From: a virus | Lineage: Duplodnaviria; Caudoviricetes | Length of the DNA: 63,515 bases | Direction: 5' to 3' (one strand) | Virus record (IMG/VR): IMGVR_UViG_3300050343_000155 | Span: 1-63,515 of that record | The notes under the pieces: generated by a model | Told to the model about the DNA's origin: nothing | What the model saw: only the letters and a program-made list of their open reading frames with translations | The model's database searches: none | Shown here: one piece after another, positions 1-63,515 of the stretch | How positions within the stretch are numbered: the first letter of the stretch is position 1 | Layout: every line of letters begins with the position of its first letter | Made by a program: the position numbers and the translations under genes

Positions 1-3000
1 GCTGTTCAGCAAGGCACTCCAGCTGAAATGCTTAGCCGATTCACGAAAATACCTGAGATAGAAAACGACTTTAAGGGAAAGCCTGACTCTGAGAAGCTTC
101 AAGCATATATAGATAGAGCAGACCTAAGTGAAGGCATGGGTCAGTTCATGAAAGGAGAAAACACTGAGGCTGTAATGTTCTCGGCAAAGAAAGTTCTCGA
201 TCTATCAGCGCACCCACAAAGTAGATCTTACAATCTGCCTGGAATATTCAAGGGCAGAAGCGTAAAGTCTATGCAGAACGTAAAGTTTGGTACTGGTAAG
301 ATTGACATTAGCAAATTGCTGGAAGGGAGAGCTTCAGAGGCTAATGTGAAAGGAAAGGTTTCTGAAAACAAGCCATCAGATCAGTTTGATGAATTTGTTG
401 AAGGGGTAGTATTTATGAGGCATCCTCTTCACGGAGACTCCTTTGTTGATTCTTACGGGAATATCATCAAGAGTGCTGAGCAGGTGTATATGTCAGGTGA
501 TGTCATCATCGCTTCTGGGAAAGTTAGATATGCTGGAAACTCTATTGAGAGAGGCAAGAAGTCAGAGAACATAGTGATAGAAAACCCAGAGCATTTCCGA
601 GCGTTTAATAACTTCATGTCTATCATGAAGCAGAGAAACCAGTCTCTAGCCAACGAGTCTACTGAAATGTTTGAAATGGCCTACAAGTCATTGACAGCTA
701 AGGATCGAGCAAGGTTTGCCAACCTAACCATAGACGAGCACGGTAACGTAATAAAAGGGAGAAGACTTAGGGGTACATCTAAACGCCTTGCAAACTCTTC
801 TGAGTTCGGAAGATTCAAAAATGAAATTGTAAGTAATCCAGAAAACTATATTGACAGACAGAGCATTGCAAACGAAAAGAAAAACCTAGAAGATCTTAGC
901 GCTCAAGAGCTCGTTAGTTTGATGAGGGGCGACGCTTTGGATAATTTAGCGACAAGAAACGACGATGTTGGTGTCCTAGCAGGAATCGAACTAATAAACA
1001 GGATGCAAGAAACAGGCAATGACATAGGCATTGCTGGAGTCCTGGATAGGTTGTCTGCGGTTGGAACAACAGCTGGTAGAATTCTCAGACACATGGCTGA
1101 ACTGAAGACAAGCAGTCCTCAGGGAATGGCAAGTGTGATAATTAAAAAAGCAGAAGCGCAGGGTAAGATTCTTTCTGAAGAGCAAAAGAACAAAATCCTT
1201 GAAGCCACCAAAACATACATGGCAGCTTACAAGAAAGCTCAAGACTTGCTGGAAAGAGGAATAGCTGGAGAGGACGTAGAAGCTGAGTTTAAAAAAGCGA
1301 AGAAAGACTTAAACGAAACTCAGTCTAAGCTTGATACTCTGGCTAATATGTATACGGAAAAAACCTGGTCCGAGATAGGCACTCAACTCGTTCAGGGTAA
1401 CTTGCTTACTATGATGTCTCAGTCTAGGAACGTGGTTTACAACCTAGCAAACGTAATACCGAAGACTGTAATTGATATTATGTCGATGCCTACTTCCAAG
1501 GCTTTTGAGCTCATGGGCTTACATAAAGAAAAGAGAAAGTTGTCTCTTGCTGGGTACTTGTACGCTTTAAGAAAGTTTGGGGCTGGATCCGTGGAGGCTA
1601 TGGAGCAGGTGATTACGGGCAGGGAAGAAGACATGTCTGAGTGGAGGATGAGCAGAGGGTTCATGCCTATTAGATCATTGATGGCTGCTATGTCAAGCGA
1701 CCTTCCAGAGGGTGTTACTCTCAGGAATGAAGTCAATCAAAGAGCTAAGCTTTTAGTTCAGGGTACTTTTGGAATTCCTGCCGAAGCCATGTTCAGGCTC
1801 TTAAGCTTGGGTGACGTTCCTTTTAGAAGGTTTGCTGAGGGTCTGGAACTTTACAGCCTTGCAAAAGCAAAAGGCCTTGAGGGTGATGCGCTTGCTCAGT
1901 TCTTAAAGTTTCCAGATAAAGCTAGCGCAGAGCAAGGGGCAACCGAGGGTAGAAAGCTAACCTTCCAGGAACCTATGGGCCTTGCGAGAGGGAGTATGTG
2001 GATCATTGATAACATCTCAAAAGGAATGGGTGAAGCATTTAAGAACGTTAAAGGCTTTGACGCTGAAGGGTTCTTTAAGTATCTCATTAGGCTTAACGTT
2101 CCTTATGTTTCTACGATAGCAAACTTTACCGAAGAGACTCTTACTTATGCTTCTCCAGTAGTTGGAATTGGAAAGATGGGTATTCAAATGGGTAACAAAG
2201 ATTACACAGAGGCATCTAAAACGCTGAGTAAGGTCATGGTTGGACAGGCGATAAGCACGACAGCTTTGCATCTCATCTCTCAGGGTCTTCTAAGCGGAAG
2301 TGTAGACTGGGAGGATGATGAAAAAACAAACCTCATGTACGATACATTCCCGCCAAACAGCATAAACGTTGACGGGTTAAGAAGAATGCTAGAGGGTGGT
2401 GATCCTGCTCCGCAGGCTGGTGATGAGTTTAGATCCTATCAGACGCTTGGGGTTTTCGGAACTATAATGGGTGCTTACGCTCACTCTACTTCTCCAGAAG
2501 CTGCAAAAGAAATGGCTGAACAACCCTTTAGCGGCAACAACGCACTAAAGAAAGTGTTCGGATTCGATAATGTATCAGTGATTGCGTACATGATGGATCA
2601 GAGCTTCCTTCAAGGACTGAATGGAATCACAAGTGTAATCTCAAGCACTAAGGATCCTGAAGATTTTGAAAGGGCTTTCTTTAGATATGCAGAAACAATA
2701 TCTAAAGCCTTCTCCTCTATGTTCCTTCCAAACGTACTCAGTGGGGTTGACCAATCAACCAGGGAGTTTATGCCAGACAAGAGAGATGTAGATCTAGCCG
2801 ACAGAATTAAAAACCACGTAAGAGAAAGGACCTTTAACACTGGTGGCCTTCCAGTAAAGGTTAATTGGAAGGGAGAGCGTATTGATCAAGCTCCTGTGGG
2901 AGGAAACCAGTTTGCCTACTATATGTTTGACGCAACTAAAATGCGAGAAGCTTCTCAGGATGACACCTCTATAGAGATATTAAATCTATACCTAAGGACT

Positions 3001-3414
3001 GGAGTGTTAACCAAGGCTGTTGGGACTCCTTATTATGCTTCTTCCGTGTATAGAAAAATACGTAAGCCTTCGGTTCGTAGAGGTAAGGCTAAAAAAGCCT
3101 ACGAAGCTTTGGGTGCTACTTACAGTTTTTTAGAAAACCCAGAAGAGGATTTTAACATTAAGCTTACAGCCGAGGAGGTAAACAACGCTCTTGAGATGAG
3201 TAACGTTCCGAGATACAATGAAATTAAGAGTTTTATTCAAACAGAAGAGTATCAAGCCATGACAGACGTTGAGAAGATAGAGTCTCTTGATGATATCAAC
3301 GGTAGGTATAAATCTTTACTTTCATACAATCCTGACGGTAGCTTTATGGAACACAGCAAGTACATACTGGACTTAATGGAGTCAAGATATTTAGAGCAAA
3401 ATGGACAAAATTAA
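1..3414 (+). CDS. C-terminal part of giant internal virion / polyvalent protein (continues from 57516..63515 across the window junction)
   Basis: The frame is open from base 1 (GCT GTT CAG ... ATG at 28). The ORF starting at 57516 ends exactly on a codon boundary at 63515. The sequence is helical and resembles large polyvalent/ejection proteins. Confidence 0.75.
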   Translation, partial: AVQQGTPAEMLSRFTKIPEIENDFKGKPDSEKLQAYIDRADLSEGMGQFMKGENTEAVMFSAKKVLDLSAHPQSRSYNLPGIFKGRSVKSMQNVKFGTGKIDISKLLEGRASEANVKGKVSENKPSDQFDEFVEGVVFMRHPLHGDSFVDSYGNIIKSAEQVYMSGDVIIASGKVRYAGNSIERGKKSENIVIENPEHFRAFNNFMSIMKQRNQSLANESTEMFEMAYKSLTAKDRARFANLTIDEHGNVIKGRRLRGTSKRLANSSEFGRFKNEIVSNPENYIDRQSIANEKKNLEDLSAQELVSLMRGDALDNLATRNDDVGVLAGIELINRMQETGNDIGIAGVLDRLSAVGTTAGRILRHMAELKTSSPQGMASVIIKKAEAQGKILSEEQKNKILEATKTYMAAYKKAQDLLERGIAGEDVEAEFKKAKKDLNETQSKLDTLANMYTEKTWSEIGTQLVQGNLLTMMSQSRNVVYNLANVIPKTVIDIMSMPTSKAFELMGLHKEKRKLSLAGYLYALRKFGAGSVEAMEQVITGREEDMSEWRMSRGFMPIRSLMAAMSSDLPEGVTLRNEVNQRAKLLVQGTFGIPAEAMFRLLSLGDVPFRRFAEGLELYSLAKAKGLEGDALAQFLKFPDKASAEQGATEGRKLTFQEPMGLARGSMWIIDNISKGMGEAFKNVKGFDAEGFFKYLIRLNVPYVSTIANFTEETLTYASPVVGIGKMGIQMGNKDYTEASKTLSKVMVGQAISTTALHLISQGLLSGSVDWEDDEKTNLMYDTFPPNSINVDGLRRMLEGGDPAPQAGDEFRSYQTLGVFGTIMGAYAHSTSPEAAKEMAEQPFSGNNALKKVFGFDNVSVIAYMMDQSFLQGLNGITSVISSTKDPEDFERAFFRYAETISKAFSSMFLPNVLSGVDQSTREFMPDKRDVDLADRIKNHVRERTFNTGGLPVKVNWKGERIDQAPVGGNQFAYYMFDATKMREASQDDTSIEILNLYLRTGVLTKAVGTPYYASSVYRKIRKPSVRRGKAKKAYEALGATYSFLENPEEDFNIKLTAEEVNNALEMSNVPRYNEIKSFIQTEEYQAMTDVEKIESLDDINGRYKSLLSYNPDGSFMEHSKYILDLMESRYLEQNGQN

Positions 3415-3826
3415 AGACACCAAGCTAGGGGGTTGGCTAAAGGCCAAAGCTCCAGGCATTCTAAGCCTCGTAGGGGACCTTCTGCCAGACAAGGGGGGTC
3501 TTGGTATTGTAAAGAACCTATTGGACAAAGAGGAGGGTTTAGATCCAGCCGAATCTAAAGCAGCTTTAGATGCTGAGGTTGAGTTTCAGAACAACGTATC
3601 TAGACGCTGGGAGGCTGACATGTCTAGTGATGTAAAGATTGCTAAGATCATTCGACCAGCAACTATGATTGTTCTTATGCTGTTCTTTATGGTGATGATG
3701 ATATGGGATGGGCTTGACGAAAGCTTCATGCCTAAGGAGAGCTACGTGTCTCTTTTAGAGATACTTATGCTTACGGTTTTTGGGGCGTACTTTGCAGGAA
3801 GAACTATCGAAAAAACTAAACGATGA
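3401..3826 (+). CDS. Putative holin (3TM-holin-like)
   Basis: Two C-terminal hydrophobic helices, RWEADM..IRP motif, and a GAYFAGRTIEK ending typical of phage 3TM holins. Confidence 0.65.
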   Translation: MDKIKDTKLGGWLKAKAPGILSLVGDLLPDKGGLGIVKNLLDKEEGLDPAESKAALDAEVEFQNNVSRRWEADMSSDVKIAKIIRPATMIVLMLFFMVMMIWDGLDESFMPKESYVSLLEILMLTVFGAYFAGRTIEKTKR

Positions 3827-4900
3827 AACACCTAGCTCTTATGCTATGCCTGCTCTCACAGTACGTGATTGTAGGACAGGACTCTTGCGCTGTATTCGGC
3901 AACGAACAATGTTCAACCCAGAATGATGGGGTATGTCCCAGAGCCGATGCAGTGGGAGGAGATCGACTACGTATACCACATATACTACACCGACAGCTTT
4001 CCAGATAGCTACATACCTGAGGACATCATCATGGATGCTCACGAGCATCTGAACGAGGAGTTCGATGAAGCCATGTTAAGCTTCGATCTTGTTTCGATTG
4101 TGTACCACGACTTCGATGAGTTCTGGGGTGCTCCTGTAATCTTAGAGCAAAACAACATTTGTGTGCCGTACAGTCAGAGCGGGTTTCATATGGATGGATG
4201 CCTACGTAGAGGACCTGGTGTGGGATAGAGAGATATACATGAACGTGCATATATTCCCTAAGTTTTGTAACGGAATACTGGGATTTGCCTGGACATCTTA
4301 CAGCTAGCACTGAGCTGGAGGGGTGTGGGTTAGGTCTGACGTGTTCGGAAATTACGGTCCTCAGCTTTCGTATGACGACCAGAGATCAAAACAAAACTCT
4401 AATACACGAAGTGGGTCACTACGTTGGATTGCAGGCATGTATTCAAGGCGTAGACTTCTGCGGTGAAGACTTAGGTCCTTGCGATGAGTCAGGTGACTAC
4501 GTTTGCGATACACCTCCCACTAAGGTGAACTTTAACTGCGAGAACCCTATATGTCCTCCAGCTCTGTATGGACTACGAAGCCAAACAATCACATGGATTA
4601 CTATGTGGATTCATGTAGAACTAACTTTACCCCTGGTCAGATTGAGCGCATCCACTACATACTACCTATCTCTCGTCCAGGCATCACTGATCAAGAAGCG
4701 TACTGTCTAGGAGACATAAACGGAGACCACGTTGTAGGTATGATTGACTTGATGCTTATGCTAGTCTAACTGGGACAATCCAGGTACGTGGACACCTGGA
4801 GACCTAAACGGTAACGGATACTTCAATGTAATTGACTTCTCAGATACTGCTAGGTCAGTGGGGTACAATATGTTACGGTGCCGAACTTGATCCTTTTTAT
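3823..4900 (+). pseudogene. Frameshifted secreted zinc metalloprotease (M43/pappalysin-like) with C-terminal dockerin/EF-hand-like repeats
   Basis: Pieces in alternating frames: signal-like MKHLALMLCLLS, LIHEVGHYVGL, GDYVCDTPP, NHMDYYVDSCRTNFTPGQIERI, CLGDINGDHVVGMIDL and GDLNGNGYFNVID. There are several indels, which may be sequencing errors. The end coordinate is approximate. Confidence 0.75.
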
Positions 4901-6717
4901 AGGGAGGACGCTTCATCTTGCATCTCCAAGTATGTTCCCTCATCAATCTCCTCAAGAGGAGCCTGCTTGAATCCATGCTCATTATGAAGCAAGAAAGATA
5001 CAGACTTTACGTTCTTGAAGTTCTTGTCGAGCCACTCCTTGATGCCGTCCAGCTCTTCCTTACGATAGTAAATAGTAACAGATACAGCATTATCAGACCA
5101 CTCAGCTTGTAAGCGTTTAATAACTTCCAACTGATCCAAGGCTGTCATGTCGTTAGCAAACATGGTTCCTTTAGGGAACTTACATGGAAAGCTTACAACG
5201 ATAGTAGACTTGTCTTCTGTGCCATCAAAGTTTAGCACGAACTCCACAGGGTACCCGTGCTCCCTGGCGGCATGTGCCAGACTGCTATCAGCTGACATTC
5301 TGATTCGTCGAATATAATATTCGCTGTATCCTGGATGCGCTCCTGGTGTAACGCCAGCAAGTAGACTAAGCGTTCCAGATGGCTTGACTGTTGTAAGTTT
5401 AATGGATGCTGGATATCCTGCCAGTTGAGAGTATTCTTTGTCATATGCTCTGATGTAGTCATAGCAATCAGCCAACCAAGATCGCTGCTCTTCAGTAGCT
5501 TGCAAGTATCCAGTGACTCCGATACCCATACGCATATTCTTGTGTACGATATCCTCGGTCTCCTTCACAGCACATTTGATGGCCAAGCTATGCTTGTTAA
5601 TTCTATAAAGATAACGCGCAACCTTCTTGAGTTCTTCGTAGTGCTCGATGTTTGGTAGATAAATCTCAGCCAAGCAGCAAGTCTCGAAGTTAGCTAGCGA
5701 CTGCTCAGCACAAGGATTAAACCCCTGCACGTCTGGGTCTGGGTACTCGACTTCAAAAGTGCGTCCCATGCGGCGTGAAGCCTCTAGATTGATGAGTCCG
5801 TATGGTTCTCCGTTACCGTTGTATCCTTCCCAGAACTCAGCGGGTAGCTTTGAGATGTCATCACAAACGACAGAGTTGTTGCTCATCGCTCTCCAGTTAG
5901 GAATACCTCCTAGGTCCCATCGCTTTGCTTGCAAGTACTCTACATCATCGCAGTCTCCGATAGCAATCTGCGCAGATCTACGAACGTTACCAGCTACAAC
6001 AATTCTACCGATGATGTTCATTACATCGAGGCAGTCAACAGGGCTGAGCCGCTGACCTGATTTCTTGTTTAAGATTTCATTGATCTCTTGCATACCCCAG
6101 ACCAGATCCTCAGGCCCTGAAGCTGTTCCTCCGAATCCTTTAATGGCAGAGCCCTTAGACCGAATAAGATGTGTAGCATATGTAAAGTCCTCACCTGTAA
6201 CAAATGAAGCCTCCAGGACGCGCTGTAAAAGCTCTACCCACCCCTCACGGCTGTCAGGAACAATAAAGTCTGCGTCGTTCTCGTCTATACGCTCTACCTT
6301 AACTCGGTTCTTAACCTTTGGTAGCTGGTACACGTTCTCTCGCTGGATATTAAAACCTACACCTGAGCCAAGCATAAGCATTTCAAACGCCCATGTAAAT
6401 GGACGAATAGGATCATCTACCACTACGAAAGCGCAGTTCTGTAGAGACGGTAACCCCAATCGGTCAACTGTTTTAGTACCTAGCTGCCAGAGAAATCGCC
6501 CTGCCACAGTGCCTTTCAGCTCCATCATTATCTTCTTCAGCTCACCCTCTTCGAATTGGGTAAAGCCTACGTTGAGTTGGTCACGACACGCATCAATCAC
6601 TCGATCAACGGTGTCCTCCCACTCTTCTGTTTTGCCATCGGCAGTTTGTCTGGAATAGGTACGCTTATAGACAGCATACCCTACCTCGCCCCAAGGGACA
6701 AGTGAAGGATCATACAT
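4897..6717 (-). CDS. nrdJ: Class II (adenosylcobalamin-dependent) ribonucleotide reductase, monomeric RTPR type
   Basis: YKRTYSR, LQNCAF, VVAGNVRRSA, GFNPCAEQ and TTVKPSGT motifs; no beta subunit gene nearby. Confidence 0.9.
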   Translation of the reverse strand: MYDPSLVPWGEVGYAVYKRTYSRQTADGKTEEWEDTVDRVIDACRDQLNVGFTQFEEGELKKIMMELKGTVAGRFLWQLGTKTVDRLGLPSLQNCAFVVVDDPIRPFTWAFEMLMLGSGVGFNIQRENVYQLPKVKNRVKVERIDENDADFIVPDSREGWVELLQRVLEASFVTGEDFTYATHLIRSKGSAIKGFGGTASGPEDLVWGMQEINEILNKKSGQRLSPVDCLDVMNIIGRIVVAGNVRRSAQIAIGDCDDVEYLQAKRWDLGGIPNWRAMSNNSVVCDDISKLPAEFWEGYNGNGEPYGLINLEASRRMGRTFEVEYPDPDVQGFNPCAEQSLANFETCCLAEIYLPNIEHYEELKKVARYLYRINKHSLAIKCAVKETEDIVHKNMRMGIGVTGYLQATEEQRSWLADCYDYIRAYDKEYSQLAGYPASIKLTTVKPSGTLSLLAGVTPGAHPGYSEYYIRRIRMSADSSLAHAAREHGYPVEFVLNFDGTEDKSTIVVSFPCKFPKGTMFANDMTALDQLEVIKRLQAEWSDNAVSVTIYYRKEELDGIKEWLDKNFKNVKSVSFLLHNEHGFKQAPLEEIDEGTYLEMQDEASSL

Positions 6718-6758
6718 ATTAAAAAAATTTAAAAATTAAAAACGGACTACTAAGATAG

Positions 6759-7259
6759 TCAATAGTCCTTAAAATACTTCCACACCCTGTACGTCTCTAA
6801 AGACTTGAGGTCCAACAAGTTAAGAGTTGTTATGACATCCTCTCGATCTTTTCGAGTGTACTTTTTCTTGTATGAATCTCGCTTGTGCGACACAAATACA
6901 TCTTCCACATTCTCCTCGCAGTAAGACACTAGGTCTTCGCGATCAACGATACTGAATCCACCCTCTTCTGGCATGTCGAATGCTATAATTTTGGCACCCC
7001 CATACATCCATCCTGGGTTTCCAGCTACGTTTTTAAACTCACACCAAATCTCATCTGGTAGGTTATTGCCTTTTACATCTACTCCCCACCTTCCTTCTAC
7101 CTCTTCGTGTTGCATCCAGAAATCAACATGCATATGCACATCGTCTTTTCTACCTGACTTTACAACTTGAAGTCCTAGGTCTCTTGCCGCACGTTCAAAG
7201 CGTACTTCAGCTACCCTTCCTGTTGAGAACGAATATCGTTTCCTGTTTTGACTTTGCAT
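6759..7259 (-). CDS. Putative PD-(D/E)XK nuclease-like protein
   Basis: HVDFW...GVDVKG motif; start reassigned to MQSQNRK. Confidence 0.5.
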   Translation of the reverse strand: MQSQNRKRYSFSTGRVAEVRFERAARDLGLQVVKSGRKDDVHMHVDFWMQHEEVEGRWGVDVKGNNLPDEIWCEFKNVAGNPGWMYGGAKIIAFDMPEEGGFSIVDREDLVSYCEENVEDVFVSHKRDSYKKKYTRKDREDVITTLNLLDLKSLETYRVWKYFKDY

Positions 7260-7491
7260 CGTGGTTTGCTTCAGAGTGTTCAAACGAAGCCTCCTTAACA
7301 AGGTCAAGCTCCTGATTCATCATTACGCGAATACCCGCAACCATGTTGGCTACGTTCCCAGAATCCTCACGGGGATCTCCGTTCTCATCGAATAGCTCTT
7401 CAAAAAACTCATCAATGAGTTCATGAAGCCTTACGGTGGCTATCCTGTAGCTAGCTCCTAGCTGTTCCTTTGTTAACTCGTTTTTTGCCAT
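7207..7491 (-). CDS. Hypothetical protein
   Basis: 94-aa ORF overlapping its operon neighbours. Confidence 0.6.
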   Translation of the reverse strand: MAKNELTKEQLGASYRIATVRLHELIDEFFEELFDENGDPREDSGNVANMVAGIRVMMNQELDLVKEASFEHSEANHDAKSKQETIFVLNRKGS

Positions 7492-7939
7492 ATCCTAGTT
7501 CTTTAAGTTTCACTATAGCCTGCTCAATCTGGTGTTTGTTTTTACAGATGAACAAAGCGGGGACTGGTTCTCCTGAGTCTATCAAGTGCTTAAGGAACAG
7601 CTTCCAACGCATCGGGAAGTCATGATGCGAAGGAGTGTACCCTTTGGTTTCAATAATCCATTCTCCGTTTGGTCCTACGAAGTCTGGAGTGTATTTAATG
7701 GGAAGGACTATCGCACCGCTACGATCCGACAAGTCTTTCCGCTTGGTAGTCATCTTCAAGTAAGTTCCTGGATACCTAAACTTCTCTACGAGCATGTACT
7801 CGTGAGTTTCATAGGTGAAGTTGATCTTATGCTCAGACAATAAGTCTGCACAGGTCTTCTCTAGTCCGCTTTTATACTTACCTAAATTGCGCTTTTTTGC
7901 TGATTTGCGCTTAGGGGTCCCGCTTTTCTGTCGTTTCAC
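7451..7939 (-). CDS. T7 endonuclease I-like Holliday junction resolvase
   Basis: YKSGLE, YTPDF and IETKG motifs. Confidence 0.8.
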   Translation of the reverse strand: MKRQKSGTPKRKSAKKRNLGKYKSGLEKTCADLLSEHKINFTYETHEYMLVEKFRYPGTYLKMTTKRKDLSDRSGAIVLPIKYTPDFVGPNGEWIIETKGYTPSHHDFPMRWKLFLKHLIDSGEPVPALFICKNKHQIEQAIVKLKELGYGKKRVNKGTARS

Positions 7940-7956
7940 TCAGGCTAAGATACAGC

Positions 7957-9774
7957 CTAAGTGTCTAAAAACGAAGAGTTCATGGGAAAAACAAAAGGTT
8001 CTTGCTTGCCCCCCTCCAAATCAACAGACTCAAACATCATTCTCTGAGTCTTGAAAGCACGGAAACCAGTTCTAGACGTGTTCATTTCAAATCTAAATGG
8101 TTCTTCAAGCGGGGTAGGCTCTCCGCCTGTCTCTACGTCACGCACCTTACGTACATGAAACTCTGTAATCTTACGCTCAGATGGTGTTGGGTGTTGCACC
8201 TTTCTGTGTATAGTCAAGAACGAGTCAGCTCGATTAACGAACTTACCTCCACCCTCAGTGTCCTCAGCGTATGGAGCTACAGGTAGGCCGTCCTCACCCT
8301 TAATCCGCTGTGAAGCAGTAACAGCATGCATGTTCAACCACACTGCGATGTTGTTTGCTGTAGAGAATGTAAGGAACTCAGAGGCTGCCTCGTAGTGATA
8401 CTCGTGTACACCGATACCCGACTTACCCATGTCAAGCTTGAGGCTGTTGTATGGGTCTACAAACACAGCGTCAACCTCTTGCTGCTTCATTACCTTCTCA
8501 AGGAACACGATGATATCTGAGTAACTGTATACCTGTTTGTTACTGATTACAGTAAAGTACTTGCCTACCCATTCGTATGCCTTCTTGCGCTCCATGTAGT
8601 TCATAGAGGAGATGGGTTTGTTTAGGGCGAATTGTATAAGGGTCATCTTCAATGAAGCTGTTCGGTTCTCTGATGAGTATACAACCCACTTCCACCCATG
8701 CCGCACGGTAGCGTTGACCATGAGGTACAGAGCCATTGTAGTCTTACCTACATTACTATGCCCATTTATGATAGTGAACTCTCGCTTGTACCTGAAGTAC
8801 TGATCGAGATCCTTGTCACCCGTGTCCAAGCCTACAGGTATGCGTCCATTAGCGTAATCATCAATCCACCTGAAGTCCTCATCGTCCGATGATATGAACG
8901 ACATGTCCCCGTCATTAACGAGCATCTCACGCTGAGCCTTCTTCTCGTCGTCGATGGTATCTCGGATAGGGTCTTGCTTACCCTTTTCGATGGCGTCTCG
9001 TATGGTGTTTACGGTATGCTTCTCGTCATCTACATCACGCTTGAGTATCTCACGAGTAAGTACACGGACTACCTCGTCCTCTTCCATACGTCCAGCGGCT
9101 ACATAGCCACCACACAGCCTAGCAGCACGAAGCAGGGTAGCATGTTTCTCCCCGTCATCGCACTGACGTATCATACGTGCAGCTAGATTTAACTTTAAGT
9201 AATCCGTGTAAACACCTGATTGTGAGACAGCTACCTGTGATTCACTCTTCTCTGTAGCGAACGCACCGAAGGTAGATGATTCATCCTTGATGATGATTTC
9301 TGGGTCGTATGACTCGAAGCATGCGCGAGACTCATTGATGCCTGACTCGTCTACCTCTAGGTCATACTGCTTGCCGAAGTATGTACGTAACGCTCGGAAG
9401 TGATCGCGGTGCCGCTCAGGGTGAGTTATCTTGACTAACGCCTTAAGCCCATCACCCGAAGGAGAAACCCAACAGCTGTACACATACGGGTCCGTACTGA
9501 GAAGCGCTTTGGATGCTGTAACATCAATATGATCGAAGTCAAGAACAATGTATCCGCTATGTTTTTCAATTGATTGGTCTTTTCTGTCGCCAAACTCACC
9601 GCTGAATAGTACAACGGGTAGGCTTTTTTTGAAATCCTTTTCTCCACCACGAACAGCTTCAATCGTTGGCGCAGAAGTCCCCTCCTGTATTCTTTTGAGG
9701 GCAGTCACAATCGGAATCACATGGGCATCCGCCTTTGACTTTTTGTACAGGTCTTTGTATATCGTTACGTTCAT
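7957..9774 (-). CDS. Primase-helicase: N-terminal BT4734/VirE_N-like primase domain plus C-terminal DnaB/SF4 helicase
   Basis: N-terminal KKSLP, LDFDH and SPSGDGLK; C-terminal Walker A GHSNVGKT, VFVDPYN and HVRKVR. Confidence 0.8.
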   Translation of the reverse strand: MNVTIYKDLYKKSKADAHVIPIVTALKRIQEGTSAPTIEAVRGGEKDFKKSLPVVLFSGEFGDRKDQSIEKHSGYIVLDFDHIDVTASKALLSTDPYVYSCWVSPSGDGLKALVKITHPERHRDHFRALRTYFGKQYDLEVDESGINESRACFESYDPEIIIKDESSTFGAFATEKSESQVAVSQSGVYTDYLKLNLAARMIRQCDDGEKHATLLRAARLCGGYVAAGRMEEDEVVRVLTREILKRDVDDEKHTVNTIRDAIEKGKQDPIRDTIDDEKKAQREMLVNDGDMSFISSDDEDFRWIDDYANGRIPVGLDTGDKDLDQYFRYKREFTIINGHSNVGKTTMALYLMVNATVRHGWKWVVYSSENRTASLKMTLIQFALNKPISSMNYMERKKAYEWVGKYFTVISNKQVYSYSDIIVFLEKVMKQQEVDAVFVDPYNSLKLDMGKSGIGVHEYHYEAASEFLTFSTANNIAVWLNMHAVTASQRIKGEDGLPVAPYAEDTEGGGKFVNRADSFLTIHRKVQHPTPSERKITEFHVRKVRDVETGGEPTPLEEPFRFEMNTSRTGFRAFKTQRMMFESVDLEGGKQEPFVFPMNSSFLDT

Positions 9775-9979
9775 CCGAGTATTTGTATTCGAGTAGTAGA
9801 TTTAAATAGTGGATAGCCTTGAGGACATCCTCCTTGCCGTTCTTGAATTCGTGTCGGCATACGTATTTAATCACATTCCCCTCTATGAAGGGTATGTCAT
9901 TTGCTGCTATGAAGTCAGTGGGCTGAATCTTCATTTCCTTGTAGTGCTTACCGCCTACTTGTTTGTCGCTATGTTTCAT
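9659..9979 (-). CDS. DUF3310-like protein (T7 gp1.7-like nucleotide kinase family)
   Basis: QVGGKHYK, GNVIKYVCR and KNGKEDVLKAIHYL motifs. Confidence 0.75.
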   Translation of the reverse strand: MKHSDKQVGGKHYKEMKIQPTDFIAANDIPFIEGNVIKYVCRHEFKNGKEDVLKAIHYLNLLLEYKYSDERNDIQRPVQKVKGGCPCDSDCDCPQKNTGGDFCAND

Positions 9980-10217
9980 GTGGTATTGATGTTGTTCCAA
10001 CTTGTTTTATCGAAGTTATGGAATCAATCACAATTGTCTTGTTCTTAGCCTTCGCGGTAAACAATTCACGCTCAAGTCTTGACATTGTTTTTCCATCCTT
10101 CTTCATGATGTCCTCTGGGTTGTCATACTGGCTTACGATCCACACACTTCTGGTTTGTGGTCGCTTGTTCTTTATCGTGATGACCTTGGCGGTCATGGAG
10201 TATATAGGTCGTCCCAT
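9969..10217 (-). CDS. Hypothetical protein
   Basis: ORF with start reassigned to MGRPIYS, just downstream of the terminator hairpin. Confidence 0.55.
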   Translation of the reverse strand: MGRPIYSMTAKVITIKNKRPQTRSVWIVSQYDNPEDIMKKDGKTMSRLERELFTAKAKNKTIVIDSITSIKQVGTTSIPHET

Positions 10218-10228
10218 AATGTTATAGG

Positions 10229-10260
10229 GAAGAAAAGGGGCAGAGCTTTCGCCCCACCCC
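10229..10260 (-). terminator. Intrinsic terminator after the SSB gene
   Basis: Minus strand reads GGGGTGGGGC-GAAA-GCTCTGCCCC followed by TTTTCTT. Confidence 0.7.
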
Positions 10261-10281
10261 GTTCCCTGATAAAACAACCTG

Positions 10282-10584
10282 TTAGAACGGAAGGTCAGAA
10301 GACCCTTCGGATTTAGTTGTTGTGCGACGCTCTTGCGCAGCTTCACTATTAGGATCCCACACACTCAGGCATGGTTTGCCATTCTTCGACATGAATAGTC
10401 GAAATCTAACGTTGCCGCCCTGACCCTGTGCATCACGCTTGGTGGTGTACTGATCGATGGCATCCTTAAGCTCGTTATCCTTGAGACGGAAAGACCATCC
10501 CATTAACTCGCCATTGTCATTGTAGCTAGGCTCATCTGCCCAACCTACTAGTACGCTCTCGTACTTCTTTGTTTGTTCACTCAT
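10282..10584 (-). CDS. Putative single-stranded DNA-binding protein
   Basis: 100 aa, aromatic beta-rich core, C-terminal SDLPF tail, located in the recombination module. Confidence 0.6.
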   Translation of the reverse strand: MSEQTKKYESVLVGWADEPSYNDNGELMGWSFRLKDNELKDAIDQYTTKRDAQGQGGNVRFRLFMSKNGKPCLSVWDPNSEAAQERRTTTKSEGSSDLPF

Positions 10585-10673
10585 GTTAATGAATTATTAA
10601 AATAAAGGTTATTAAAAATAAAGAATAAACTCCTAAGGCTAAGCAGCCGTTTATCAATCGGTTAATTGTTGAC

Positions 10674-11456
10674 TTATACTTCATAGTTTAGGTAGTCTGT
10701 TTGGGGGTTATAGTCTTGCTCCAGAAAGCTTGTGATACGCTTGAGTGCATCATGGAACTTCATCTCTCCTGTAAACAGGGTGGAGTCAGAGCATTTAACG
10801 AGGGCAGGAAGGTACGGGTAAGTCTTCTCTTGTACAACCCAATAGAAATCTTTTATACCAAACACCTCTGTGTAGATGTAAGCTTGGATGTCATATGAGA
10901 AGTCCTTGATAGCATACCGAAACTTCTCTGAGCTACGTGCTGACTTACTATCGCTAATGAATCCATCGCCTAAGCAGTCGAGAAATCCCTTCACTTGTAC
11001 GCCATGTAGTTCTTCGAGGAATCCTACCTGATAATCACCCTTGAGGTGAGAGTCAAGCAAACCACATGTAGCTAGTCTGTCGATCATGTCGTTAGCCATC
11101 TTCCACTCATCGTGTGATACGATTGACTTTCCATCCTCAGCTGCTTCCTCTTTGATTTCCTTAAGCTTAGCCTTGTATTCAGCAGTAAGTGTAGGTTTCT
11201 TGGAGGCTTGAGCTTTCTCTGATAACGTTGTTACGATAGCAGATGGGGACATGACCGTGTACTTCTCGAATGCTTTGTCTCGTTCGAACAGCAGCATATC
11301 GTACATAGTACCGAACTCTAGTGCGTCTGATTTGTATTTGACTTCTCCCTTCATGTAGCGATCGAACTGAGCCATATCGCCTAGGGCTTGCTTGAGAGAC
11401 GAGTACGACAAGTGAGACTTGCCGTACCGCTCCATTAATTTATCTGATATATTCAT
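10674..11456 (-). CDS. RecE/exonuclease VIII-like PD-(D/E)XK exonuclease
   Basis: LSYSSLK, ALEFGT, KGFLDC...ISDSKS, YDIQAYIY and VVQEKTYPY motifs. Confidence 0.8.
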   Translation of the reverse strand: MNISDKLMERYGKSHLSYSSLKQALGDMAQFDRYMKGEVKYKSDALEFGTMYDMLLFERDKAFEKYTVMSPSAIVTTLSEKAQASKKPTLTAEYKAKLKEIKEEAAEDGKSIVSHDEWKMANDMIDRLATCGLLDSHLKGDYQVGFLEELHGVQVKGFLDCLGDGFISDSKSARSSEKFRYAIKDFSYDIQAYIYTEVFGIKDFYWVVQEKTYPYLPALVKCSDSTLFTGEMKFHDALKRITSFLEQDYNPQTDYLNYEV

Positions 11457-11761
11457 TGGTCTTCGTATAATGGTGTGCCGTCTTCAAGCATGTACTCATA
11501 GGTTTCTATCTCAGCCCAGTGAGTGGGCTTGCCAGCAGTACACCAGAAGGTTTTACCCTTGCTGTTAATGTGATACTCTGCAATGTCCACATCACCGAGA
11601 AAGTCCTTATGCTTGATGAAGTAAAGCCCAGTACACATAGGCACTTCGGTGTCATTGTCTACCCAACGCTTGGGCATGTTAGAGTTCAGACACTGTGTTC
11701 GAAACCTATGGAACGTAGCTATGTTAGTTAGCTTGCGGTTCTGTACTGGATACTTGTTCAT
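11453..11761 (-). CDS. Hypothetical protein (PTHWA motif, DUF551-like)
   Basis: ORF with 4-nt overlaps on both sides. Confidence 0.55.
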   Translation of the reverse strand: MNKYPVQNRKLTNIATFHRFRTQCLNSNMPKRWVDNDTEVPMCTGLYFIKHKDFLGDVDIAEYHINSKGKTFWCTAGKPTHWAEIETYEYMLEDGTPLYEDQ

Positions 11762-12333
11762 CGTACAAACTTCTGTAAGCCAGACATTTGCTTATCGGTA
11801 AGGCTACCTCCGTACTTACCTACGATAGACTCATATGCTTTCTTCTTGTCGGTCTGCGACTTGATGTAAGCAACAGCCTTGTCCATGATGTTTTCAGGCG
11901 GGTCAGTATCAAACTTCTCCTGCACTTTCTTGATCATCTTATCAGCCTTGGTGGGTGCGGCAGGCGCAGCTGTGTCTTGCTTAGCTATAGCATCAGAAAC
12001 CTCGTTAGCCGAAGCGATTGATGTGTCAATACCAATACCGAGCATAGCCAATGCACGACCGATAGCTGATGTCTCGCAGTTCTCTACGTAGCTAGTCTTG
12101 TTGATGTTGCTACTGCCTTGCACTTCATGTGCATGACCTACTGATATGATGCGATTGTCAGCATCTACGATCGACGCCTTGCATACACATTGAGCTTCGT
12201 CTAGCACAGTAAACTCTGTGATAAGGCTCCAGTTCTTGTACTGCTCCTCCTGTCGGAAGAACTTGATTCGTTCGTTGACTTCAACGTACTGCTTGCCACG
12301 AATGTTCGTGGTCTTGAATTTGTAATTACTCAT
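11758..12333 (-). CDS. Putative ssDNA-annealing protein (Rad52/Sak-like recombinase)
   Basis: GKQYVEVNERI and ENCETSAIGRALAMLGIG motifs; clustered with the exonuclease and SSB. Confidence 0.6.
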   Translation of the reverse strand: MSNYKFKTTNIRGKQYVEVNERIKFFRQEEQYKNWSLITEFTVLDEAQCVCKASIVDADNRIISVGHAHEVQGSSNINKTSYVENCETSAIGRALAMLGIGIDTSIASANEVSDAIAKQDTAAPAAPTKADKMIKKVQEKFDTDPPENIMDKAVAYIKSQTDKKKAYESIVGKYGGSLTDKQMSGLQKFVR

Positions 12334-12698
12334 ACGAGTTCTTGTTTTAGATTTTCAGCTAGACCCTCTAGCCTTTTGATTTGGATTCTAATTGTTGTAA
12401 GCTTCTCTTCGATGCTGTTATATCGGAGATGTACATTGCATAGCCTTACAGCTAGCAGGTACTTGTCTTCATACCCATCCCATGAGAACAAGTTGGCTTC
12501 GTGATGACGAGAGTGGTGTACTACTGTGCTGTGGTCTCTGTCAAAGCTTTTGCCTGCTTCCGTCTTGGTCATGTGCTGAGCCATAGCAACCATCAGTGCG
12601 GCTCGTGCCTGAACTTGTGGTGCCTTTCTAGATGTGTTGGGGGTGAGGTCGAGGGTAGCATAGTACTCCTCTTGTAGCCTTTTGATGTCATCATTCAT
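12330..12698 (-). CDS. DnaA C-terminal-like HTH DNA-binding protein
   Basis: AGKSFDRDHSTVVH matches the DnaA domain IV signature GxxFxRDHsTVxH. Confidence 0.7.
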   Translation of the reverse strand: MNDDIKRLQEEYYATLDLTPNTSRKAPQVQARAALMVAMAQHMTKTEAGKSFDRDHSTVVHHSRHHEANLFSWDGYEDKYLLAVRLCNVHLRYNSIEEKLTTIRIQIKRLEGLAENLKQELV

Positions 12699-12740
12699 TG
12701 GATTTGCTGGTTCAAATTTAAAGTTTAATTGTTATTAATG

Positions 12741-12844
12741 CAAGGAAAGGAGAGACTTTGTTTCTCAACGCTCTCAATGTTGTGCTGTCTCCAGCACACG
12801 GCGCGTTACAGGATCTCCCTGCACACCATCCGTCTCTCCCCTTG
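12741..12844 (-). ncRNA. Candidate structured RNA (multibranch, GAGA loops)
   Basis: Closing stem GGAGAGAC/GTCTCTCC, inner GTGCTG-GAGA-CAGCAC, CAGG/CCTG and AACGC/GCGTT. Confidence 0.45.
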
Positions 12845-13159
12845 TCAGCGTTCTGACAATGCTATGTCGTAACTGCTGAGTGTTTCGTAAAATTTAACGT
12901 AGTGATACATAGACCTTGACACCTCTGTGAGGCTTTTAGCTACGCGCTCCACGGATATGCTGTCTTCTTTGAGTAAGTCTTCGACTAAACTATCCGCGAT
13001 ATCAGGGAACTGAGGTAGATACTCTGATACATCTTTGCTTAGCCATACGTCAATGTCTGCCTCAAGTATATCGTCGCAAGCATACATAGCTGCTAGACGT
13101 TCTGCATTAGACGGGTCTTTGTTTTCCAATACGATTTGAATTGCTTGTTGGTTAGTCAT
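12845..13159 (-). CDS. Hypothetical protein
   Basis: 104-aa ORF in the early/middle arm. Confidence 0.6.
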   Translation of the reverse strand: MTNQQAIQIVLENKDPSNAERLAAMYACDDILEADIDVWLSKDVSEYLPQFPDIADSLVEDLLKEDSISVERVAKSLTEVSRSMYHYVKFYETLSSYDIALSER

Positions 13160-13272
13160 ATGTAATATTTAATACCTGCTGTATGTTGATGCCTGTCTTC
13201 TCAGCGTATGAACCAGACGGGGTGTAGTATGTCTTGCCGTCTCGCTCATAGCTCCAGAGCTGTTGTGTAATT

Positions 13273-13455
13273 TCAGAATCCGTATTCCATCCCATCTTCG
13301 TATAGCTTTTTAAGTTTAATGTCTAGTGTTCCGTCGTAGTAGTCAGCTTCGGGGGATCTCATCACCTCCATGAATTCCATGAACAGCTTACGCCCATCGT
13401 TCTTCGTGTGTTCAGCTGACTGATTTGTATATATTGATATCCTTGGCTCGCTCAT
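13273..13455 (-). CDS. Hypothetical protein
   Basis: 60-aa ORF co-oriented with its neighbours. Confidence 0.5.
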   Translation of the reverse strand: MSEPRISIYTNQSAEHTKNDGRKLFMEFMEVMRSPEADYYDGTLDIKLKKLYEDGMEYGF

Positions 13456-13491
13456 TTGTTTCCGTTTTTAAAGAACCATCCAAACTTGTTA

Positions 13492-13926
13492 TTAAACCAA
13501 GTCGGAAGTTCCACACTCATAAGCGTCACCAACCACCCATAGAGTCCTGTCATTTGTAAATAGTATTTCGTATTCGTTACCGCTAACGATGTTGTTGTAT
13601 CCGTCAGTCCAGTTAGGACTTTGACGCGGGTTGAACTTGATTCGGTAGTCTTGTTGGTTTGGCTTGAGCCGATTGACCTCCAATACTTGGACAGCCTCGC
13701 ACTCTATCCATGCACACACAGTCTTGTTAGCACCGTCGTGAATCTTCTTAGCCGCTGTTGGTTGTACGCTTAGCTTACAGCCTAGCATAGCTAGCTGATT
13801 GTCTTGTGGGTCTACGTAGCTCACCACTTCTTTAGCACCAGTACCATCGCCTGTATTTAGCTTGGATTTGATTTGCCAGTGCATGAAATGTTCGCCTCGT
13901 CCGAGGTGGAATCTAACTTTGTACAT
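13492..13926 (-). CDS. Hypothetical protein
   Basis: 144-aa ORF preceded by the AAAATCTC leader motif. Confidence 0.65.
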   Translation of the reverse strand: MYKVRFHLGRGEHFMHWQIKSKLNTGDGTGAKEVVSYVDPQDNQLAMLGCKLSVQPTAAKKIHDGANKTVCAWIECEAVQVLEVNRLKPNQQDYRIKFNPRQSPNWTDGYNNIVSGNEYEILFTNDRTLWVVGDAYECGTSDLV

Positions 13927-14029
13927 GAGATTTTTGATTTATAGTTTTCGTTTACTTGATTGAATGTGTACTCCGCCCACTCATTGAAGTCCTGTGTTGG
14001 GTTGACGTGTACACTTGATCGGACACACA

Positions 14030-14206
14030 CTAGCGTCTGCCCCATTGTTTATCTTTTGGTTCTTCATCGAAGACCACCATGCTTCTGTCGTCAGACGGTG
14101 TGTTCTTAACGATAGTCTGTGCTTGCTCTCGTGTGAGTCCATCCATTAGGACTTCTGGTCGCTTCTCCCAGTCACGGAAGACGCGGTATACTGCGTAGTT
14201 ACTCAT
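14030..14206 (-). CDS. Small hypothetical protein missed by the ORF track (MSNYAVYRVFRDWEKRPEV...)
   Basis: 58-aa ORF translated by hand; it fills the gap and overlaps the upstream stop codon. Confidence 0.5.
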   Translation of the reverse strand: MSNYAVYRVFRDWEKRPEVLMDGLTREQAQTIVKNTPSDDRSMVVFDEEPKDKQWGRR

Positions 14207-14441
14207 TGTCGTTTAGTTTAAGTTCGCCCTCGTCGAGCATGTAGTCAATTGTTATTACGATAGATTCGTGGATTGCATTCATTACCATCTCGTTGTCCTG
14301 AAAGGATGCCTTCAGTATTCGCTCAAGGTCTTCCCTGCTTGACGCATATTTACCTCGCTCAAAAAGGATTCGTGTTATATCCTCCACACCCCACTGTACT
14401 TCAGTGCCAGTGTAGATGCCGTCTTCGTTTATGTCAGTCAT
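14199..14441 (-). CDS. Hypothetical acidic protein
   Basis: ORF in the tightly packed early operon. Confidence 0.6.
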   Translation of the reverse strand: MTDINEDGIYTGTEVQWGVEDITRILFERGKYASSREDLERILKASFQDNEMVMNAIHESIVITIDYMLDEGELKLNDNE

Positions 14442-14829
14442 TTGTTTCGGTGTTTTGTTCGAGGAAAGCCTCGAAGATTTGTCGTGCCTTGTGCTTGGAG
14501 TACGTGTCCTGCTGTGTCATAGTGCCTGTCCTCTGTGGGGTAGGTAAGTCTTCAATCCTGAAGTTGTCAGTTACATATCCTGATGCTCCATCACGGATAC
14601 AGAAAGCTATGTTTCGTATGTGTTCTTCTTTGCGTTCGTGTGTCATTGTGTTTTGTTTATCGCTTTCAAGTGCTTCTGTTTCATCCCAACGTCGAGTGAT
14701 CTCGATAGGTACGTGGTAGTATGTATCGGTAACGGGGTCAAGCCACGTCTCTAGTTCACCTGCATATGTTTCCTCTACGTATTCGAGGCGGTTAATGATT
14801 TCTTTTTTCATGTGGTATTTCTTGTTCAT
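14434..14829 (-). CDS. Hypothetical protein
   Basis: ORF in the early operon. Confidence 0.55.
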   Translation of the reverse strand: MNKKYHMKKEIINRLEYVEETYAGELETWLDPVTDTYYHVPIEITRRWDETEALESDKQNTMTHERKEEHIRNIAFCIRDGASGYVTDNFRIEDLPTPQRTGTMTQQDTYSKHKARQIFEAFLEQNTETND

Positions 14830-15132
14830 AGTACTTTACTTACGAGAAGAACGATATCGTCTTCTATTTCTTCGTCATTTTCTTCGCGGCAATCGCCACA
14901 TATATCGCAGAAGTCGTGCTCTTCCTCAGTCATTTGCTTATCGCAAAACTCGCAGTTGTATTCCTCGTTCATCGTTTGTTTGTATTATATTGTTCTACTA
15001 CTTCATTGATAAGCTTTTCTGCCCATAACACGTACTCAGTGTCTTGGGATGAGCCGTCGACTTGAAACCCGCACTTGTTTAGGATGTTGCACATACTTTC
15101 TAGCGCATACATTCGTTCTGATATTTCCTCGT

Positions 15133-15645
15133 TCATAGTGTGTCTGATTTAGGGATTCGAAAGAAGTGGATGCACACATCGTCTGCATCAAGCATGGCTT
15201 CACCTCGGTAGTAGATACCACCAACAAAGTCAGCCCACTCATCCATCGGCATCGACTCAGTAGTTCCATGCAGGGCATCGGTAGCTTCCTTGATACACCC
15301 CATGTCTGTGGGTAGGTACTCACCATCGTACATTACCTCGCAGTCCATCTGATTCCACATCAACCACTCTCGTGTGTACCTTGATTTTGGCTCTGTATCC
15401 CATAGTGGGTTGACCTCAATTATCTTGAGTATCTCATGTTCACTCTCTAGGTCATTCATTACGATGATGTCCTGTGTGCCGTCTGTATGGGTGATTATCT
15501 CTTCGTGTTCTTCCTTCATCAGGAGGGCAAGAAGCCTAGCCTTGTGTTCCTTGGCTTGTTCAAGTGTCTTAAAGAACTGAACCGTGGTATCGGAGTAGCC
15601 CTCGGCTAGTCCACATACTCCATGTAGGGATGCATATAATTTCAT
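15133..15645 (-). CDS. Hypothetical acidic early protein
   Basis: Start reassigned to MKLYASL, downstream of the promoter and the CAAAATCTCAA leader. Confidence 0.6.
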   Translation of the reverse strand: MKLYASLHGVCGLAEGYSDTTVQFFKTLEQAKEHKARLLALLMKEEHEEIITHTDGTQDIIVMNDLESEHEILKIIEVNPLWDTEPKSRYTREWLMWNQMDCEVMYDGEYLPTDMGCIKEATDALHGTTESMPMDEWADFVGGIYYRGEAMLDADDVCIHFFRIPKSDTL

Positions 15646-15680
15646 TAGATTGAGATTTTGATTTGGCAACATTGCCGCTA

Positions 15681-15712
15681 CAAAGATAAGACTTAGTTTT
15701 CAGAATTCCAAA
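15681..15712 (-). promoter_or_regulatory. Bacteroidota sigma70 promoter (early)
   Basis: Minus strand TTTG-20 nt-TATCTTTG. Confidence 0.75.
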
Positions 15713-15962
15713 TTTCATCTGTAACTAACTGAAAATCAATGTATTTGAATAGTAGTTCGCTTGCTTCTTTTAATTCCTTTCGCAGTTCAGGTGAGTCATT
15801 CTCCATGACCACGGGACAGATTGAATCAAACTTAAGCTTCTCCGCTTGTCGCATGAGTTCCTCCGTTGAGTGTGCGTCGATGTGATCGAGTATCGCCTGA
15901 GGCAATTCATGCCCGATGTGTTGTTCAAAGTTTGTCATTTCTCGCTGTGGTTTATAGCGCAT
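15693..15962 (-). CDS. Hypothetical protein
   Basis: ORF in the early operon. Confidence 0.5.
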   Translation of the reverse strand: MRYKPQREMTNFEQHIGHELPQAILDHIDAHSTEELMRQAEKLKFDSICPVVMENDSPELRKELKEASELLFKYIDFQLVTDEIWNSEN

Positions 15963-16141
15963 AAGCGCAGTTCATGCATTTCTTGTTCTGTATTAGCTTT
16001 GAAGTCAAAGCGTTTCCATGATACTCCGTCGAATGTAAAGTCATATAGGTCTTCGTGGAGCGTGGTGTCATGCACCTCGATTACTACGAGTGCATCATCG
16101 GGGTAGTCTGACATGAAGTCAATCAATTCTTTCTTTGTCAT
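15935..16141 (-). CDS. Hypothetical protein
   Basis: MTKKELIDFMSDYPDDALVVI N-terminus, common in small phage proteins. Confidence 0.6.
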   Translation of the reverse strand: MTKKELIDFMSDYPDDALVVIEVHDTTLHEDLYDFTFDGVSWKRFDFKANTEQEMHELRLCAINHSEK

Positions 16142-16463
16142 AGTCGTGGTAAAAAGTGTTCGTCGTCTCGTAGCATACCGAACACATCATGTACGATATC
16201 CTGTGCATTGATAAGATTGTTGTCTTGCGTCATCATTTGGATGCGCTCTGCCCAATCAGCCACGGCAGTGAAGGTTTGCTCAGTCATTTTTAAATTAATC
16301 ATTGTCTTGGTTTTCTATTAATTGATTTAGCTTACTGTAAATAGTGTTTCCAATTCCATCTAAAAATTCTTCTTTGGATAATTTGTTATACCATTTGCTT
16401 GTGTATTCATTTGCCTCATGCTCTACCCATGATGCAATGTCATCTTTGTGTATGTATACTTCT

Positions 16464-16784
16464 TTATTCATTGTCTTGGTTTTCTATTCGTCCAATAAAC
16501 TCGTCGTGGATTGTGAAGATGGCGTCCTTGATTTTACCCTTGCCGCCCTTGAGTCCGAAGTACTTCTTCACGTCACCTATCTTCCAGTGTCGGTTGGGCT
16601 TCATGTCATGGTCTGCATACAACCTGATGTCGCGCTTGGTGAGCATGAGATTGTATAGGCATCGTGGTACGTCTCTTCCGTTGATGTTCATCGTCGGTCG
16701 GTCTTCGTCGTGCAACTCCACCCAGAATGGGGCGTTTGCATCTACCTTCTGCATGAAGGCTAGGGCTTGTTTATCTGTCATCAT
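16464..16784 (-). CDS. Hypothetical protein
   Basis: 106-aa ORF with a 4-nt overlap with the upstream gene. Confidence 0.6.
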   Translation of the reverse strand: MMTDKQALAFMQKVDANAPFWVELHDEDRPTMNINGRDVPRCLYNLMLTKRDIRLYADHDMKPNRHWKIGDVKKYFGLKGGKGKIKDAIFTIHDEFIGRIENQDNE

Positions 16785-16987
16785 CGTAATTCTGTTTTTA
16801 ATTCGTTTTGGAGATACTCTTCAATCTCCATGTACTCTGTCTGCTCTCCCTTGCACCATTCTGATTGCTCGAATACAGCGTGGTGTATGAAGGAGGCGTC
16901 CCATATCTCGTCGTATGAGAGGTCATCGAACAGCGTAGTAGCCGCTTCGATTAGCTGAGAAATCAGGAATATGGGGTATGTCATCAT
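16781..16987 (-). CDS. Hypothetical acidic protein
   Basis: ORF following the CAAAATCTCAA leader. Confidence 0.55.
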   Translation of the reverse strand: MMTYPIFLISQLIEAATTLFDDLSYDEIWDASFIHHAVFEQSEWCKGEQTEYMEIEEYLQNELKTELR

Positions 16988-17041
16988 TGTGTTATGTGTT
17001 TGAGATTTTGAATTAATAAGATTGGCTTTGTTTATCCCTTC

Positions 17042-17110
17042 TATCCACGCTTTCGCGCTCAGTGGTTCAGGTATAACTTAGCTGACCTACCTGATTTAGT
17101 GGTCAGTACC
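17042..17110 (-). ncRNA. H-type pseudoknot plus GAAA hairpin
   Basis: Minus strand CTGACC/GGTCAG stem; its loop TCAGGTA pairs with downstream TACCTGA; then CCA..CGC-GAAA-GCG-TGG. Confidence 0.5.
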
Positions 17111-17111
17111 A

Positions 17112-17276
17112 TTGTAGCGATAGTGGGGATTGAACCCACCTTCAACCGTGTCCGCCCCTCTGCCGAGGTTATCGAAGGCTGTCTCTGAATTTTAAAGGTA
17201 AGCTAAGCCCACCAAGACCTTCGAAGCGAATCGTTGCCGATGCCATCCCCTGTATTCATGCAGGGTCATTATCGCT
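17112..17276 (-). ncRNA. tRNA-like RNA (acceptor stem and T-arm, ~135-nt structured interior)
   Basis: 5' AGCGATA pairs with 3' TATCGCT-A-CAA; T-arm GTGGG-TTCAATC-CCCAC; inner stems CCCTG/CAGGG, ATCG-GCAA-CGAT, TCGAAGG/CCTTCGA and CCTC-GGCA-GAGG. Confidence 0.7.
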
Positions 17277-17488
17277 ATGTTGCGGGGAGGGTGTACATCT
17301 CAACCTGCACACCCCCACCTACCTTGATTCGTTGTACCCACAAGGTATCGGGCAACCCTACTTGTAAACTTGGCTACATCTCAGCAAGGTGATTGATGTA
17401 GTTGCTTGTATGTAATGAGCCGTAGACACGCCATATAGCCTACGTTTGCAGTGGTTGGTTTCGCCTAACTCACACTCATTGGGATTCG

Positions 17489-17881
17489 TTATGACAGGAA
17501 GTCAGTGATGCTGTCCTGTGCATTCTCGATGCGCTCCTCTTGCATATCATGAGCAGCCCGCATCTTTTTTGAAAACCACAACTTGAACTCCATCATATCC
17601 TCACCATGACAACCCCATGAGCCATTCTTGATGACGCTTCTGCGGTGTCCGTTTTGATCGTACATGACGAGGAAGGCATATATATATGGAGCGGCTCTTG
17701 CAAAGCCATCTTCGATTCGATACTCGATAGCTATCTTGACTTGCCTCTTTCCGAACTCATTGCGGTGAGGTAGTAAGGTGCTTGTGAGTATGGACTTGTG
17801 ATTGTCGGGGTTGATTCCGACTACTTCTAGTCTGTCCCATGCACCTAGCAAGTGGGTCAATGTGTTGTGTGTACATTTCAT
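17489..17881 (-). CDS. Hypothetical early protein
   Basis: Start reassigned to MKCTHN, downstream of the promoter and leader motif. Confidence 0.6.
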   Translation of the reverse strand: MKCTHNTLTHLLGAWDRLEVVGINPDNHKSILTSTLLPHRNEFGKRQVKIAIEYRIEDGFARAAPYIYAFLVMYDQNGHRRSVIKNGSWGCHGEDMMEFKLWFSKKMRAAHDMQEERIENAQDSITDFLS

Positions 17882-17917
17882 GTAATTGAGATTTTGATTT
17901 TGACGTTGTTGTCGATA

Positions 17918-17949
17918 CAAAGATAAGGGACAGAATCCATTAATCCAAA
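17918..17949 (-). promoter_or_regulatory. Bacteroidota sigma70 promoter (early)
   Basis: Minus strand TTTG-20 nt-TATCTTTG. Confidence 0.75.
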
Positions 17950-17957
17950 TTTATTTT

Positions 17958-18218
17958 CTAAGCCGCTGATTCTGAAGGGATTACAACCACTCCATCAACT
18001 TGGTCTGAGTAACACCAGTGTCCGTTGTTCAGGGTCAGTACGTAATGCTCATCCAAGTTCACGCTCTCCACCTCATCCCCGTATTTCTCGCGAGGGTATT
18101 CCGTGCGCTCTACGCCTGTTACTACTGCAATTTTCTGTGGGTCAGAGCCGAAGCCCCCACGATACACTACCTGTGTACCCTTGCGAATTATCCGCTTGTT
18201 CATAAACTTTGTTTTCAT
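17958..18218 (-). CDS. Hypothetical protein (small beta-barrel/SH3-like)
   Basis: RKGTQVVYRGGFG...LNNGHWCY. Confidence 0.55.
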   Translation of the reverse strand: MKTKFMNKRIIRKGTQVVYRGGFGSDPQKIAVVTGVERTEYPREKYGDEVESVNLDEHYVLTLNNGHWCYSDQVDGVVVIPSESAA

Positions 18219-18544
18219 TGTTCTATTTTTTTACCTGTTTTCGTATTCACCCATCCAACACCCTCGACCCACTCCTCATCTGCATACAAGATTTGCTCTA
18301 ACTCGTCGATAGTCATCTCGTAGAACTGCTCTTTTGTCATGTTCATTTCATCCCCGTAGGTCTTATACATCGTATCCCATATACTCATTGCGACATCATT
18401 AAAAATGGATTCAAAAATTTGTTTGGTTTAGGTCGCTCCTCTACGGGATCGACGGGTATCTCGCCCCTCATTTGCGCAGTGAAGCGATTGAGGACAGCTT
18501 CTAGGAATACAGAGTATTCAGCGTCTGTCATGTCGTGCTTGTAT

Positions 18545-18820
18545 TCAGGCTTCTTCATGAGATAATAAAATTGATTTGATTTTAGGACTCATCCTGTCGA
18601 GCATGGACTCAGCCACGCTGGTTTCAGCGTCATCCAAGTCTTCGAGGTATCCGAGTTGGTCAACCTCTCCATCATCGCCCACCTCAGGTTCAAAGTAAGC
18701 CGCTTCGTAAACCGCCTCATCAAAGGCATCACGTAACTCGTCATTTCCTACAGGTCTGCCTGCTTCCTTGTATGAGCATAGCATATAGAACTTCTTTTCT
18801 TCAGGCTTCTGCATTGTCAT
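18545..18820 (-). CDS. Hypothetical acidic protein
   Basis: D/E-rich 91-aa ORF. Confidence 0.55.
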   Translation of the reverse strand: MTMQKPEEKKFYMLCSYKEAGRPVGNDELRDAFDEAVYEAAYFEPEVGDDGEVDQLGYLEDLDDAETSVAESMLDRMSPKIKSILLSHEEA

Positions 18821-19232
18821 TATCTTTTTCTATGAAAACACTTTTGCTTGCCTCTACATCGTAGTAGGCATCTTCGTTGCGCTCCTTGCATAATGCATAG
18901 GCAGAACGAGAGTGAGTAACCTTTTCCGATACGTCGAAGACGATACATTCCTTGTCAATCCAAGTGCCTACGGCATATGAGACTCCGCTAAGTTTGGATT
19001 CCTTGAGTAGCTTGCGCACCTCGGTCGCATACTTGAGCCAGATGGTGTGGAACGTGTTGGCATCGCAGATATCCAAAGGGATTTTGGTTTCTCCTGACAG
19101 ACCGCCTACCATGAAGCCCCTATAAGGTACTTCAAAGTCGTATCCGTCTGATGTGATTAGGGATGAGCCACCATCCATGAGGGTTCTGCCATAAGCAAGG
19201 CGAACAGCGTGTGTTGAGAACATTGTATTCAT
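18801..19232 (-). CDS. Hypothetical early protein
   Basis: Start reassigned to MNTMFST, downstream of the tRNA-like element. Confidence 0.6.
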   Translation of the reverse strand: MNTMFSTHAVRLAYGRTLMDGGSSLITSDGYDFEVPYRGFMVGGLSGETKIPLDICDANTFHTIWLKYATEVRKLLKESKLSGVSYAVGTWIDKECIVFDVSEKVTHSRSAYALCKERNEDAYYDVEASKSVFIEKDNDNAEA

Positions 19233-19254
19233 ATTGAATAGATTAAAAAAATTA

Positions 19255-19336
19255 GAGCGGCTCAGGGACTCGAACCCTGCGACACTGACCTCCATCCCTG
19301 TTCCCCTCGCGATGGGTACTTAGGTAGGTAGCCGCT
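19255..19336 (-). ncRNA. tRNA-like element (acceptor stem and T-arm, no canonical D or anticodon arm)
   Basis: Perfect 7-bp AGCGGCT/AGCCGCT stem; T-arm CAGGG-TTCGAGT-CCCTG; interior ACCT/AGGT and CCATC/GATGG. Confidence 0.7.
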
Positions 19337-19348
19337 GATAGTGATAAG

Positions 19349-19711
19349 TTACTCGACTACATCGAGCCATTTAGAGTAAGGGAAGTTGTTTCCCCCAAGC
19401 AGGTAAATGCAGTACGAGCCATTGCGACTTTCGTAAACAGTCTGCCCTTCGAAACTGAATTCAGTTTCTGTGCCTACCCACACCGCATACTCGTCCCCTG
19501 TTCGAGGTGAGATAGCTTTGATGTACTTACTACCAGAGGTAGTCTTGAATACCTCGAATGGTTCTCCTTGAACCACAAGGTTCTCGTCTGCGTCGATCCC
19601 GCTTGACGTGTCGAAGCCTACACCATTGCCACCGATGGTTTTTGCTTGGAAGGTTTGACCAAAGGTTGCAGACGCCATTGAGATGGCAAGGATGAAAAAG
19701 AAGTTTTTCAT
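19349..19711 (-). CDS. Putative exported early protein
   Basis: N-terminal signal peptide MKNFFFILAISMASATFG followed by a beta-rich body. Confidence 0.65.
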   Translation of the reverse strand: MKNFFFILAISMASATFGQTFQAKTIGGNGVGFDTSSGIDADENLVVQGEPFEVFKTTSGSKYIKAISPRTGDEYAVWVGTETEFSFEGQTVYESRNGSYCIYLLGGNNFPYSKWLDVVE

Positions 19712-19731
19712 AATAAAGAAATAAATAAATT

Positions 19732-19784
19732 GAAACTGACACTACAACGTAGTGTTTCGCCTACTTAAGGCTCATCAGAGTTCC
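19732..19784 (-). ncRNA. Hammerhead ribozyme (type I)
   Basis: Minus strand: GGAACT [CTGATGA] GCCT-TAAGT-AGGC [GAAA] CACTAC-GTT-GTAGTG [TC] AGTTTC. All core nucleotides and three stems are present; GUC cleavage is predicted between 19738 and 19737. Confidence 0.9.
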
Positions 19785-19914
19785 TAACCTGCGGACTCAT
19801 CGTCATCATCCGCTTGAGTGATTGTTTGCTTTTCCCCTTCAGGGGAGGAATCGTCCTCAAATTGAGCCGAACACAAGGACGCTATCGCAAGAGCACCCAT
19901 CAGTAGTAACGCTC

Positions 19915-20082
19915 TCATTTGGAGGAGGAGTTTACGAGGTCTTCAAGGCGCATCTGCTCATCGCAGGAGAGTGCATCGAAGCTTGCAGTGCAAGTGAATG
20001 CAGAGCCAAGGAGTTGAACATCATTGAAGAGAGCCGAAGCCATTTGCGCTTTTTTGCGCTGTGTATCTGTGCTGTTGAGCAT
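19915..20082 (-). CDS. Small hypothetical early protein
   Basis: Start reassigned to MLNSTDT, after the promoter and CAAAATCTCAA leader. Confidence 0.5.
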   Translation of the reverse strand: MLNSTDTQRKKAQMASALFNDVQLLGSAFTCTASFDALSCDEQMRLEDLVNSSSK

Positions 20083-20119
20083 AGGATTGAGATTTTGAGT
20101 TTGGCTGAATTGCCGACTG

Positions 20120-20151
20120 CAAAGATAGAACATACTTTCCATCTTTCCAAA
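20120..20151 (-). promoter_or_regulatory. Bacteroidota sigma70 promoter (early)
   Basis: Minus strand TTTG-20 nt-TATCTTTG. Confidence 0.75.
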
Positions 20152-20379
20152 TTTATTTTTCTACCCTTTAGGGTAATTAGTCAATGAAGAGAGTATCGTA
20201 ATGAGGCATATCCGTAGTCCAGCGGACAGCATGGTGCGCTTCCTCCACGGGGTCGAACACGTAGTCGCTCGAAGGAACTTCCTTGAGGAGACACCATTCA
20301 CTCCCATCTTTGAGGAGTTGCCCAGCCGCCCAACTCTGAGCGTCTACAAGCTAGGAAAGCACATCTTGGTGCGGAATTC

Positions 20380-21630
20380 TGATTCCCCAAGGGGGAAGAT
20401 AAAAGAGTAAATTGACATAAATCTATGATTTAAAGGGTTTTATAACTAATGAAATGATAACTACGTTATCAGAATGGAGCAGTGTCAGCAATCAAAGCTT
20501 CAGCTTCAAGGCGCTCCGCCTCTATCTGAGCAGAGCGGAGTCGAGCCATCGCTTCCTGAGGAGTCTCACCCTCTAAGAGGGTAAGCATTTGCTGCTTCTT
20601 ACGAACCTTTGGTTCGACTACTGGAACCTCTTTACGAGGTTCGAACGGCTGTGCCTCGCCACCGTCGGCGGCGTTGACGACTTTGGTCTTCTTGACCTTG
20701 CCAACCTTGTTGGCAGTTGAGGTCTTAGCTTGAGTTAACTCAAGACCAGCTTCTGACGTCCTCTTAGGACGACGGACAGCCTTTGACTTGCTCTTCTTCG
20801 AAGAGCGTCTCTCTGCTGTTTGCAGAGCAAACAACTCCTTGTTCAGAACGGAACGTTCTGCTCTCTTCATCTTCTTACCAGAAGATAGAAGGGCTTCGAT
20901 TTCCGACTTTCGGTCTGACTCCTTAGAAGTCAAGGACTTCTTAGAGGACTTCGACTTAGAAGTCTTAGAAGACTTCGACTTAGAAGCCTTAGAAGGCTTC
21001 TTCTTAGCCTCCTTCTTAGGAGGCTCTGGAGTTGGAACATCGATGGAATCGATGAAAGAACTTAGAGAAGCCATAGCTTCACTAAGGTTAGACTTCTTCT
21101 CCTCAGAAGGAGAATAAACAAAGCTGTTAACAGCTTTTTTCAAGGTCTTTACCAAGACCTGCTTTTGTTCGAATGTCTTTGACATTGTTGAGAGATTTGA
21201 GTTTCCTCAAGCTGGTCGACTTCCAAAACCAACTTAAGAGATAAAGAGTAAATGAAGAAGTCATAAGACTCCTTCTTCATATACTCTATCTCTACTCCAT
21301 TCAACAACGGTATTAGCTAGCTAATACTCCTACGTTGACTACCAATGACGATCCCTTAAGGGATTCAATGCGTTGGAGGAAAGCCCTCAGTTTCAGCCTC
21401 TTGAGCATCTCTTCTTGAAGAGATAGTTAACCTTCAGTATTGAAGGTTGTTATCTAACCTAAGAGGTTAGGGGGAGGATTGACAGCGGTCTCTCTTGAAC
21501 TACGTAGTAGTTTAGCTTCAAGCTGTTTCTAGCCAATCGGTCTTATTCCTTTGATTAGTAGTTAGTTAACTACAATCAACTCTTAACTTCGTAGAAGTTA
21601 GCTACTGACTTGGTTAGCCTAAAGGCTAAA
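20380..21630. repeat. Dense array of short, non-identical inverted repeats (micro-hairpins)
   Basis: Dozens of 5-9 bp stems with 0-4 nt loops, e.g. 20456-20470, 20790-20806, 20844-20860, 21120-21137, 21498-21512 and 21584-21600. Confidence 0.85.
20469..21185 (-). CDS. Lys/Ser-rich basic protein, first gene of the early arm
   Basis: 238-aa open frame, A-rich leader resembling the other early leaders, low-complexity KSKSSK tracts. Confidence 0.65.
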   Translation of the reverse strand: MSKTFEQKQVLVKTLKKAVNSFVYSPSEEKKSNLSEAMASLSSFIDSIDVPTPEPPKKEAKKKPSKASKSKSSKTSKSKSSKKSLTSKESDRKSEIEALLSSGKKMKRAERSVLNKELFALQTAERRSSKKSKSKAVRRPKRTSEAGLELTQAKTSTANKVGKVKKTKVVNAADGGEAQPFEPRKEVPVVEPKVRKKQQMLTLLEGETPQEAMARLRSAQIEAERLEAEALIADTAPF

Positions 21631-22071
21631 AGTTCTGGCTAAAACCCCCTTGCATTATGCCTACGGGGTTTACGAGATTCGTTTCGGGTTCGAGGACACA
21701 ACGTTCATACGTATAAAAGAATCCCCAAGATCTGTATTACAGAGCCCTTTTTAAAGGCGGCTTATCAACTGAGTTATCAACGCGCTACCACTATATACTG
21801 TTTAAAAGGCTGTCACTTAATGACTTATAGGGTTTCGTTAAAGCATGTTGCTGACTTGACTTTGTAAGAAAAAAGTTGTAACTTCGCCAAAGCTTCACAG
21901 CGATAAGCTTCATATGATGTTTTAAACCTACGAGGCTGTCTTTAGGATTACTTATGTAAGTAATAAAACAGTAGCTACGGAGCGTCACTCAAACTAATCA
22001 AGTTGTAAAGGCGCAAAAACTGTCTTCATTCTCGAGAAGGGATCAAGAAATATATCAAACCTAAAAAGTAG

Positions 22072-22079
22072 TATATTTG
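22072..22079 (+). promoter_or_regulatory. Bacteroidota -7 promoter element, first of a series on the late arm
   Basis: TATATTTG. The same TAnnTTTG element occurs at 23473, 24904, 28835, 34872, 43673, 44798, 49384, 55287 and 57492, each just before a gene start. Confidence 0.75.
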
Positions 22080-22083
22080 CTTT

Positions 22084-22719
22084 ATGAGACCGACTAACAA
22101 AAAAGAACTAGGCTTAGCTAAGTCTGCTAAAGGAGGGCAGGGAGCTTCACGAATGGAGGACCTGCTAGAAAAGCTTTCTGATTACAAGAAAAGCCAGTAC
22201 GGAAACAAGTACAAAGCGGGTGGTAAGTTTCCAGATCTAACTGGTGACGGAAAGGTCACTATGGCTGACATTCTTAAAGGTAGAGGAGTTAAGTCTGGTA
22301 AGTTCGAACAAGGCGGCGAAGTAAAAGGCGATGGATACAGCATTAAGATCGCAGGACAATACGCCGTAGGGTCTATTAAGACAATCCCTGATTCTGGTCA
22401 ACAGTACGTTTCAATGGAGCTACCTGACGGAAAGGTTGTACCTGTGTTCGGAGACTGGGAGAGCTATGGTAATCCTAACAGAGAAGGATTGATTGAAGAC
22501 ATGGATTATAGGATCTTCCCATTGGGAGACGGAACCTATTCACTAGACACTGGGGAGATGGAGAGCGAAATGATGAGGGACGACAGCAGGAAAGTTGCTA
22601 TGGAAGCTCAGGGCGGCCAGGGAGCATCAAGAATGGAAGACCTTATGGAAAAGCTTAGCGACTACAAAGGAATGGGACAGTCTCCAAACGGAAGAATGCG
22701 ACCATATAAGCGACAATGA
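22084..22719 (+). CDS. Hypothetical protein with an internal 21-aa duplication and an EF-hand/dockerin-like motif
   Basis: GGQGASRMEDL(L/M)EKLSDYK twice; FPDLTGDGKVTMADIL. Confidence 0.7.
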   Translation: MRPTNKKELGLAKSAKGGQGASRMEDLLEKLSDYKKSQYGNKYKAGGKFPDLTGDGKVTMADILKGRGVKSGKFEQGGEVKGDGYSIKIAGQYAVGSIKTIPDSGQQYVSMELPDGKVVPVFGDWESYGNPNREGLIEDMDYRIFPLGDGTYSLDTGEMESEMMRDDSRKVAMEAQGGQGASRMEDLMEKLSDYKGMGQSPNGRMRPYKRQ

Positions 22720-22934
22720 GAAAAGTAACAGACCCCAAAAAAAAGCTTGATAGTTATTCTGGGTGGACGACTGAAGCTAAAACGGCTAAAGAAGCTATGG
22801 CATTAGCCAGGGCAAAATCTCATAATATGACAGATAGGCTAGGGCCAACCACTGGAAGAGCCAAGCATAAGTTAGTTGCTATTACGGACCCAAAGACCAA
22901 GAAAACCTTCTATAGGGTTTATTCTAACAGGTAG
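22716..22934 (+). CDS. Small basic hypothetical protein
   Basis: 4-nt overlap with the upstream gene. Confidence 0.55.
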   Translation: MRKVTDPKKKLDSYSGWTTEAKTAKEAMALARAKSHNMTDRLGPTTGRAKHKLVAITDPKTKKTFYRVYSNR

Positions 22935-23009
22935 TGGGTAGTAAAAACTACTTCAACCCTAGGCTTAAGCGAATTAACCCTGCGTATATTGCAGAGAAAA
23001 ATAAATTCA

Positions 23010-23471
23010 ATGAGGTTAAGCAAAAATCTAACGCTAAAAGAAGTGGTGAAGTCAAACACCGCGACAAGAAAAGGGATTGACAACACCCCAGATAAGTGGA
23101 CCGTACACAACTTACAGGCCGTAGCGGACCATATCTTTCAGCCAGTGCGCGATCACTTCGGTGTACCCATCGGGGTTACCTCTGGATTTAGATCAAAAGA
23201 ACTAAACAAGGCGATAGGGGGGAGTAAATACTCTCAGCATATGATTGGGGAGGCCATTGATATAGACGCCGACATGTATGGGAAGGTGACTAACTCAGAG
23301 ATATTCGATTTCATAAAGAAGAACCTAGAGTGGGATCAGATGATCTGGGAGTTCGGGGATGACGAGAACCCTGCCTGGGTACACGTATCATTTAAAGAAG
23401 GCGGGAAAAACAGAAAACAACTCAAGAGAGCGTACCGAGACAGCAAGGGAGTTTATTATAAAGTGATTTAA
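23010..23471 (+). CDS. Peptidase M15A-family protein (putative endolysin)
   Basis: SGFRS..LN.AIGGS..SQH..GEAID and WVHVS zinc-peptidase motifs. Confidence 0.85.
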   Translation: MRLSKNLTLKEVVKSNTATRKGIDNTPDKWTVHNLQAVADHIFQPVRDHFGVPIGVTSGFRSKELNKAIGGSKYSQHMIGEAIDIDADMYGKVTNSEIFDFIKKNLEWDQMIWEFGDDENPAWVHVSFKEGGKNRKQLKRAYRDSKGVYYKVI

Positions 23472-23484
23472 CTATCTTTGCTCC

Positions 23485-24474
23485 ATGTTAGGATTAGGAG
23501 CAAACAAAACGGGAGCGTTAAATGTTGAGAGCGCAAACCCCACTATAGGTTTTGCTGTAGTGACGACAGCAGACACACCAACAGCTTCTTCGTCGGGAAC
23601 AGCAACCCTAAGTGGATCCTATACTGGATCAGGTGTAACTGAGGTAGGATTTGATTTTGGGGTTAATGTGGCTGGCTTCAGTGAGGTAACAGGTACTGAC
23701 AGTTCAGGTACTATTACAGCAAATGTATCAAATCTTTCAAGTCTTACTGAATACAAATACAGGGCATACGCTAAAAACTCACGAGGAAAAGCCGTGGGAT
23801 CCATTCAGACGTTTACTTCTGCTGAAGTAATAGCTGCTGCTGGGTCTCCATTCCATAACAGTTACGGAAACACACCCCTTTACGACTTTGAATTTAACTC
23901 TACCAACGAAATTTACGACTTTGTTTCGGATTTTACTGGTGGCAACCAATTTGCCGATATATCTCGTATTGCATCTATAACCGATGAAAATGGGGCAACT
24001 AGACAGAACGTTATGAAGGTACAAGTCTCTAATACTGGAGTGTTTGGATACCACTACGCTCATAGCCCTAACACCGAACTAGAAACCGTATGGTATCAAG
24101 GAAGCAACATTTATTACAAGAGTTATGCTGTTGAGATGTATGTTTTTATTCCCTCCGCTAACTCTCACATAAACACCATCGGACCATTTCAGTATGGTCT
24201 GGGCGCAGAGCGCTCGTTTACAAACACTTCTTTGAACAACAGCACCATTTCAGAGTATGGGGCCTCTGATGCGGGATCATGGAAAAGGGTTTTGTATGGC
24301 ACCGAAGATGACTTTACCACCGAGTTTGGACTACGAACCAGAGGCGGTGGCGGCGACGTTTCCAGTACTTACTTTGGCTTCGGCATCAGTACCAATGACC
24401 AGTCGGCTCCTGGCGATATAATTTACGTTTCGGACATAAAAATATACGCAAGAGAAACCACGGTTTCTTCTTAA
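23485..24474 (+). CDS. Putative virion protein with a fibronectin-III-like domain
   Basis: NLSSLTEYKYRAYAKNSRG is FN3-like; MLGLG N-terminus; beta-sandwich-like C-terminus. Confidence 0.6.
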   Translation: MLGLGANKTGALNVESANPTIGFAVVTTADTPTASSSGTATLSGSYTGSGVTEVGFDFGVNVAGFSEVTGTDSSGTITANVSNLSSLTEYKYRAYAKNSRGKAVGSIQTFTSAEVIAAAGSPFHNSYGNTPLYDFEFNSTNEIYDFVSDFTGGNQFADISRIASITDENGATRQNVMKVQVSNTGVFGYHYAHSPNTELETVWYQGSNIYYKSYAVEMYVFIPSANSHINTIGPFQYGLGAERSFTNTSLNNSTISEYGASDAGSWKRVLYGTEDDFTTEFGLRTRGGGGDVSSTYFGFGISTNDQSAPGDIIYVSDIKIYARETTVSS

Positions 24475-24890
24475 AGTGAGTTATAAAAACGCTGCACCGC
24501 TAGCCTACCTTTCTGCGTCATCGCATAGCGAACTCTGTAGTTATATTTTGTCTCATCACGGAACAAGTGATCCTCTAGAGTCTGGGACGGTGTAAGCTTA
24601 TCAAAGTGTTTATATAGATAACCACTAGACACAAGTGGGTATATCATTCTATCGGCTAGGTTCTTCTTGTACATCCCGTAGTTCTCTGCCGCCCACGATA
24701 TAGTAAAGAACTCCAAATCGTAAAGGAACAGCATTAGCTGTAGATACGACCTGGTTAGATCTGGATTGCTCTCTAGGAATTCATCTGTAGCGCCGCGTAA
24801 GTTCTTTAAGTAGTTGTTCTTTACGTACTTATCTGGTAGCTTCGAAACCTCTCTAAAGAGCCTCGTCTTTTTAACGGTTGACTTGGGCAT
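24471..24890 (-). CDS. Winged-helix DNA-binding protein (putative regulator)
   Basis: YPLVSSGYL...RYAMTQKGR wing motif; the only clear antisense gene in the late arm. Confidence 0.6.
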   Translation of the reverse strand: MPKSTVKKTRLFREVSKLPDKYVKNNYLKNLRGATDEFLESNPDLTRSYLQLMLFLYDLEFFTISWAAENYGMYKKNLADRMIYPLVSSGYLYKHFDKLTPSQTLEDHLFRDETKYNYRVRYAMTQKGRLAVQRFYNSL

Positions 24891-24930
24891 GCGTATTGTG
24901 TCGTATATTTGACTTAAACAAATTTACATC

Positions 24931-25227
24931 ATGGACCCGAAAGACACCCTCTTCTTTGCCGAAATGTATTCCCTCGTCAAAAAGATGGAGGAGACAATTG
25001 ATGAGTTCGAAATGAAAGATCGCACCTTGGCCTCTATAGTAGTAGGAGTTATAGACTTTGACTCAGTTGAGGAGGGTGATGAGAGCGCAGAGATGAAAAC
25101 AATGTACAGCTTTAACCTAGAAAGTAGGGCGGAGTTAGACACACTAAAAGAAGTAATGGATAGCGCATATCAAGAAAACGATTCATTAGACGACCTCTTG
25201 GGTGATTTGGGCATATCCCTAAACTAA
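24931..25227 (+). CDS. Hypothetical acidic protein
   Basis: ORF downstream of the TATATTTG promoter element. Confidence 0.65.
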   Translation: MDPKDTLFFAEMYSLVKKMEETIDEFEMKDRTLASIVVGVIDFDSVEEGDESAEMKTMYSFNLESRAELDTLKEVMDSAYQENDSLDDLLGDLGISLN

Positions 25228-25228
25228 A

Positions 25229-25465
25229 ATGGAAGGACTTATTAGAAAGATTGTCGTCGGCAAGGAACCCAAAGACGGCATGGCTTATTATATCGGCATG
25301 AAAGCTGGCCGAGGTGTTGTATCCGCTATACTAGAAGATGAACATCACCTGCATAAGTTTGGCAAGAAGAGATATCTTGTATATATTGAGAACGATGAAG
25401 GTACCTTGCTGTGGAAATCCATAGACGAGATGCCCTGTATGCTTGAATTTGACTTGAATTTTTAA
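25229..25465 (+). CDS. Hypothetical protein
   Basis: Compact ORF in the packaging-module operon. Confidence 0.65.
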   Translation: MEGLIRKIVVGKEPKDGMAYYIGMKAGRGVVSAILEDEHHLHKFGKKRYLVYIENDEGTLLWKSIDEMPCMLEFDLNF

Positions 25466-25468
25466 TTG

Positions 25469-26053
25469 ATGAGGACATTTGACTTATTTATTGTAAAGCT
25501 AGATAAACAGCTTGATGATAAGATCACGACCCCTGGAGGTCTTGAGCTTTTTATAGACACTAAATTTAATGAGTTTGAAAACAGAATCCAAGAAGGCCCC
25601 GTTGTGGCGGCGCCTTTCAAACACGATACAGGGGTTGAAGTTGGGGACACTCTTTACTTCCACCACCTCGTGGTTCTTAACGAAGGCCAGGTACTTACTG
25701 GAGAGCCTAATCACTATACTGTTCGCTTTGATCCAGAGCATACTATTAATAATCAGGCTATTGCTTATAAAAACCAGCACACTGGGGATATACGCCCTCT
25801 TGCGGGTTGGAGCCTTCTTGAGCCAGTCGAAGAAGAGGAGGTTCAAGAGTCGGACACTATCGAATTGGTTAAACTATCAGAGGTCCCTGTCACAAAAGGT
25901 CGTGTCGCGTTTGAGGCTCCTTGGATTGATGAGATAGGAGCTAAAGCGGGTGACATAGTTGGATTTCGCAAGAACATGGACTATCGAGTTAACATTGATG
26001 GTAAGGAGTATTACCGAACCCGCGCAGAAGACCTGCTATATGTCGAAATCTAA
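25469..26053 (+). CDS. GroES-like co-chaperonin (two tandem GroES-like domains)
   Basis: TPGGLELF..G.VVAAP....VEVGDTLYF and LLEPV...GRV.....GAKAGDIVGF......IDGKEYY. Confidence 0.65.
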   Translation: MRTFDLFIVKLDKQLDDKITTPGGLELFIDTKFNEFENRIQEGPVVAAPFKHDTGVEVGDTLYFHHLVVLNEGQVLTGEPNHYTVRFDPEHTINNQAIAYKNQHTGDIRPLAGWSLLEPVEEEEVQESDTIELVKLSEVPVTKGRVAFEAPWIDEIGAKAGDIVGFRKNMDYRVNIDGKEYYRTRAEDLLYVEI

Positions 26054-26330
26054 ATTCACTACTGTAAGCGCCGCTATAAGACTCATGCAAAGCATGGAGA
26101 TAGCCATCAATAATATGATCGAGGAAGTCAAGAAGCCAGTAGACCCCGAAGCAGGTGGCTCTGCGCGTAAGGCCGAGCTCCAATCCATAAAGCAAACTGC
26201 TATTGACTGTAAAGAGCTTTTGGTGGAGCGCCAGAGGCTAGAACAAATGGTTAAAGAACTAAACGACAATGGAGAAATCGAAAAAGACAAAGACTACTCA
26301 GGAGGATTCGCAGAGCGATTCTCAAAATAA
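26040..26330 (+). CDS. Hypothetical helical protein, possibly terminase small subunit
   Basis: Coiled-coil, C-terminal GGFAERFSK, upstream of the terminase large subunit. Confidence 0.45.
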   Translation: MSKSKFTTVSAAIRLMQSMEIAINNMIEEVKKPVDPEAGGSARKAELQSIKQTAIDCKELLVERQRLEQMVKELNDNGEIEKDKDYSGGFAERFSK

Positions 26331-26411
26331 CCCAAGCGGACTTGTATATTGGGATGACTATGATTTTGAAAACCAAACAGTTACAAGCGGTCACTTAGAG
26401 GTTAACTATAC

Positions 26412-26488
26412 GCCCTCGTAGCTCAGCTGGATAGAGCAACAGCCTTCTAAGCTGTGGGTCCTAGGTTCGAGTCCTAGCGGGGGTACCA
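26412..26488 (+). tRNA. tRNA-Arg(UCU)
   Basis: GCCCTCG/CGGGGGT acceptor, D-arm GCTCAGCTGGATAGAGC, anticodon loop CTTCTAA, T-loop TTCGAGT and an encoded CCA. Confidence 0.95.
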
Positions 26489-26503
26489 ATTAAATTAAAA
26501 ACC

Positions 26504-26692
26504 ATGCCTGATCTTATTTGCCAGAAATGTAAAGCAGAGAAATCTGTGAGAAGCCTCACTATGAAGTTTAAAAACGGTAGTGTTTACTACCCTGAAGGCC
26601 AATGCGAATGTGGTGAACAAATGGAGATTAAAAACCCTAAAGAAGGTGTACCTTCGCTGGGGAGAATGAACTCACACGGACAGAGTTATTGA
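26504..26692 (+). CDS. Small zinc-ribbon protein
   Basis: CQKC...CECG. Confidence 0.6.
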   Translation: MPDLICQKCKAEKSVRSLTMKFKNGSVYYPEGQCECGEQMEIKNPKEGVPSLGRMNSHGQSY

Positions 26693-28828
26693 TGTCTAGT
26701 TTAATCGACATAAAAGGTTATGAAGCTAAGGGGATTAAGATCGACCCTAACGGTACAGAAGGAGAAACTATCGAGCTCCACGGGTTACTCGTGGTACTAC
26801 CGAAGAAACCGCGCAAATCGGAAATTCTCTTCCATAACCAACCAAAGAAGTTGCAGCTGTGGAAACGCATTCCTATGCCAGAGGAGATGCGTAGGATACG
26901 CAGTATGGATGAGTGGTTCGAAAAGCCTGCCGAGTTTCGGAACAAGTTTCGTTCTTACATCGAACAAGAGTTTCAGCGTAGGCGTGACGGTGTATGGTTT
27001 TACAATAATGGGGAACCTACGTATATTACAGGGAGACACTATATGTTTCTACAATGGTCTAAAATTGATATCGGATACCCATCATACCTTGCTTTCCAAA
27101 AAGACATCTTTACTCACATGGCTGCTTGTGAAGCTGATCCTCGTTGTTTCGGTCAGCTTTATACTAAGTGCCGTCGTTCTGGCTACACTAATGTATGCTC
27201 TGCTGTCCTGGTGGACGAAGCTAGTCAAGTTAAAGAGAAGCTTCTTGGCATACAGTCGAAGACTGGTAAAGACTCGCAGGAGAACATATTCATGAAGAAG
27301 GTGGTTGCGATCTTTCGTAGCTACCCATTCTTCTTCAAGCCAATCCAGGACGGTACCACAAACCCTCGTATGGAGCTGGCGTTTCGTGAACCATCTAAGC
27401 GTATCACGAAAAACAACAAGACTTCTCAGATTGGTGACGCCCTTAACTCGGTTATAAACTGGAAGAACACCACCAATAACGCATATGACGGCGAGAAGCT
27501 GCACATGCTGTACCTCGATGAGGCTGGTAAGTGGGAAAAACCCACTGACATCAGGGAGGCCTGGAGGATTGAACGTACTTGCTTGATTGTAGGTAAGAGA
27601 GTAGTTGGTAAAGCCCTTGTGGGGAGTACGGTAAACCCTATGAACAAAGGGGGCGAAGAGTATAGAGAATTGTGGGCTGACTCTGACCCCAACGAAAGAA
27701 ACCAGAACGGAAGAACTAGGTCTGGACTGTACAGAATATTCATTCCAGCCTATGACGCGCTTTGGAGGGCTTTTTCGATATTTACGGTAATGCTGTTGTT
27801 GAGGACCCCTCCCAAAGCACACACATACAGGGTATAGACGGGGAGGTCCTATCGATCAAGGCAGCAAGACCTATCTCAAGAACGAGCGCAGCTCTTTTAA
27901 GAATGACCCCTCTGAGCTAAATGAGATTATTAGGCAGTTCCCTTTCACTGAGGACGAAGCGTTTAGAGATAGTATCGAGGGCAGTCTATTTAATATAGGT
28001 AAGATCTACCAACAAATAGAGTTTAATGAAGATATGTTTCCTAATCCAGTAGTAAAGGGTAACTTCATATGGAGAAAGAAAGACGAAGAGGTTGTGTTCT
28101 CTCCAGATCCAAATGGTAGGTTTAGGGTATCCTGGATGCCACCTGATCATCTAAGAAATCAGAAAAAAGACGAGAGAGGGAAAAAGATAGCCCCTAACGG
28201 GCATGTCGGTGTTGGAGGGGTCGATTCGTATGACTTAGACGCTACAGTTGACGGAAGGGGCTCTAAAGGCGCTCTACACATGTACAATAAGTTCAGCATG
28301 GATGCCCCTGCTAATATGTTCGTAGTGGAATACGCTTCTCGTCCTGACCTAGCTAGCATCTTTTATGAGGATGTCTTGATGTGTGCTTTCTTTTACGGGT
28401 ATCCTTTACTTGTAGAGAACAATAAGTACGGTATCGTAAGGTACTTTGAATCAAGAGGTTACGACGGTTACTTAATGGACCGACCTGACTTCCTTAAGAC
28501 AGGAAACTCCTCGGTGAATGTAAGAACCAAGGGAATACCATCTAACTCACAGGATGTGATACAGTCTCACGCCCAGGCTATCGAGGCATACATACACGAT
28601 CACGTAGGCATAAAGGCTGAGACTGAGGAGTTTGGTAACATGTACTTCAACCGAACTCTAGAGGATTGGATTGCATATAAGATAGATAAGCGTACTAAGT
28701 TTGACTTGACTATTAGTTCTGGTCTAGCGCTTCTAGGTGCTCAGAAAGCAAAGAAAGAAAAGATTGTATCCGACTTCAAAGACAAGAAGTTTTTCAGGAC
28801 TCACAAGCCAAAAGCTTGGCACTTCTAG
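26692..28828 (+). CDS. terL: Terminase large subunit (crAss-like), interrupted by two apparent frameshifts at ~27757-27850
   Basis: KCRRSGYT (Walker A-like), YLDEAGKW (Walker B), GSTVN and nuclease GGVDSYD...VENNK. The bridging frames read LEGFFDIYG and IRQFPFTEDEAFRD. Confidence 0.85.
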
Positions 28829-28873
28829 TTTTACTATATTTGCATTGAGTTATAAGAACTCTACTCATTGCAG

Positions 28874-31303
28874 ATGCACAGTAACAACAAAAAATCTAGC
28901 TTTCCAGACCCGCTGGCCCCATCTGAGCAAAAGCAAAGCAAGGCTTATGGTCTTAGCTACGCCAAGGCTGTATATAAGCAGTGGGGTAAGATGGATCAGC
29001 AGAACTCTATCTTCGGTAATAGGAAGAAGACGTTCGAAAGGAATCGCCGCTACGCTAACGGAACTCAAGATACAGCTATTTATAAGTCTCTTCTTACTTC
29101 GTTAGACCCGAATAACGGGGATGGAAGTATGCTCAATATTGATTTTACTCCAGTTCCTATTCTACCTAAGTTCGTTAGGATCGTAGTAAACAAGATCCTG
29201 TCTTTATCCCCCTATCCAAACCTGGAGGCGATTGACCCTCTTTCTTCTTCCGAAAAGGACGCAAGCAGAAAAAAGGTAGACATGCTTGTTCAATCTAAAA
29301 GAATTATTTCCAAGATAGAAGAAAAGACGGGGGTTTCTATAGGCATGAACTCTGAATTAATCCCAGAGTCTTTGGAGGAGTCTGAGATATTTATAGACAA
29401 CAACATAAAATCTTCTTCCGAGATAGCCGCTCAGCTTGGCACTAACTTGACCTTAGAGTGGAACGAGTTTAATGATTCCACTCTACGGAGATGTGTGAAT
29501 GACCTTGCTATTACAGGAATGGCGGTTGTCAAGCGTTCTAACGACCCTAGCCACGGAATTAAAACCGATTATATTGACCCTATAAATTTTGTTCACAGCT
29601 TTACGGAAGATCCAGACTTTGGAGACCTTACGTATGCTGGTCATGTGAGGTACGTTCCCATTCATGAGTTAAAGCGCATGGCTGGAGATCAGTTCACAGA
29701 AGATGAGTTTAAAGAGATAGCGGACAAGGCTCAAAAGAAGTACGGTTATGATGCTGGTAAGATGAATCAGTCTTCTTACGACAGAGTAAACAACCAGTCT
29801 AACTTTGGTTACGACGAGTATATGGTTGAGGTGCTTGACTTTGAGTTTATGTCAGTTGACTGCGAGTATTTCGAAAATAAGGAAAGCAGATACGGTAACG
29901 TGGGTTTTTACTCTAAAGGAGAAAACTACAAAGGGCCTCAGAACTCTGTTTTTAACAGGGACGTAGTAAAGCTTGAGTCTGCTTCTGTGTACGGAGGTTG
30001 TTACGTTTTGGGTACTGACTTCTTGTTTAATTATAGCAAGAAGACCAATATACCTAAAAACATTCACGACATCTCCAAGACTAATTTATCGTACTCGGTT
30101 TGTTCTACTAACATTCTCGATATGATGCCTAAGTCTATGGTTGACAGCTGCATCGGTTTTGCTGATCAGCTTCAGCTCACGCACTTAAAGATTCAGCAAG
30201 CGGTATCCAAGGCTAAGCCAGATGGAATCATTATTGATATTGAAGGCTTGGAAAATGTTCAACTAGGAAAAGGCGGAGAGCTACAGCCTCTTGATCTTCA
30301 TGATATTTACGAGCAGACTGGTGTGTTCTACTACAGAAGCAAGAACCCAGAGGGAGGATTTCAGAACCCACCTATCAGAGAGATTGGAAATAGTATCCGA
30401 AACATAAATGAGTTGATTGGACTGTACAATCACTATTTAAAAATGATTCGAGACGCTACTGGAATCAACGAAGTCATGGACGCTTCTTCGCCGAAAGGGG
30501 ACGCTCTTGTGGGTGTGAGACAGCAAGCTTTGGCTGCTGCTAACAACGCTATATACGACATCACCAACTCTTCTATGATTCTTTATAAGAAGGTTTGTAG
30601 TGACGTGGTTAAGTGTCTTCAGGTTATCCATCCAGACTCTGTTCTTTACAGAATATACGAAAACGCTATAGGCAAAGAAAACATGTCTGTTTTGAGTTCT
30701 TTTAGAAACCTCTCTATGTACAACTTTGGAGTAAGGGTGATAAAAGAAATGGAAGAGGGCGAGCGCCAGTACTTGGAACAGAATATTCAAATAGCTTTGT
30801 CTCAAAAAGAGATAGACCTAGAGGACGCTATTTCCGTTAGGCAACTAAAAGATATAAATCAGGCTGAAAGACTTCTTGTTGTTAGGCGTAAAAAAAGAAT
30901 GGCAATGAGTCAGCAGGTCGCAATGCAAAATTCTCAGCAACAAGCTCAGATCCAGCAGCAGTCAGCGCAAGCCACCTCACAAGCAAAGCAGCAAGAGATG
31001 CAATTGCAATCTCAGCTTACCGCTCAGGAACTTCAACTCAGGAGCGAGCTTGAAGCGAAACTTGAAGGGGTAAAGCATGAGTTTAATAAAGAGATAGAGA
31101 TGATAAAGGCTCAGTCCGCAGAGTCTAGATCAAAACAAGATAGAAACCTTAAATCTAACTTGGATTTAGAAAAAGAAGACAGGAAGGACGAGAGAGTGAA
31201 GAAACAAGCCGTTGAGCAAAGTAAATTGCTTTCTCAGCGTCAGGGAGAGAGAAGTGAGCTACCAGAAGAATCAGGAGATATAACATCAGAGATACTACAG
31301 TAA
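28874..31303 (+). CDS. Portal protein
   Basis: ~810 aa directly after terL; PILPKFV, DATGINE and a Q-rich C-terminal coiled coil, as in crAss-like portals. Confidence 0.8.
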   Translation: MHSNNKKSSFPDPLAPSEQKQSKAYGLSYAKAVYKQWGKMDQQNSIFGNRKKTFERNRRYANGTQDTAIYKSLLTSLDPNNGDGSMLNIDFTPVPILPKFVRIVVNKILSLSPYPNLEAIDPLSSSEKDASRKKVDMLVQSKRIISKIEEKTGVSIGMNSELIPESLEESEIFIDNNIKSSSEIAAQLGTNLTLEWNEFNDSTLRRCVNDLAITGMAVVKRSNDPSHGIKTDYIDPINFVHSFTEDPDFGDLTYAGHVRYVPIHELKRMAGDQFTEDEFKEIADKAQKKYGYDAGKMNQSSYDRVNNQSNFGYDEYMVEVLDFEFMSVDCEYFENKESRYGNVGFYSKGENYKGPQNSVFNRDVVKLESASVYGGCYVLGTDFLFNYSKKTNIPKNIHDISKTNLSYSVCSTNILDMMPKSMVDSCIGFADQLQLTHLKIQQAVSKAKPDGIIIDIEGLENVQLGKGGELQPLDLHDIYEQTGVFYYRSKNPEGGFQNPPIREIGNSIRNINELIGLYNHYLKMIRDATGINEVMDASSPKGDALVGVRQQALAAANNAIYDITNSSMILYKKVCSDVVKCLQVIHPDSVLYRIYENAIGKENMSVLSSFRNLSMYNFGVRVIKEMEEGERQYLEQNIQIALSQKEIDLEDAISVRQLKDINQAERLLVVRRKKRMAMSQQVAMQNSQQQAQIQQQSAQATSQAKQQEMQLQSQLTAQELQLRSELEAKLEGVKHEFNKEIEMIKAQSAESRSKQDRNLKSNLDLEKEDRKDERVKKQAVEQSKLLSQRQGERSELPEESGDITSEILQ

Positions 31304-31806
31304 TGGCAAATACTTTAAACCTAGATAGATCGCAAAGGCTAGACGTCGTTTGCAAGCGTGGTGATACGTTTAAGATGAACCTTGAGTTGAAGGATGACGA
31401 TGGCACAAACATAGACCTGAATGGTGCTTATAATGGGTCTGATGCAATCACAACCCCTATCTATGCTTTTAAGATGCAGGTTAGGAACGCGGACACTGAT
31501 GATGGAACGGGACAAGGCGGCGCGGATGGTTATCTTATTGAGTCTTGGGCCGCTATTGACAACAGAGATTCCACTCAATCGAGTGTTTATTTAGACCCAA
31601 CTAACTTAGCTACTTTTACGATTCCTCACGGAACCATGGAAAGCCTACAATCTGGCGTTTACGTTTATGACATCGAGAAGAGACTTTTTAATTCTTTAGG
31701 CTCCACTGATTGGGATGACAACACTTCAATAGAACCAGCAGTCCCAAACGACGTAGAAACAATTTTATACGGGGTGTTTACAGTAAACGAAGACATCACC
31801 CTTTAA
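31303..31806 (+). CDS. Fibre-attachment/adaptor protein (BppU N-terminal-like)
   Basis: KRGDTFKM...MQVR...GVYVYDIE...GVFTV.EDIT. Confidence 0.55.
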   Translation: MANTLNLDRSQRLDVVCKRGDTFKMNLELKDDDGTNIDLNGAYNGSDAITTPIYAFKMQVRNADTDDGTGQGGADGYLIESWAAIDNRDSTQSSVYLDPTNLATFTIPHGTMESLQSGVYVYDIEKRLFNSLGSTDWDDNTSIEPAVPNDVETILYGVFTVNEDITL

Positions 31807-31815
31807 TACATACCA

Positions 31816-34017
31816 ATGGCTAAGATAAATGTATCGGTCTCTTCGAGCAGCTCGAAGCCTAACGTAACTGTATCTAAAGGCCCAGTTGGTCCTCAGGGTG
31901 AACAAGGAGTTCAGGGTGAGGCTGGTCCTTCGGGTCCTGCTGGCGTTGTCCCTAGCTTAGAGTCTATTCCTAATGTCCATATACCTTCATTAGAAAACGG
32001 AGGTTATATTGATAACCCATCTGATGGTGGTCACATTCAAAACGCGCTTACTTTTGATCCTCAAAACAACAGGTGGACAACTGTTAATGCAGCGATGGGA
32101 AGTGTACCAACATCAGGAAATAAATCTGCGGCACCACCAACGGGCAACTCCTGGACTGACCCAATACTTACTGTAGATTTTAACGAATCTACCTCTGTGG
32201 CTTCGACTAAACTTGCCTTAAATAACTCTAATTACATACCCAGTGATGTAAACCTATACGTAAATGGTCCGTCTAGGTTTAACGGGTCTGTACAGATTGC
32301 TTCGGGGGGTTCCACAGTTTACACCTTACCCTCTGCTGACGGTACAGCAAACCAAATACTAAAAACAGACGGAAGCGGTGCTGTTTCTTTTACTGGGGAT
32401 TACCTAACTAAGTCTACTGCCGACGTAATAACTGCTACAAAGAGGTTTAACGTACAGCAAGACTTTCTTGGTGGTGTAAACATAACTAATGGGGCTAGTA
32501 TTAACGGGTATATTCTTCCTGCCTCTGACGGAACGGCTGGTCAATTCTTAAAAACGGATGGGTCTGGAAACATCTCATTTGCTGCGGCTTCTTCTCTTGA
32601 ACTAGGCACAACATCTGCCACCGCACTTGCTGGTGACACAACTACCATTAGCACGACTCAAGCTTCTGAGATTGCCGCCAACACACTTAAGGTTGGGATC
32701 ACGACTACTCAAGCAAATGCAATCACGGCTAATACAGCAAAGACAGACACTCATCTTGGTAACTCTAATTTAACAGCAGCGTTAGATATAGAATACGACC
32801 AAGACGGTTATGATTTAGTGTTCGACCCCAAAGGCGGTACCTTTGAAATCAATGATTCATCTGGGCTTCCAGATGCGGCTGAAATAGCAATTGGTCAAGG
32901 AAATGTAGATATCGCTGGAACTCAAGTCTCTATTAACGGTATAGATTATCCAGCGGTTGACGGCTCTGCTGGTCAGTTCCTTAAGACAGATGGTAGCGGC
33001 AACTTATCCTTTAGTAATGTTGCTCAATCCATAGACGGGCTTACAGACGTAGACACCACTACTACAGCCCCATCAGACGGCCAGGCGTTGGTATGGGATA
33101 ACGTCGCTAGTCAATGGGAGCCAGGAACGATTGAGGGAGGCGTTACATCCATTGTGGCTGGATCGGGTGTTGGCTTATCTCCGACTAACGGACTGGGTGA
33201 TGTTACAATATCTGTAAACACTTCATTCGACTACGCCCGTGCAATTATGGGCAGTGATGTTTTACAAGGCGGTGCAAGCCAACAAAACTTCGACAGCGCA
33301 ACAGCACAGAAAGTAAAGTTCAACACAAGCGCAGACACGGAAGGCACAGGCATAACGATTGACACCACAAACAATCGGATCACAGTGGGTGTGACGGGTT
33401 ACTATGTAATTACGTCGAACATATCCTTTTATAGCGCTGGCGCAAGAACAACGCCCGCAACAAGATTCAAAGTAAACGGCTCAACTGATTTGCTCGGTCA
33501 GGGATATGGATATATCCGTGCGGCTAATGATCAAAACGACAATAACAATTTAATAACTTGCATTGTTGAATTACAGGCAAATGATTATGTCGAAGTCTTT
33601 GTCGGTGACAGTTCGTCAATCTCTTCTGCCGTGTATGCAACACAGGCATTTTTCGAAATTAGTTCAACAGGAGGCGCGGCAGGTGCCACAGGAGTGCAGG
33701 GGCCAAGCGGTACGACTTACGATGTTGTCACCTTGACAGGTTCAACGACTCTTTCTAGTCTGCACACAACAAAATATCTCGTTGTTAACAGTGCGACAGC
33801 AGTAAATATTACCGTACCAGCGTCTGCATCTTATGACACTTACGCAGAGTTTGTGATTGAGCAACGCGGTACGGGAGGTGTTACAATTGTAGCCGCGTCA
33901 GGCGTAACAATTAACACCTCGGAAACATTAGTTTCGGGCGGTCAATATTCTGTCATGGGATTAAAGAGAACCGCGTCAAATGTTTACACCTTGACGGGAG
34001 AAAGACAAGCAAGCTAA
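31816..34017 (+). CDS. Tail/virion fibre protein (short collagen stretch, LP..DG..GQ.LKTDGSG repeats, C1q-like domain)
   Basis: GPxGxQ triplets, three LKTDGSG repeats and VELQANDYVEV. Confidence 0.7.
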   Translation: MAKINVSVSSSSSKPNVTVSKGPVGPQGEQGVQGEAGPSGPAGVVPSLESIPNVHIPSLENGGYIDNPSDGGHIQNALTFDPQNNRWTTVNAAMGSVPTSGNKSAAPPTGNSWTDPILTVDFNESTSVASTKLALNNSNYIPSDVNLYVNGPSRFNGSVQIASGGSTVYTLPSADGTANQILKTDGSGAVSFTGDYLTKSTADVITATKRFNVQQDFLGGVNITNGASINGYILPASDGTAGQFLKTDGSGNISFAAASSLELGTTSATALAGDTTTISTTQASEIAANTLKVGITTTQANAITANTAKTDTHLGNSNLTAALDIEYDQDGYDLVFDPKGGTFEINDSSGLPDAAEIAIGQGNVDIAGTQVSINGIDYPAVDGSAGQFLKTDGSGNLSFSNVAQSIDGLTDVDTTTTAPSDGQALVWDNVASQWEPGTIEGGVTSIVAGSGVGLSPTNGLGDVTISVNTSFDYARAIMGSDVLQGGASQQNFDSATAQKVKFNTSADTEGTGITIDTTNNRITVGVTGYYVITSNISFYSAGARTTPATRFKVNGSTDLLGQGYGYIRAANDQNDNNNLITCIVELQANDYVEVFVGDSSSISSAVYATQAFFEISSTGGAAGATGVQGPSGTTYDVVTLTGSTTLSSLHTTKYLVVNSATAVNITVPASASYDTYAEFVIEQRGTGGVTIVAASGVTINTSETLVSGGQYSVMGLKRTASNVYTLTGERQAS

Positions 34018-34853
34018 TGGGAAATTTTTACCAAGCCGTGTCATCAAATAAAGCTGTTAGCGGTTTATTGCTTGACGTATACTTTAATTCCGTGGCTGCC
34101 TATTCGCTTCGCAAATTACGTACAGCATATACAGGCGATTGCATAGAGGTATATAACGGTACTTCATATGCTGACATAGGATTTGACAGTAGCAACGCTT
34201 TAGATTTGACAGCGTTGGCTAATCACTGCGGATCAAATGATGGGTTTGTGTCAAAAATTTATGATCAGTCAGGCAATAATTATGATGCTAATCAAACCAC
34301 GCCTAATAATATGGCTAAAATATATGATGGTGCTTCTCAATCTGTAATTGTTGAAAATGGAAAGCCACAACTACAAGGTAGTAGTCAATCAGCGAATCCT
34401 GGCGGGGGAGTGTTTTATCAAACTTCTGGAAATTCAAACTCTTATGCTGACGTAAGTATATTTATTGTCTCACAGAGATCAACGACCAGTTCTTCAGACT
34501 TTAATGCTATTATGGCTTGGCATCCTACTTACGCCCTTGGTGGTAATCAGTCTAAATATTCGACTCAAGGCGGTAATGGCGGAGGTGCAGGGGTTGGCTC
34601 CAACCTTCACATTGACGGCGTGGCAAATTCTGCTTATCAGAAAAATACCTTTCACCAAGCTCTTGGATCGGCTAATAGAATTATAAGTTCAAATCAGACA
34701 AATTTGCATATTGGAGGAGGTAGACTTAATTTGGGAATAACCTCCACTATAAGTATGCAGCATTTACAGGAGGTGATAATTTTTGATGAGGACAGGAGTA
34801 GCGACCGCGCAGATATTGAAAACAGAATTAACTTACACTACAGCGTATACTAA
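34017..34853 (+). CDS. Fibre-associated lectin-like (ConA/LamG-type) protein
   Basis: AAYSLRKL...KIYDQSGN...QEVIIFD...IENRINLHY pattern. Confidence 0.6.
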   Translation: MGNFYQAVSSNKAVSGLLLDVYFNSVAAYSLRKLRTAYTGDCIEVYNGTSYADIGFDSSNALDLTALANHCGSNDGFVSKIYDQSGNNYDANQTTPNNMAKIYDGASQSVIVENGKPQLQGSSQSANPGGGVFYQTSGNSNSYADVSIFIVSQRSTTSSSDFNAIMAWHPTYALGGNQSKYSTQGGNGGGAGVGSNLHIDGVANSAYQKNTFHQALGSANRIISSNQTNLHIGGGRLNLGITSTISMQHLQEVIIFDEDRSSDRADIENRINLHYSVY

Positions 34854-34883
34854 GGCCTTTTTTTATTTGCTTATCTTTGTTTC

Positions 34884-35012
34884 ATGGCCCGAACAGAAGA
34901 TGATAGTGTATTGCTTCATGTGTCTACGATAGCAACGACACAGACTTTTGTGGTTAGGGACGTCACCCAAATCAACACAGTAATAGTATTTATAGGAGAT
35001 GAGCCAGACTGA
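34884..35012 (+). CDS. 42-aa protein missed by the ORF track, paralogous to the N-terminus of the next gene
   Basis: MARTEDDSVLLHVSTIATTQTFVVRDVTQINTVIVFIGDEPD; its ATG is 4 nt after TATCTTTG. Confidence 0.65.
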   Translation: MARTEDDSVLLHVSTIATTQTFVVRDVTQINTVIVFIGDEPD

Positions 35013-36933
35013 AGAAGATATAATCGTATTAAACGTATCTACCGACACGTCTGGTAAAACCGTTGTCGTTAAAGAGCAGTCAGCACAAAACGTGATCATC
35101 GTTTCTCCTGAGGCTGCCTCAATACCTGCTGGTCCACAAGGCCCTCCTGGTCAGGATGGTCAGCCAGGCGTAGACGGACAGGATGGAGCTGACGGGACCT
35201 CTGTAAACATAGTTGGGAGCTATGCTGGTCCTGCTTCAACCCAACCAGCGTTCAGTGGTTCAAATGCAGGTGATGGATACTTAAATAATGCTGATGGTCA
35301 TTTATGGGTTTGGGACGGAACTCAGTGGGCTGACGTTGGTGAGATAAGGGGACCTCAAGGCGACGAAGGGGCTCTCGGTTTGAGCGCGTATCAGGTTTGG
35401 CTCGGTGAAAACAACAACGGCACAGAACAAGACTTTCTCGACTCTTTGGTTGGGGATACAGGAGCTACAGGAGCTACAGGACCTGCGGGTGCAGACGGGG
35501 AGTCTGAAACGCTTACCTCAGATATTAATGTATTTCTACCGAACGGCGGAAACTTTGGTAAGTTTTCAAGCGGAGAGGATATAGAGGTTGGAGATGGCAC
35601 AAAAACAGCTATCGATATCATTAGAGAGGCTCTAGTTGAGCTTGGCACAATTGGTCAGGTAACTCTTACTACGACAACTACCGTTGCCTTTTCCACAAAC
35701 CCCATATTAAATCAGTCCATTACGCTAGATGCTAGCGTCGCTAACACCAATAACTCTCAAGGCTCCACTGTTACTTTCGAATTTTACAAAAAAACTGGAC
35801 AATCTGGTTCGTATACTCTTTTCCATACAAGTTCTGGAAATGGGGGGGCAACAGCTACGGCATCAGCAACAAGCACTATAAGCTTTGCCTTTGCTTCTGA
35901 GATCCCTACCGATGAGTGGATATACTTTAAGGTAATAGCTACAGATAGTGAAAACTCGACCAATACATTTGATGAAATCGAGTTCGAGCCACAATACCTA
36001 AGACCCTTAATAAGAAAAGACAGCGACGACGACAGTTCTGGTATCGACCTAATAAGGGCTTCTAACCCCCCTGGGGGAGGAGACGGCGACTACGACAGAA
36101 CTAGGTTCAACGGCGAAACTAACGTTCAGTTTATAATCCAACAAAGGACACCAGGCGTTCCTCTAGATACAGTAAAAGTTTACTATGATTCTGGAGATGG
36201 AAACGGGTATGGCGCCATAGCAACAGAAACAAGTCTTTCCGTTTCTGGGGGGTATACATCTACGATTACTGTGAACCATGACGCTGGATTTGTTGATTTT
36301 GGAGATACGAATCAGTATTTGGTAAGACTTTGGGACGATCAGAGGCCATTTTCTAGCGATATATCCACTACCTGTGATCAGCAGTCCGAAAGCTACGAGG
36401 TGAATAGGATACCAATCAAGATGGTATTGTCGCAAACCGAGCTTGATAATAATGACTCTGATTCTGACTGGCAGGATTTGTTTGATGGAACTACGAGCGG
36501 AACCTCAGTTCAAGTAAACGAACAGCTTACAGATACTGGTGACTTCCTAGACGCGAATACTGATCAGCTTTTTGCTGTGTTTACGGTTCCAAGCACCCAG
36601 GCTGTGGGCGACTATATATATTGGTTTGTCCCAACGTATTACTTTTCCGCGTCGAACGGTGGAACTCAAGACATCACTGGAACGTCTAATGCTTTTGTCG
36701 ATTTGTTCCATAATTATAACGGTAATGAAAACTCACCTGGCGGACTGTCCAACGTCATACAGGACCCAGGTGTATTAGATACTGATTATACACTCTTTAA
36801 AACCAACATATCGCTAGAAACTCAATTCGGAAACAGCGCTAATACAACCCCGTATATAGCCTTTAGGATTAAAGACGCCTTAGGGGGAACAGGACTAAGA
36901 AACACAAAAATATTAATTAGAAACAACGAGTAA
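34999..36933 (+). CDS. Collagen-containing virion fibre protein
   Basis: GXY triplets, LWVWDGTQWADVG.IRGPQG and SAYQVWL..GTEQDFLDSL. Confidence 0.7.
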   Translation: MSQTEEDIIVLNVSTDTSGKTVVVKEQSAQNVIIVSPEAASIPAGPQGPPGQDGQPGVDGQDGADGTSVNIVGSYAGPASTQPAFSGSNAGDGYLNNADGHLWVWDGTQWADVGEIRGPQGDEGALGLSAYQVWLGENNNGTEQDFLDSLVGDTGATGATGPAGADGESETLTSDINVFLPNGGNFGKFSSGEDIEVGDGTKTAIDIIREALVELGTIGQVTLTTTTTVAFSTNPILNQSITLDASVANTNNSQGSTVTFEFYKKTGQSGSYTLFHTSSGNGGATATASATSTISFAFASEIPTDEWIYFKVIATDSENSTNTFDEIEFEPQYLRPLIRKDSDDDSSGIDLIRASNPPGGGDGDYDRTRFNGETNVQFIIQQRTPGVPLDTVKVYYDSGDGNGYGAIATETSLSVSGGYTSTITVNHDAGFVDFGDTNQYLVRLWDDQRPFSSDISTTCDQQSESYEVNRIPIKMVLSQTELDNNDSDSDWQDLFDGTTSGTSVQVNEQLTDTGDFLDANTDQLFAVFTVPSTQAVGDYIYWFVPTYYFSASNGGTQDITGTSNAFVDLFHNYNGNENSPGGLSNVIQDPGVLDTDYTLFKTNISLETQFGNSANTTPYIAFRIKDALGGTGLRNTKILIRNNE

Positions 36934-39074
36934 TGCCAGAGTTTGATGGAGCTTTAGTTCGTTCGGCAGATGATGCCATGTTGGTCAACCTTGCCAAAGC
37001 AGAAGGCAGCCAGATAAGGGGTCTTGGTATTTTCGCCTCTATTAGTGGTACAGCCCCCAACAGGGACAGCCTTCCCTCTAATAATCAAGTTGATGGATAT
37101 ATAGCTGTTGTTCAAGATGTAGCTAAAGTTTACGTTTTTAATGGCACCCCCTCCACAGACTGGACTAACACGGCTAACTGGACTGAACTAGGCGGGACTG
37201 GACTAACCACCTCTTCGGTTATAAGTGATCTATTTGACGTCCCTGCTATTGGAAGTGTTGGTGAATTTCTTGCTGTTGACAGTACTGGAAACGCATTGGA
37301 ATATGTTTCGGCGGCTAGCGGTCCCGTGGGACCTCAAGGACCCGTGGGTAATCAAGGTCCTGAGGGTAATCAAGGTCCTGAGGGTAATCAAGGTCCTGAG
37401 GGTAATCAAGGTCCTGAGGGTAATCAAGGTCCTGAGGGTAATCAAGGTCCTGAGGGTAATCAAGGTCCTGAGGGTAATCAAGGTCCTGAGGGTAATCAAG
37501 GTCCTGAGGGTAATCAAGGTCCTGAGGGTAATCAAGGTCCTGAGGGTAATCAAGGTCCTGAGGGTAATCAAGGTCCTGTGGGTAATCAAGGACCCGTGGG
37601 TAATCAAGGACCTGTGGGTAATCAAGGACCTGTTGGTAATCAAGGACCTGCTGGAGCCGATGGCGGTCCAGGAACCATTCAGGAGTTTGCTGTAACATTT
37701 CAAAGCGTAGGCGGTTCTAATAAATACTTCATAGATGGTGTTCTGCAGGACAGCCTAACACTTTTCAAGGGTCATAGGTATATATTTGACCAGAGCGCCA
37801 GCTTTGCCCACCCCATAGCTGTGTCTACAACCAGTGATGGAACATGGGGTTCTGGGGTAGCTTACACTGATGGATGGACGAACTCAGGGAGTGGAACGAG
37901 CAGTGCTCAGTCTGACTTTTTGGTACCGAATGACGCTCCGTCAACACTATATTATTACTGCACCCAGCACTCTGGAATGGGCGGTGAAATTACCACATCA
38001 GTACTTTCTGAAAGTATAGCAACGAACACTGGGAACATTGCTAACCTCCAGTCTGAGTTAGACGCTACCCAAACGGGTGCTGGTTTGGGTGCTAACGGCA
38101 CGTACACCGCTAACGCAGGGAATATTTACACTTCCACCGCTACTTCTTTGGCAGGTGCTGACGACCTGTTGGACGCTCAGGTTGCTGCTAACACGTCGGC
38201 AATAACTAATATTGGTCAAACAAGCAGCGCAATTACAATCACAAACTACAACGCTGCGTTCTCTCACATGACCTCTCCTATAGCGTCTGGGACTTCGATT
38301 GAGGATATAATTAGCGATATTCTTGAGAAGTATAATTTAACTTCAATCACCTTTTCTTCTGTTGTTGCTTCTTACGAAAACCCTAATGGATCTTTCCCTG
38401 GGGCATCTAACAAAACACTCGGACTCTCCCAGAGCAATATTCTTGAAACTGGTCAAACGCTTAGAACTACTGGCTTTAACTTTTCGGTTGTTGATCCATC
38501 TCAAACCACAGACAATTCTGTTGAGTTTGAAGTTGAGGGTGTTACGCTCGCGAGTGGGGTTGCCGATACAGCTAGTTCAGGAAGTTACACCGCTGACGAT
38601 CAAGTCATAAATTCAGTCAGCACTCAAGCTGATGTCGAATTCGTAGTCGAGGTTATTGATAGTGGAGGCGGGTCTAACGTAACAAGAAGCGCTTCCAAAA
38701 CGGCTTACTGGAGAAACAGGGTGATACTCGGGGCTTCTAGCACTAGCACCATTTCGAACGACGGTCAGGCTGACACCCTATATGATGGAATTACACAGAT
38801 GGGCACCCAGCTCAATAGCGGAAGCTCGTGGAACGTAAACACAACTGCCGCTGGTAACTCTGGGCTTAACTATACGTATATAATTTTTCCCGCTTCATTT
38901 GGAGCTCTTCAAAATGTAATTCAAGGCGGAGCGCTGTCGGTCATTGATGCTTTCACTGACCTAGGAGACTTCACAATTACTAATCAGTATGGAGCCTCTA
39001 TATCTTATAGCTTCTATAGGACAAACAATACAGCTTCTTTCGCTGACGGAACCTCACTAGCAATAACATTCTAA
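36933..39074 (+). CDS. Collagen-like fibre protein with a cupredoxin-like domain
   Basis: (GPEGNQ)n repeats; HPIA...TLYYYCTQHSGMGG. Confidence 0.75.
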   Translation: MPEFDGALVRSADDAMLVNLAKAEGSQIRGLGIFASISGTAPNRDSLPSNNQVDGYIAVVQDVAKVYVFNGTPSTDWTNTANWTELGGTGLTTSSVISDLFDVPAIGSVGEFLAVDSTGNALEYVSAASGPVGPQGPVGNQGPEGNQGPEGNQGPEGNQGPEGNQGPEGNQGPEGNQGPEGNQGPEGNQGPEGNQGPEGNQGPEGNQGPEGNQGPVGNQGPVGNQGPVGNQGPVGNQGPAGADGGPGTIQEFAVTFQSVGGSNKYFIDGVLQDSLTLFKGHRYIFDQSASFAHPIAVSTTSDGTWGSGVAYTDGWTNSGSGTSSAQSDFLVPNDAPSTLYYYCTQHSGMGGEITTSVLSESIATNTGNIANLQSELDATQTGAGLGANGTYTANAGNIYTSTATSLAGADDLLDAQVAANTSAITNIGQTSSAITITNYNAAFSHMTSPIASGTSIEDIISDILEKYNLTSITFSSVVASYENPNGSFPGASNKTLGLSQSNILETGQTLRTTGFNFSVVDPSQTTDNSVEFEVEGVTLASGVADTASSGSYTADDQVINSVSTQADVEFVVEVIDSGGGSNVTRSASKTAYWRNRVILGASSTSTISNDGQADTLYDGITQMGTQLNSGSSWNVNTTAAGNSGLNYTYIIFPASFGALQNVIQGGALSVIDAFTDLGDFTITNQYGASISYSFYRTNNTASFADGTSLAITF
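37347..37562 (+). repeat. Perfect 18-bp tandem repeat, 12 copies (GGTAATCAAGGTCCTGAG)
   Basis: Counted directly; followed by about 4 degenerate units. Confidence 0.95.
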
Positions 39075-39076
39075 AG

Positions 39077-40150
39077 ATGCCAATTAAGTACCCAGACTTT
39101 CTACAACACAACAACCCTGATGCAGTTCTTATTGACGCTACAGAAAACCAGACTAAGGGTTTTGGGTTCTTTGCCACTACAGGCGATAGGGATGACTTAG
39201 ATGTTGCTCTTCAGACGACTGGCTATATAGCTATAGTTGGATCAACTCCTTATATATACACTGGGGGTGGTTGGGGCTCATCTGGCAACTGGAAAGACAT
39301 ATCTCCTATAGCTTCGATAAATGACCTTACTGACACTCCTCCAAGTTTTGGTAGCTACAAAAACGTATTAACTGTAAATCAGAATACCGACGGGCTAGTG
39401 TATTCAGACTTAATAGAGGAGATAACAAATGAAGTCCTAGATCTTGTCAACAGCTCCTCTTCTTACACTCAAGCCAGCGCAGACCTTGATGGTGACGGTC
39501 TGGTTACGGCTCAAGATTTGCTGCTTCTTCTTGCTCAGTATGGAACTGCGGCTAACACTCCTTTTACTGCTGCTTGGCATTTAGACGACTCGGACTCTAG
39601 CCTTCCTTATACTGGTTCTGGAAATGAAAGTAACGACACATCGGCCCCTTCTGACAGCAATACAAACCTTTTGTTTCTTGAGGCCCCGTCGCAGGTTAGT
39701 TCCTATACTCCGTGGACGATTACAACAAACACAAATAACGAGACTGTAACTATAGCTCAGAGTAACGGAGACTCTGCCGAAAGCGTTGAGTATAGCAAGA
39801 GAATTAAGTTTATAGATCCTATAGTTATTACCATTCAGCAGACATTGAATACGATCAATATTTATAACTTTTTTTTAAAAACTGTTTATAGTTATCCTAC
39901 CGCCTCGGATCTTACTGTATGGTACAATATTGGTGAAATTTCATTTGCTAACGCAAACTATTTGGCTAATGGTTCCGACGCGATAGACAAGACTCTTTTT
40001 GGTACAGAAAATATTTTAGATTTTTTTGATCATGAGAACGGATCGGAGCACCCCAGCTCTGCTACTATGTCGTTTCGGTACATGAAAACCGACCAAGAGG
40101 GAGCCTCGTATGTAAAGCTCAAGAATGTAAACTTTCAATGGAAAAGCTAA
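39077..40150 (+). CDS. Virion protein with a dockerin/EF-hand-like motif
   Basis: ADLDGDGLVTAQDLLLLLAQYG; the N-terminus resembles that of the 36933 gene. Confidence 0.6.
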   Translation: MPIKYPDFLQHNNPDAVLIDATENQTKGFGFFATTGDRDDLDVALQTTGYIAIVGSTPYIYTGGGWGSSGNWKDISPIASINDLTDTPPSFGSYKNVLTVNQNTDGLVYSDLIEEITNEVLDLVNSSSSYTQASADLDGDGLVTAQDLLLLLAQYGTAANTPFTAAWHLDDSDSSLPYTGSGNESNDTSAPSDSNTNLLFLEAPSQVSSYTPWTITTNTNNETVTIAQSNGDSAESVEYSKRIKFIDPIVITIQQTLNTINIYNFFLKTVYSYPTASDLTVWYNIGEISFANANYLANGSDAIDKTLFGTENILDFFDHENGSEHPSSATMSFRYMKTDQEGASYVKLKNVNFQWKS

Positions 40151-40153
40151 GAC

Positions 40154-40960
40154 ATGGCTGATATTAAAGTAATAACACGCAACAACACCCTCTATATAGC
40201 TGGAAACGCCTATCCAGATGGTTCTAACATCGCGTCCACCTCGGCCAATAATTATGTCAGTGTATATGACAGCAATAACAACAAATACATAATAAGAAAT
40301 CACATATACACGGGTATAGTTGATGCTTCTGGGACGGCATTAGCGGCGACAGCAGCTTTAACTGCTACAGCCATAAATAACTACATAAGCACATCCAATC
40401 CAGACAGGATTATTCCAGCAGACTCTACCACTAGTTTTGCTGCTGGAAAGTCAGGGTATGCAGCTATAGTTGGCCCTACAAATGGCGATATATCTACTAG
40501 CGGAAAGCTGTTATTTGCTAGTCATGCTAATTTAAAACTAGGCGCTGAACTAGACTTAAACAACAACAGGATATACACCACCTTTGTAAACGGTGACATT
40601 GTTTTAGACCCTAATGGAACAGGGGATGTAAAGCTAGGCAACTACACTTTGGATGGCGATCAGTCTGTGGGTTCGGGTCAAGATAATTATGTGCTTACAT
40701 ACGACCACTCCTCCACCAAGATAGGCTTAGAGTCAGCTCCAGTTGGTAGTGTTACGGGAGGGACGGGGCTAACCGCAAGTCCAACAACAGGAAGCGTCGT
40801 TGTAAGCCTAGATAACACTTCAGTGACAGCGGGTAGCTATACAGCAGCCGATATAACGGTTGACGCGCAAGGAAGGATAATATCGGCATCAAATGGAAGC
40901 GGTGGTGGCACTTCTGACACAACGGCAATTGAATTAAAAATGTTATTTTTGGAACAATAA
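40154..40960 (+). CDS. Tail fibre-like protein
   Basis: NGDIVLDPNGTG and VTAGSYTAADITVDAQGRI motifs. Confidence 0.65.
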   Translation: MADIKVITRNNTLYIAGNAYPDGSNIASTSANNYVSVYDSNNNKYIIRNHIYTGIVDASGTALAATAALTATAINNYISTSNPDRIIPADSTTSFAAGKSGYAAIVGPTNGDISTSGKLLFASHANLKLGAELDLNNNRIYTTFVNGDIVLDPNGTGDVKLGNYTLDGDQSVGSGQDNYVLTYDHSSTKIGLESAPVGSVTGGTGLTASPTTGSVVVSLDNTSVTAGSYTAADITVDAQGRIISASNGSGGGTSDTTAIELKMLFLEQ

Positions 40961-42576
40961 TGGCACTAACATACAAAACAGACGTAATAACGCTGAACGC
41001 TGCTAATACAGATTTTACAATCTTGACCGCATCAGCAAGCAGTACGCTGGTCAAAAACATTAGTTGGATACATGATGATCACAACACAAACATCATACTA
41101 TCCATAACCAAATCAGGGGGAAGTAAAATCTCGATTGGGGAATACGCGGCAACGGCCAATACATCTACCAAAATCTGGACTGATGTGCTGCCGTTGGGGG
41201 CAAACGATGTACTTCATCTACAAAGCGATCATATTAGCAGCACGGACGTAGGATATTGTGTAATTAGTTACGTCGAAGACACCGCTAATGTGGCTGGTCA
41301 AAGTATTGGTGTTCATACTGACGTTAGCATTAGTGGCATCACAGATGGACAAGTTCTTGAGTGGAACAACAGTGCAACTCAATTTGAACCAGCAACAGTC
41401 AGTGGTGGGGCAACAGATACTGATGGGCTGACAGAGGGGTCTACAAATCTTTATTTTACCGATGCGCGTGTTGCAGCAAACAGCGCAGTTACTGCCAACA
41501 CCGCGAAGGTTGGGATCACTACACAGCAGGCATCTGATATTACAACTAACAATGCAAAGACAGGCATAACGTCAGGACAAGCAAGCGCAATCACAACGAA
41601 CACAGCTAAGACTGGAATTACATCAACTCAAGCTAGTGACATTACGGCTAACAATGCGAAGACTGGTATTACTTCAGGTCAAGCATCTGCAATTACAGCT
41701 AACACCGCAAAGGTTGGAATAACATCAACGCAAGCTTCAGATATTACAGCTAATAATGCTAAAAACTCTTATCCCTCAGCCGATGCGACTAAGTTGGCAG
41801 GTATTGCCGCAGGCGCTGAAGTGAACACGGTTGATGATGTTACAGGAGGGACTGGATTAACAGCGAGTCCAACAACAGGAAACGTTGTTTTAAACCTAGA
41901 CAACACGGCTGTAACAGCGGGTAGTTATACAGCAGCGAACATAACCGTTGACGCTCAAGGTAGGATTACTTCAGCGGCAAGCGGAACAGGCGGTGGTGGG
42001 GTTACAGTAAACAATCAAGCTGCTAACAGGCTTGTTGCTTGCAGTAGTTCTACGGATGTTTTGGACGGAGAGGCAAACCTTACATTTAACGGTAGCACTT
42101 TAAGCGTAACAGGTGCTATTAGCACGACAGGACAATTAAGCGGTAACGGTTCTTCTGTCGCTGTAAGCAAACTTGAAACATCAATAGGGGGCGCAAGTAG
42201 TGCAGGCGATTTAGGTCTAAATGCAGAGGTTGTAACGATTACAACAACTACAGGATTAAATGCAGGCTACGTTTATTATTTGGGTGCAAGTGCATGGACA
42301 AGCGCAGCAGCAACTTCGGTTGCAGCAGCATCAGGAATGATGGCGGTTGCTACGGGTACGTCAAGTGCCAATGGAATGTGCATTCGTGGTATTGTTTGTG
42401 TTGCTACTGCATTAGGCGGAAGCATTGGTGACGTAGTTTATTTAAGCACAGCAACGGGGCGAATGACAACTACGGCTGTTAGTAGCACGGGAAATGTTAA
42501 TAGAGTTATGGGCTACAAGGTTGCTTCTTACAAAATGTTTTTTAACCCATCACAAGAATGGATCGAAATTAGTTAA
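40960..42576 (+). CDS. Tail fibre protein with 17-aa repeats
   Basis: N(T/N)AK(V/T)GIT..QAS.IT. repeats, EGSTNLYFTDAR and ATKLAGIAAGAEVN. Confidence 0.7.
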   Translation: MALTYKTDVITLNAANTDFTILTASASSTLVKNISWIHDDHNTNIILSITKSGGSKISIGEYAATANTSTKIWTDVLPLGANDVLHLQSDHISSTDVGYCVISYVEDTANVAGQSIGVHTDVSISGITDGQVLEWNNSATQFEPATVSGGATDTDGLTEGSTNLYFTDARVAANSAVTANTAKVGITTQQASDITTNNAKTGITSGQASAITTNTAKTGITSTQASDITANNAKTGITSGQASAITANTAKVGITSTQASDITANNAKNSYPSADATKLAGIAAGAEVNTVDDVTGGTGLTASPTTGNVVLNLDNTAVTAGSYTAANITVDAQGRITSAASGTGGGGVTVNNQAANRLVACSSSTDVLDGEANLTFNGSTLSVTGAISTTGQLSGNGSSVAVSKLETSIGGASSAGDLGLNAEVVTITTTTGLNAGYVYYLGASAWTSAAATSVAAASGMMAVATGTSSANGMCIRGIVCVATALGGSIGDVVYLSTATGRMTTTAVSSTGNVNRVMGYKVASYKMFFNPSQEWIEIS

Positions 42577-42579
42577 GAC

Positions 42580-43446
42580 ATGGCAAGTATATCAGGACAA
42601 AGCACTAGCAACATAGACAACGTAGATGGGTTTTTTACTACGCAGGGAGGGGGTGGTGGTACTGCGTCTACAACACCGACAATATCTTTGAACGTGGGTC
42701 TTTTCGGGTCTGTGACTATAACTGTCACAAATCACAGTAGCTACACCAACCCAAACTATCACGTTATTTCTAAGGTGGGAAGCACTGTCACAGTGCAAGA
42801 CGCTGATGTCAACCACGGGTTAGAATCGGCAAAAGACTCTTTAACGGGTATCCTTTCTTTTAGCGACCAGAGCTCTACTACGGGGACTCGGACTGTTGAG
42901 GTGCGAGCGCAAGAGTTTGGAGATAATGTGCAGAGCGCAGCCGCAACAGCAACCTATGATATTACAGGACCACCCGCATCTCGATATGTTCGGGTTAGAG
43001 GCGTAAACTCATCAGGGACTTACACTAATGCTCGACTGGGCATTTGGGATTTAAGATTCTACGAAGGCGTAGCGCAAAGCGGCACCAGCCATCCCACAAA
43101 CATGGTCAGCGCTACAACTGACACAAGCGGAAACACGTACTACACCATTGATGCTGGCCACTATTATAACCAATACTACCCGTACAAAGCGTTTAATAGC
43201 AGCACATCTGTCTACGATTTGTGGTGGCCTTTAAGCACGTCAACTGCCAACAATTGGATACAAGTAAAGTTTGACGAAACGCAATTTTCTACACCACCGT
43301 CAATCAATAGCATTAAATACGGCAACTATGGCAGCGGCAGCGATGCCACGCACTTTGCACTTGAGACCAGCGACGATGGTTCTACTTTCACTCAGCGCGG
43401 GGTGTTTGAGTTAGTTGATTCGAACACCAGCCAAAACTTTGGATAA
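42580..43446 (+). CDS. Putative receptor-binding protein with a discoidin (F5/8 type C)-like domain
   Basis: YPYKAFN...WW...NWIQVKF...FALETSDDGSTF. Confidence 0.6.
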   Translation: MASISGQSTSNIDNVDGFFTTQGGGGGTASTTPTISLNVGLFGSVTITVTNHSSYTNPNYHVISKVGSTVTVQDADVNHGLESAKDSLTGILSFSDQSSTTGTRTVEVRAQEFGDNVQSAAATATYDITGPPASRYVRVRGVNSSGTYTNARLGIWDLRFYEGVAQSGTSHPTNMVSATTDTSGNTYYTIDAGHYYNQYYPYKAFNSSTSVYDLWWPLSTSTANNWIQVKFDETQFSTPPSINSIKYGNYGSGSDATHFALETSDDGSTFTQRGVFELVDSNTSQNFG

Positions 43447-43628
43447 TGAAATACACCAAAAAACAAATTACGGCAGCAATCGACGCGACCAATACAATGT
43501 GTTTTGTGCAGCACGTACTGTGCGAAGAATACTGCGATGCAGTTGTTGTAGCCATGAAGCTATCAAGTGACAATGACGGTGTTCTAAGTTCTGAAGATTT
43601 AGAAACAATTACATCTTTAATGCCATAA
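43446..43628 (+). CDS. Small hypothetical protein
   Basis: 1-nt stop/start overlap with the upstream gene. Confidence 0.5.
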   Translation: MKYTKKQITAAIDATNTMCFVQHVLCEEYCDAVVVAMKLSSDNDGVLSSEDLETITSLMP

Positions 43629-43684
43629 ATAATGGACATTAATGGGCATGGTATTGATTATTCTGTTTTTATTATCTTTGCTTT

Positions 43685-43969
43685 ATGCCTAAGGTAAAGA
43701 AGAAAAAGAACGTAAGCCTCAAGATGGGTAAACACAAGTCCCGTTCTGGCGGACTCACTAAAGCTGGTGTGGCTAAATACAATCGAGAGACTGGCAGCAA
43801 CCTAAAAACTGCTGTAACTACACCACCATCTAAGCTTAAAAAAGGAAGCAAAGCGGCAGGCAGAAGAAAGTCTTTTTGTGCCAGGATGTCTGGTGTAAAG
43901 GGACCTATGAAGAAACCTAATGGAAAACCAACCAGGAAGGCTCTTGCGTTACGGAAGTGGAACTGTTGA
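43685..43969 (+). CDS. Small basic phage protein (RRKSFCARM family)
   Basis: GGLTKAGVAKY...RRKSFCARM...ALRKWNC. Confidence 0.7.
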   Translation: MPKVKKKKNVSLKMGKHKSRSGGLTKAGVAKYNRETGSNLKTAVTTPPSKLKKGSKAAGRRKSFCARMSGVKGPMKKPNGKPTRKALALRKWNC

Positions 43970-43982
43970 TTAAGAGATAGAG

Positions 43983-44192
43983 ATGCCAGAAAATATTTCT
44001 CATTTTGAATTCCTGCTTGTTGCGGGATCTTTAGTAGGTGGTTGGGTGAAGTTTCATTCTGACTATAGTAAACTGTCGGCAAGGGTTGCCGCACTAGAGG
44101 CTGACAACGGAGAGTTCCGAGAGGACGTAAAACAGCTTTTAAAAGACATCCAAGAGATCAAGCTCTTGCTTGCTAAGAACCAAGTGCAATGA
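43983..44192 (+). CDS. Small membrane/coiled-coil protein
   Basis: Hydrophobic N-terminus followed by heptad repeats. Confidence 0.55.
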   Translation: MPENISHFEFLLVAGSLVGGWVKFHSDYSKLSARVAALEADNGEFREDVKQLLKDIQEIKLLLAKNQVQ

Positions 44193-44374
44193 ATGCCGTC
44201 AAGTACAATAAAGGCGGTAAACTAAAGGTGAGCTCAGCTACTAAAGCTGTTCCTGCCCCTACTGGCTTTCACTGGATGGAAGAGCGTGGTAGATACTTCC
44301 TTATGAAAGGAGACTACAAGCCTCACCCTGGGGCTGTAAAGGAAGCCAAGTTTAAGATCGTAAATCACTCATGA
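44189..44374 (+). CDS. Small basic protein
   Basis: KYNKGGK...AP.GFHWM. Confidence 0.6.
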   Translation: MNAVKYNKGGKLKVSSATKAVPAPTGFHWMEERGRYFLMKGDYKPHPGAVKEAKFKIVNHS

Positions 44375-44559
44375 AAGCAAAGAAGAAAAGCAACTGCGGG
44401 TGCAAGAAGTATAAGAAAGGAGGTGCTGTAAAAGACGCTTGCTATAGCAAGGTGAAGTCGCGATACAGCGTATGGCCTTCGGCTTATGCTTCTGGTGCTT
44501 TGGCTAAGTGTAGAAAGGTAGGTGCTAAAAACTGGGGCAATGGCGGTAAGAAAAACTAA
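44371..44559 (+). CDS. Small basic protein (WPSAYASG family)
   Basis: DACYSKVKSRYSVWPSAYASGALAKCRK. Confidence 0.65.
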   Translation: MKAKKKSNCGCKKYKKGGAVKDACYSKVKSRYSVWPSAYASGALAKCRKVGAKNWGNGGKKN

Positions 44560-44779
44560 AGCAGGCCTAAACCTAAAGCGTTGGTTTAAAGAGGATTGGA
44601 GGACTTTATCTGGAGATAAGGATTACTCAAAAGGTGATCGCTCATTCAGGCCAACCAAGAGAATCTCCAAGGACACCCCAGCAACGGCCTCTGAGTTAAC
44701 TCCAGCAGATAAAGCTAGGGGAAGAAAAGAGAAGAGAGAGAAGGGTAGAGTAAGCCGCTGGAAGAAGAGCTCTAAATAG
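44540..44779 (+). CDS. Small basic protein (LKRWFKEDW family)
   Basis: LKRWFKEDW...RPTKRISKDTP.T.SE. Confidence 0.65.
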   Translation: MAVRKTKAGLNLKRWFKEDWRTLSGDKDYSKGDRSFRPTKRISKDTPATASELTPADKARGRKEKREKGRVSRWKKSSK

Positions 44780-44823
44780 CGGATATCAAATAAGTTATAT
44801 ATTTGCACTTAAAGTAAACAAAC

Positions 44824-45111
44824 ATGTCAAATCTTATTAGACAAGGCGACGCAAACCTAGCTGCATTTGGTCAGTTTGGAGGAGACCTTCTCACGACTGA
44901 CGGCACTTCCGCTGAAGGGAGGGTGGTTATCGCAATCCTTTCTTTAGCTGCTGCCACGGCTCTTACGGCTGAAACAGCAGACCCTGTTACAACGATATCT
45001 GACGGTTTAAACCTCGGAACACAGGCCATCCCAGCAGGGGTTACAGTATATGGCAGGTGGACAAAGCTAAAGCTAGGATCTGGCGTTGCTATTGTTTACT
45101 ACGGAGAATAA
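44824..45111 (+). CDS. Small structural protein
   Basis: IPAGVTVYGRWTKLKLGSG.AI.Y motif; immediately upstream of the head genes. Confidence 0.6.
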   Translation: MSNLIRQGDANLAAFGQFGGDLLTTDGTSAEGRVVIAILSLAAATALTAETADPVTTISDGLNLGTQAIPAGVTVYGRWTKLKLGSGVAIVYYGE

Positions 45112-45126
45112 AACAAACTTAATTTA

Positions 45127-46218
45127 ATGGAAAACGAAAACACACAACCCGTAGAAGGGATGGAGCAAGAGGCTCCCGTTTCTACACCAGAAGAGTCTAC
45201 ATCATCATTTAGCTTCGTAAGCGATGAAGAGGTAGCTCAAATGAATCAACCACAAGAACAGCCTACACAGGAAGCTGCTCCAGAGGTTGAACAACCACAA
45301 GAAACTTTTTCTGAACCAACGGAGGCGCAACCAGAGGTTCAGCAAGAATATGCACCAGAAGAAGTCGAGACGGCTGTGTTCGAATTCCTTAGCGAAAGGC
45401 TTGGGAGGAACGTAAGCTCTATCGACGACCTACAGGCGCAGCAGCAGGAGCAAAGAGAGATTGACGAGCGTATTTCTGTGATTGCGGATTTTGTCGAAAA
45501 GACTGGCCGCGATCCACAAGATTGGTTTATCTATCAGTCAATGAACCCATCCGAAATGGATGACATGACTGCTATTCAGGTCCAGATGGCATCTGATTAC
45601 CCAAACCTATCGCAAGAAGAAATCGGTATGTTGGTCTCTAGCAAGTATAAGCTCGATCCAGATCTTAACTCAGAAGACGAGGTGAAGCTTTCGCAACTGC
45701 AAATGAAGATAGACGCATCTAATGCGCGTAAGGGAATTGATGATATGCGATTGCAGTATCAAGCCCCAGAACGCCAAGCAGAGGCAGAGTCTACTTCTAT
45801 GATTGATGATAACTGGGTTTCAAACATGCGTAGTGAGCTGGATGCTATGGAAGGGATTGAATTCAATCTTGGAAATGACAAGACGTTTACTTTCGGTATG
45901 GATGAGAACTACAAGAATCAGCTGGCTGAGAAAAACACTCGCCTTGACGAGTTTTTCGATCCTTATGTGCGAGAGGACGGGAGCTGGGATTACGACACTC
46001 TGAATATGCACAGAGCTGTGATTGACAACGTAGAGAGTATTGTCCAGTCTGTTTACAGACAGGGTATGTCCGACGGTCAGCGTGGCATTGTGAATAAAGC
46101 AGCGAACGTATCTCCTACGTCTCCAAATCAAGGACAAGCACCTAATGGACCCGACCCACTGACTCAGCAACTAAAAGAAGCGCTGGGGGTGAATAAGGGA
46201 GGGTTCGGATTTATCTAA
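45127..46218 (+). CDS. Putative capsid scaffolding protein
   Basis: Acidic with an E/Q/P-rich N-terminus; directly upstream of the capsid gene. Confidence 0.6.
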   Translation: MENENTQPVEGMEQEAPVSTPEESTSSFSFVSDEEVAQMNQPQEQPTQEAAPEVEQPQETFSEPTEAQPEVQQEYAPEEVETAVFEFLSERLGRNVSSIDDLQAQQQEQREIDERISVIADFVEKTGRDPQDWFIYQSMNPSEMDDMTAIQVQMASDYPNLSQEEIGMLVSSKYKLDPDLNSEDEVKLSQLQMKIDASNARKGIDDMRLQYQAPERQAEAESTSMIDDNWVSNMRSELDAMEGIEFNLGNDKTFTFGMDENYKNQLAEKNTRLDEFFDPYVREDGSWDYDTLNMHRAVIDNVESIVQSVYRQGMSDGQRGIVNKAANVSPTSPNQGQAPNGPDPLTQQLKEALGVNKGGFGFI

Positions 46219-46237
46219 TTTTTAAAAAACAAATATT

Positions 46238-47626
46238 ATGGCTAACGTAATTTCGCCAGACCCCAATACAGACGCAACATTAAATGCGAATGGAGGTGGC
46301 TTGCAAACAACCCCAGAGAATTATGTCGCTTTAGGCGATTTGATTGAACCAAACAAACCCGATGTTCGTGACCTGTACGTTCAAACGTATGGAGATCAAG
46401 GAATTACTGGTTTCTTGGAGCTTACTGGAGCAAAAAAGACTGCTGGACAGGCAGATGAGGTTAAGTGGTATGAAGAGGGTAGACTTCACAAGACTTTTAC
46501 TTACTCGGAATTGACCTCGAATGAGCCAGGTGTAATGACCTGCACAAACACTGCCCCAGGCCTCATCAGACTTAACGATGTTCTGTTGCTTCCTGACGGA
46601 CAAAGAGTAGTCGTTAAAGCACTAACAAGCGCAACAGAGATTGCTGTTTCTTCTATGACTGGAGGTACCACTGACGCTGACGCAGTAGGCGGAGTGGCCG
46701 CTATTATTGGAAACGTGTACGCGCAGGGAACTGATCAGCCTTCACAGTTCTATACTACTGGACTGGCTTCTTACACTAATCCATACATCATCACTAAAGA
46801 GATGTACGAGGTTAGCGGTTCTCAAGCAACTAACATTGGCTGGTTGAACGTAAACGGTCAGTACAAGTGGTACATGAAGAACGAGATGGACGCTCGTAAG
46901 CGATTCATGAATCAGCGTGAAATGATGTTGTTGTACTCTCAAAAGGTTTCAACCGCAGCTGACATCATTAGTGTTCCAGATCAAGGAAACGCCGCGAGTT
47001 CTGTCGCTGGTTCTGAAGGTTACTTCGCTGCTGTTGAGGGTCGTGGAATTACAGCCACGGTTTCTGGAGGTGCTCAGGGTTCATTCGCTTCTATGAGCGA
47101 CATCGACCAGATCATCCTCGAACTCGACAAAGAAGGGGCTCCTGCTGAGTACGCTATGTACGTAAACAGAGCAACATCTTTGGATATCGACGACATGCTT
47201 GCTAGCGGTATCGCTACGCAGGTGACTGCTGGCTTGGCTGGTCAGTTCGGTGCGTTTAACAACGATGCTGACTTGGCTGTAAAGCTTGGCTTTAAGTCAT
47301 TTACTCGTGGTGGGTACACTTTCCATAAGCATGACTGGAAGTTGTTGAACGACCCTACTTTGGGTGGTTTGAACAACCTCCACAAAGGTGCTATGATTCC
47401 AATGTCTCAAGTCGCTGACGCTAAGTCTGGAATTAAGTCTCCATCTTTGGAGATGAACTTTAAGTCTGCTGGAAGCTACTCTCGTGAGATGGAGCACTGG
47501 GTAACTGGTGGTGGTGTTCTCGGACACTCCAACGCTGCAAACGGTAAGGATACTGCTATCTTCAACTACCGCTCTGAGTGCAACCTCGTTACTCGTGGTG
47601 CTAACCAGCACGTTGTATTGAAGTAA
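46238..47626 (+). CDS. Major capsid protein (crAss-like)
   Basis: 462 aa; VKWYEEGRLH, EVSGSQ..NIGW and LGFKSFTRGGYTFHKHDWKLLND; strongly biased codons; followed by a terminator. Confidence 0.8.
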   Translation: MANVISPDPNTDATLNANGGGLQTTPENYVALGDLIEPNKPDVRDLYVQTYGDQGITGFLELTGAKKTAGQADEVKWYEEGRLHKTFTYSELTSNEPGVMTCTNTAPGLIRLNDVLLLPDGQRVVVKALTSATEIAVSSMTGGTTDADAVGGVAAIIGNVYAQGTDQPSQFYTTGLASYTNPYIITKEMYEVSGSQATNIGWLNVNGQYKWYMKNEMDARKRFMNQREMMLLYSQKVSTAADIISVPDQGNAASSVAGSEGYFAAVEGRGITATVSGGAQGSFASMSDIDQIILELDKEGAPAEYAMYVNRATSLDIDDMLASGIATQVTAGLAGQFGAFNNDADLAVKLGFKSFTRGGYTFHKHDWKLLNDPTLGGLNNLHKGAMIPMSQVADAKSGIKSPSLEMNFKSAGSYSREMEHWVTGGGVLGHSNAANGKDTAIFNYRSECNLVTRGANQHVVLK

Positions 47627-47642
47627 TTAATCTGAAGTGATT

Positions 47643-47670
47643 GAGAAGGCCCTTCGGGGCTTTCTCTTGA
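47643..47670 (+). terminator. Terminator-like hairpin after the capsid gene
   Basis: GAGAAGGCCC-TTCG-GGGCTTTCTC. Confidence 0.7.
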
Positions 47671-47689
47671 TCTTCATAATATTTAGAAC

Positions 47690-48427
47690 ATGAAAAAAAA
47701 TCTTTTTCCTTTATTTCTGGATGGAGCCACTCAAGTTTTGTCTGCTGCCGAAGCAGCCACTTGGGATGGTAAAACCAGTTTTATCACTCTTGCTAACAAC
47801 GGTATTGGTACATTTACTTTAGGCGAAGTCGCTGAGGGCAACGAACCTATCGAGCCTGGCACTGTGGTGTCTGTTTATAGATCCGCATCTGGAAGCACCA
47901 ACATTGGAGTACTTCCAAAAGCGGGTGAGTCGGCTTTGCTTGGTCTTAACGCCGCAACAGAGTCTGCTGTGTTTATGTGGGATTCGTCAGCGTGGAAAAT
48001 TGTGTCTAATGCGACTGCCAGCGGGTCTGTAAGCACTACTAACTTGGCCCTGAGTGGCACGCTTAGCGTTGCTGGTGCTGCTACTTTGTCGGCTGCTGTC
48101 AAGCTTAATGTCTCAAGCACCGCAACGGTTGCGGAGGCTACTAACAGAGCTACTGGCGTTACCTTGAATCAAGTTGCAGGTGTGGTAAGCACAAATGCGG
48201 CTTCTCTCGCTGACACTGCCGAAGCTACCTTGACTGTGACTAACACTGTTTGTACTGCAAACTCAGTTGTAATCGTGTCGCCTGGCGCAAACTGCAATGA
48301 TCTTGGAGGCGGGGCCTTTGAGGTTACTCCAGCCGCAGGATCGTTTACCATTGTGTACAAGAACGTTTCTGGCGGGGCTGTAGCCACAGCACAAACCTTT
48401 AGATTCGTTGTGATTAATCTCACATAA
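47690..48427 (+). CDS. Putative capsid decoration/auxiliary protein
   Basis: A/T/G/S-rich beta protein directly after the major capsid gene. Confidence 0.55.
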   Translation: MKKNLFPLFLDGATQVLSAAEAATWDGKTSFITLANNGIGTFTLGEVAEGNEPIEPGTVVSVYRSASGSTNIGVLPKAGESALLGLNAATESAVFMWDSSAWKIVSNATASGSVSTTNLALSGTLSVAGAATLSAAVKLNVSSTATVAEATNRATGVTLNQVAGVVSTNAASLADTAEATLTVTNTVCTANSVVIVSPGANCNDLGGGAFEVTPAAGSFTIVYKNVSGGAVATAQTFRFVVINLT

Positions 48428-48444
48428 TAACCCTTCTGGTAATT

Positions 48445-48490
48445 GAGTCGAGACCTTTAGGTCTCGGCTCTCTTATCTCTTTCACACTTT
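48445..48490 (+). terminator. Terminator-like hairpin
   Basis: GAGTCGAGACC-TTTA-GGTCTCGGCTC followed by a pyrimidine tract. Confidence 0.6.
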
Positions 48491-48504
48491 AATTTAATTT
48501 TATT

Positions 48505-49329
48505 ATGAATCAAACAACTAAGCGCCCACCAGGGCGACCAAAAAAGGCTGCACCCGCAGTAGCTGTGGCAGAAGCCCCAGCAAAACAACAGCCTAAGAAG
48601 AAGGCTATTCGACGTCAAGAGAAGGTGTCCGCCACCCAGGAATACAAAGCCAACGGGAGCGGTGCTGTAATGATGCTTATGCAGAGCGGCATCACTGTGT
48701 ACGACGAAGAAACAGGTATGGTGCGAGAGATTCGCTATTGCGAGAATGAAAACTCTATCTGGAAAGATGAACAAGCTGATCGGTCTGTAAAGACCCCAGT
48801 CATCTTCCGTATGGGTAGACTATTCGTAAACGAACGACAGCCTAACCTCCGAAACTTCCTTGAGATCCACCCTGAGAACAAAGAGAACGGCGGTAGTCTG
48901 TTCGAGCTAGTAGACAACCTAAAGAAGGTTGAGGTAGATATCGACAACGAGTTCCTCGTAAACGATGCTATTACTATGCTTCGAACTAAAGAGCTTGATG
49001 AGCTTCTAGCTGTAGCCTTGGCGTATGGGATGGACATTGACCGCCCTACCTCTGAGGTAAAGCATGACCTGCTCCTCAAGGCTAAGAAGTCACCGAAGGT
49101 GTTCATCGAGTCATTCGATAACCCAGTCGTGGCTATGAAGTCTAAGATTAGACAAGCAATTTCTTACCAAATCATTAAAGCAGACAACGATGGAGTTAAG
49201 TGGTTTGACACTAACAAGCATATTGTATCCGTGCCTGCTGGACAGGATCCTGTTGATGTTTTTGTTCGTTATTGCATGACCGAGGCTGCTGCCCCCGTCG
49301 TAGCCGAGATCGAGCGACAACTGGACTAA
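48505..49329 (+). CDS. Conserved head-module protein of unknown function
   Basis: REIRYCENENSIW..EQ and FLEIHPEN..NGG motifs; position after the capsid genes. Confidence 0.65.
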   Translation: MNQTTKRPPGRPKKAAPAVAVAEAPAKQQPKKKAIRRQEKVSATQEYKANGSGAVMMLMQSGITVYDEETGMVREIRYCENENSIWKDEQADRSVKTPVIFRMGRLFVNERQPNLRNFLEIHPENKENGGSLFELVDNLKKVEVDIDNEFLVNDAITMLRTKELDELLAVALAYGMDIDRPTSEVKHDLLLKAKKSPKVFIESFDNPVVAMKSKIRQAISYQIIKADNDGVKWFDTNKHIVSVPAGQDPVDVFVRYCMTEAAAPVVAEIERQLD

Positions 49330-49347
49330 ACGTAGTTATATATGGAC

Positions 49348-49382
49348 AGGAAGGGCTCCCAAAAGGGGGCCTTTTCTTTTTT
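49348..49382 (+). terminator. Intrinsic terminator
   Basis: AGGAAGGGCTCCC-AAAA-GGGGGCCTTTTCT followed by a T-tract. Confidence 0.7.
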
Positions 49383-49395
49383 GTATATTTGTGTC

Positions 49396-50118
49396 ATGGC
49401 ATACGGAGCTGACATATCGGTAGTGTACAACACCCTAAAGGATCTTGCGAACAAGGACCAGCAGGGATTTATCTCGCCAACCGAGTTCAATCGGTTTGCC
49501 AACATTGCCCAACTCAATATATTTAACGGACTCTTTGATGAACTCAAGGATGCCAAAAGGCTGTCTCGATCAGGCTACAACCCCATGAGGGATAAGTCAC
49601 GTATCAAGCGAATTGAAGAAGACCTGTCTTATTTCTCTAAGAAGATCACGCAACCCAAGGCTAGCGGTAAGTTTGCAAAACCTGACGATTTAGCTAGGAT
49701 TATAGGCGTTACCACGGCTGGAAGCATTATGCTTAATCAATCAACCAAGAAGCCTATTGAGCTTTGCTACGACGAAGAGAAGATTGAGCGCATCCTGGTG
49801 AGCAACCTAAGCGCACCTACGGCTGAGTTCCCTGTAGCTCTGGTGTCTGAGTTTCTCCATGTGTTCCCCACTACGGTAAACAAGATTGAGATCAGATATT
49901 ATAAGTACCCAGAGAGTACTGTATCGGGTGTTAGGGACCCTAACCCACCTACTTATTCTTTTGCGGGAACACTTAGGGACTTTGAGCTTCCAGATCACTA
50001 CACTTCTGATTTGGTATATGAGATTGGAAAGATGATTGGTCTCAACCTTAGGGATACGGATATCGTTAACTACACTAGTCAGGAGATGCAGACTAGGAAA
50101 CAAGCAGAAACATACTAA
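49396..50118 (+). CDS. Tail ring/adaptor protein
   Basis: LANKDQQGFISPTEFN.FA..AQ, crAss-like ring pattern; start moved to 49396, after the terminator and promoter. Confidence 0.65.
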   Translation: MAYGADISVVYNTLKDLANKDQQGFISPTEFNRFANIAQLNIFNGLFDELKDAKRLSRSGYNPMRDKSRIKRIEEDLSYFSKKITQPKASGKFAKPDDLARIIGVTTAGSIMLNQSTKKPIELCYDEEKIERILVSNLSAPTAEFPVALVSEFLHVFPTTVNKIEIRYYKYPESTVSGVRDPNPPTYSFAGTLRDFELPDHYTSDLVYEIGKMIGLNLRDTDIVNYTSQEMQTRKQAETY

Positions 50119-50945
50119 TGGCTAGGAATACAGTACCTTTAAAGCAAATCATAAATGATTTTGTTATAACCCTAGCGGATGATGACTACGCAGGAAGCGC
50201 TTCTGATACACAGATCAGGACTCATGCTTTGAGAGGCATTCGTGAGATGGGTTTTGATATGTCCAAAAAGATTCGTTCCCTAGTCCTTGGAATCAACAGC
50301 GCAAACAATACTGTGGAGCTACCAGATGACTTCGTGGATTGGAGTAAGGTAGGTGTGGTTGGTTCAGACAACCTAGTCTACGTACTTGGAGAAAACAAGA
50401 ACTTAAACTACTCTCAGGCCTATGACAACGGATCAGGCGTAAAAGCTCCTACCGCAGCTACAGCAAATGATAGTGACGGCGATGGTGTATTCGACAGAAT
50501 AGACGCCAAGACAGCTACGACTGGTGGTGATACCTCTACTAGCTTTAACTCAACAGTATTCAGAGATTACTACTACGGCAACCAGAACGCTATCTACGGA
50601 GCTGGAGGGGGTAGGTATAGGGGTGAGTTTAGAGTGAACCTAGATCAGAACAGAATTGAGATCAGCCCTATCTCCAATGTATCAGAGGTAGTGATTGAGT
50701 ATGTGGCTGACGAGGGCCGCTCTCAGAACCCCTCAGTTCACATATATCTAGAGGAGGCACTAAGAGCATACATGTACTACAAGATCGTTGAGCGTAAGGC
50801 CTCTGTGCCTGCTAACGAAAAGTCTAGGGCTCGTCAGGAGTATTACAACGAGCGCAGAAAGGCCAACGGGCGTATTAAGTCCTTCACGAAAGAGGAGGCA
50901 CTGAAGACAATTAGAAAGAATTACAAACAGTCACCTAAGTTCTAA
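50118..50945 (+). CDS. Tail ring/tubular protein
   Basis: ALRGIRE..FD, LPDDFVDW.KVG and EEALRAYM motifs. Confidence 0.65.
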   Translation: MARNTVPLKQIINDFVITLADDDYAGSASDTQIRTHALRGIREMGFDMSKKIRSLVLGINSANNTVELPDDFVDWSKVGVVGSDNLVYVLGENKNLNYSQAYDNGSGVKAPTAATANDSDGDGVFDRIDAKTATTGGDTSTSFNSTVFRDYYYGNQNAIYGAGGGRYRGEFRVNLDQNRIEISPISNVSEVVIEYVADEGRSQNPSVHIYLEEALRAYMYYKIVERKASVPANEKSRARQEYYNERRKANGRIKSFTKEEALKTIRKNYKQSPKF

Positions 50946-53900
50946 TGGCGATTGATAAAATGATACCACGCTTCCTCGTCAGTGATGAGGACGAGCGTTT
51001 GCTGAAAGAGGGTGCCATGACGGACGCCCTCAATGTTACTATCTCTGAAGACGGGAATGGAAGTGAAGGTGTTGTAAAGAACGTGAAAGGTACAATTGCT
51101 GGAACGGCGATTGCTGGGTCTGAATTAGCCGCTTCCAACGCCGTTACTGTGATTGGTCAGGTTTCTGATCCTCAGCGAAGTAAGATATATTTTTTCGTAG
51201 CTGATAGCTCAGCTACTGGTGATTTTAGTGACGGAACTGAACATGCCGTTTATCAGTACGACACAGCAAGTGATACTTATAAAGTGGTCCTTAAAGACGG
51301 CTGGCTAAAATTTAACCCTGATGGTTTTGTAAAGGCAGACGTTCTCAACGGATCTTTTCAGCAGGACGGAGTAATACAGACTATTCTGTACTTTACGGAT
51401 AATTTAAACGAACCCAGGAAGATAAACGTAGATAGAGCTTTGACAGGGGACTACGACGGCTATAATGACCGTCAGCTTGATTACGCTTTATCCGTAATTA
51501 AAGCTTCATGCACAACGCCTCCTTCTTTTTATTTTGAAACAAACACCTCTTTAAGCTCAAACAATCTTATAGGTAAGTCATTTCAATTTGCAACCCAGCT
51601 CATATATAAAGATGGAGAAGAAAGCGCCATGTCAAGTTACTCTTCTTTAGCCTTTCCTTCTTTCTACCCAGAATATGGGCTTAACGAAGCTGTATTTGAG
51701 TCAACTAAAGAGAACGTCTGTTCTATAGATTTGGGTTTTATCCATACCGACATACTAGACGTAGAGGGTATTAGGGTAATGGGAAGGATTGGAAACTCAG
51801 GAAGCTTTTTTTTAATAGATGAAGTTAAAACCAACATAAGCCTGCAAAGAGATGTGTTCGGGTCTACAGAGTTAGTATACGATCACCATAACGGAATATA
51901 TAAGTTCTACAACGATGGAGTGTACCCCTCTGTGGATACCTTACTGGTTGACAAAAACTACGACAACGTACCCACTAAGGCTGAAGGTCAGGCCCTCGTG
52001 GGTAACAGGCTCATGTATTCTAATTATGTAGAGGGAAAAGATAGCGTTTCAGCATCCGCATCTTTGACTGTTGAATATCAAGATCCCTTATCTAATTCTC
52101 AAGATGACAACACTAGCGTGGTGGATTACGCAACATCAGCCGCCAACGGAGACATTAAAATAGATCTTAGCTCAATTTCATGGCCTACCGACAATGGTGT
52201 AGCGTTTGTTCCAGCTGGAACTATAGTTTCTTTTGAGTTTGATTACGAGCCTGAAGGAAGTATTAAATCGAATGGCGGACCTCCAGGATTTGTTGAGATG
52301 ACAAGCGGATCGGGTATGAAGTTTAGGCTTGGCTTCAATGGCGGCACTTACAATAATGGGATTCCTATAGTCGGGACACAAAACCCTCTTAGGTTTGTTC
52401 ATTTCGTAGAGACAAATGTGGAGCTTACGTTAGGAGAGCTTAGAGACTTAATAAAATCTTCTTTAGAGAACTCACCTAATGCTTCGAGGCAGTTAACATA
52501 CGATGTACCTGATAACGTCGCTGAAGTTTACATACCGCCCAACGCTAACGGTAACTTTCCTGTAGACCCAAACAGCGGTCAAGCATTTCTAACTACTGCG
52601 GAGATCTACTCTAATAATCCAGCAGCAAATCCTGACCTTTTAGGCGGGACAATTGATGTTTCAAACTTAAATGTAACTCTTAACTATGAGTTTGACGAGA
52701 TAGCTGATGTAGGAAGTACCGCCTTAAAAATAAAGCCTTACGTCTCAAGTGTAGTAGCTAATACAGCTACAATAAGCGCGACGCTATCTAACAATTCCGA
52801 TTCATTCGGTCCGTTTTCGTTTTCAATCGGATCTTCTGGTTTTTCTCAAACGTCAGGGCAGACAACATCAGCTCAGGGTGGTGCTACCTATGACATAACA
52901 AACGATACCGCTTATTTAACCGAACAGGACTCTTATACTAATATATCTTTAGCTGCAAGTTCTTTTAAGTCTGGGTCTTCTCACCCTTTGGGTGTTGTTT
53001 ATTATGATATATACGGTAGGCATGGATTTGTCAACGAGTTGGGATCCGTGTATGTAAACGGCCTATGGGAAAGGATTGCTCCAAACGCCACTGAGAAGGG
53101 GCCCGCGTCTATTAACATTGATTTTACTTCGTCTATGCCTGACTGGGCCGAAAGCTATCAGATAGTATATTCTGGGCCGTCTGCTTACGACTCTTTTATT
53201 GTAAACGCTGTGTCTATAGGGGAAGAAGCTTCTGGAACCGACGTTAATTCAGGGAATCAAATATATGTATCGTTAAAGCCTTTGGAGCTTTTTAACGAGA
53301 ACTCCAGCAGCAAGAGAAGTTATAGCTTCACCGAAGGTGACAAACTTAGGGTTGTTTTTAGGACAGAAGCCGATAGTTCGCTTACTTACAAAAGATCTAA
53401 CTCAGGCGGAGCAATGGAGTTTGATATAGTAGGAACTGTAGAGAACCCCGTTGATTCTATTATTCACGCTTCCGCATCTGCTGACGAGCTTCACTCTGGA
53501 ACCTGGCTAATCCTTAAAGCCCCTGTTATTAGCGGTGGCGGGTCGGTGGGTGACGTAGATGCCGACCCAGCGTTAGATAACCTACAGTATGAAGGGTACG
53601 ACTACTATTCTATAACAAGCACAGCATACCCATTAGGGGACCCATCGTCTGGTTCAAATCTTTGGGAAAGTGGAACTATGGTTGAAATTGTTTCACCTAA
53701 AAAAACACTACAAGACAAGGTTTATTATGAGATCGGGGAAAGAAGGTCCAGACCAAAGTCTTTTGATGCTTTAACAGAAACGAATCACGGTGGAGATTTT
53801 TCAATATCAAACGGATCTGTATGGTGGAGAAATGTAACCTTCTCAGTCCCTGGACTTCCAGTGGGAGCGAATCACACACTCCTTTCGAACTATACCGCAA

Positions 53901-55285
53901 GGACGTATTACATAGAGTGTGAAACACCCAGTGAAATCACAGACTCAAAAGATTGGCACAAAGGAAGGCCTCATGTAGCTTTTAAATCAGCAGCAGAAAT
54001 AAGAAGAGAGAATGGAATCACTTATAGTGATGCATATGCTGAAGATGTGTCTAAGTTAAGTCTATCATCGTTTACGCCTTCTTTGGCTAACTTCGATTCC
54101 CTGGAGGGCTCGTATGGCGCCGCTAGGTACATAGGTAGCTACAACGATAATTTAGCTGTATTGCAAGAAAATAAACTTTCCTTAATTCCAGTAGGAAAGA
54201 ATATAATTGAATACGCAGGGGGTAGCTCTAACGTAGCTATATCGTCAGAGGTATTAGGTCAGGCTAGGTACGCTTCAGGAGACTACGGTTGCGGAGGACA
54301 CCCAGAGGCTGTTCTTATTCAGGACAACGATGTGTTCTTTGTCGATGAGTCTAGGCAGGCAGTAATGAGACTAGGTGGCGATCAGCTAACCCCTATATCT
54401 GAAAAGAATATGTCTTCTTTCTTTGAGGACTTCTTTACCAATAGTCACACTAGGTATGTAAGCGGATACGATCCACGAATCAGCACCTACTTTATTACTG
54501 GATATGGAGGCTCAGGCGCTGAATACTCAGCAGAAACCGTAGGTTATGACGTAGCTAGAGGGGTATGGCAGAGCAAGTACAGCTTTACGCCCGATGTGTA
54601 CGCTAACCAGAACAACATGTTATATAGCGCTAAGTATGTTGGCACTAATGCGTTTTGGAGACATGACGATGATGTAAGTCCGAATAGGAACACCTTTTAT
54701 GGTACCGCATATCCCTCTGAGGTAGAGACGGTCTCCAAGACATCACCATCAAGAGTTAAGGTATACAATGCTTTGTCTTACGAAGGTGATTCTGCTGAAT
54801 GGGATATGAGTCCTGTTAGCACCGACTTAGACCAGACGTCTGGCACGATAACTTCCTGGTCCGAGAGAGAGGGTAGTTACTACGCATCTATGCCTAGAGA
54901 TACATCTAGCAATAGCACAAGTCAAAAGATTTTTCTTGGATTTCTTACAGATACTGGCGATGGCTTAACATTTACATCTACTATAAGATTAAGCAGACAG
55001 TACATACCTCTTGGAGGTCAAACTATTACACAGCCAGGTTCAGGTTCTTCAGTAACACTGAATATAGCTTCCACATCTGGAAACACAATAACATTTAATG
55101 AAGACGCCACTGGTACCGCTGGTGACACATACCTTATTTTGGACTCTGCAACAAACGGAGATCCGATTCGCGGACACTACGCTAAAATCAAACTAACCAA
55201 CAGCTCTAACGCTAAGCACGAACTGTATTGTATAAACACTCACATAACTGATTCTAAGAGTCATCACCCCTTAGGTCAACAATAA
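50945..55285 (+). CDS. Tail muzzle/stabilisation protein (P22 gp10-like)
   Basis: DEDERLL..G...DALN, LYFTDN.NEPRKIN, GNRLMYSNY and TPISEKNMSSFF motifs. Confidence 0.75.
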   Translation: MAIDKMIPRFLVSDEDERLLKEGAMTDALNVTISEDGNGSEGVVKNVKGTIAGTAIAGSELAASNAVTVIGQVSDPQRSKIYFFVADSSATGDFSDGTEHAVYQYDTASDTYKVVLKDGWLKFNPDGFVKADVLNGSFQQDGVIQTILYFTDNLNEPRKINVDRALTGDYDGYNDRQLDYALSVIKASCTTPPSFYFETNTSLSSNNLIGKSFQFATQLIYKDGEESAMSSYSSLAFPSFYPEYGLNEAVFESTKENVCSIDLGFIHTDILDVEGIRVMGRIGNSGSFFLIDEVKTNISLQRDVFGSTELVYDHHNGIYKFYNDGVYPSVDTLLVDKNYDNVPTKAEGQALVGNRLMYSNYVEGKDSVSASASLTVEYQDPLSNSQDDNTSVVDYATSAANGDIKIDLSSISWPTDNGVAFVPAGTIVSFEFDYEPEGSIKSNGGPPGFVEMTSGSGMKFRLGFNGGTYNNGIPIVGTQNPLRFVHFVETNVELTLGELRDLIKSSLENSPNASRQLTYDVPDNVAEVYIPPNANGNFPVDPNSGQAFLTTAEIYSNNPAANPDLLGGTIDVSNLNVTLNYEFDEIADVGSTALKIKPYVSSVVANTATISATLSNNSDSFGPFSFSIGSSGFSQTSGQTTSAQGGATYDITNDTAYLTEQDSYTNISLAASSFKSGSSHPLGVVYYDIYGRHGFVNELGSVYVNGLWERIAPNATEKGPASINIDFTSSMPDWAESYQIVYSGPSAYDSFIVNAVSIGEEASGTDVNSGNQIYVSLKPLELFNENSSSKRSYSFTEGDKLRVVFRTEADSSLTYKRSNSGGAMEFDIVGTVENPVDSIIHASASADELHSGTWLILKAPVISGGGSVGDVDADPALDNLQYEGYDYYSITSTAYPLGDPSSGSNLWESGTMVEIVSPKKTLQDKVYYEIGERRSRPKSFDALTETNHGGDFSISNGSVWWRNVTFSVPGLPVGANHTLLSNYTARTYYIECETPSEITDSKDWHKGRPHVAFKSAAEIRRENGITYSDAYAEDVSKLSLSSFTPSLANFDSLEGSYGAARYIGSYNDNLAVLQENKLSLIPVGKNIIEYAGGSSNVAISSEVLGQARYASGDYGCGGHPEAVLIQDNDVFFVDESRQAVMRLGGDQLTPISEKNMSSFFEDFFTNSHTRYVSGYDPRISTYFITGYGGSGAEYSAETVGYDVARGVWQSKYSFTPDVYANQNNMLYSAKYVGTNAFWRHDDDVSPNRNTFYGTAYPSEVETVSKTSPSRVKVYNALSYEGDSAEWDMSPVSTDLDQTSGTITSWSEREGSYYASMPRDTSSNSTSQKIFLGFLTDTGDGLTFTSTIRLSRQYIPLGGQTITQPGSGSSVTLNIASTSGNTITFNEDATGTAGDTYLILDSATNGDPIRGHYAKIKLTNSSNAKHELYCINTHITDSKSHHPLGQQ

Positions 55286-55297
55286 CTATATTTGCAC

Positions 55298-56446
55298 ATG
55301 CCTTTACCATTAATACCTTTAGCTCTGGCTGCTCTGCCAGGTATAATCCAGCAGCAGACCGACAAGAAAAGACTTAATCAAGACTTTAACCGAGTAAATG
55401 ATAGACTCGATAAACTTGGTGGTCAAGAAAAAGGGCTTCTAGCTGACAGGCAGTATGGAGTTGGAGACTCTTGGAATAAGTTTTTAGCTGCCTCAAAACA
55501 AGACAAGGCGGCAGATATGGCTAGGCAGATTGCTTCAGAGCAAGAAGCATCTACCTTGGGCGCTTTGAAGTCAGGAGGGGCCAAGGCTTTGTTAGGTGGG
55601 TTGGGTGCGGCTCAAAGAAGATCTTCTCAGCAGAGAATGGGGATAGAGGCTGACTCTCAGGCCAGGCAGCAGTCTGCTCTGCAACAGTATGCTGGAGTTG
55701 AGAACAGGGCTAATGACTTAAACGTGGGTCTTGCAAATCAAGATCTGCTGAGGGTTCAGGGTCAAATGGATGAGTCTAAGACAGAGAAAGAGCTTCTTAG
55801 GGGTGAGAAAAGGGCCGCTAAAGACGACAGAATTTCAGGCTACATGAACTTAGCCAGTCAATTCTTGGGTAAGAATGGAGCTAAGGTTCCAGAATACGTA
55901 GATGGAGGATCAAAAGTTGGAAACTTTCTTTTCGGAGATAAAGGAAGTAGAGGAAAGCTTATGAAGGATGGCTTTCAGAGAGGTGTAGAGGAATCAAAAA
56001 AGAACACTAGATACACAAGTGTTCGTAGTAAAACAGGAGGGTATAAAACTGATCTTCAAGACGCTTCTAATCCAGTCAGTCAAGATGACGTAAACGAAGC
56101 CCTAGCTGGAAGTAAAGCAGCTCAAGACGAAAGAGACGCGACAAGCGCAACTAATAGGTCTCTGCTCGGTGAAAACTTTAACTTTGAAGGCGGCCTACAC
56201 GCCACTAGAAAAAGAGTGGAGGAAAAGAGGAATGGCGGCGTACAGAAGACTCCTGGTAAGTTTTCTCACGCAAAGAACCCAATTGACATAATGAAGGATG
56301 GGTCTAAAATAGGAGAGATGACTGGAGGTGAATACATCTTTAACCCTCGTCAAGCAAGCACCCTCCAATCGTTGTCTTCTAAAGGCGGTTCTCCGCTTCA
56401 CAAGTATGTAAAGGGGCTGTTAAAAGAATTTGACACAAGAAAATGA
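55298..56446 (+). CDS. Putative internal virion/ejection protein
   Basis: Hydrophobic N-terminus, Q/A-rich coils and TPGKFSH..NPI...EMTGGEYIFNP. Confidence 0.6.
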   Translation: MPLPLIPLALAALPGIIQQQTDKKRLNQDFNRVNDRLDKLGGQEKGLLADRQYGVGDSWNKFLAASKQDKAADMARQIASEQEASTLGALKSGGAKALLGGLGAAQRRSSQQRMGIEADSQARQQSALQQYAGVENRANDLNVGLANQDLLRVQGQMDESKTEKELLRGEKRAAKDDRISGYMNLASQFLGKNGAKVPEYVDGGSKVGNFLFGDKGSRGKLMKDGFQRGVEESKKNTRYTSVRSKTGGYKTDLQDASNPVSQDDVNEALAGSKAAQDERDATSATNRSLLGENFNFEGGLHATRKRVEEKRNGGVQKTPGKFSHAKNPIDIMKDGSKIGEMTGGEYIFNPRQASTLQSLSSKGGSPLHKYVKGLLKEFDTRK

Positions 56447-57480
56447 ATGAGTCTTACGAAAATAGAAGAAAGGAGCTGATAAGATCTATGGACGCTTCTT
56501 CGTCTCAGACAATGTTTGAGATGCATAAGTCTATGTGTTCTGAATGGGCGTCTGCACTGAACGACAGCATTGATGCGTTTTCAGAAATGGGGAGTGTCGG
56601 TGTATCCTCTTTTGTTCAGCTTACCTCTCAGTTGGGCGAGTTTATTGACCAGAAAGAAGCTTACTTTAAAGAGAACTATGGGTCGTTTGAATCTGCCTCT
56701 GCCGCTGACCCCACCTTCATGGGGGCTATGCTTAGATCGTTTGGAGACGCAAAGAACCCTAAGGAGTTTGACGCTCAAGGGGTTGAGGATGCTAAAGATC
56801 AAAACGACTACGCTAACGCCCTCAAAGCTGTAAATACTGGCTATAGATATGGGTCTCTTTCCGTGGAGGCTGAAGGTGTTTCTCTTGTTTGGAAAGGCTT
56901 AGAGTCTAGCATATCTGAAGCTCAAGATCCAGAAATGCCATTTGCTCCAAACCTGGTGGACTTGCCTATAATTAATGGTGCAGACTTCACAAAGCAAAAA
57001 GCTCCAACCAAAGCAATGGAAACAGCTGAAGGTGTAAAGTCATGGATGACTGGACAGTTAGATAAAAATCCAGAAGCTTTAAAGAATGCTGTAAGGAACT
57101 ACCTTTCAATACAGAAGGAGCAGGGAAAGGGGTTGACAGAAGAAGAAGTGATGGCTGATGAACAGCACATGGAGGCTGCTAAAACTCTTTATATAGACCA
57201 GGCTTCTTCTTTAGTGAAAGATGAAGAAATGCCAACTCCCGAAAGAAATGAGGAGGGAAGCTCTGTTGCCATTCAAGATGAAGAGGTTTCTGGCATGACC
57301 TTCGCTGGTGGCGGTAGGTTTGAGTTTACCATGAAGGACGGGGCGAAGATGCCTGCTCAGATATTCAGGGACATTAAAGACATGGATGGCGTGTCCAAGT
57401 CTGTATTCTCTAGGTTTGAAGCTAAGCACGGATCTGGAGCTGCAAGAAAATTAGGTTTTCTGCTCAGCAAAGAGGACTGA
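56443..57480 (+). CDS. Putative internal virion protein
   Basis: Helical ORF between the ejection-like genes. Confidence 0.55.
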   Translation: MNESYENRRKELIRSMDASSSQTMFEMHKSMCSEWASALNDSIDAFSEMGSVGVSSFVQLTSQLGEFIDQKEAYFKENYGSFESASAADPTFMGAMLRSFGDAKNPKEFDAQGVEDAKDQNDYANALKAVNTGYRYGSLSVEAEGVSLVWKGLESSISEAQDPEMPFAPNLVDLPIINGADFTKQKAPTKAMETAEGVKSWMTGQLDKNPEALKNAVRNYLSIQKEQGKGLTEEEVMADEQHMEAAKTLYIDQASSLVKDEEMPTPERNEEGSSVAIQDEEVSGMTFAGGGRFEFTMKDGAKMPAQIFRDIKDMDGVSKSVFSRFEAKHGSGAARKLGFLLSKED

Positions 57481-57515
57481 CCAAATTTGGTTATCTTTGT
57501 TGAAAATGATCACCT

Positions 57516-60500
57516 ATGAGTCAAGAGTTTGAAAGCAGGGTAAACGAATTGGTTGTAGCACGGAATCTACCTTACAACGAAGCTGCTGAAATCGTAACCA
57601 GGGAGTTAGCTAAAGAAGGGGTTGAAGAAACCCAAAAAAAAAAGGATACAAATTCCGAGCCTTCGGATGGGAGGTTCACATATATCGGTGAGGTAGAGCA
57701 ACCAGAGATAAGCCCTTTGCTGCCTACGGCTTCTAGGGAGTTTGCTATTTCCGAATACAAGTCTAAAATTGAGGACACAAACCTTCTCATTAATTCTGAG
57801 TTTGAAAAACTTCAGAAGTTAGCTTTAAAAGCAAACTCACAACAAGATAGAGAAAATCTTTACTCTCAGTTCTTAGAGGAGACAGGTGTTGATATTCCAG
57901 AAGAAAACTTCGTAAACCTTGAGTCTTCTATTGTCGAGTCTGAAGAAAGACAGACTCAGTTCGAGGCAGAATATCAGAAGGCATTTACAGAGTCCCTAGG
58001 TCAGAATAATTTCGGATCAGTAAAAAACATCCTTAAGCAATATGGATTTGAAGAAGAAAAAATTTCCGAAATAGAGAACAGCTTTAAAGCAGAGCAAGAC
58101 AAAATAGAGGTTACTCAAGGTCAGGTTTTGGAGGCGTGGAAGAGTTCTTTTACAGCTGAAGAGCTTCAACAAAACCTTGATTCTGTAAACATACCTCAGG
58201 AAGAAAAAGATCTGCTTTTTGAGGATTACAATAAATACTTGACCGAATTAGGTCAAGGAGCTTATTCCGCAATATTTAATGAGTCGTTTGATATTAGTCA
58301 AAAGATTTCAGCTCTTGAAGATTCGCGCGTAGAGGTAGAAAAATCAGATAACCTAGCCTTAGCTAAAAGAAACTACGACATTGAGCTTAATAATTTAAAA
58401 GCTCAGTTTAAAAGAGCTAAAGAAAATGAAGCAGACCTAGTAAATATATCTAAGGACATTCCAGAAGTTAAGCCTGCCTTGGCTTTTGTAAGTCTCTCAA
58501 GGTCAAGGTTCATAGAGTCTTTAGACCCTTCAGTTAAGGATAAGGTTAAAAGCGGAGAACTCGACATGTATGAAGCTTCTTGGATAACAAGCGATGAATA
58601 CAAAGAGATTAACGAGTCAATCCCTGAGGTTATAACCGATAGGTATGGCACTCCGCTACTGAATCAGGACTCCGAAAAGGAGGTTATGCTCGAAAACGCA
58701 AAAGACGAATACATATCTATAAAAAAGCAAGAACAGACCAAAAGAGAGGTAGAGGTTATTAATAAATACGTTCCTGTAGGTAATGACCCTGACGAAAAGA
58801 AAGCTCTTGAAAACGCTATTCTTCGAATCTCTGGAAGTGCTTACGATCTAGAAAACATAGACGGCAAAGTCGGATACGAAACACCTTGGCTGACAGACGC
58901 TATACTTAAGGGCGGTGCAGCTTTGGTGGACTTCGTTCCTACGCTCTTTAGGACTGGTCAACAGGCTCAGTATGGAGTTTCTCAATACACTAGAGATTTG
59001 CTTGGTGATTCTGAAGAACGATCTATACTTCTTGAGAGAGAGAGGGAGTTAAAAACAGAAGCTGGAAAAACGTTTCTTAATGTTAACGCACTAGATTCTG
59101 CAAGACAATCAACCACTAACTATGAGGCTGGAATCATGGACTCTTTCAGAAAGGGAAACTATGAGGCTGGTATTGCTCAGGCTGTCGGGATGGCGGCTGA
59201 ATCCCTCCCTATTACTCTTGCCACTATGTTGGTCTCTGGTGGCTTAGGAACCGTTGCTGGATATGGATTTGCCAGTGCTATATCTGCTGGGCTTGAGTAT
59301 GAAGAGGTTTTTCAGGAAGAATGGTTTAAGGATCTTAGCCCGCTTGAAAGATCAGCGTACATCGGGGGTGTTGGTGCGGCTGAAGGTCTTTCAGAATCAA
59401 TTGGGGCTGGGGTTGCATCTAGGTTTCTTAAGGGAGGGTCTAGTAGAGCAATAGGACAGATTAGAAGCAACTATCTAAGAAGCAGAACAAAAAGCGTTGC
59501 AAGCGAATACCTTACAGATGCTGGCTCTGAAGTAGGTGTGACTTACGCTCAGGCTGGGTTAGAGCTAGCTTTTAACGACAACGTGGATCTATCCAACCTC
59601 ACGGATGAGGCTTTTGAGTCTGGTATTGTATCATTAATCACAACTGGAGGCATGCAGACGGCAGGAACCGTCAACACTGTTATGTCGGCCTCTACCGATC
59701 CAGATGTATTGTTCTCTGGAAAGGACTTGCAGAACAGAGTAAACGATATCTTAAACACCACGACACCTGGATCTAAAACAAGGGCTCAGCAAATTGACTT
59801 GATGTTAGAAGACGCTTCCGTGGCGGCTCAAATCAAGGCTGACGCTTTTGAACTTCATGATTTTATCAGGCGAGTAAGCCCAACTGCTGCTGAGGCTATC
59901 TCGGATAATTCGTTTCTGATTGCCTCGGAGTTAAGGGTCATTGAGACATCTACTAGCAAAGATGAGATCAAGGGAGCTCGTCAGACGATTGAAGAGCTCA
60001 TTAACGAGAACAAGTCCCTTGAGATGGCTATGGTTAAGGGTTTCTATTCTCAGCCCAGCATGATGAGTAAAGAGTCAATGGATGGGCTAAAGAAAAGAGC
60101 GGCTAACTTTGCTAGACAAGCTGCAAGGCTTAAGAAAAGAGGCAATGAATCTGCTGCCTCTTCATTGAAATCTAAGGCGGAAAGAATTAAGGGAGCTGTT
60201 ATTTCGCTTGAGATTCAGAAGGAATTAAGCGAAGGTGTTAAAAGCGGAACTATTGTTTCTAGTAAAGGAAGGGATGTAAACGTTATTTCCGATAAGATTA
60301 CTGAAGCTGGAATTAACAGCGTCGTTGTTGATGCTAAAATAGCTTCTTCTCTTGAAGGTAAAGGATACAAAAAGGTTGAGTACAGCGGAAGCGGAACAAA
60401 TCAATTTTTAATGGTCTCTTCTGCCAATCCTGTTGCGTTGGCAAACCCTCAATCTACTTCTTTTGAAGAAGCTCAATCAGAAATAGCGTTAAACAGAATA

Positions 60501-63500
60501 GTTGACTCAGGATCCATCAACGAAGAGTTTAGACCTCAGTTGATTTCTGAGCTTGCCAGAATGACTCAAAGAGAAGCAAACGAAACAGACTTGTTTAAAA
60601 AGGCTTCAGAGTTGCTTAGCGATTCAGAAAAAGCCAAGGTTACGGAAATATCAGAAAGAAGATTAGAAGATATTGAAGACCTAACTAAAAACCCAGAAGC
60701 CGTACTAACCGAAAGTGCTAGTCAATCTCTTGATGTTTTGTCTAAGGCTTTTTCTCAAACTAACTCTATTGTGCTTTCAGATCTCGCCTTGACAAGAAGG
60801 CTGCTTCAGGATAAGTCGTTAACAGAAGGCCGAAAGAAAAAAATTAAAGAGGACTATCTTTCTGGCTTACAAGGTGTTAATGCTTTTTATGACAAAAAAT
60901 CTGGAGAAGTATTCTTAACTGAAAGGGCTACATCAAAAGACGTCGTTGAGGAGTACGCTCACTCGTATATCCACAAAAAACTACAAGGCGTAGACAACGT
61001 TGGAAAGCAGTTAAGGTCTGACTTGAACGGAATAATGGAGTCGGATCAAGTTCTTATTGATGCTGTCAATGAGAAGATGAGATACTACAAGGAGGAGTTT
61101 GGAGCTAGTGATAGAACATTAGCTGAGGAAAAGTACGTAGAGATTATAGCTGCTTATGTAGCCAATGAGCAGAACCTAAAAGCTTCTACCATTAGCAGGA
61201 TGACTCAGTTTTTCGCTAAGCTCTTCCCTTCGTTTACTGAGAGTGGGGGTAGCTCTAGGGCGGTTCTAGATAAGCTTTCTAAAAGCCTGAGAGACGGAAA
61301 TAGTCAAAATATATCCAGTCAATTCGAAGAGCTGTTTGGCCTTGATCCCGTCGAGCAGTCTAAAGTAGACGGAGCCCAGCAAGTTCCCGTTTCTGATCAA
61401 ACAGCTTACAGTGCTAGTAGAAGGCCTACCTTTCTGGACAACAAGAAGGTTACATATCAAAAAGCATATGACTCCGCATACGACTCTACCTCTCGGACTT
61501 ACGGGCGTGAGTTGTCGTACACGTTTAACGACTATTTCCACTTTGCAAATTGGTACAGAAAGATGACTGGTAATGGTGCTTACACTAGGATCGGTCGAAT
61601 GACATACGTGGATGATTCGGGTAACGTAAAGACTTTAAACCCACCAAAGCAGCTGCTTGACAGAAACACTGGAGTACCAGTAGTCATGCAGCCAGCCATG
61701 AAGAGTATGTATCAAACCTCTATTGAAAGGAAGCAAGCAGAAGTCAATGAAAGGAACGAACGAAGACTTTCAGCTATTAAAGCAGAGCAGTTAGCAAAGG
61801 AACAGCTTTGGGAGGTAATGAGGCGAACTGATCCTGGAATAGGAGGCGGTAACGCAAACTCAATAATTAATTCCCTTATGTCTGACTTCACACCAGAAGG
61901 CGTGAATAGCGAGACAAAGACAAATAGATTCGGTGACCCAATAAAAGAAAATGTAAAAGGATCTCCTGAATATCATGAGGCTCTTCTCGATAGGGTAAAC
62001 GATTACGTACAAGAGAACTACGCTGGTGAGTCTATTCTGTATTCAGCTGCTTTTAGAAGGTCTCTTTCAGAAGCTTCTGACATGAAGCCTGCTCAAAAAA
62101 GAAAGCTTCTAGAAGACGGACTAAGAAGAACTAAGGACTTACTATATCCAGAAACTTTAGCTCAGATTAATTTGTATCTGGATCAAGCTGGTGAGGGTAA
62201 AATAGGTAGCGGAGTTCCAGCTCACTTAATGCAACAGATGTATTTTGCTATGTTAATTCAGGAAACTCAAATGGAGTTAATCCTGAACGGTAACGATCTG
62301 ACAAAAAACAAAGAGGATATGTCTCTGATGAGCGAGGTTGTCGCTAAAGAGCTGATGTTTGTAGATGATTTTCTAAATAAAAACCCAAGAAACTTTTATA
62401 AGAATTTCTATAAGCAGGTAAACTCCACTAAGAATAAAGACGGATCGTACAGTGATCCCTTAGCTATACAGACTGTAGGGAAGTCTCAAGACTCTGACGG
62501 TAACTTTACCGTAGATAACCCTCAGAAGCTAGAGCTGGCCAGAAAGCACAAAGACTTGCTTGTCGCTATAGTTGCTGTAACATCAAACGGGAACAGAGCT
62601 GTTCCCAATCTGTCTGAGAGTTTAAGGATTTATTCTGCTGTTCTTGAAGACCTTTTGCAAACACCTGGCAAGAACCCATCTAAAGTAAACTTCGCTAGAA
62701 CAAAGCTGTTAATAGAGTCTATGACTGCTCAAGGTCTTAAAGCTTCTCAATTTAACGGTCAAAGAAGCGCACTTCCTATAGCCGTTGGGTTAAAGAACCT
62801 CCTCAATATTGACGGAATCTCAAATGGACTTCCTCATTACAGGTTTGAAGCTCCTTCTACATTTAAGAGAAACGCATTAAAAAAGACGGGAGACAATAGA
62901 ATCAGTATTCAGGACTCTCTAGGAAATTGGTCTAAAGTAGGTGCTTTTATGAGTAATCTCTATCAAGACCAATCGGTAGTGACTCAAGACAGACATCTAG
63001 TTAACTACTTAGACTCTAGGTATCGACCTTCTGAAGTTGTAAGCTTTCAAGTAGGCGACGTTCTTTCTGTGTTAAGGGAATTTGAGTATGGAAGAATAGA
63101 TGCTGTTCAAAAAGAGTGGATGATAAGAACAGCTGATGGATCCACCGTATATGATTTAAAGAAGGTTGCTAAATGGGTTAAGGACAACATGGGCTCAAAG
63201 TCTACCAGGTCTGACGGAACGGTAGTATGCACGGGGGACAACTTAAAAAAAGAATTAAGATATTTATACGACAATCGCATGACTCAAAAGGGGTCAGCTG
63301 GAAATCTCTTTGACGGTAACATTGAGGTGGTTGATTCTATTGTTGAAAAACTTAGAAGGAAACCAGGGTATAAATCTGTAACGAGAAGCGAGGTTATGCA
63401 GATGATCTTTGCAGCTAATCATGTACTTCCTCAGGCTGTGGGTGTTGCAAACAGAATCTATGATGATTTCTCTCAAGAGACATTTGAAAAAGCAATAGAA

Positions 63501-63515
63501 AAGCTTGAGTCATCT
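57516..63515 (+). CDS. Giant polyvalent/internal virion protein, N-terminal 2,000 aa (no stop in window, so absent from the ORF track)
   Basis: ATG at 57516 after TATCTTTG; the same frame reads as protein at every point checked (57.5, 60.9, 62.5-63.0 and 63.5 kb). Confidence 0.8.
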   Translation, partial: MSQEFESRVNELVVARNLPYNEAAEIVTRELAKEGVEETQKKKDTNSEPSDGRFTYIGEVEQPEISPLLPTASREFAISEYKSKIEDTNLLINSEFEKLQKLALKANSQQDRENLYSQFLEETGVDIPEENFVNLESSIVESEERQTQFEAEYQKAFTESLGQNNFGSVKNILKQYGFEEEKISEIENSFKAEQDKIEVTQGQVLEAWKSSFTAEELQQNLDSVNIPQEEKDLLFEDYNKYLTELGQGAYSAIFNESFDISQKISALEDSRVEVEKSDNLALAKRNYDIELNNLKAQFKRAKENEADLVNISKDIPEVKPALAFVSLSRSRFIESLDPSVKDKVKSGELDMYEASWITSDEYKEINESIPEVITDRYGTPLLNQDSEKEVMLENAKDEYISIKKQEQTKREVEVINKYVPVGNDPDEKKALENAILRISGSAYDLENIDGKVGYETPWLTDAILKGGAALVDFVPTLFRTGQQAQYGVSQYTRDLLGDSEERSILLERERELKTEAGKTFLNVNALDSARQSTTNYEAGIMDSFRKGNYEAGIAQAVGMAAESLPITLATMLVSGGLGTVAGYGFASAISAGLEYEEVFQEEWFKDLSPLERSAYIGGVGAAEGLSESIGAGVASRFLKGGSSRAIGQIRSNYLRSRTKSVASEYLTDAGSEVGVTYAQAGLELAFNDNVDLSNLTDEAFESGIVSLITTGGMQTAGTVNTVMSASTDPDVLFSGKDLQNRVNDILNTTTPGSKTRAQQIDLMLEDASVAAQIKADAFELHDFIRRVSPTAAEAISDNSFLIASELRVIETSTSKDEIKGARQTIEELINENKSLEMAMVKGFYSQPSMMSKESMDGLKKRAANFARQAARLKKRGNESAASSLKSKAERIKGAVISLEIQKELSEGVKSGTIVSSKGRDVNVISDKITEAGINSVVVDAKIASSLEGKGYKKVEYSGSGTNQFLMVSSANPVALANPQSTSFEEAQSEIALNRIVDSGSINEEFRPQLISELARMTQREANETDLFKKASELLSDSEKAKVTEISERRLEDIEDLTKNPEAVLTESASQSLDVLSKAFSQTNSIVLSDLALTRRLLQDKSLTEGRKKKIKEDYLSGLQGVNAFYDKKSGEVFLTERATSKDVVEEYAHSYIHKKLQGVDNVGKQLRSDLNGIMESDQVLIDAVNEKMRYYKEEFGASDRTLAEEKYVEIIAAYVANEQNLKASTISRMTQFFAKLFPSFTESGGSSRAVLDKLSKSLRDGNSQNISSQFEELFGLDPVEQSKVDGAQQVPVSDQTAYSASRRPTFLDNKKVTYQKAYDSAYDSTSRTYGRELSYTFNDYFHFANWYRKMTGNGAYTRIGRMTYVDDSGNVKTLNPPKQLLDRNTGVPVVMQPAMKSMYQTSIERKQAEVNERNERRLSAIKAEQLAKEQLWEVMRRTDPGIGGGNANSIINSLMSDFTPEGVNSETKTNRFGDPIKENVKGSPEYHEALLDRVNDYVQENYAGESILYSAAFRRSLSEASDMKPAQKRKLLEDGLRRTKDLLYPETLAQINLYLDQAGEGKIGSGVPAHLMQQMYFAMLIQETQMELILNGNDLTKNKEDMSLMSEVVAKELMFVDDFLNKNPRNFYKNFYKQVNSTKNKDGSYSDPLAIQTVGKSQDSDGNFTVDNPQKLELARKHKDLLVAIVAVTSNGNRAVPNLSESLRIYSAVLEDLLQTPGKNPSKVNFARTKLLIESMTAQGLKASQFNGQRSALPIAVGLKNLLNIDGISNGLPHYRFEAPSTFKRNALKKTGDNRISIQDSLGNWSKVGAFMSNLYQDQSVVTQDRHLVNYLDSRYRPSEVVSFQVGDVLSVLREFEYGRIDAVQKEWMIRTADGSTVYDLKKVAKWVKDNMGSKSTRSDGTVVCTGDNLKKELRYLYDNRMTQKGSAGNLFDGNIEVVDSIVEKLRRKPGYKSVTRSEVMQMIFAANHVLPQAVGVANRIYDDFSQETFEKAIEKLESS

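Follow-up and report, generated by a model that had tools for sequence, protein, structure and literature searches.

Perreault et al. (2011; PMC3088659), in the portion of the paper available, described prophage hammerhead ribozymes that flank single genes or short gene blocks whose identities are not constant, that cleave in vitro and in E. coli, and whose proposed role was the processing of long polycistronic phage transcripts. In its accessible text, a 2019 review (PMC6765202) still calls the purpose of bacterial and phage hammerheads undetermined. The preliminary description of the DNA analysed here held that hammerheads are known in phages and that their roles are largely uncharacterised. 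The element reported below adds one more example to this phage habit, known since 2011. We consider it likely that it is a genuine type I hammerhead self-cleaving ribozyme, carried by a marine tailed phage within a polycistronic minus-strand transcript. Self-cleavage itself is likely, judging from family membership and the intact core. From hammerhead chemistry and the proposal of Perreault et al. (2011) we infer that the flanking genes are transcribed as one unit, and on the same two grounds we give an effect of cleavage on expression about an even chance.

The window, that is, the whole stretch of DNA analysed, is an entire virus record (63,515 bases) whose genes include those for a portal protein, a tail fibre, a primase/helicase, and a ribonucleotide reductase. 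According to the PHROG matches, ribonucleotide reductase, primase/helicase, and exonuclease are encoded on a minus-strand arm, and portal, virion, and tail-fibre proteins on a plus-strand arm. The runs containing this sequence were labelled marine or seawater. The hammerhead sits among successive small ORFs of the minus strand, with the divergent region (~21.3-22.1 kb) on one side and the replication genes on the other, a position that plausibly fits an early region. Its parts, in the order in which the minus strand is read, are as follows.

19732..19784, minus strand: hammerhead motif as a whole (sequence; MFE fold; sole descriptor match in the window; leave-out covariance model R2)
19785, minus strand: unpaired A directly 5' of stem I, candidate tertiary contact (family conservation; putative role)
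19779..19784, minus strand: 5' strand of stem I, GGAACU; the upstream TAG stop ends on its G19784
19772..19778, minus strand: catalytic core strand CUGAUGA, C3 to A9 (sequence)
19759..19771, minus strand: stem II, GCCU/AGGC, with the 5-nt loop UAAGU (sequence)
19755..19758, minus strand: core GAAA (G12, A13, A14, A15.1); A19755 pairs with U19739
19740..19754, minus strand: stem III hairpin CACUAC-GUU-GUAGUG (sequence and MFE fold)
19738..19739, minus strand: U16.1 and C17, with the predicted cut between C19738 and A19737 (sequence)
19732..19737, minus strand: 3' strand of stem I, AGUUUC, the first 6 nt of the predicted 3' cleavage product (sequence, MFE fold, family)
19730..19731, minus strand: unpaired AA directly 3' of stem I, candidate tertiary contact (family conservation; putative role)
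19712..19737, minus strand: A/U-rich leader of 26 nt that the predicted cut would leave on the downstream mRNA (sequence)

From 19784 to 19732 the 53 bases of the minus strand read GGAACU CUGAUGA GCCU-UAAGU-AGGC GAAA CACUAC-GUU-GUAGUG UC AGUUUC, a complete type I hammerhead motif, with loops closing stems II and III and stem I left open. The core contains CUGANGA, GAAA, U-H, A15.1-U16.1, and G10.1-C11.1 (the G19771-C19759 pair). Stems I, II, and III have 6, 4, and 6 (+1) bp, respectively, and the element aligns over its full length to our models R1 and R2. Thus, every part that the preliminary description had claimed (core, stem II, GAAA, stem III, cut site, and stem I) is present on the minus strand where it was placed. 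The claimed geometry was borne out as well, with a predicted cut after C19738 and a 26-nt leader to the ATG at 19711, 26 being also the mode of the family. The word "complete" is justified by the full core, the three helices, and membership of a large covarying type I family. The 26-nt leader (19712-19737) contains no Shine-Dalgarno sequence. Stem I consists of one G-C, one C-G, one G-U, and three A-U pairs; because of this make-up and of the A/U-rich stem III, folding of the element may be slow. The MFE fold of a 66-nt stretch was exactly the hammerhead three-way junction, with an ordinary folding energy (z -1.32; 18 of 200 shuffles of this stretch fold equally well).

The genes and signals around the element were then considered.

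20120..20151, minus strand: promoter-like TTTG-N20-TAnnTTTG, one of three copies (repeat with conserved leader and ATG)
19915..20082, minus strand: 55-aa ORF, first of the presumed transcription unit, with a conserved ATG at 20082 (the 55-aa homologue in viral locus L098 has the same Met)
19784..19918, minus strand: upstream ORF of 44 aa with a signal-peptide-like N-terminus; its TAG overlaps stem I by one base (sequence)
19349..19711, minus strand: downstream ORF of 120 aa with a hydrophobic, signal-peptide-like N-terminus (sequence)

The hammerhead therefore lies between co-oriented genes of one presumed transcript, which is the intercistronic layout of phage hammerheads. Two details of the upstream ORFs may be recorded. 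For the annotated 75-aa ORF (19915-20142), the conserved ATG at 20082 is the likelier start, giving 55 aa, and the stop of this ORF overlaps the start of the 44-aa ORF as ATGA (19915-19918, minus strand), which suggests translational coupling just upstream of the ribozyme. The six neighbouring proteins matched no Pfam family and only two PHROGs, both of unknown function, with nothing for the 44-aa ORF. The 120-aa protein had a weak match to a function-unknown PHROG (E 6e-4), and its protein-atlas matches (0.78-0.79, below 0.8) were at noise level.

The promoter-like repeat occurs in three copies on the minus strand (20080-20151, ~15645-15712, and ~17880-17949) with a mean column identity of 72%. 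In each copy, TTTG-N20-TATCTTTG is followed by a conserved leader, in which UCAAAAUCUCAAU occurs, and by an invariant ATG that opens a small ORF. These are probably repeated early promoters sharing a 5' UTR. TTTG-N20-TAnnTTTG is what we take to be the Bacteroidota promoter consensus. All three matches to TTTG-N17-21-TAnnTTTG in the window are the three repeat copies, and their number is not enriched (3 vs. 1.35 expected; 15 of 100 shuffles reach 3). Between the 44-aa and 120-aa genes, the scan found no sigma-70-type promoter and no terminator-like site. A terminator reading of stem III was rejected, the stem being A/U-rich and the scan having called no such site. As to the downstream gene having been called early, the place was upheld, in the arm of small minus-strand ORFs and ~330 nt downstream of a promoter-like repeat, while the timing is only plausible.

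To place the element in a family, a viral-contig collection was scanned with the window's core and stem II, the loop being left free (20 specified bases), and 92 viral-contig stretches carried this pattern. Without its last base, the pattern gave 96 matches in the 92 loci plus the window. The majority of these (88 of 96, 59 unique sequences) were full type I hammerheads, in which the pattern leads into a stem III hairpin and U-H and stem I has 4 bp or more. Only 0.73 of 96 would be expected to pass with shuffled flanks. Among the eight that failed the descriptor, L026, L048, L050, and L069 (the last cut by a contig end) were still matched by the covariance model, and L020, L030, L049, and L080 had no covariance-model match either. 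The search pattern that gathered the family came from the core and stem II of the window itself, and agreement in these parts is therefore built in.

An alignment (A2) was made from the 47 of the 59 unique sequences whose stem III spans at most 16 nt, the 12 with a longer stem III being excluded for alignability. In it 97.0% of the cells were paired, against 33-41% in slid controls, and the stem I cells were 100% paired. Two-sided changes occurred in all six pairs of stem I and in six of the seven pairs of stem III, or 12 of 17 pairs overall; stem II was invariant here because the pattern itself fixes it. The A2 rows were picked by a descriptor that demands the stems, and therefore the shuffled-flank test (0.73 of 96) is the unbiased control. 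The covariation score was reached by none of 500 shuffles, in this alignment and in the larger one described next alike.

Model R2 was built without the window and its near-identical relative. It matched the window at 19728-19788 with 66.4 bits (E 1.3e-14), its sole match there at E<=1. No second copy was found in the window; with model R1 and filters off, three weak extra rows appeared (E 2.4-8), all lacking the hammerhead core. In the 92 viral loci (807,136 bases) R2 gave 156 matches, many of them beyond the pattern-picked copies. The 108 distinct sequences aligned by R2 (alignment A5), a model-fitted set that leans towards structure, showed two-sided changes in 15 of 17 pairs. Stem II, including that of copies not selected by the pattern, had them in three of four. 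The core columns of these 108 members are invariant except at position 7, GAAA is invariant in all of them, and at position 17 there are 105 members with C and 3 with A. Stem I is almost always exactly 6 bp long, with a G-C outermost pair in 91 of 108. Judged from the alignments, the invariant core and the maintained pairing show purifying selection on catalytic competence, beyond the mere presence of the element.

Two other loci of this collection deserve mention in their own right. L029 has nine model matches within ~7.3 kb (2229-9487, minus strand; 26.5-69.8 bits), an array with a ribozyme in many successive intergenic gaps, exceeding the two- and three-fold clusters mentioned in the available text of the 2011 paper. 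L088 has a type II hammerhead (12563-12627, plus strand; RF02276, 43.1 bits, threshold 37) as well as a type I copy of the family, and thus both topologies occur in one phage.

The same layout relative to genes recurs across the family: the upstream stop falls at stem I or within it, and a start codon follows ~26 nt past the predicted cut. An ORF of at least 40 aa starts within 80 nt of the cut in 49 of the 59 unique hammerheads. The distance from cut to start is 19-40 nt in 41 of 59 and 25-28 nt in 27 of 59, with a mode of 26 (12 cases), the value found in the window; the ORF calls were mechanical, and some first-ATG picks are wrong, e.g., in L033, whose second ATG is at 26. On the other side, 56 of 59 have, within 150 nt upstream, the end of an open frame on the same strand that is 40 codons or longer. 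Its stop overlaps or abuts stem I in 27 of these 56 and falls 1-13 nt before stem I in 22 more, so that 49 of the 59 hammerheads have a stop inside stem I or at most 13 nt before it. The downstream proteins of 49 family members fell into 38 BLASTP clusters, and this diversity makes the ribozyme a general intercistronic device that is tied to no gene family. For a fixed spacing between hammerheads and start codons, a search of the openly accessible literature surfaced only Perreault et al. (2011). The uniform order of stop, cut, ~26 nt, and start poses the question whether cleavage matters for downstream translation or stability, or whether tight packing alone accounts for it; the tight spacing may reflect genome packing only.

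We propose the following course of events for the window. Transcription would probably begin at the promoter-like repeat near 20120 and proceed through the 55-aa and then the 44-aa ORF; if 20151-20120 is indeed the promoter, the transcript would carry the 55-aa ORF, the 44-aa ORF, the hammerhead, the 120-aa ORF, and further ORFs. Once the 3' strand of stem I (19737-19732) is made, the three-way junction would fold and the RNA would be cut cotranscriptionally between C19738 and A19737. By the type I strand order, stems II and III remain with the upstream fragment, which would extend 46 nt beyond its intact stop and have a structured 3' end with a 2',3'-cyclic phosphate. The downstream mRNA would carry a 5'-OH, the 6-nt strand of stem I, and 20 A/U-rich bases leading up to the ATG of the 120-aa gene. 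Such a cut would likely uncouple the downstream message from the upstream one in stability and translation and provide it with a short, defined, unstructured leader.

The relatives of this locus bear on another explanation, namely that the hammerhead is genuine and active and travels as a passenger with exchanged small accessory-gene cassettes, its cleavage having no selected effect on expression. A BLASTN search with 19300-20200 found nothing in the GenBank phage collection. Two viral contigs (L001 and L002) encode a downstream protein 97-98% identical to that of the window and retain the hammerhead, its only two substitutions falling in loop III (GUU to AUA); these differences are consistent with the structure but too close to inform. 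Downstream of the 120-aa gene a 164-aa protein is encoded, and relatives of it were found in six viral loci. Two of them (L101 and L103, the same two contigs as L001 and L002) have the window's hammerhead. In another (L102, 2414-3429), a different hammerhead with other stems I, II, and III is found (57.4 bits); there the upstream TGA stop lies inside the CUGAUGA core, a 35-aa membrane-like ORF starts 24 nt past the cut, and the leader is similar to the conserved one that follows each of the window's three promoter-like repeats. The remaining three (L098, L099, and L100) had no hammerhead match at E<=1. Of these three, ORFs were read in L098 alone (2694-3435), where the segment comprising the 44-aa ORF, the hammerhead, and the 120-aa ORF gives way to a 48-aa ORF. 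The element is thus dispensable, being missing from three of six related loci, from L098 together with flanking genes.

Assembled contigs from four marine RNA-library runs were also compared over 18000-21500; such contigs do not show RNA ends. In a contig of run X16, position 19232 is joined to 19791 via 162 other letters, and this insert replaces exactly the hammerhead and the 120-aa gene. A contig of run X18 joins 19232 to 20009. The left boundary, 19232, is common to the two runs, which suggests that it is a recurrent recombination boundary of an accessory segment. Among the 21 matches listed, no contig piece spans 19704-19790, and contigs of two studies (X15 and X18) end at 19703 and 19702, 34-35 nt short of the predicted 5' end, which decides nothing on cleavage or transcription. 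From the differing relatives and the X16 contig it follows that hammerhead-led small genes behave as exchangeable accessory cassettes here. This variation among loci, the exact swap in X16, and the missing tie to a gene family are what a passenger would lead one to expect. Nevertheless, a core intact in 108 of 108 distinct members, with pairing strictly maintained, argues against it, and the fixed position near start codons is hard to explain if cleavage were neutral, though packing could yield it. We therefore hold this explanation to be improbable.

Very improbable, in our estimate, is the proposal that the element is catalytically poor in the cell, a minimal hammerhead without contact between stem I and loop II that would provide stabilising hairpins at most. 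In its favour, stem I is open and just 6 bp long, and no pseudoknot, stem I bulge, or internal-loop partner was identified in the element. Moreover, nearest-neighbour folding in context does not favour stem I: in a 161-nt context the MFE structure retains stems II and III and loses stem I (z -0.09). However, the family conserves features that resemble a tertiary contact. An unpaired A precedes stem I in 103 of 108 members (A19785 in the window), and unpaired A's follow it, the first in 97 and the second in 92 of 108 (A19731 and A19730). Stem II is 4 bp in the family, and loop II is 5 nt long in 94 of 108 and begins with U in nearly all, as does the window's UAAGU. These unpaired purines and loop II are candidates for, and in our reading probably form, the tertiary contact that natural hammerheads need for fast cleavage at cellular Mg2+; as conserved positions, they are without covariation. 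Hairpins alone would not keep an invariant core, and the prophage hammerheads tested by Perreault et al. did cleave, according to the available part of that paper (PMC3088659).

The low Rfam score also speaks for a poor catalyst. The preliminary description had proposed the Rfam hammerhead models as a check, and formally this check failed, the element lying below gathering (the RF00163 threshold is 34 bits). At gathering thresholds, Rfam reported over the whole window a tRNA only and no hammerhead family; the tRNA gene (26412-26485, plus strand, 67 bits) has the anticodon loop CUUCUAA, from which alignment reading gives the anticodon UCU. In E-value mode on 501 nt, the element matched Hammerhead_3 in a wrong register (19.9 bits vs. 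a threshold of 48.5) and RAGATH-1-hammerhead in part (17.3 bits vs. 56.3), and Hammerhead_1 (RF00163, clan CL00010) gave no row there. Lower overlapping rows of the same clan are suppressed, and therefore any Hammerhead_1 match scored lower. E-value mode over the whole window yielded no further ribozyme candidates. Sibling hammerheads in L029 scored 36.2, 27.8, 27.3, and 24.8 bits on Hammerhead_1 (threshold 34), and none of the 12 pattern-defined siblings scanned was reported at gathering. The window element is, then, a sub-threshold member of the known type I family; a gathering threshold is the curated cut-off of a single model and does not define the ribozyme biologically. This sub-family escapes the Rfam thresholds (neither the window copy nor any of 12 siblings was reported), so that routine annotation undercounts phage hammerheads, as against the 156 matches that a family-specific model finds in 807 kb of viral loci.

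The descriptor (CUGANGA, stem II hairpin, GAAA, stem III hairpin, U-H, and stem I, on either strand) matched a single locus in a scan of both strands of the window. In 1000 dinucleotide-preserving shuffles of the window, a lenient version (stems I/II/III of 4/3/3 bp) gave four matches in total and a strict version of the observed quality (6/4/6 bp) none. A rate of 0.004 per window is not negligible across many windows, and conservation and covariation are therefore the decisive evidence. That the hammerhead consensus arose by chance in phage DNA of moderate A/T content, as scans of very many windows will sometimes meet it at the lenient level, is refuted for practical purposes, since none of the shuffles reaches the observed quality, the element belongs to a large covarying family, and its near-identical relatives conserve it with changes confined to loop III.

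The genuine, self-cleaving hammerhead that we favour is a clean and conserved example of hammerheads punctuating phage operons, and it occurs in a marine phage with leaders devoid of Shine-Dalgarno sequences. A bolder extension, which we think rather unlikely, is that the hammerhead and its fixed ~26-nt leader form a portable, promoter-independent expression module that is swapped together with genes for small secreted or membrane proteins, the fresh 5'-OH end being needed for efficient initiation in non-Shine-Dalgarno hosts. If this were true, the downstream gene would gain a short unstructured 5' end like that of a promoter-proximal gene, and the case would parallel the cleavage-dependent translation reported in RNA viruses (PMC13725137, in its available text).

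Among known systems, the type I hammerheads in the 5' UTRs of chrysoviruses and other RNA viruses (NAR 2026, PMC13725137) also lie directly upstream of an ORF, and in the accessible portion of that paper cleavage is reported to be essential for translation initiation. Those viruses, however, are eukaryotic RNA viruses with cap-independent translation, and such a dependence has been shown for no phage hammerhead. The type I hammerheads of phages and prophages (RF00163; PMC3088659) are closer: as far as the available text describes them, they have the core, the topology, and the 6-bp stem I in common with the window copy, the Rfam Hammerhead_1 consensus likewise having a 6-bp stem I, and they too are intergenic, among co-oriented small genes of varying identity. 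The window has a single copy in its genome, whereas Perreault et al. (2011) stress clusters in the part available and the sibling locus L029 has nine matches. Unlike RF00163 members at threshold, the window copy scores below the Rfam cut-off.

In synthetic insulators of the RiboJ type, a hammerhead placed before the ribosome-binding region fixes the downstream 5' end regardless of the upstream sequence. RiboJ is an engineered derivative of a type III hammerhead of a satellite RNA, and after its cleavage the downstream RNA retains a hairpin, whereas the window ribozyme would leave only 6 nt there. The HHphage variant of the haloviruses HF1 and HF2 (Perreault et al. 2011) is likewise upstream of the start of an early gene, by 13 nt, and, in the text available, a transcript 5' end was mapped near the cut. 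HHphage is described there as a core variant in an archaeal virus, proposed to be salt-tuned, whereas the window combines a standard core with a 26-nt leader in a marine bacterial-phage context.

Follow-up and report, generated by a model that had tools for sequence, protein, structure and literature searches.

The window considered here, i.e., the whole stretch of 63,515 nucleotides of a Caudoviricetes virus record, contains two divergent gene arms meeting at a conserved non-coding hub. The minus-strand arm, which encodes replication and nucleotide-metabolism genes, is headed by an array of short hairpins, as an earlier note on this DNA had proposed. The array covers an untranslated leader of ~500 nt, the entire P0001 gene and a thinning tail of ~1 kb. 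The features of the locus are the following:

19450..20468, minus strand: thinning tail of the array, lying over small ORFs (19349-19711 and 19915-20142).
20455..20471, minus strand: hairpin TGATAAC-GTA-GTTATCA, which overlaps the stop codon of P0001; a T-rich run comes next.
20469..21185, minus strand: gene P0001, whose translation gives 238 aa rich in Lys and Ser, with 19 hairpins of stem at least 6 in the coding DNA.
21186..21700, minus strand: untranslated leader of this first gene, consisting nearly entirely of back-to-back short hairpins (hairpin list, shuffles and DNA fold).
21239-21293, 21310-21327, 21351-21364, 21407-21424, 21429-21448, 21454-21470, 21498-21512, 21558-21573, 21584-21600 and 21614-21629, minus strand: examples of leader hairpins, taken from the hairpin list.
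21721..21739, minus strand: conserved motif TAATACAGATCTTGGGGAT, revealed by alignment just upstream of the first array hairpins, with one exact copy in the window.
21745..22030: non-coding hub between the divergent arms, conserved with 66-95% DNA identity across relatives.
21761-21769 and 21773-21781: DnaA-box-like words in the hub, with two mismatches each in this genome.
21947-21964: hairpin in the hub, covarying in the alignment of relatives.
22072..22079, plus strand: TATATTTG, matching the Bacteroidota -7 promoter word.

The density of hairpins was evaluated with 250 sliding windows, each of 1250 nt, in which maximal perfect hairpins with loops of 0-5 nt were counted. The region 20380-21630, which the earlier note had indicated as unmatched elsewhere, harbors 47 hairpins with stems of at least 5 bp (window mean 8.7 per 1250 nt, sd 5.8), a number that none of the 250 windows exceeds; all of the inverted repeats quoted from it (12/12) were found in place. 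The same region contains 32 of the window's 140 hairpins with stems of at least 6 bp and 25 of the 58 with stems of at least 7 bp. The left edge of the array lies beyond the coordinates initially proposed, with a raised density reaching about 19450. Hairpins cover 47% of the bases of the P0001 gene and 17% of those of the tail (19450..20468), with a genome-wide value of 2.4%, and their median spacing within the array, from centre to centre, is 29.5 nt.

The P0001 gene (20469-21185) contains 30, 19 and 16 hairpins with stems of at least 5, 6 and 7 bp, respectively. The corresponding means were 8.8, 3.2 and 1.2 in synonymous-codon shuffles, 4.7, 1.3 and 0.35 after codon permutation, and 5.4, 1.5 and 0.4 in dinucleotide shuffles, and the observed count was reached in 0/500 cases with each procedure, the comparison with codon-preserving shuffles being the check that had been proposed for this region. 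In the leader (21186-21640), 14, 9 and 8 hairpins were found vs 3.2, 0.9 and 0.3 in dinucleotide shuffles for the same three stem thresholds (0/500), and the DNA folding of this segment was better than that of shuffled sequences on both strands (z of -6.7 and -5.9). No enrichment was seen on the right side of the intergenic region (21641-22083), where 82-96 of 500 shuffles reach the observed values. A 24-nt coding repeat, present in three copies, yields some of the hairpins at 20925-21025, and about 16 gene stems of at least 6 bp are located outside this stretch. This repeat is the sole direct-repeat family, the hairpin sequences being otherwise mutually different and devoid of a common flank.

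The architecture of the hairpins is uniform: among 400 of them, stems range from 5 to 9 bp and none (0/400) reaches 10 bp, while loops are mostly of 2-4 nt, with a mode of 3 nt (160/400) followed by 2 nt (85/400); loops of 0-2 nt are also numerous. The closing pair is pyrimidine..purine in 75% of the hairpins inside the array vs 49% outside, and it is C..G or T..A in at least 141 of the 148 triloops listed. The most frequent triloop motif is C-GAA-G (26/157), and C-GNA-G is present on either strand in 49/157 triloops, the remaining ones being different. According to PMC3201870, d(GNA) triloops in DNA have a high stability, which is strongly set by the closing pair.

In favour of a likeness to phage N4, the stems are of 5-9 bp, the commonest loops are of 3 nt, and C-GNA-G, seen in a part of the triloops, agrees with the N4 extrusion loop rule (PMC4496689); moreover, the phage encodes a giant protein of virion type (about 3137 aa). 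It is nevertheless extremely unlikely that the array represents N4-type hairpin promoters for a virion-delivered RNA polymerase, given that the hairpins share no common sequence and occur by the dozen inside a coding sequence. In addition, neither half of the giant ORF gave a PDB sequence match at E<=0.01 (a single, chance-level one appearing at E<=10), and thus none to N4 polymerase structures; no Pfam family and no D.D.D word were found in it, nor any PHROG in its first 2000 aa. Its language-model look-alikes are instead the LPD domains of "polyvalent proteins" (LPD38, 0.94, in the C-terminal half), to be regarded as a lead only. The analogy with N4 drawn by the earlier note hence does not extend to membership in that class, the array having no promoter consensus, dozens of hairpins vs three, and no signal of a virion RNA polymerase, short of a very remote homologue.

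The P0001 protein is basic and partly disordered, its N- and C-terminal parts being conserved and the linker between them variable and disordered. No match was retrieved in Pfam or PHROG, nor by tblastn against phages. The AlphaFold2 model (pLDDT 69, pTM 0.26) displays helices and a disordered stretch (51-83), and it is too uncertain for the assignment of a fold. The choice of codons, and in places of the amino acids of P0001, appears to be bent to preserve the hairpins; as an example, the change of a hairpin from GAACC..GGTTC to GAGCC..GGCTC costs the replacement of Val with Ala.

The position of the array, centred on the P0001 gene in 27/31 loci, might suggest that it binds a structure-specific protein, possibly P0001 itself, the gene and its landing pad forming a module for autoregulation or for seeding the coating of the genome. 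Since the hairpin sequences are all different, it is their shape that any such reader must recognise, and a basic, partly disordered protein would be in agreement with this role. Histone-H1-like tails prefer cruciform DNA, and the Lys/Ser/Pro/Ala-rich linker of P0001 recalls them. However, no DNA-binding domain was detected in P0001, its structural model is of low confidence, and codons that favour hairpins (e.g., AAGCC-GAA-GGCTT, encoding KPKA) may have given rise to the Lys-rich linker as a by-product, so that this explanation appears very unlikely.

In this phage and in its relatives, there is a single array per genome, adjoining the hub and ~1.3-2.2 kb long. In 27/31 related loci, the gene carries at least four hairpins within its initial 250 nt, with mostly 0-1 in the flanks, and downstream of the P0001 gene the density likewise falls over about 1-1.5 kb. 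The excess over synonymous shuffles, which the earlier note had proposed to look for in related genomes, was confirmed in 23/27 homologous genes (0/200 shuffles each). The positions of the hairpins are shared across relatives although the sequences of their stems have almost nothing in common, and in the leader they are conserved with compensatory changes in 14 relatives. The gene alignment (7 sequences) contains 22 doubly changed pairs; shuffles give 8.9 +/- 2.2 (0/500) and slid partners 4-9. The leader alignment (14 sequences) contains 106 doubly changed cells, with 45 +/- 5.6 for shuffles (0/500) and 22-56 for slid partners. As the compared sequences are related, the significance is overstated by the shuffle controls. 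The count of further pair types is weakly above shuffles in the gene (21/500 reach the observed value) and not above them in the leader (238/500).

A DNA search of 19000-24000 against phages retrieved one 65-nt match and nothing else. Distant cultured relatives are phages of Flavobacterium, Cellulophaga, Tenacibaculum and Maribacter (portal identity <=31% in 87 records), and the array was not found in the first 50 kb of NC_055853.1 and MW202828.1, where the count does not exceed 4-5 hairpins per 500 nt. The host probably belongs to the marine Flavobacteriia. Sequencing runs of 15 studies contain parts of the stretch. Contigs from RNA libraries match 22070-23152 exactly and none covers the array, an absence that is uninformative.

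Covariation of this kind might also arise without any function, if intrastrand template switching (quasi-palindrome correction) acted on a region that is often single-stranded, because arm-to-arm correction would imitate compensatory change. In agreement with such a mutational by-product, the stems are strictly Watson-Crick, wobble pairs not being tolerated, and new insertions already bear hairpins, as in the extra segment of the relative L082. On the other hand, the positions of the hairpins are constant among relatives whose stems share almost no sequence, the stems are sharply limited to 5-9 bp in 400 hairpins, and loops and closing pairs obey stability rules. The process would furthermore be needed at just one place of 1.5-2.5 kb per genome, and it would have to override the purifying selection acting on a conserved protein; on the whole, an origin by mutation alone is judged quite unlikely.

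Perfect palindromes are symmetric by construction, and therefore only the spectrum of mismatches is informative on whether both strands are concerned. At conserved pairs, the non-Watson-Crick cells were G:T 148 vs A:C 168 in the gene and G:T 82 vs A:C 101 in the leader, and the mismatches within extended stems were three G:T, four A:C and 21 others. The similar numbers of G:T and A:C mismatches, together with the loops of 2-4 nt and the closing-pair rule, argue for a strand-symmetric selection at the level of DNA rather than of RNA or protein. This agrees with the DNA-level structure that the earlier note had suggested from the tightness of the loops, as there is no excess of G:U over A:C, loops are of 2-3 nt and closing pairs are nearly always pyrimidine..purine. 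Two asymmetries between the strands were observed: with a stricter threshold, the leader shows A:C 30 vs G:T 6, and GNA loops are 42 on the sense strand vs 30 on the other. The former could mean that G:T is tolerated on the plus strand, from which the early arm is transcribed.

A structure of the first early transcript, related to mRNA stability, to a block of Rho loading or to hiding from RNA-guided defences, would account for the correspondence between the array and the apparent transcription unit (leader, gene, and hairpin with T-run at the stop codon), and covariation in a non-coding leader is a classic signature of RNA. It would also suit the preference of type III CRISPR systems for phage genes expressed early (PMC13575424). 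Such an RNA-level explanation is nonetheless improbable, since the sense-strand counts of G:U vs A:C (148/168, 82/101 and 6/30) reveal no excess of G:U, loops of 0-2 nt are numerous, and no Rfam family was matched at its gathering score (best score 20.3 bits vs 37). Neither an Rfam match nor one-strand wobble-tolerant covariation, on which a curated structured RNA would be recognised, was found. Intrinsic terminators were also considered and discarded, most array hairpins having no T-run; eight terminator-like sites were counted in 19000-22300 vs 3.5 +/- 1.9 in shuffles. On the basis of its sequence, the hairpin at 20455..20471 might possibly be the end of the first transcription unit. A scan for sigma-70 promoters found one site vs 3.2 expected. 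TATATTTG lies 5 nt upstream of the start codon (ATG, 22084) with which the first plus-arm gene begins, and in relatives the equivalent words adjoin the start codon; TAATACAGATCTTGGGGAT is a candidate promoter or binding site.

In 21 relatives, DnaA-box-like words with no more than one mismatch are about 9 times as frequent in the hub as elsewhere (1.59 per kb vs 0.18 per kb); at least one word is present in 12/21 and none in 9/21. As regards the ends of the genome, the record is circularly permuted, both of its ends joining in frame within the giant ORF, and no end repeats were found in 6/6 records (including this record, for which IMG/VR reports none either, G001 and G002). About 30 assembled contigs of relatives start at 26670-27190, in the terminase gene, scattered over 500 nt, and others stop in the hub or in the array. 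These stops were not accepted as termini, given that they are scattered and fall at variable or repeated sequence, and were read as assembly breaks.

The arrangement of the locus might still suggest that the hub holds the physical ends of the genome and that the array represents the first 0.1-2 kb entering the cell, as the earlier note had supposed; being unwound by end-processing helicase-nucleases or resected, this DNA would fold, protecting the end, braking entry or excluding SSB/RecA. The gene order is similar to that known for N4: early and late arms diverge from a non-coding hub, and the late arm has terminase and portal a few kb from the hub and the giant virion protein at its far end. 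Further points in favour are the metagenome contigs of several relatives that stop in or near the hub or array, the palindrome- and DnaA-box-rich injection-stop region in the first-step-transfer DNA of T5 (10.1101/866236), and the telomeres of Streptomyces, whose tightly packed palindromes serve 3' overhangs (PMC4513846). Nonetheless, a leading-end element is unlikely in view of the in-frame junction, of the lack of end repeats and of the scatter of the contig stops. In addition, resection frees one strand only, whereas the mismatch spectrum is strand-symmetric; the density peaks within the gene and not at the edge of the hub; and the leading regions of T5 and N4 are 2-7 times less dense.

The explanation that is preferred, with a probability of roughly 0.4, is that the array is a lineage-conserved, cis-acting DNA-structure element serving as an unwinding or supercoil-absorbing zone early in infection or replication. 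From the above data we infer the formation of the hairpins in vivo, their trigger and their role, as follows. Some 40-60 mutually different short inverted repeats, distributed over the first gene of the replication/early arm and its leader and placed right beside the hub, would be selected for Watson-Crick self-complementarity on both DNA strands alike, and not for an RNA fold or a protein. The hairpins would form once both strands are free simultaneously, either by cruciform extrusion under negative supercoiling, as in the N4 promoter hairpins, or in a bubble opened beside a DnaA-box-bearing origin or early control region; in both cases, the array would be a structure-stabilised zone that unwinds or absorbs supercoils as infection or replication begins. 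The known unwinding elements are short and AT-rich rather than arrays of 1-2 kb within a gene, which counts against this interpretation. In the early promoters of N4, short hairpins extrude at physiological supercoiling (PMC4496689).

Other observations touch on these two routes and on the symmetry of the strands. The DnaA-box-like words of this genome are degenerate, and the relatives that have none with up to one mismatch weigh, together with this, against the preferred explanation. So does a junction nuclease of the phage that resembles T7 endonuclease I, since it would be expected to cleave cruciforms once extruded. The A:C and GNA-loop counts given above weigh in the same way against strand symmetry.

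Beyond its mechanism, the array might define a new class of cis-elements, a "hairpin array" selected base by base for more than 1 kb through a conserved gene, whose purpose could be defensive; this proposal is rather unlikely. If it were true, the first-expressed, and perhaps first-entering, DNA would fold on itself upon unwinding, and the fragments or guides derived from it in CRISPR adaptation or by Argonaute-like systems would pair with themselves and be of no use; another possibility is that the array would blunt end-processing nucleases and sensors of single-stranded DNA. A preference of type III adaptation for hairpin-forming DNA (PMC8860593) and for early phage genes (PMC13575424) has been reported, so that the array would be an attractive decoy.

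Codons, and sometimes amino acids, seem to be dictated throughout a gene by a strong selection on DNA shape. Functional DNA hairpins are known singly or in small groups, as in N4 promoters, plasmid single-strand origins and telomere palindromes; here, dozens of them lie side by side, with compensatory evolution, across a leader and a conserved gene, in a clade of abundant marine phages (27/31 related loci). The array offers an example, open to direct testing, of non-B DNA as a viral trait under selection, with supercoil sensing, origin opening, entry control and defence evasion as candidate uses, and the local density of hairpins vs synonymous shuffles is a simple statistic applicable to all phage genomes.

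No description of such an array was found in the open-access papers searched. An iteron-type phage origin, similar to that of lambda and located inside a gene, needs a repeated binding sequence, and was rejected because the array hairpins all differ. A T5-type ordered set of DnaA boxes was also discarded, there being at most two DnaA-box-like words, which lie in the neighbouring hub and are degenerate in this genome. In Streptomyces telomeres, the palindromes have a spacing of roughly 25 nt and GNA-type loops. Like the array, these telomeres consist of tightly packed short palindromes folding in single-stranded DNA (PMC4513846), but they comprise a few palindromes in about 200 nt at a physical end, where they serve protein-primed end patching, whereas the array comprises dozens over 1.3-2.2 kb. 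The annotated ORFs, with many small ones outside the search, include neither a terminal protein nor a protein-primed polymerase.

The injection-stop region of T5 is described (10.1101/866236) as a conserved cis-acting stretch of ~1 kb in the first-step-transfer DNA, with inverted repeats or palindromes and DnaA boxes. It resembles the array in being a cis-acting stretch of about this length crowded with inverted repeats and tied to the earliest phase of infection; however, it is untranslated, embedded in the terminal repeat and provided with long direct and inverted repeats, while the array runs through a gene, is more than half coding and has neither a direct-repeat scaffold nor long repeats. 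The early promoters of N4 are likewise short DNA hairpins at the head of an early region, with a stem of 5-7 bp and a 3-nt loop, in which C:G closing and a G..A loop confer unusual stability and permit extrusion at physiological supercoiling (PMC4496689). In the array, C-GAA-G is the commonest triloop and the closing pairs are nearly all C..G or T..A, but N4 has three promoters with a common sequence from -17 to +1, and the array 40-60 unrelated hairpins, many of which are in coding sequence. By the same count, the early region of N4 reaches at most 4 hairpins per 500 nt and the T5 injection-stop region at most 6, vs 11-14 in the array, which is 2-7 times denser than either and exceeds in density every known element with which it was compared.

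All twelve short inverted repeats quoted in the earlier note are present in the array (12/12), and the array itself (20380-21630) is, as had been proposed there, the densest part of the window: when maximal perfect hairpins with a loop of 0-5 nt were counted, it contained 47 with a stem ≥5, versus a mean of 8.7 (sd 5.8), and none of the 250 sliding segments compared was higher (0/250). The same region harbors 32 of the window's 140 stems ≥6 and 25 of its 58 stems ≥7, and its left limit is located at about 19450, beyond the boundary first assigned to it. The bases embedded in hairpins with a stem ≥6 represent 47% of the gene 20469-21185, 33% of 21186-21640 (the untranslated leader) and 2.4% elsewhere. 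The features concerned are the following:

20469-21185 (-): gene of P0001, 238 aa
21185 down to 4897 (-): minus-strand genes (ribonucleotide reductase; primase/helicase; exonuclease-VIII-like protein; Phage_endo_I match; many small ORFs)
7451-7939 (-): match to Phage_endo_I (T7 endonuclease I family), 162 aa; Pfam 31.8 bits vs cut-off 29.1
21721-21739: single-copy conserved motif, immediately upstream of the array (early-arm sense)
21745-22030: hub, non-coding; DNA identity of 66-95% across relatives with 65-70% gene identity
from 22084 (+): plus-strand genes (M15 peptidase; terminase; portal; tail fibres; large virion proteins; giant ORF; holin)

The excess of hairpins over codon-preserving shuffles, on which the earlier note had made its proposal depend, was found: the gene contains 30/19/16 hairpins (stem ≥5/6/7) versus 8.8/3.2/1.2 in synonymous-codon shuffles (0/500 reach the observed counts), and codon permutation and dinucleotide shuffles yield even fewer. 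Since synonymous shuffles abolish the signal, protein-level selection is ruled out as its source. A 24-nt coding repeat (three copies, 20939-21010) accounts for a few of the hairpins; some 16 stems ≥6 of the gene fall outside it. The leader (21186-21640) contains 14/9/8 hairpins versus 3.2/0.9/0.3 in shuffles (0/500), and its DNA folds far better than shuffles on both strands (z -6.7 and -5.9); no enrichment over shuffles was detected in the right-hand portion of the intergenic region.

P0001 has no match in Pfam or PHROG; homologues were found in related contigs, with conserved N- and C-terminal parts and a Lys/Ser/Pro/Ala-rich linker of variable length, and the AlphaFold2 model (23 sequences; pLDDT 69, pTM 0.26) predicts helical hairpins plus a disordered linker. 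The gene is therefore real, and the hairpins are superimposed on a coding sequence under purifying selection, one amino acid of which is changed by a compensatory pair (GAA/GTT to GAG/GCT, i.e., Val to Ala). It is improbable that the hairpins serve as binding sites for a protein that recognizes shape, such as P0001 itself.

The same block is present at loci collected via the portal, via the first plus-arm gene and via the P0001 family. The expectation that relatives would also be hairpin-rich is borne out by 27 of 31 P0001-centred loci, in which the initial 250 nt of the gene carry at least four hairpins (stem ≥6); typical values are 7-9 there and 3-8 per 250 nt within 500 nt upstream, with a drop to background across 1-1.5 kb downstream and flanks mostly at 0-1. 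The four most distant loci have 0-2 hairpins. In 23 of the 27 distinct homologous genes, 0/200 synonymous shuffles reach the observed count. Whole-genome scans disclosed one array per genome (at 34.0-35.5 kb in the related genome G002), with merely a weak hairpin rise beside the hub in the distant G001; no array was found in the first 50 kb of each of two distant, named relatives.

Covariation was analyzed in a gene alignment of 7 sequences, using the window's own hairpins as the structure, and in a leader alignment of 14 sequences, using the pairs present in at least 4 of them. In the former, 77.6% of cells pair versus 32-44% with slid partners; in the latter, 76.2% versus 29-43% in the control. 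Against shuffle controls that are generous because the aligned sequences are phylogenetically non-independent, 22 gene pairs are altered on both sides (shuffles 8.9 ± 2.2, 0/500; slid 4-9) and 106 leader cells are doubly changed (shuffles 45 ± 5.6, 0/500; slid 22-56), while further pair types are weakly above shuffles in the gene (21/500 reach the observed value) and not above them in the leader (238/500). Hairpin sites are fixed while the stems of different lineages share no sequence. The array might also be a self-perpetuating by-product of mutation, which we consider unlikely.

The structure appears to act at the DNA level, as had been suggested: its geometry (2-3-nt loops, short stems) fits DNA mini-hairpins, and there is no G:U excess. 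Across 8 genomes, 400 hairpins most often have loops of 3 nt (160), followed by 2 nt (85), and their stems measure 5-9 bp, none reaching 10. Loops are closed by a 5'-pyrimidine..purine-3' pair in 75% of cases inside the array versus 49% outside; two-residue DNA loops require this closure, and those found here are mostly TaaA, TttA, CttG and CaaG. Ten representative genomes supplied 157 triloops, of which 148 were listed; C..G or T..A closes at least 141 of these 148, and CgaaG is the most frequent triloop (26/157). For d(GNA) triloops, high stability and a strong dependence on the closing pair are reported in PMC3201870.

If the fold were selected as RNA, G:U should be far more abundant than A:C. 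Non-Watson-Crick cells at conserved pairs are instead 148 G:T vs 168 A:C in the gene (23 sequences) and 82 vs 101 in the leader (24 sequences), or 6 vs 30 in the leader at a stricter threshold; mismatches within extended stems are 3 G:T, 4 A:C and 21 others. These counts speak against RNA-level selection, and an RNA-level fold is held to be quite improbable. The symmetric spectrum would rather favor both strands being free at once, e.g., in a cruciform or an opened bubble, and would argue against one-strand situations (RNA, R-loop, resected tail); the 6 vs 30 count might reflect a tolerance of G:T by the plus strand.

The window corresponds to an entire IMG/VR virus record (63,515 bases, rated complete), in which no end repeats were found. 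Frame 57516-63515 (2000 codons) has an open 3' end and 1-3414 carries on in phase, the two forming a giant ORF (+) of ~3137 aa; since both ends fall in one reading frame, the record is circularly permuted and does not terminate at physical ends. At the position of this ORF, an Elemovirus relative has an annotated 3694-aa 'structural protein'. The earlier note regarded the array as the first-entering end of the genome; such a leading-end element is rather unlikely, though less so than the other alternatives. The array lies at the head of the replication arm, which its gene content suggests to be early, adjoining a 900-nt divergent intergenic region. T7 endonuclease I-type enzymes cleave cruciforms and junctions, and an enzyme of this type is encoded in the same genome as the cruciform-capable array; because such enzymes cut cruciforms, the gene is relevant whichever mechanism holds.

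The hub contains words resembling the DnaA box: with ≤1 mismatch, 21 relatives have 15 in 9.45 kb of hub versus 26 in 146 kb elsewhere, and 12/21 have at least one in the hub; the window's own two words have 2 mismatches each. One hub hairpin (21947-21964) is retained at the same site, with stems that differ completely between lineages (ATTACTTA.., GTGCGTA.., GTTTGCA..). The hub also has repeated ACAG/ACAA words along with an invariant TTGGCGAAGTTACA, and may represent an origin, a packaging signal or a small RNA. The best reading, with a probability of roughly 40%, is that of a selected DNA-structure zone, which would fold when the early-arm head is supercoiled or opened beside a control/origin hub.

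The Bacteroidota -7 promoter word has matches ahead of the first plus-arm gene and of several minus-arm genes; none was found in front of P0001. A two-part repeated element ahead of minus-strand ORFs (20085-20159, 17885-17957, 15648-15661, 17000-17011), with copies in relatives, includes TATCTTTG and TAAATTTG, matching this word; this element is probably a promoter cassette of host type and is likely to cause assembly breaks. In one contig from a DNA run, 21448 is directly followed by 21830, and the contig of one relative begins at 21829/21830; the cassette occupying 21449-21829 (part of leader and hub) appears to differ in some strains. The closest cultured phages infect Flavobacterium, Cellulophaga, Tenacibaculum and Maribacter (portal identity ≤31%, 87 records), and the stretch, whole or in part, is present in runs of 15 studies labeled as marine or seawater metagenomes.

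In the plus-strand arm, the large terminase (26641-28828) is split into frames 26641-27837 and 27803-28828 (35-nt overlap, +1 shift); since it is a single ORF of 710-731 aa in 22/22 relatives examined, this points to a sequencing/assembly error, or else to a defective copy, in this record. Another open frame (26720-27295, +), exactly 193 codons from stop to stop, overlaps the 5' part of the terminase gene in 22/22 relatives examined; it might represent an overlapping gene or arise as a side effect of constraint. At the tRNA-Arg(TCT) gene (26412-26488, +), contigs of many other organisms stack in 4/4 runs (summed depth 57-930).

Compared with known elements, the array appears to lack at least one tested defining feature of each family. 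The clearest precedent is given by the N4 early promoters, short DNA hairpins reported to extrude in vivo (PMC4496689); these, however, number three, are conserved in sequence and are recognized by a virion polymerase. The earlier note had invoked them, but the giant ORF gave no polymerase signal and no match in Pfam or PDB searches, making N4-type promoters very unlikely; its language-model look-alikes are clusters with LPD ('large polyvalent protein') domains, a lead only towards a putative polyvalent protein. Streptomyces telomeres are described as tightly packed palindromes (PMC4513846), sited, however, at physical ends. The T5 injection-stop region is reported to combine palindromes and DnaA boxes in leading DNA (10.1101/866236), but it is non-coding and composed of long repeats. 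With the same counting, the maximum number of hairpins per 500 nt is 6 in T5 (1-14000) and 4 in N4 (1-8000) versus 11-14 in the array.
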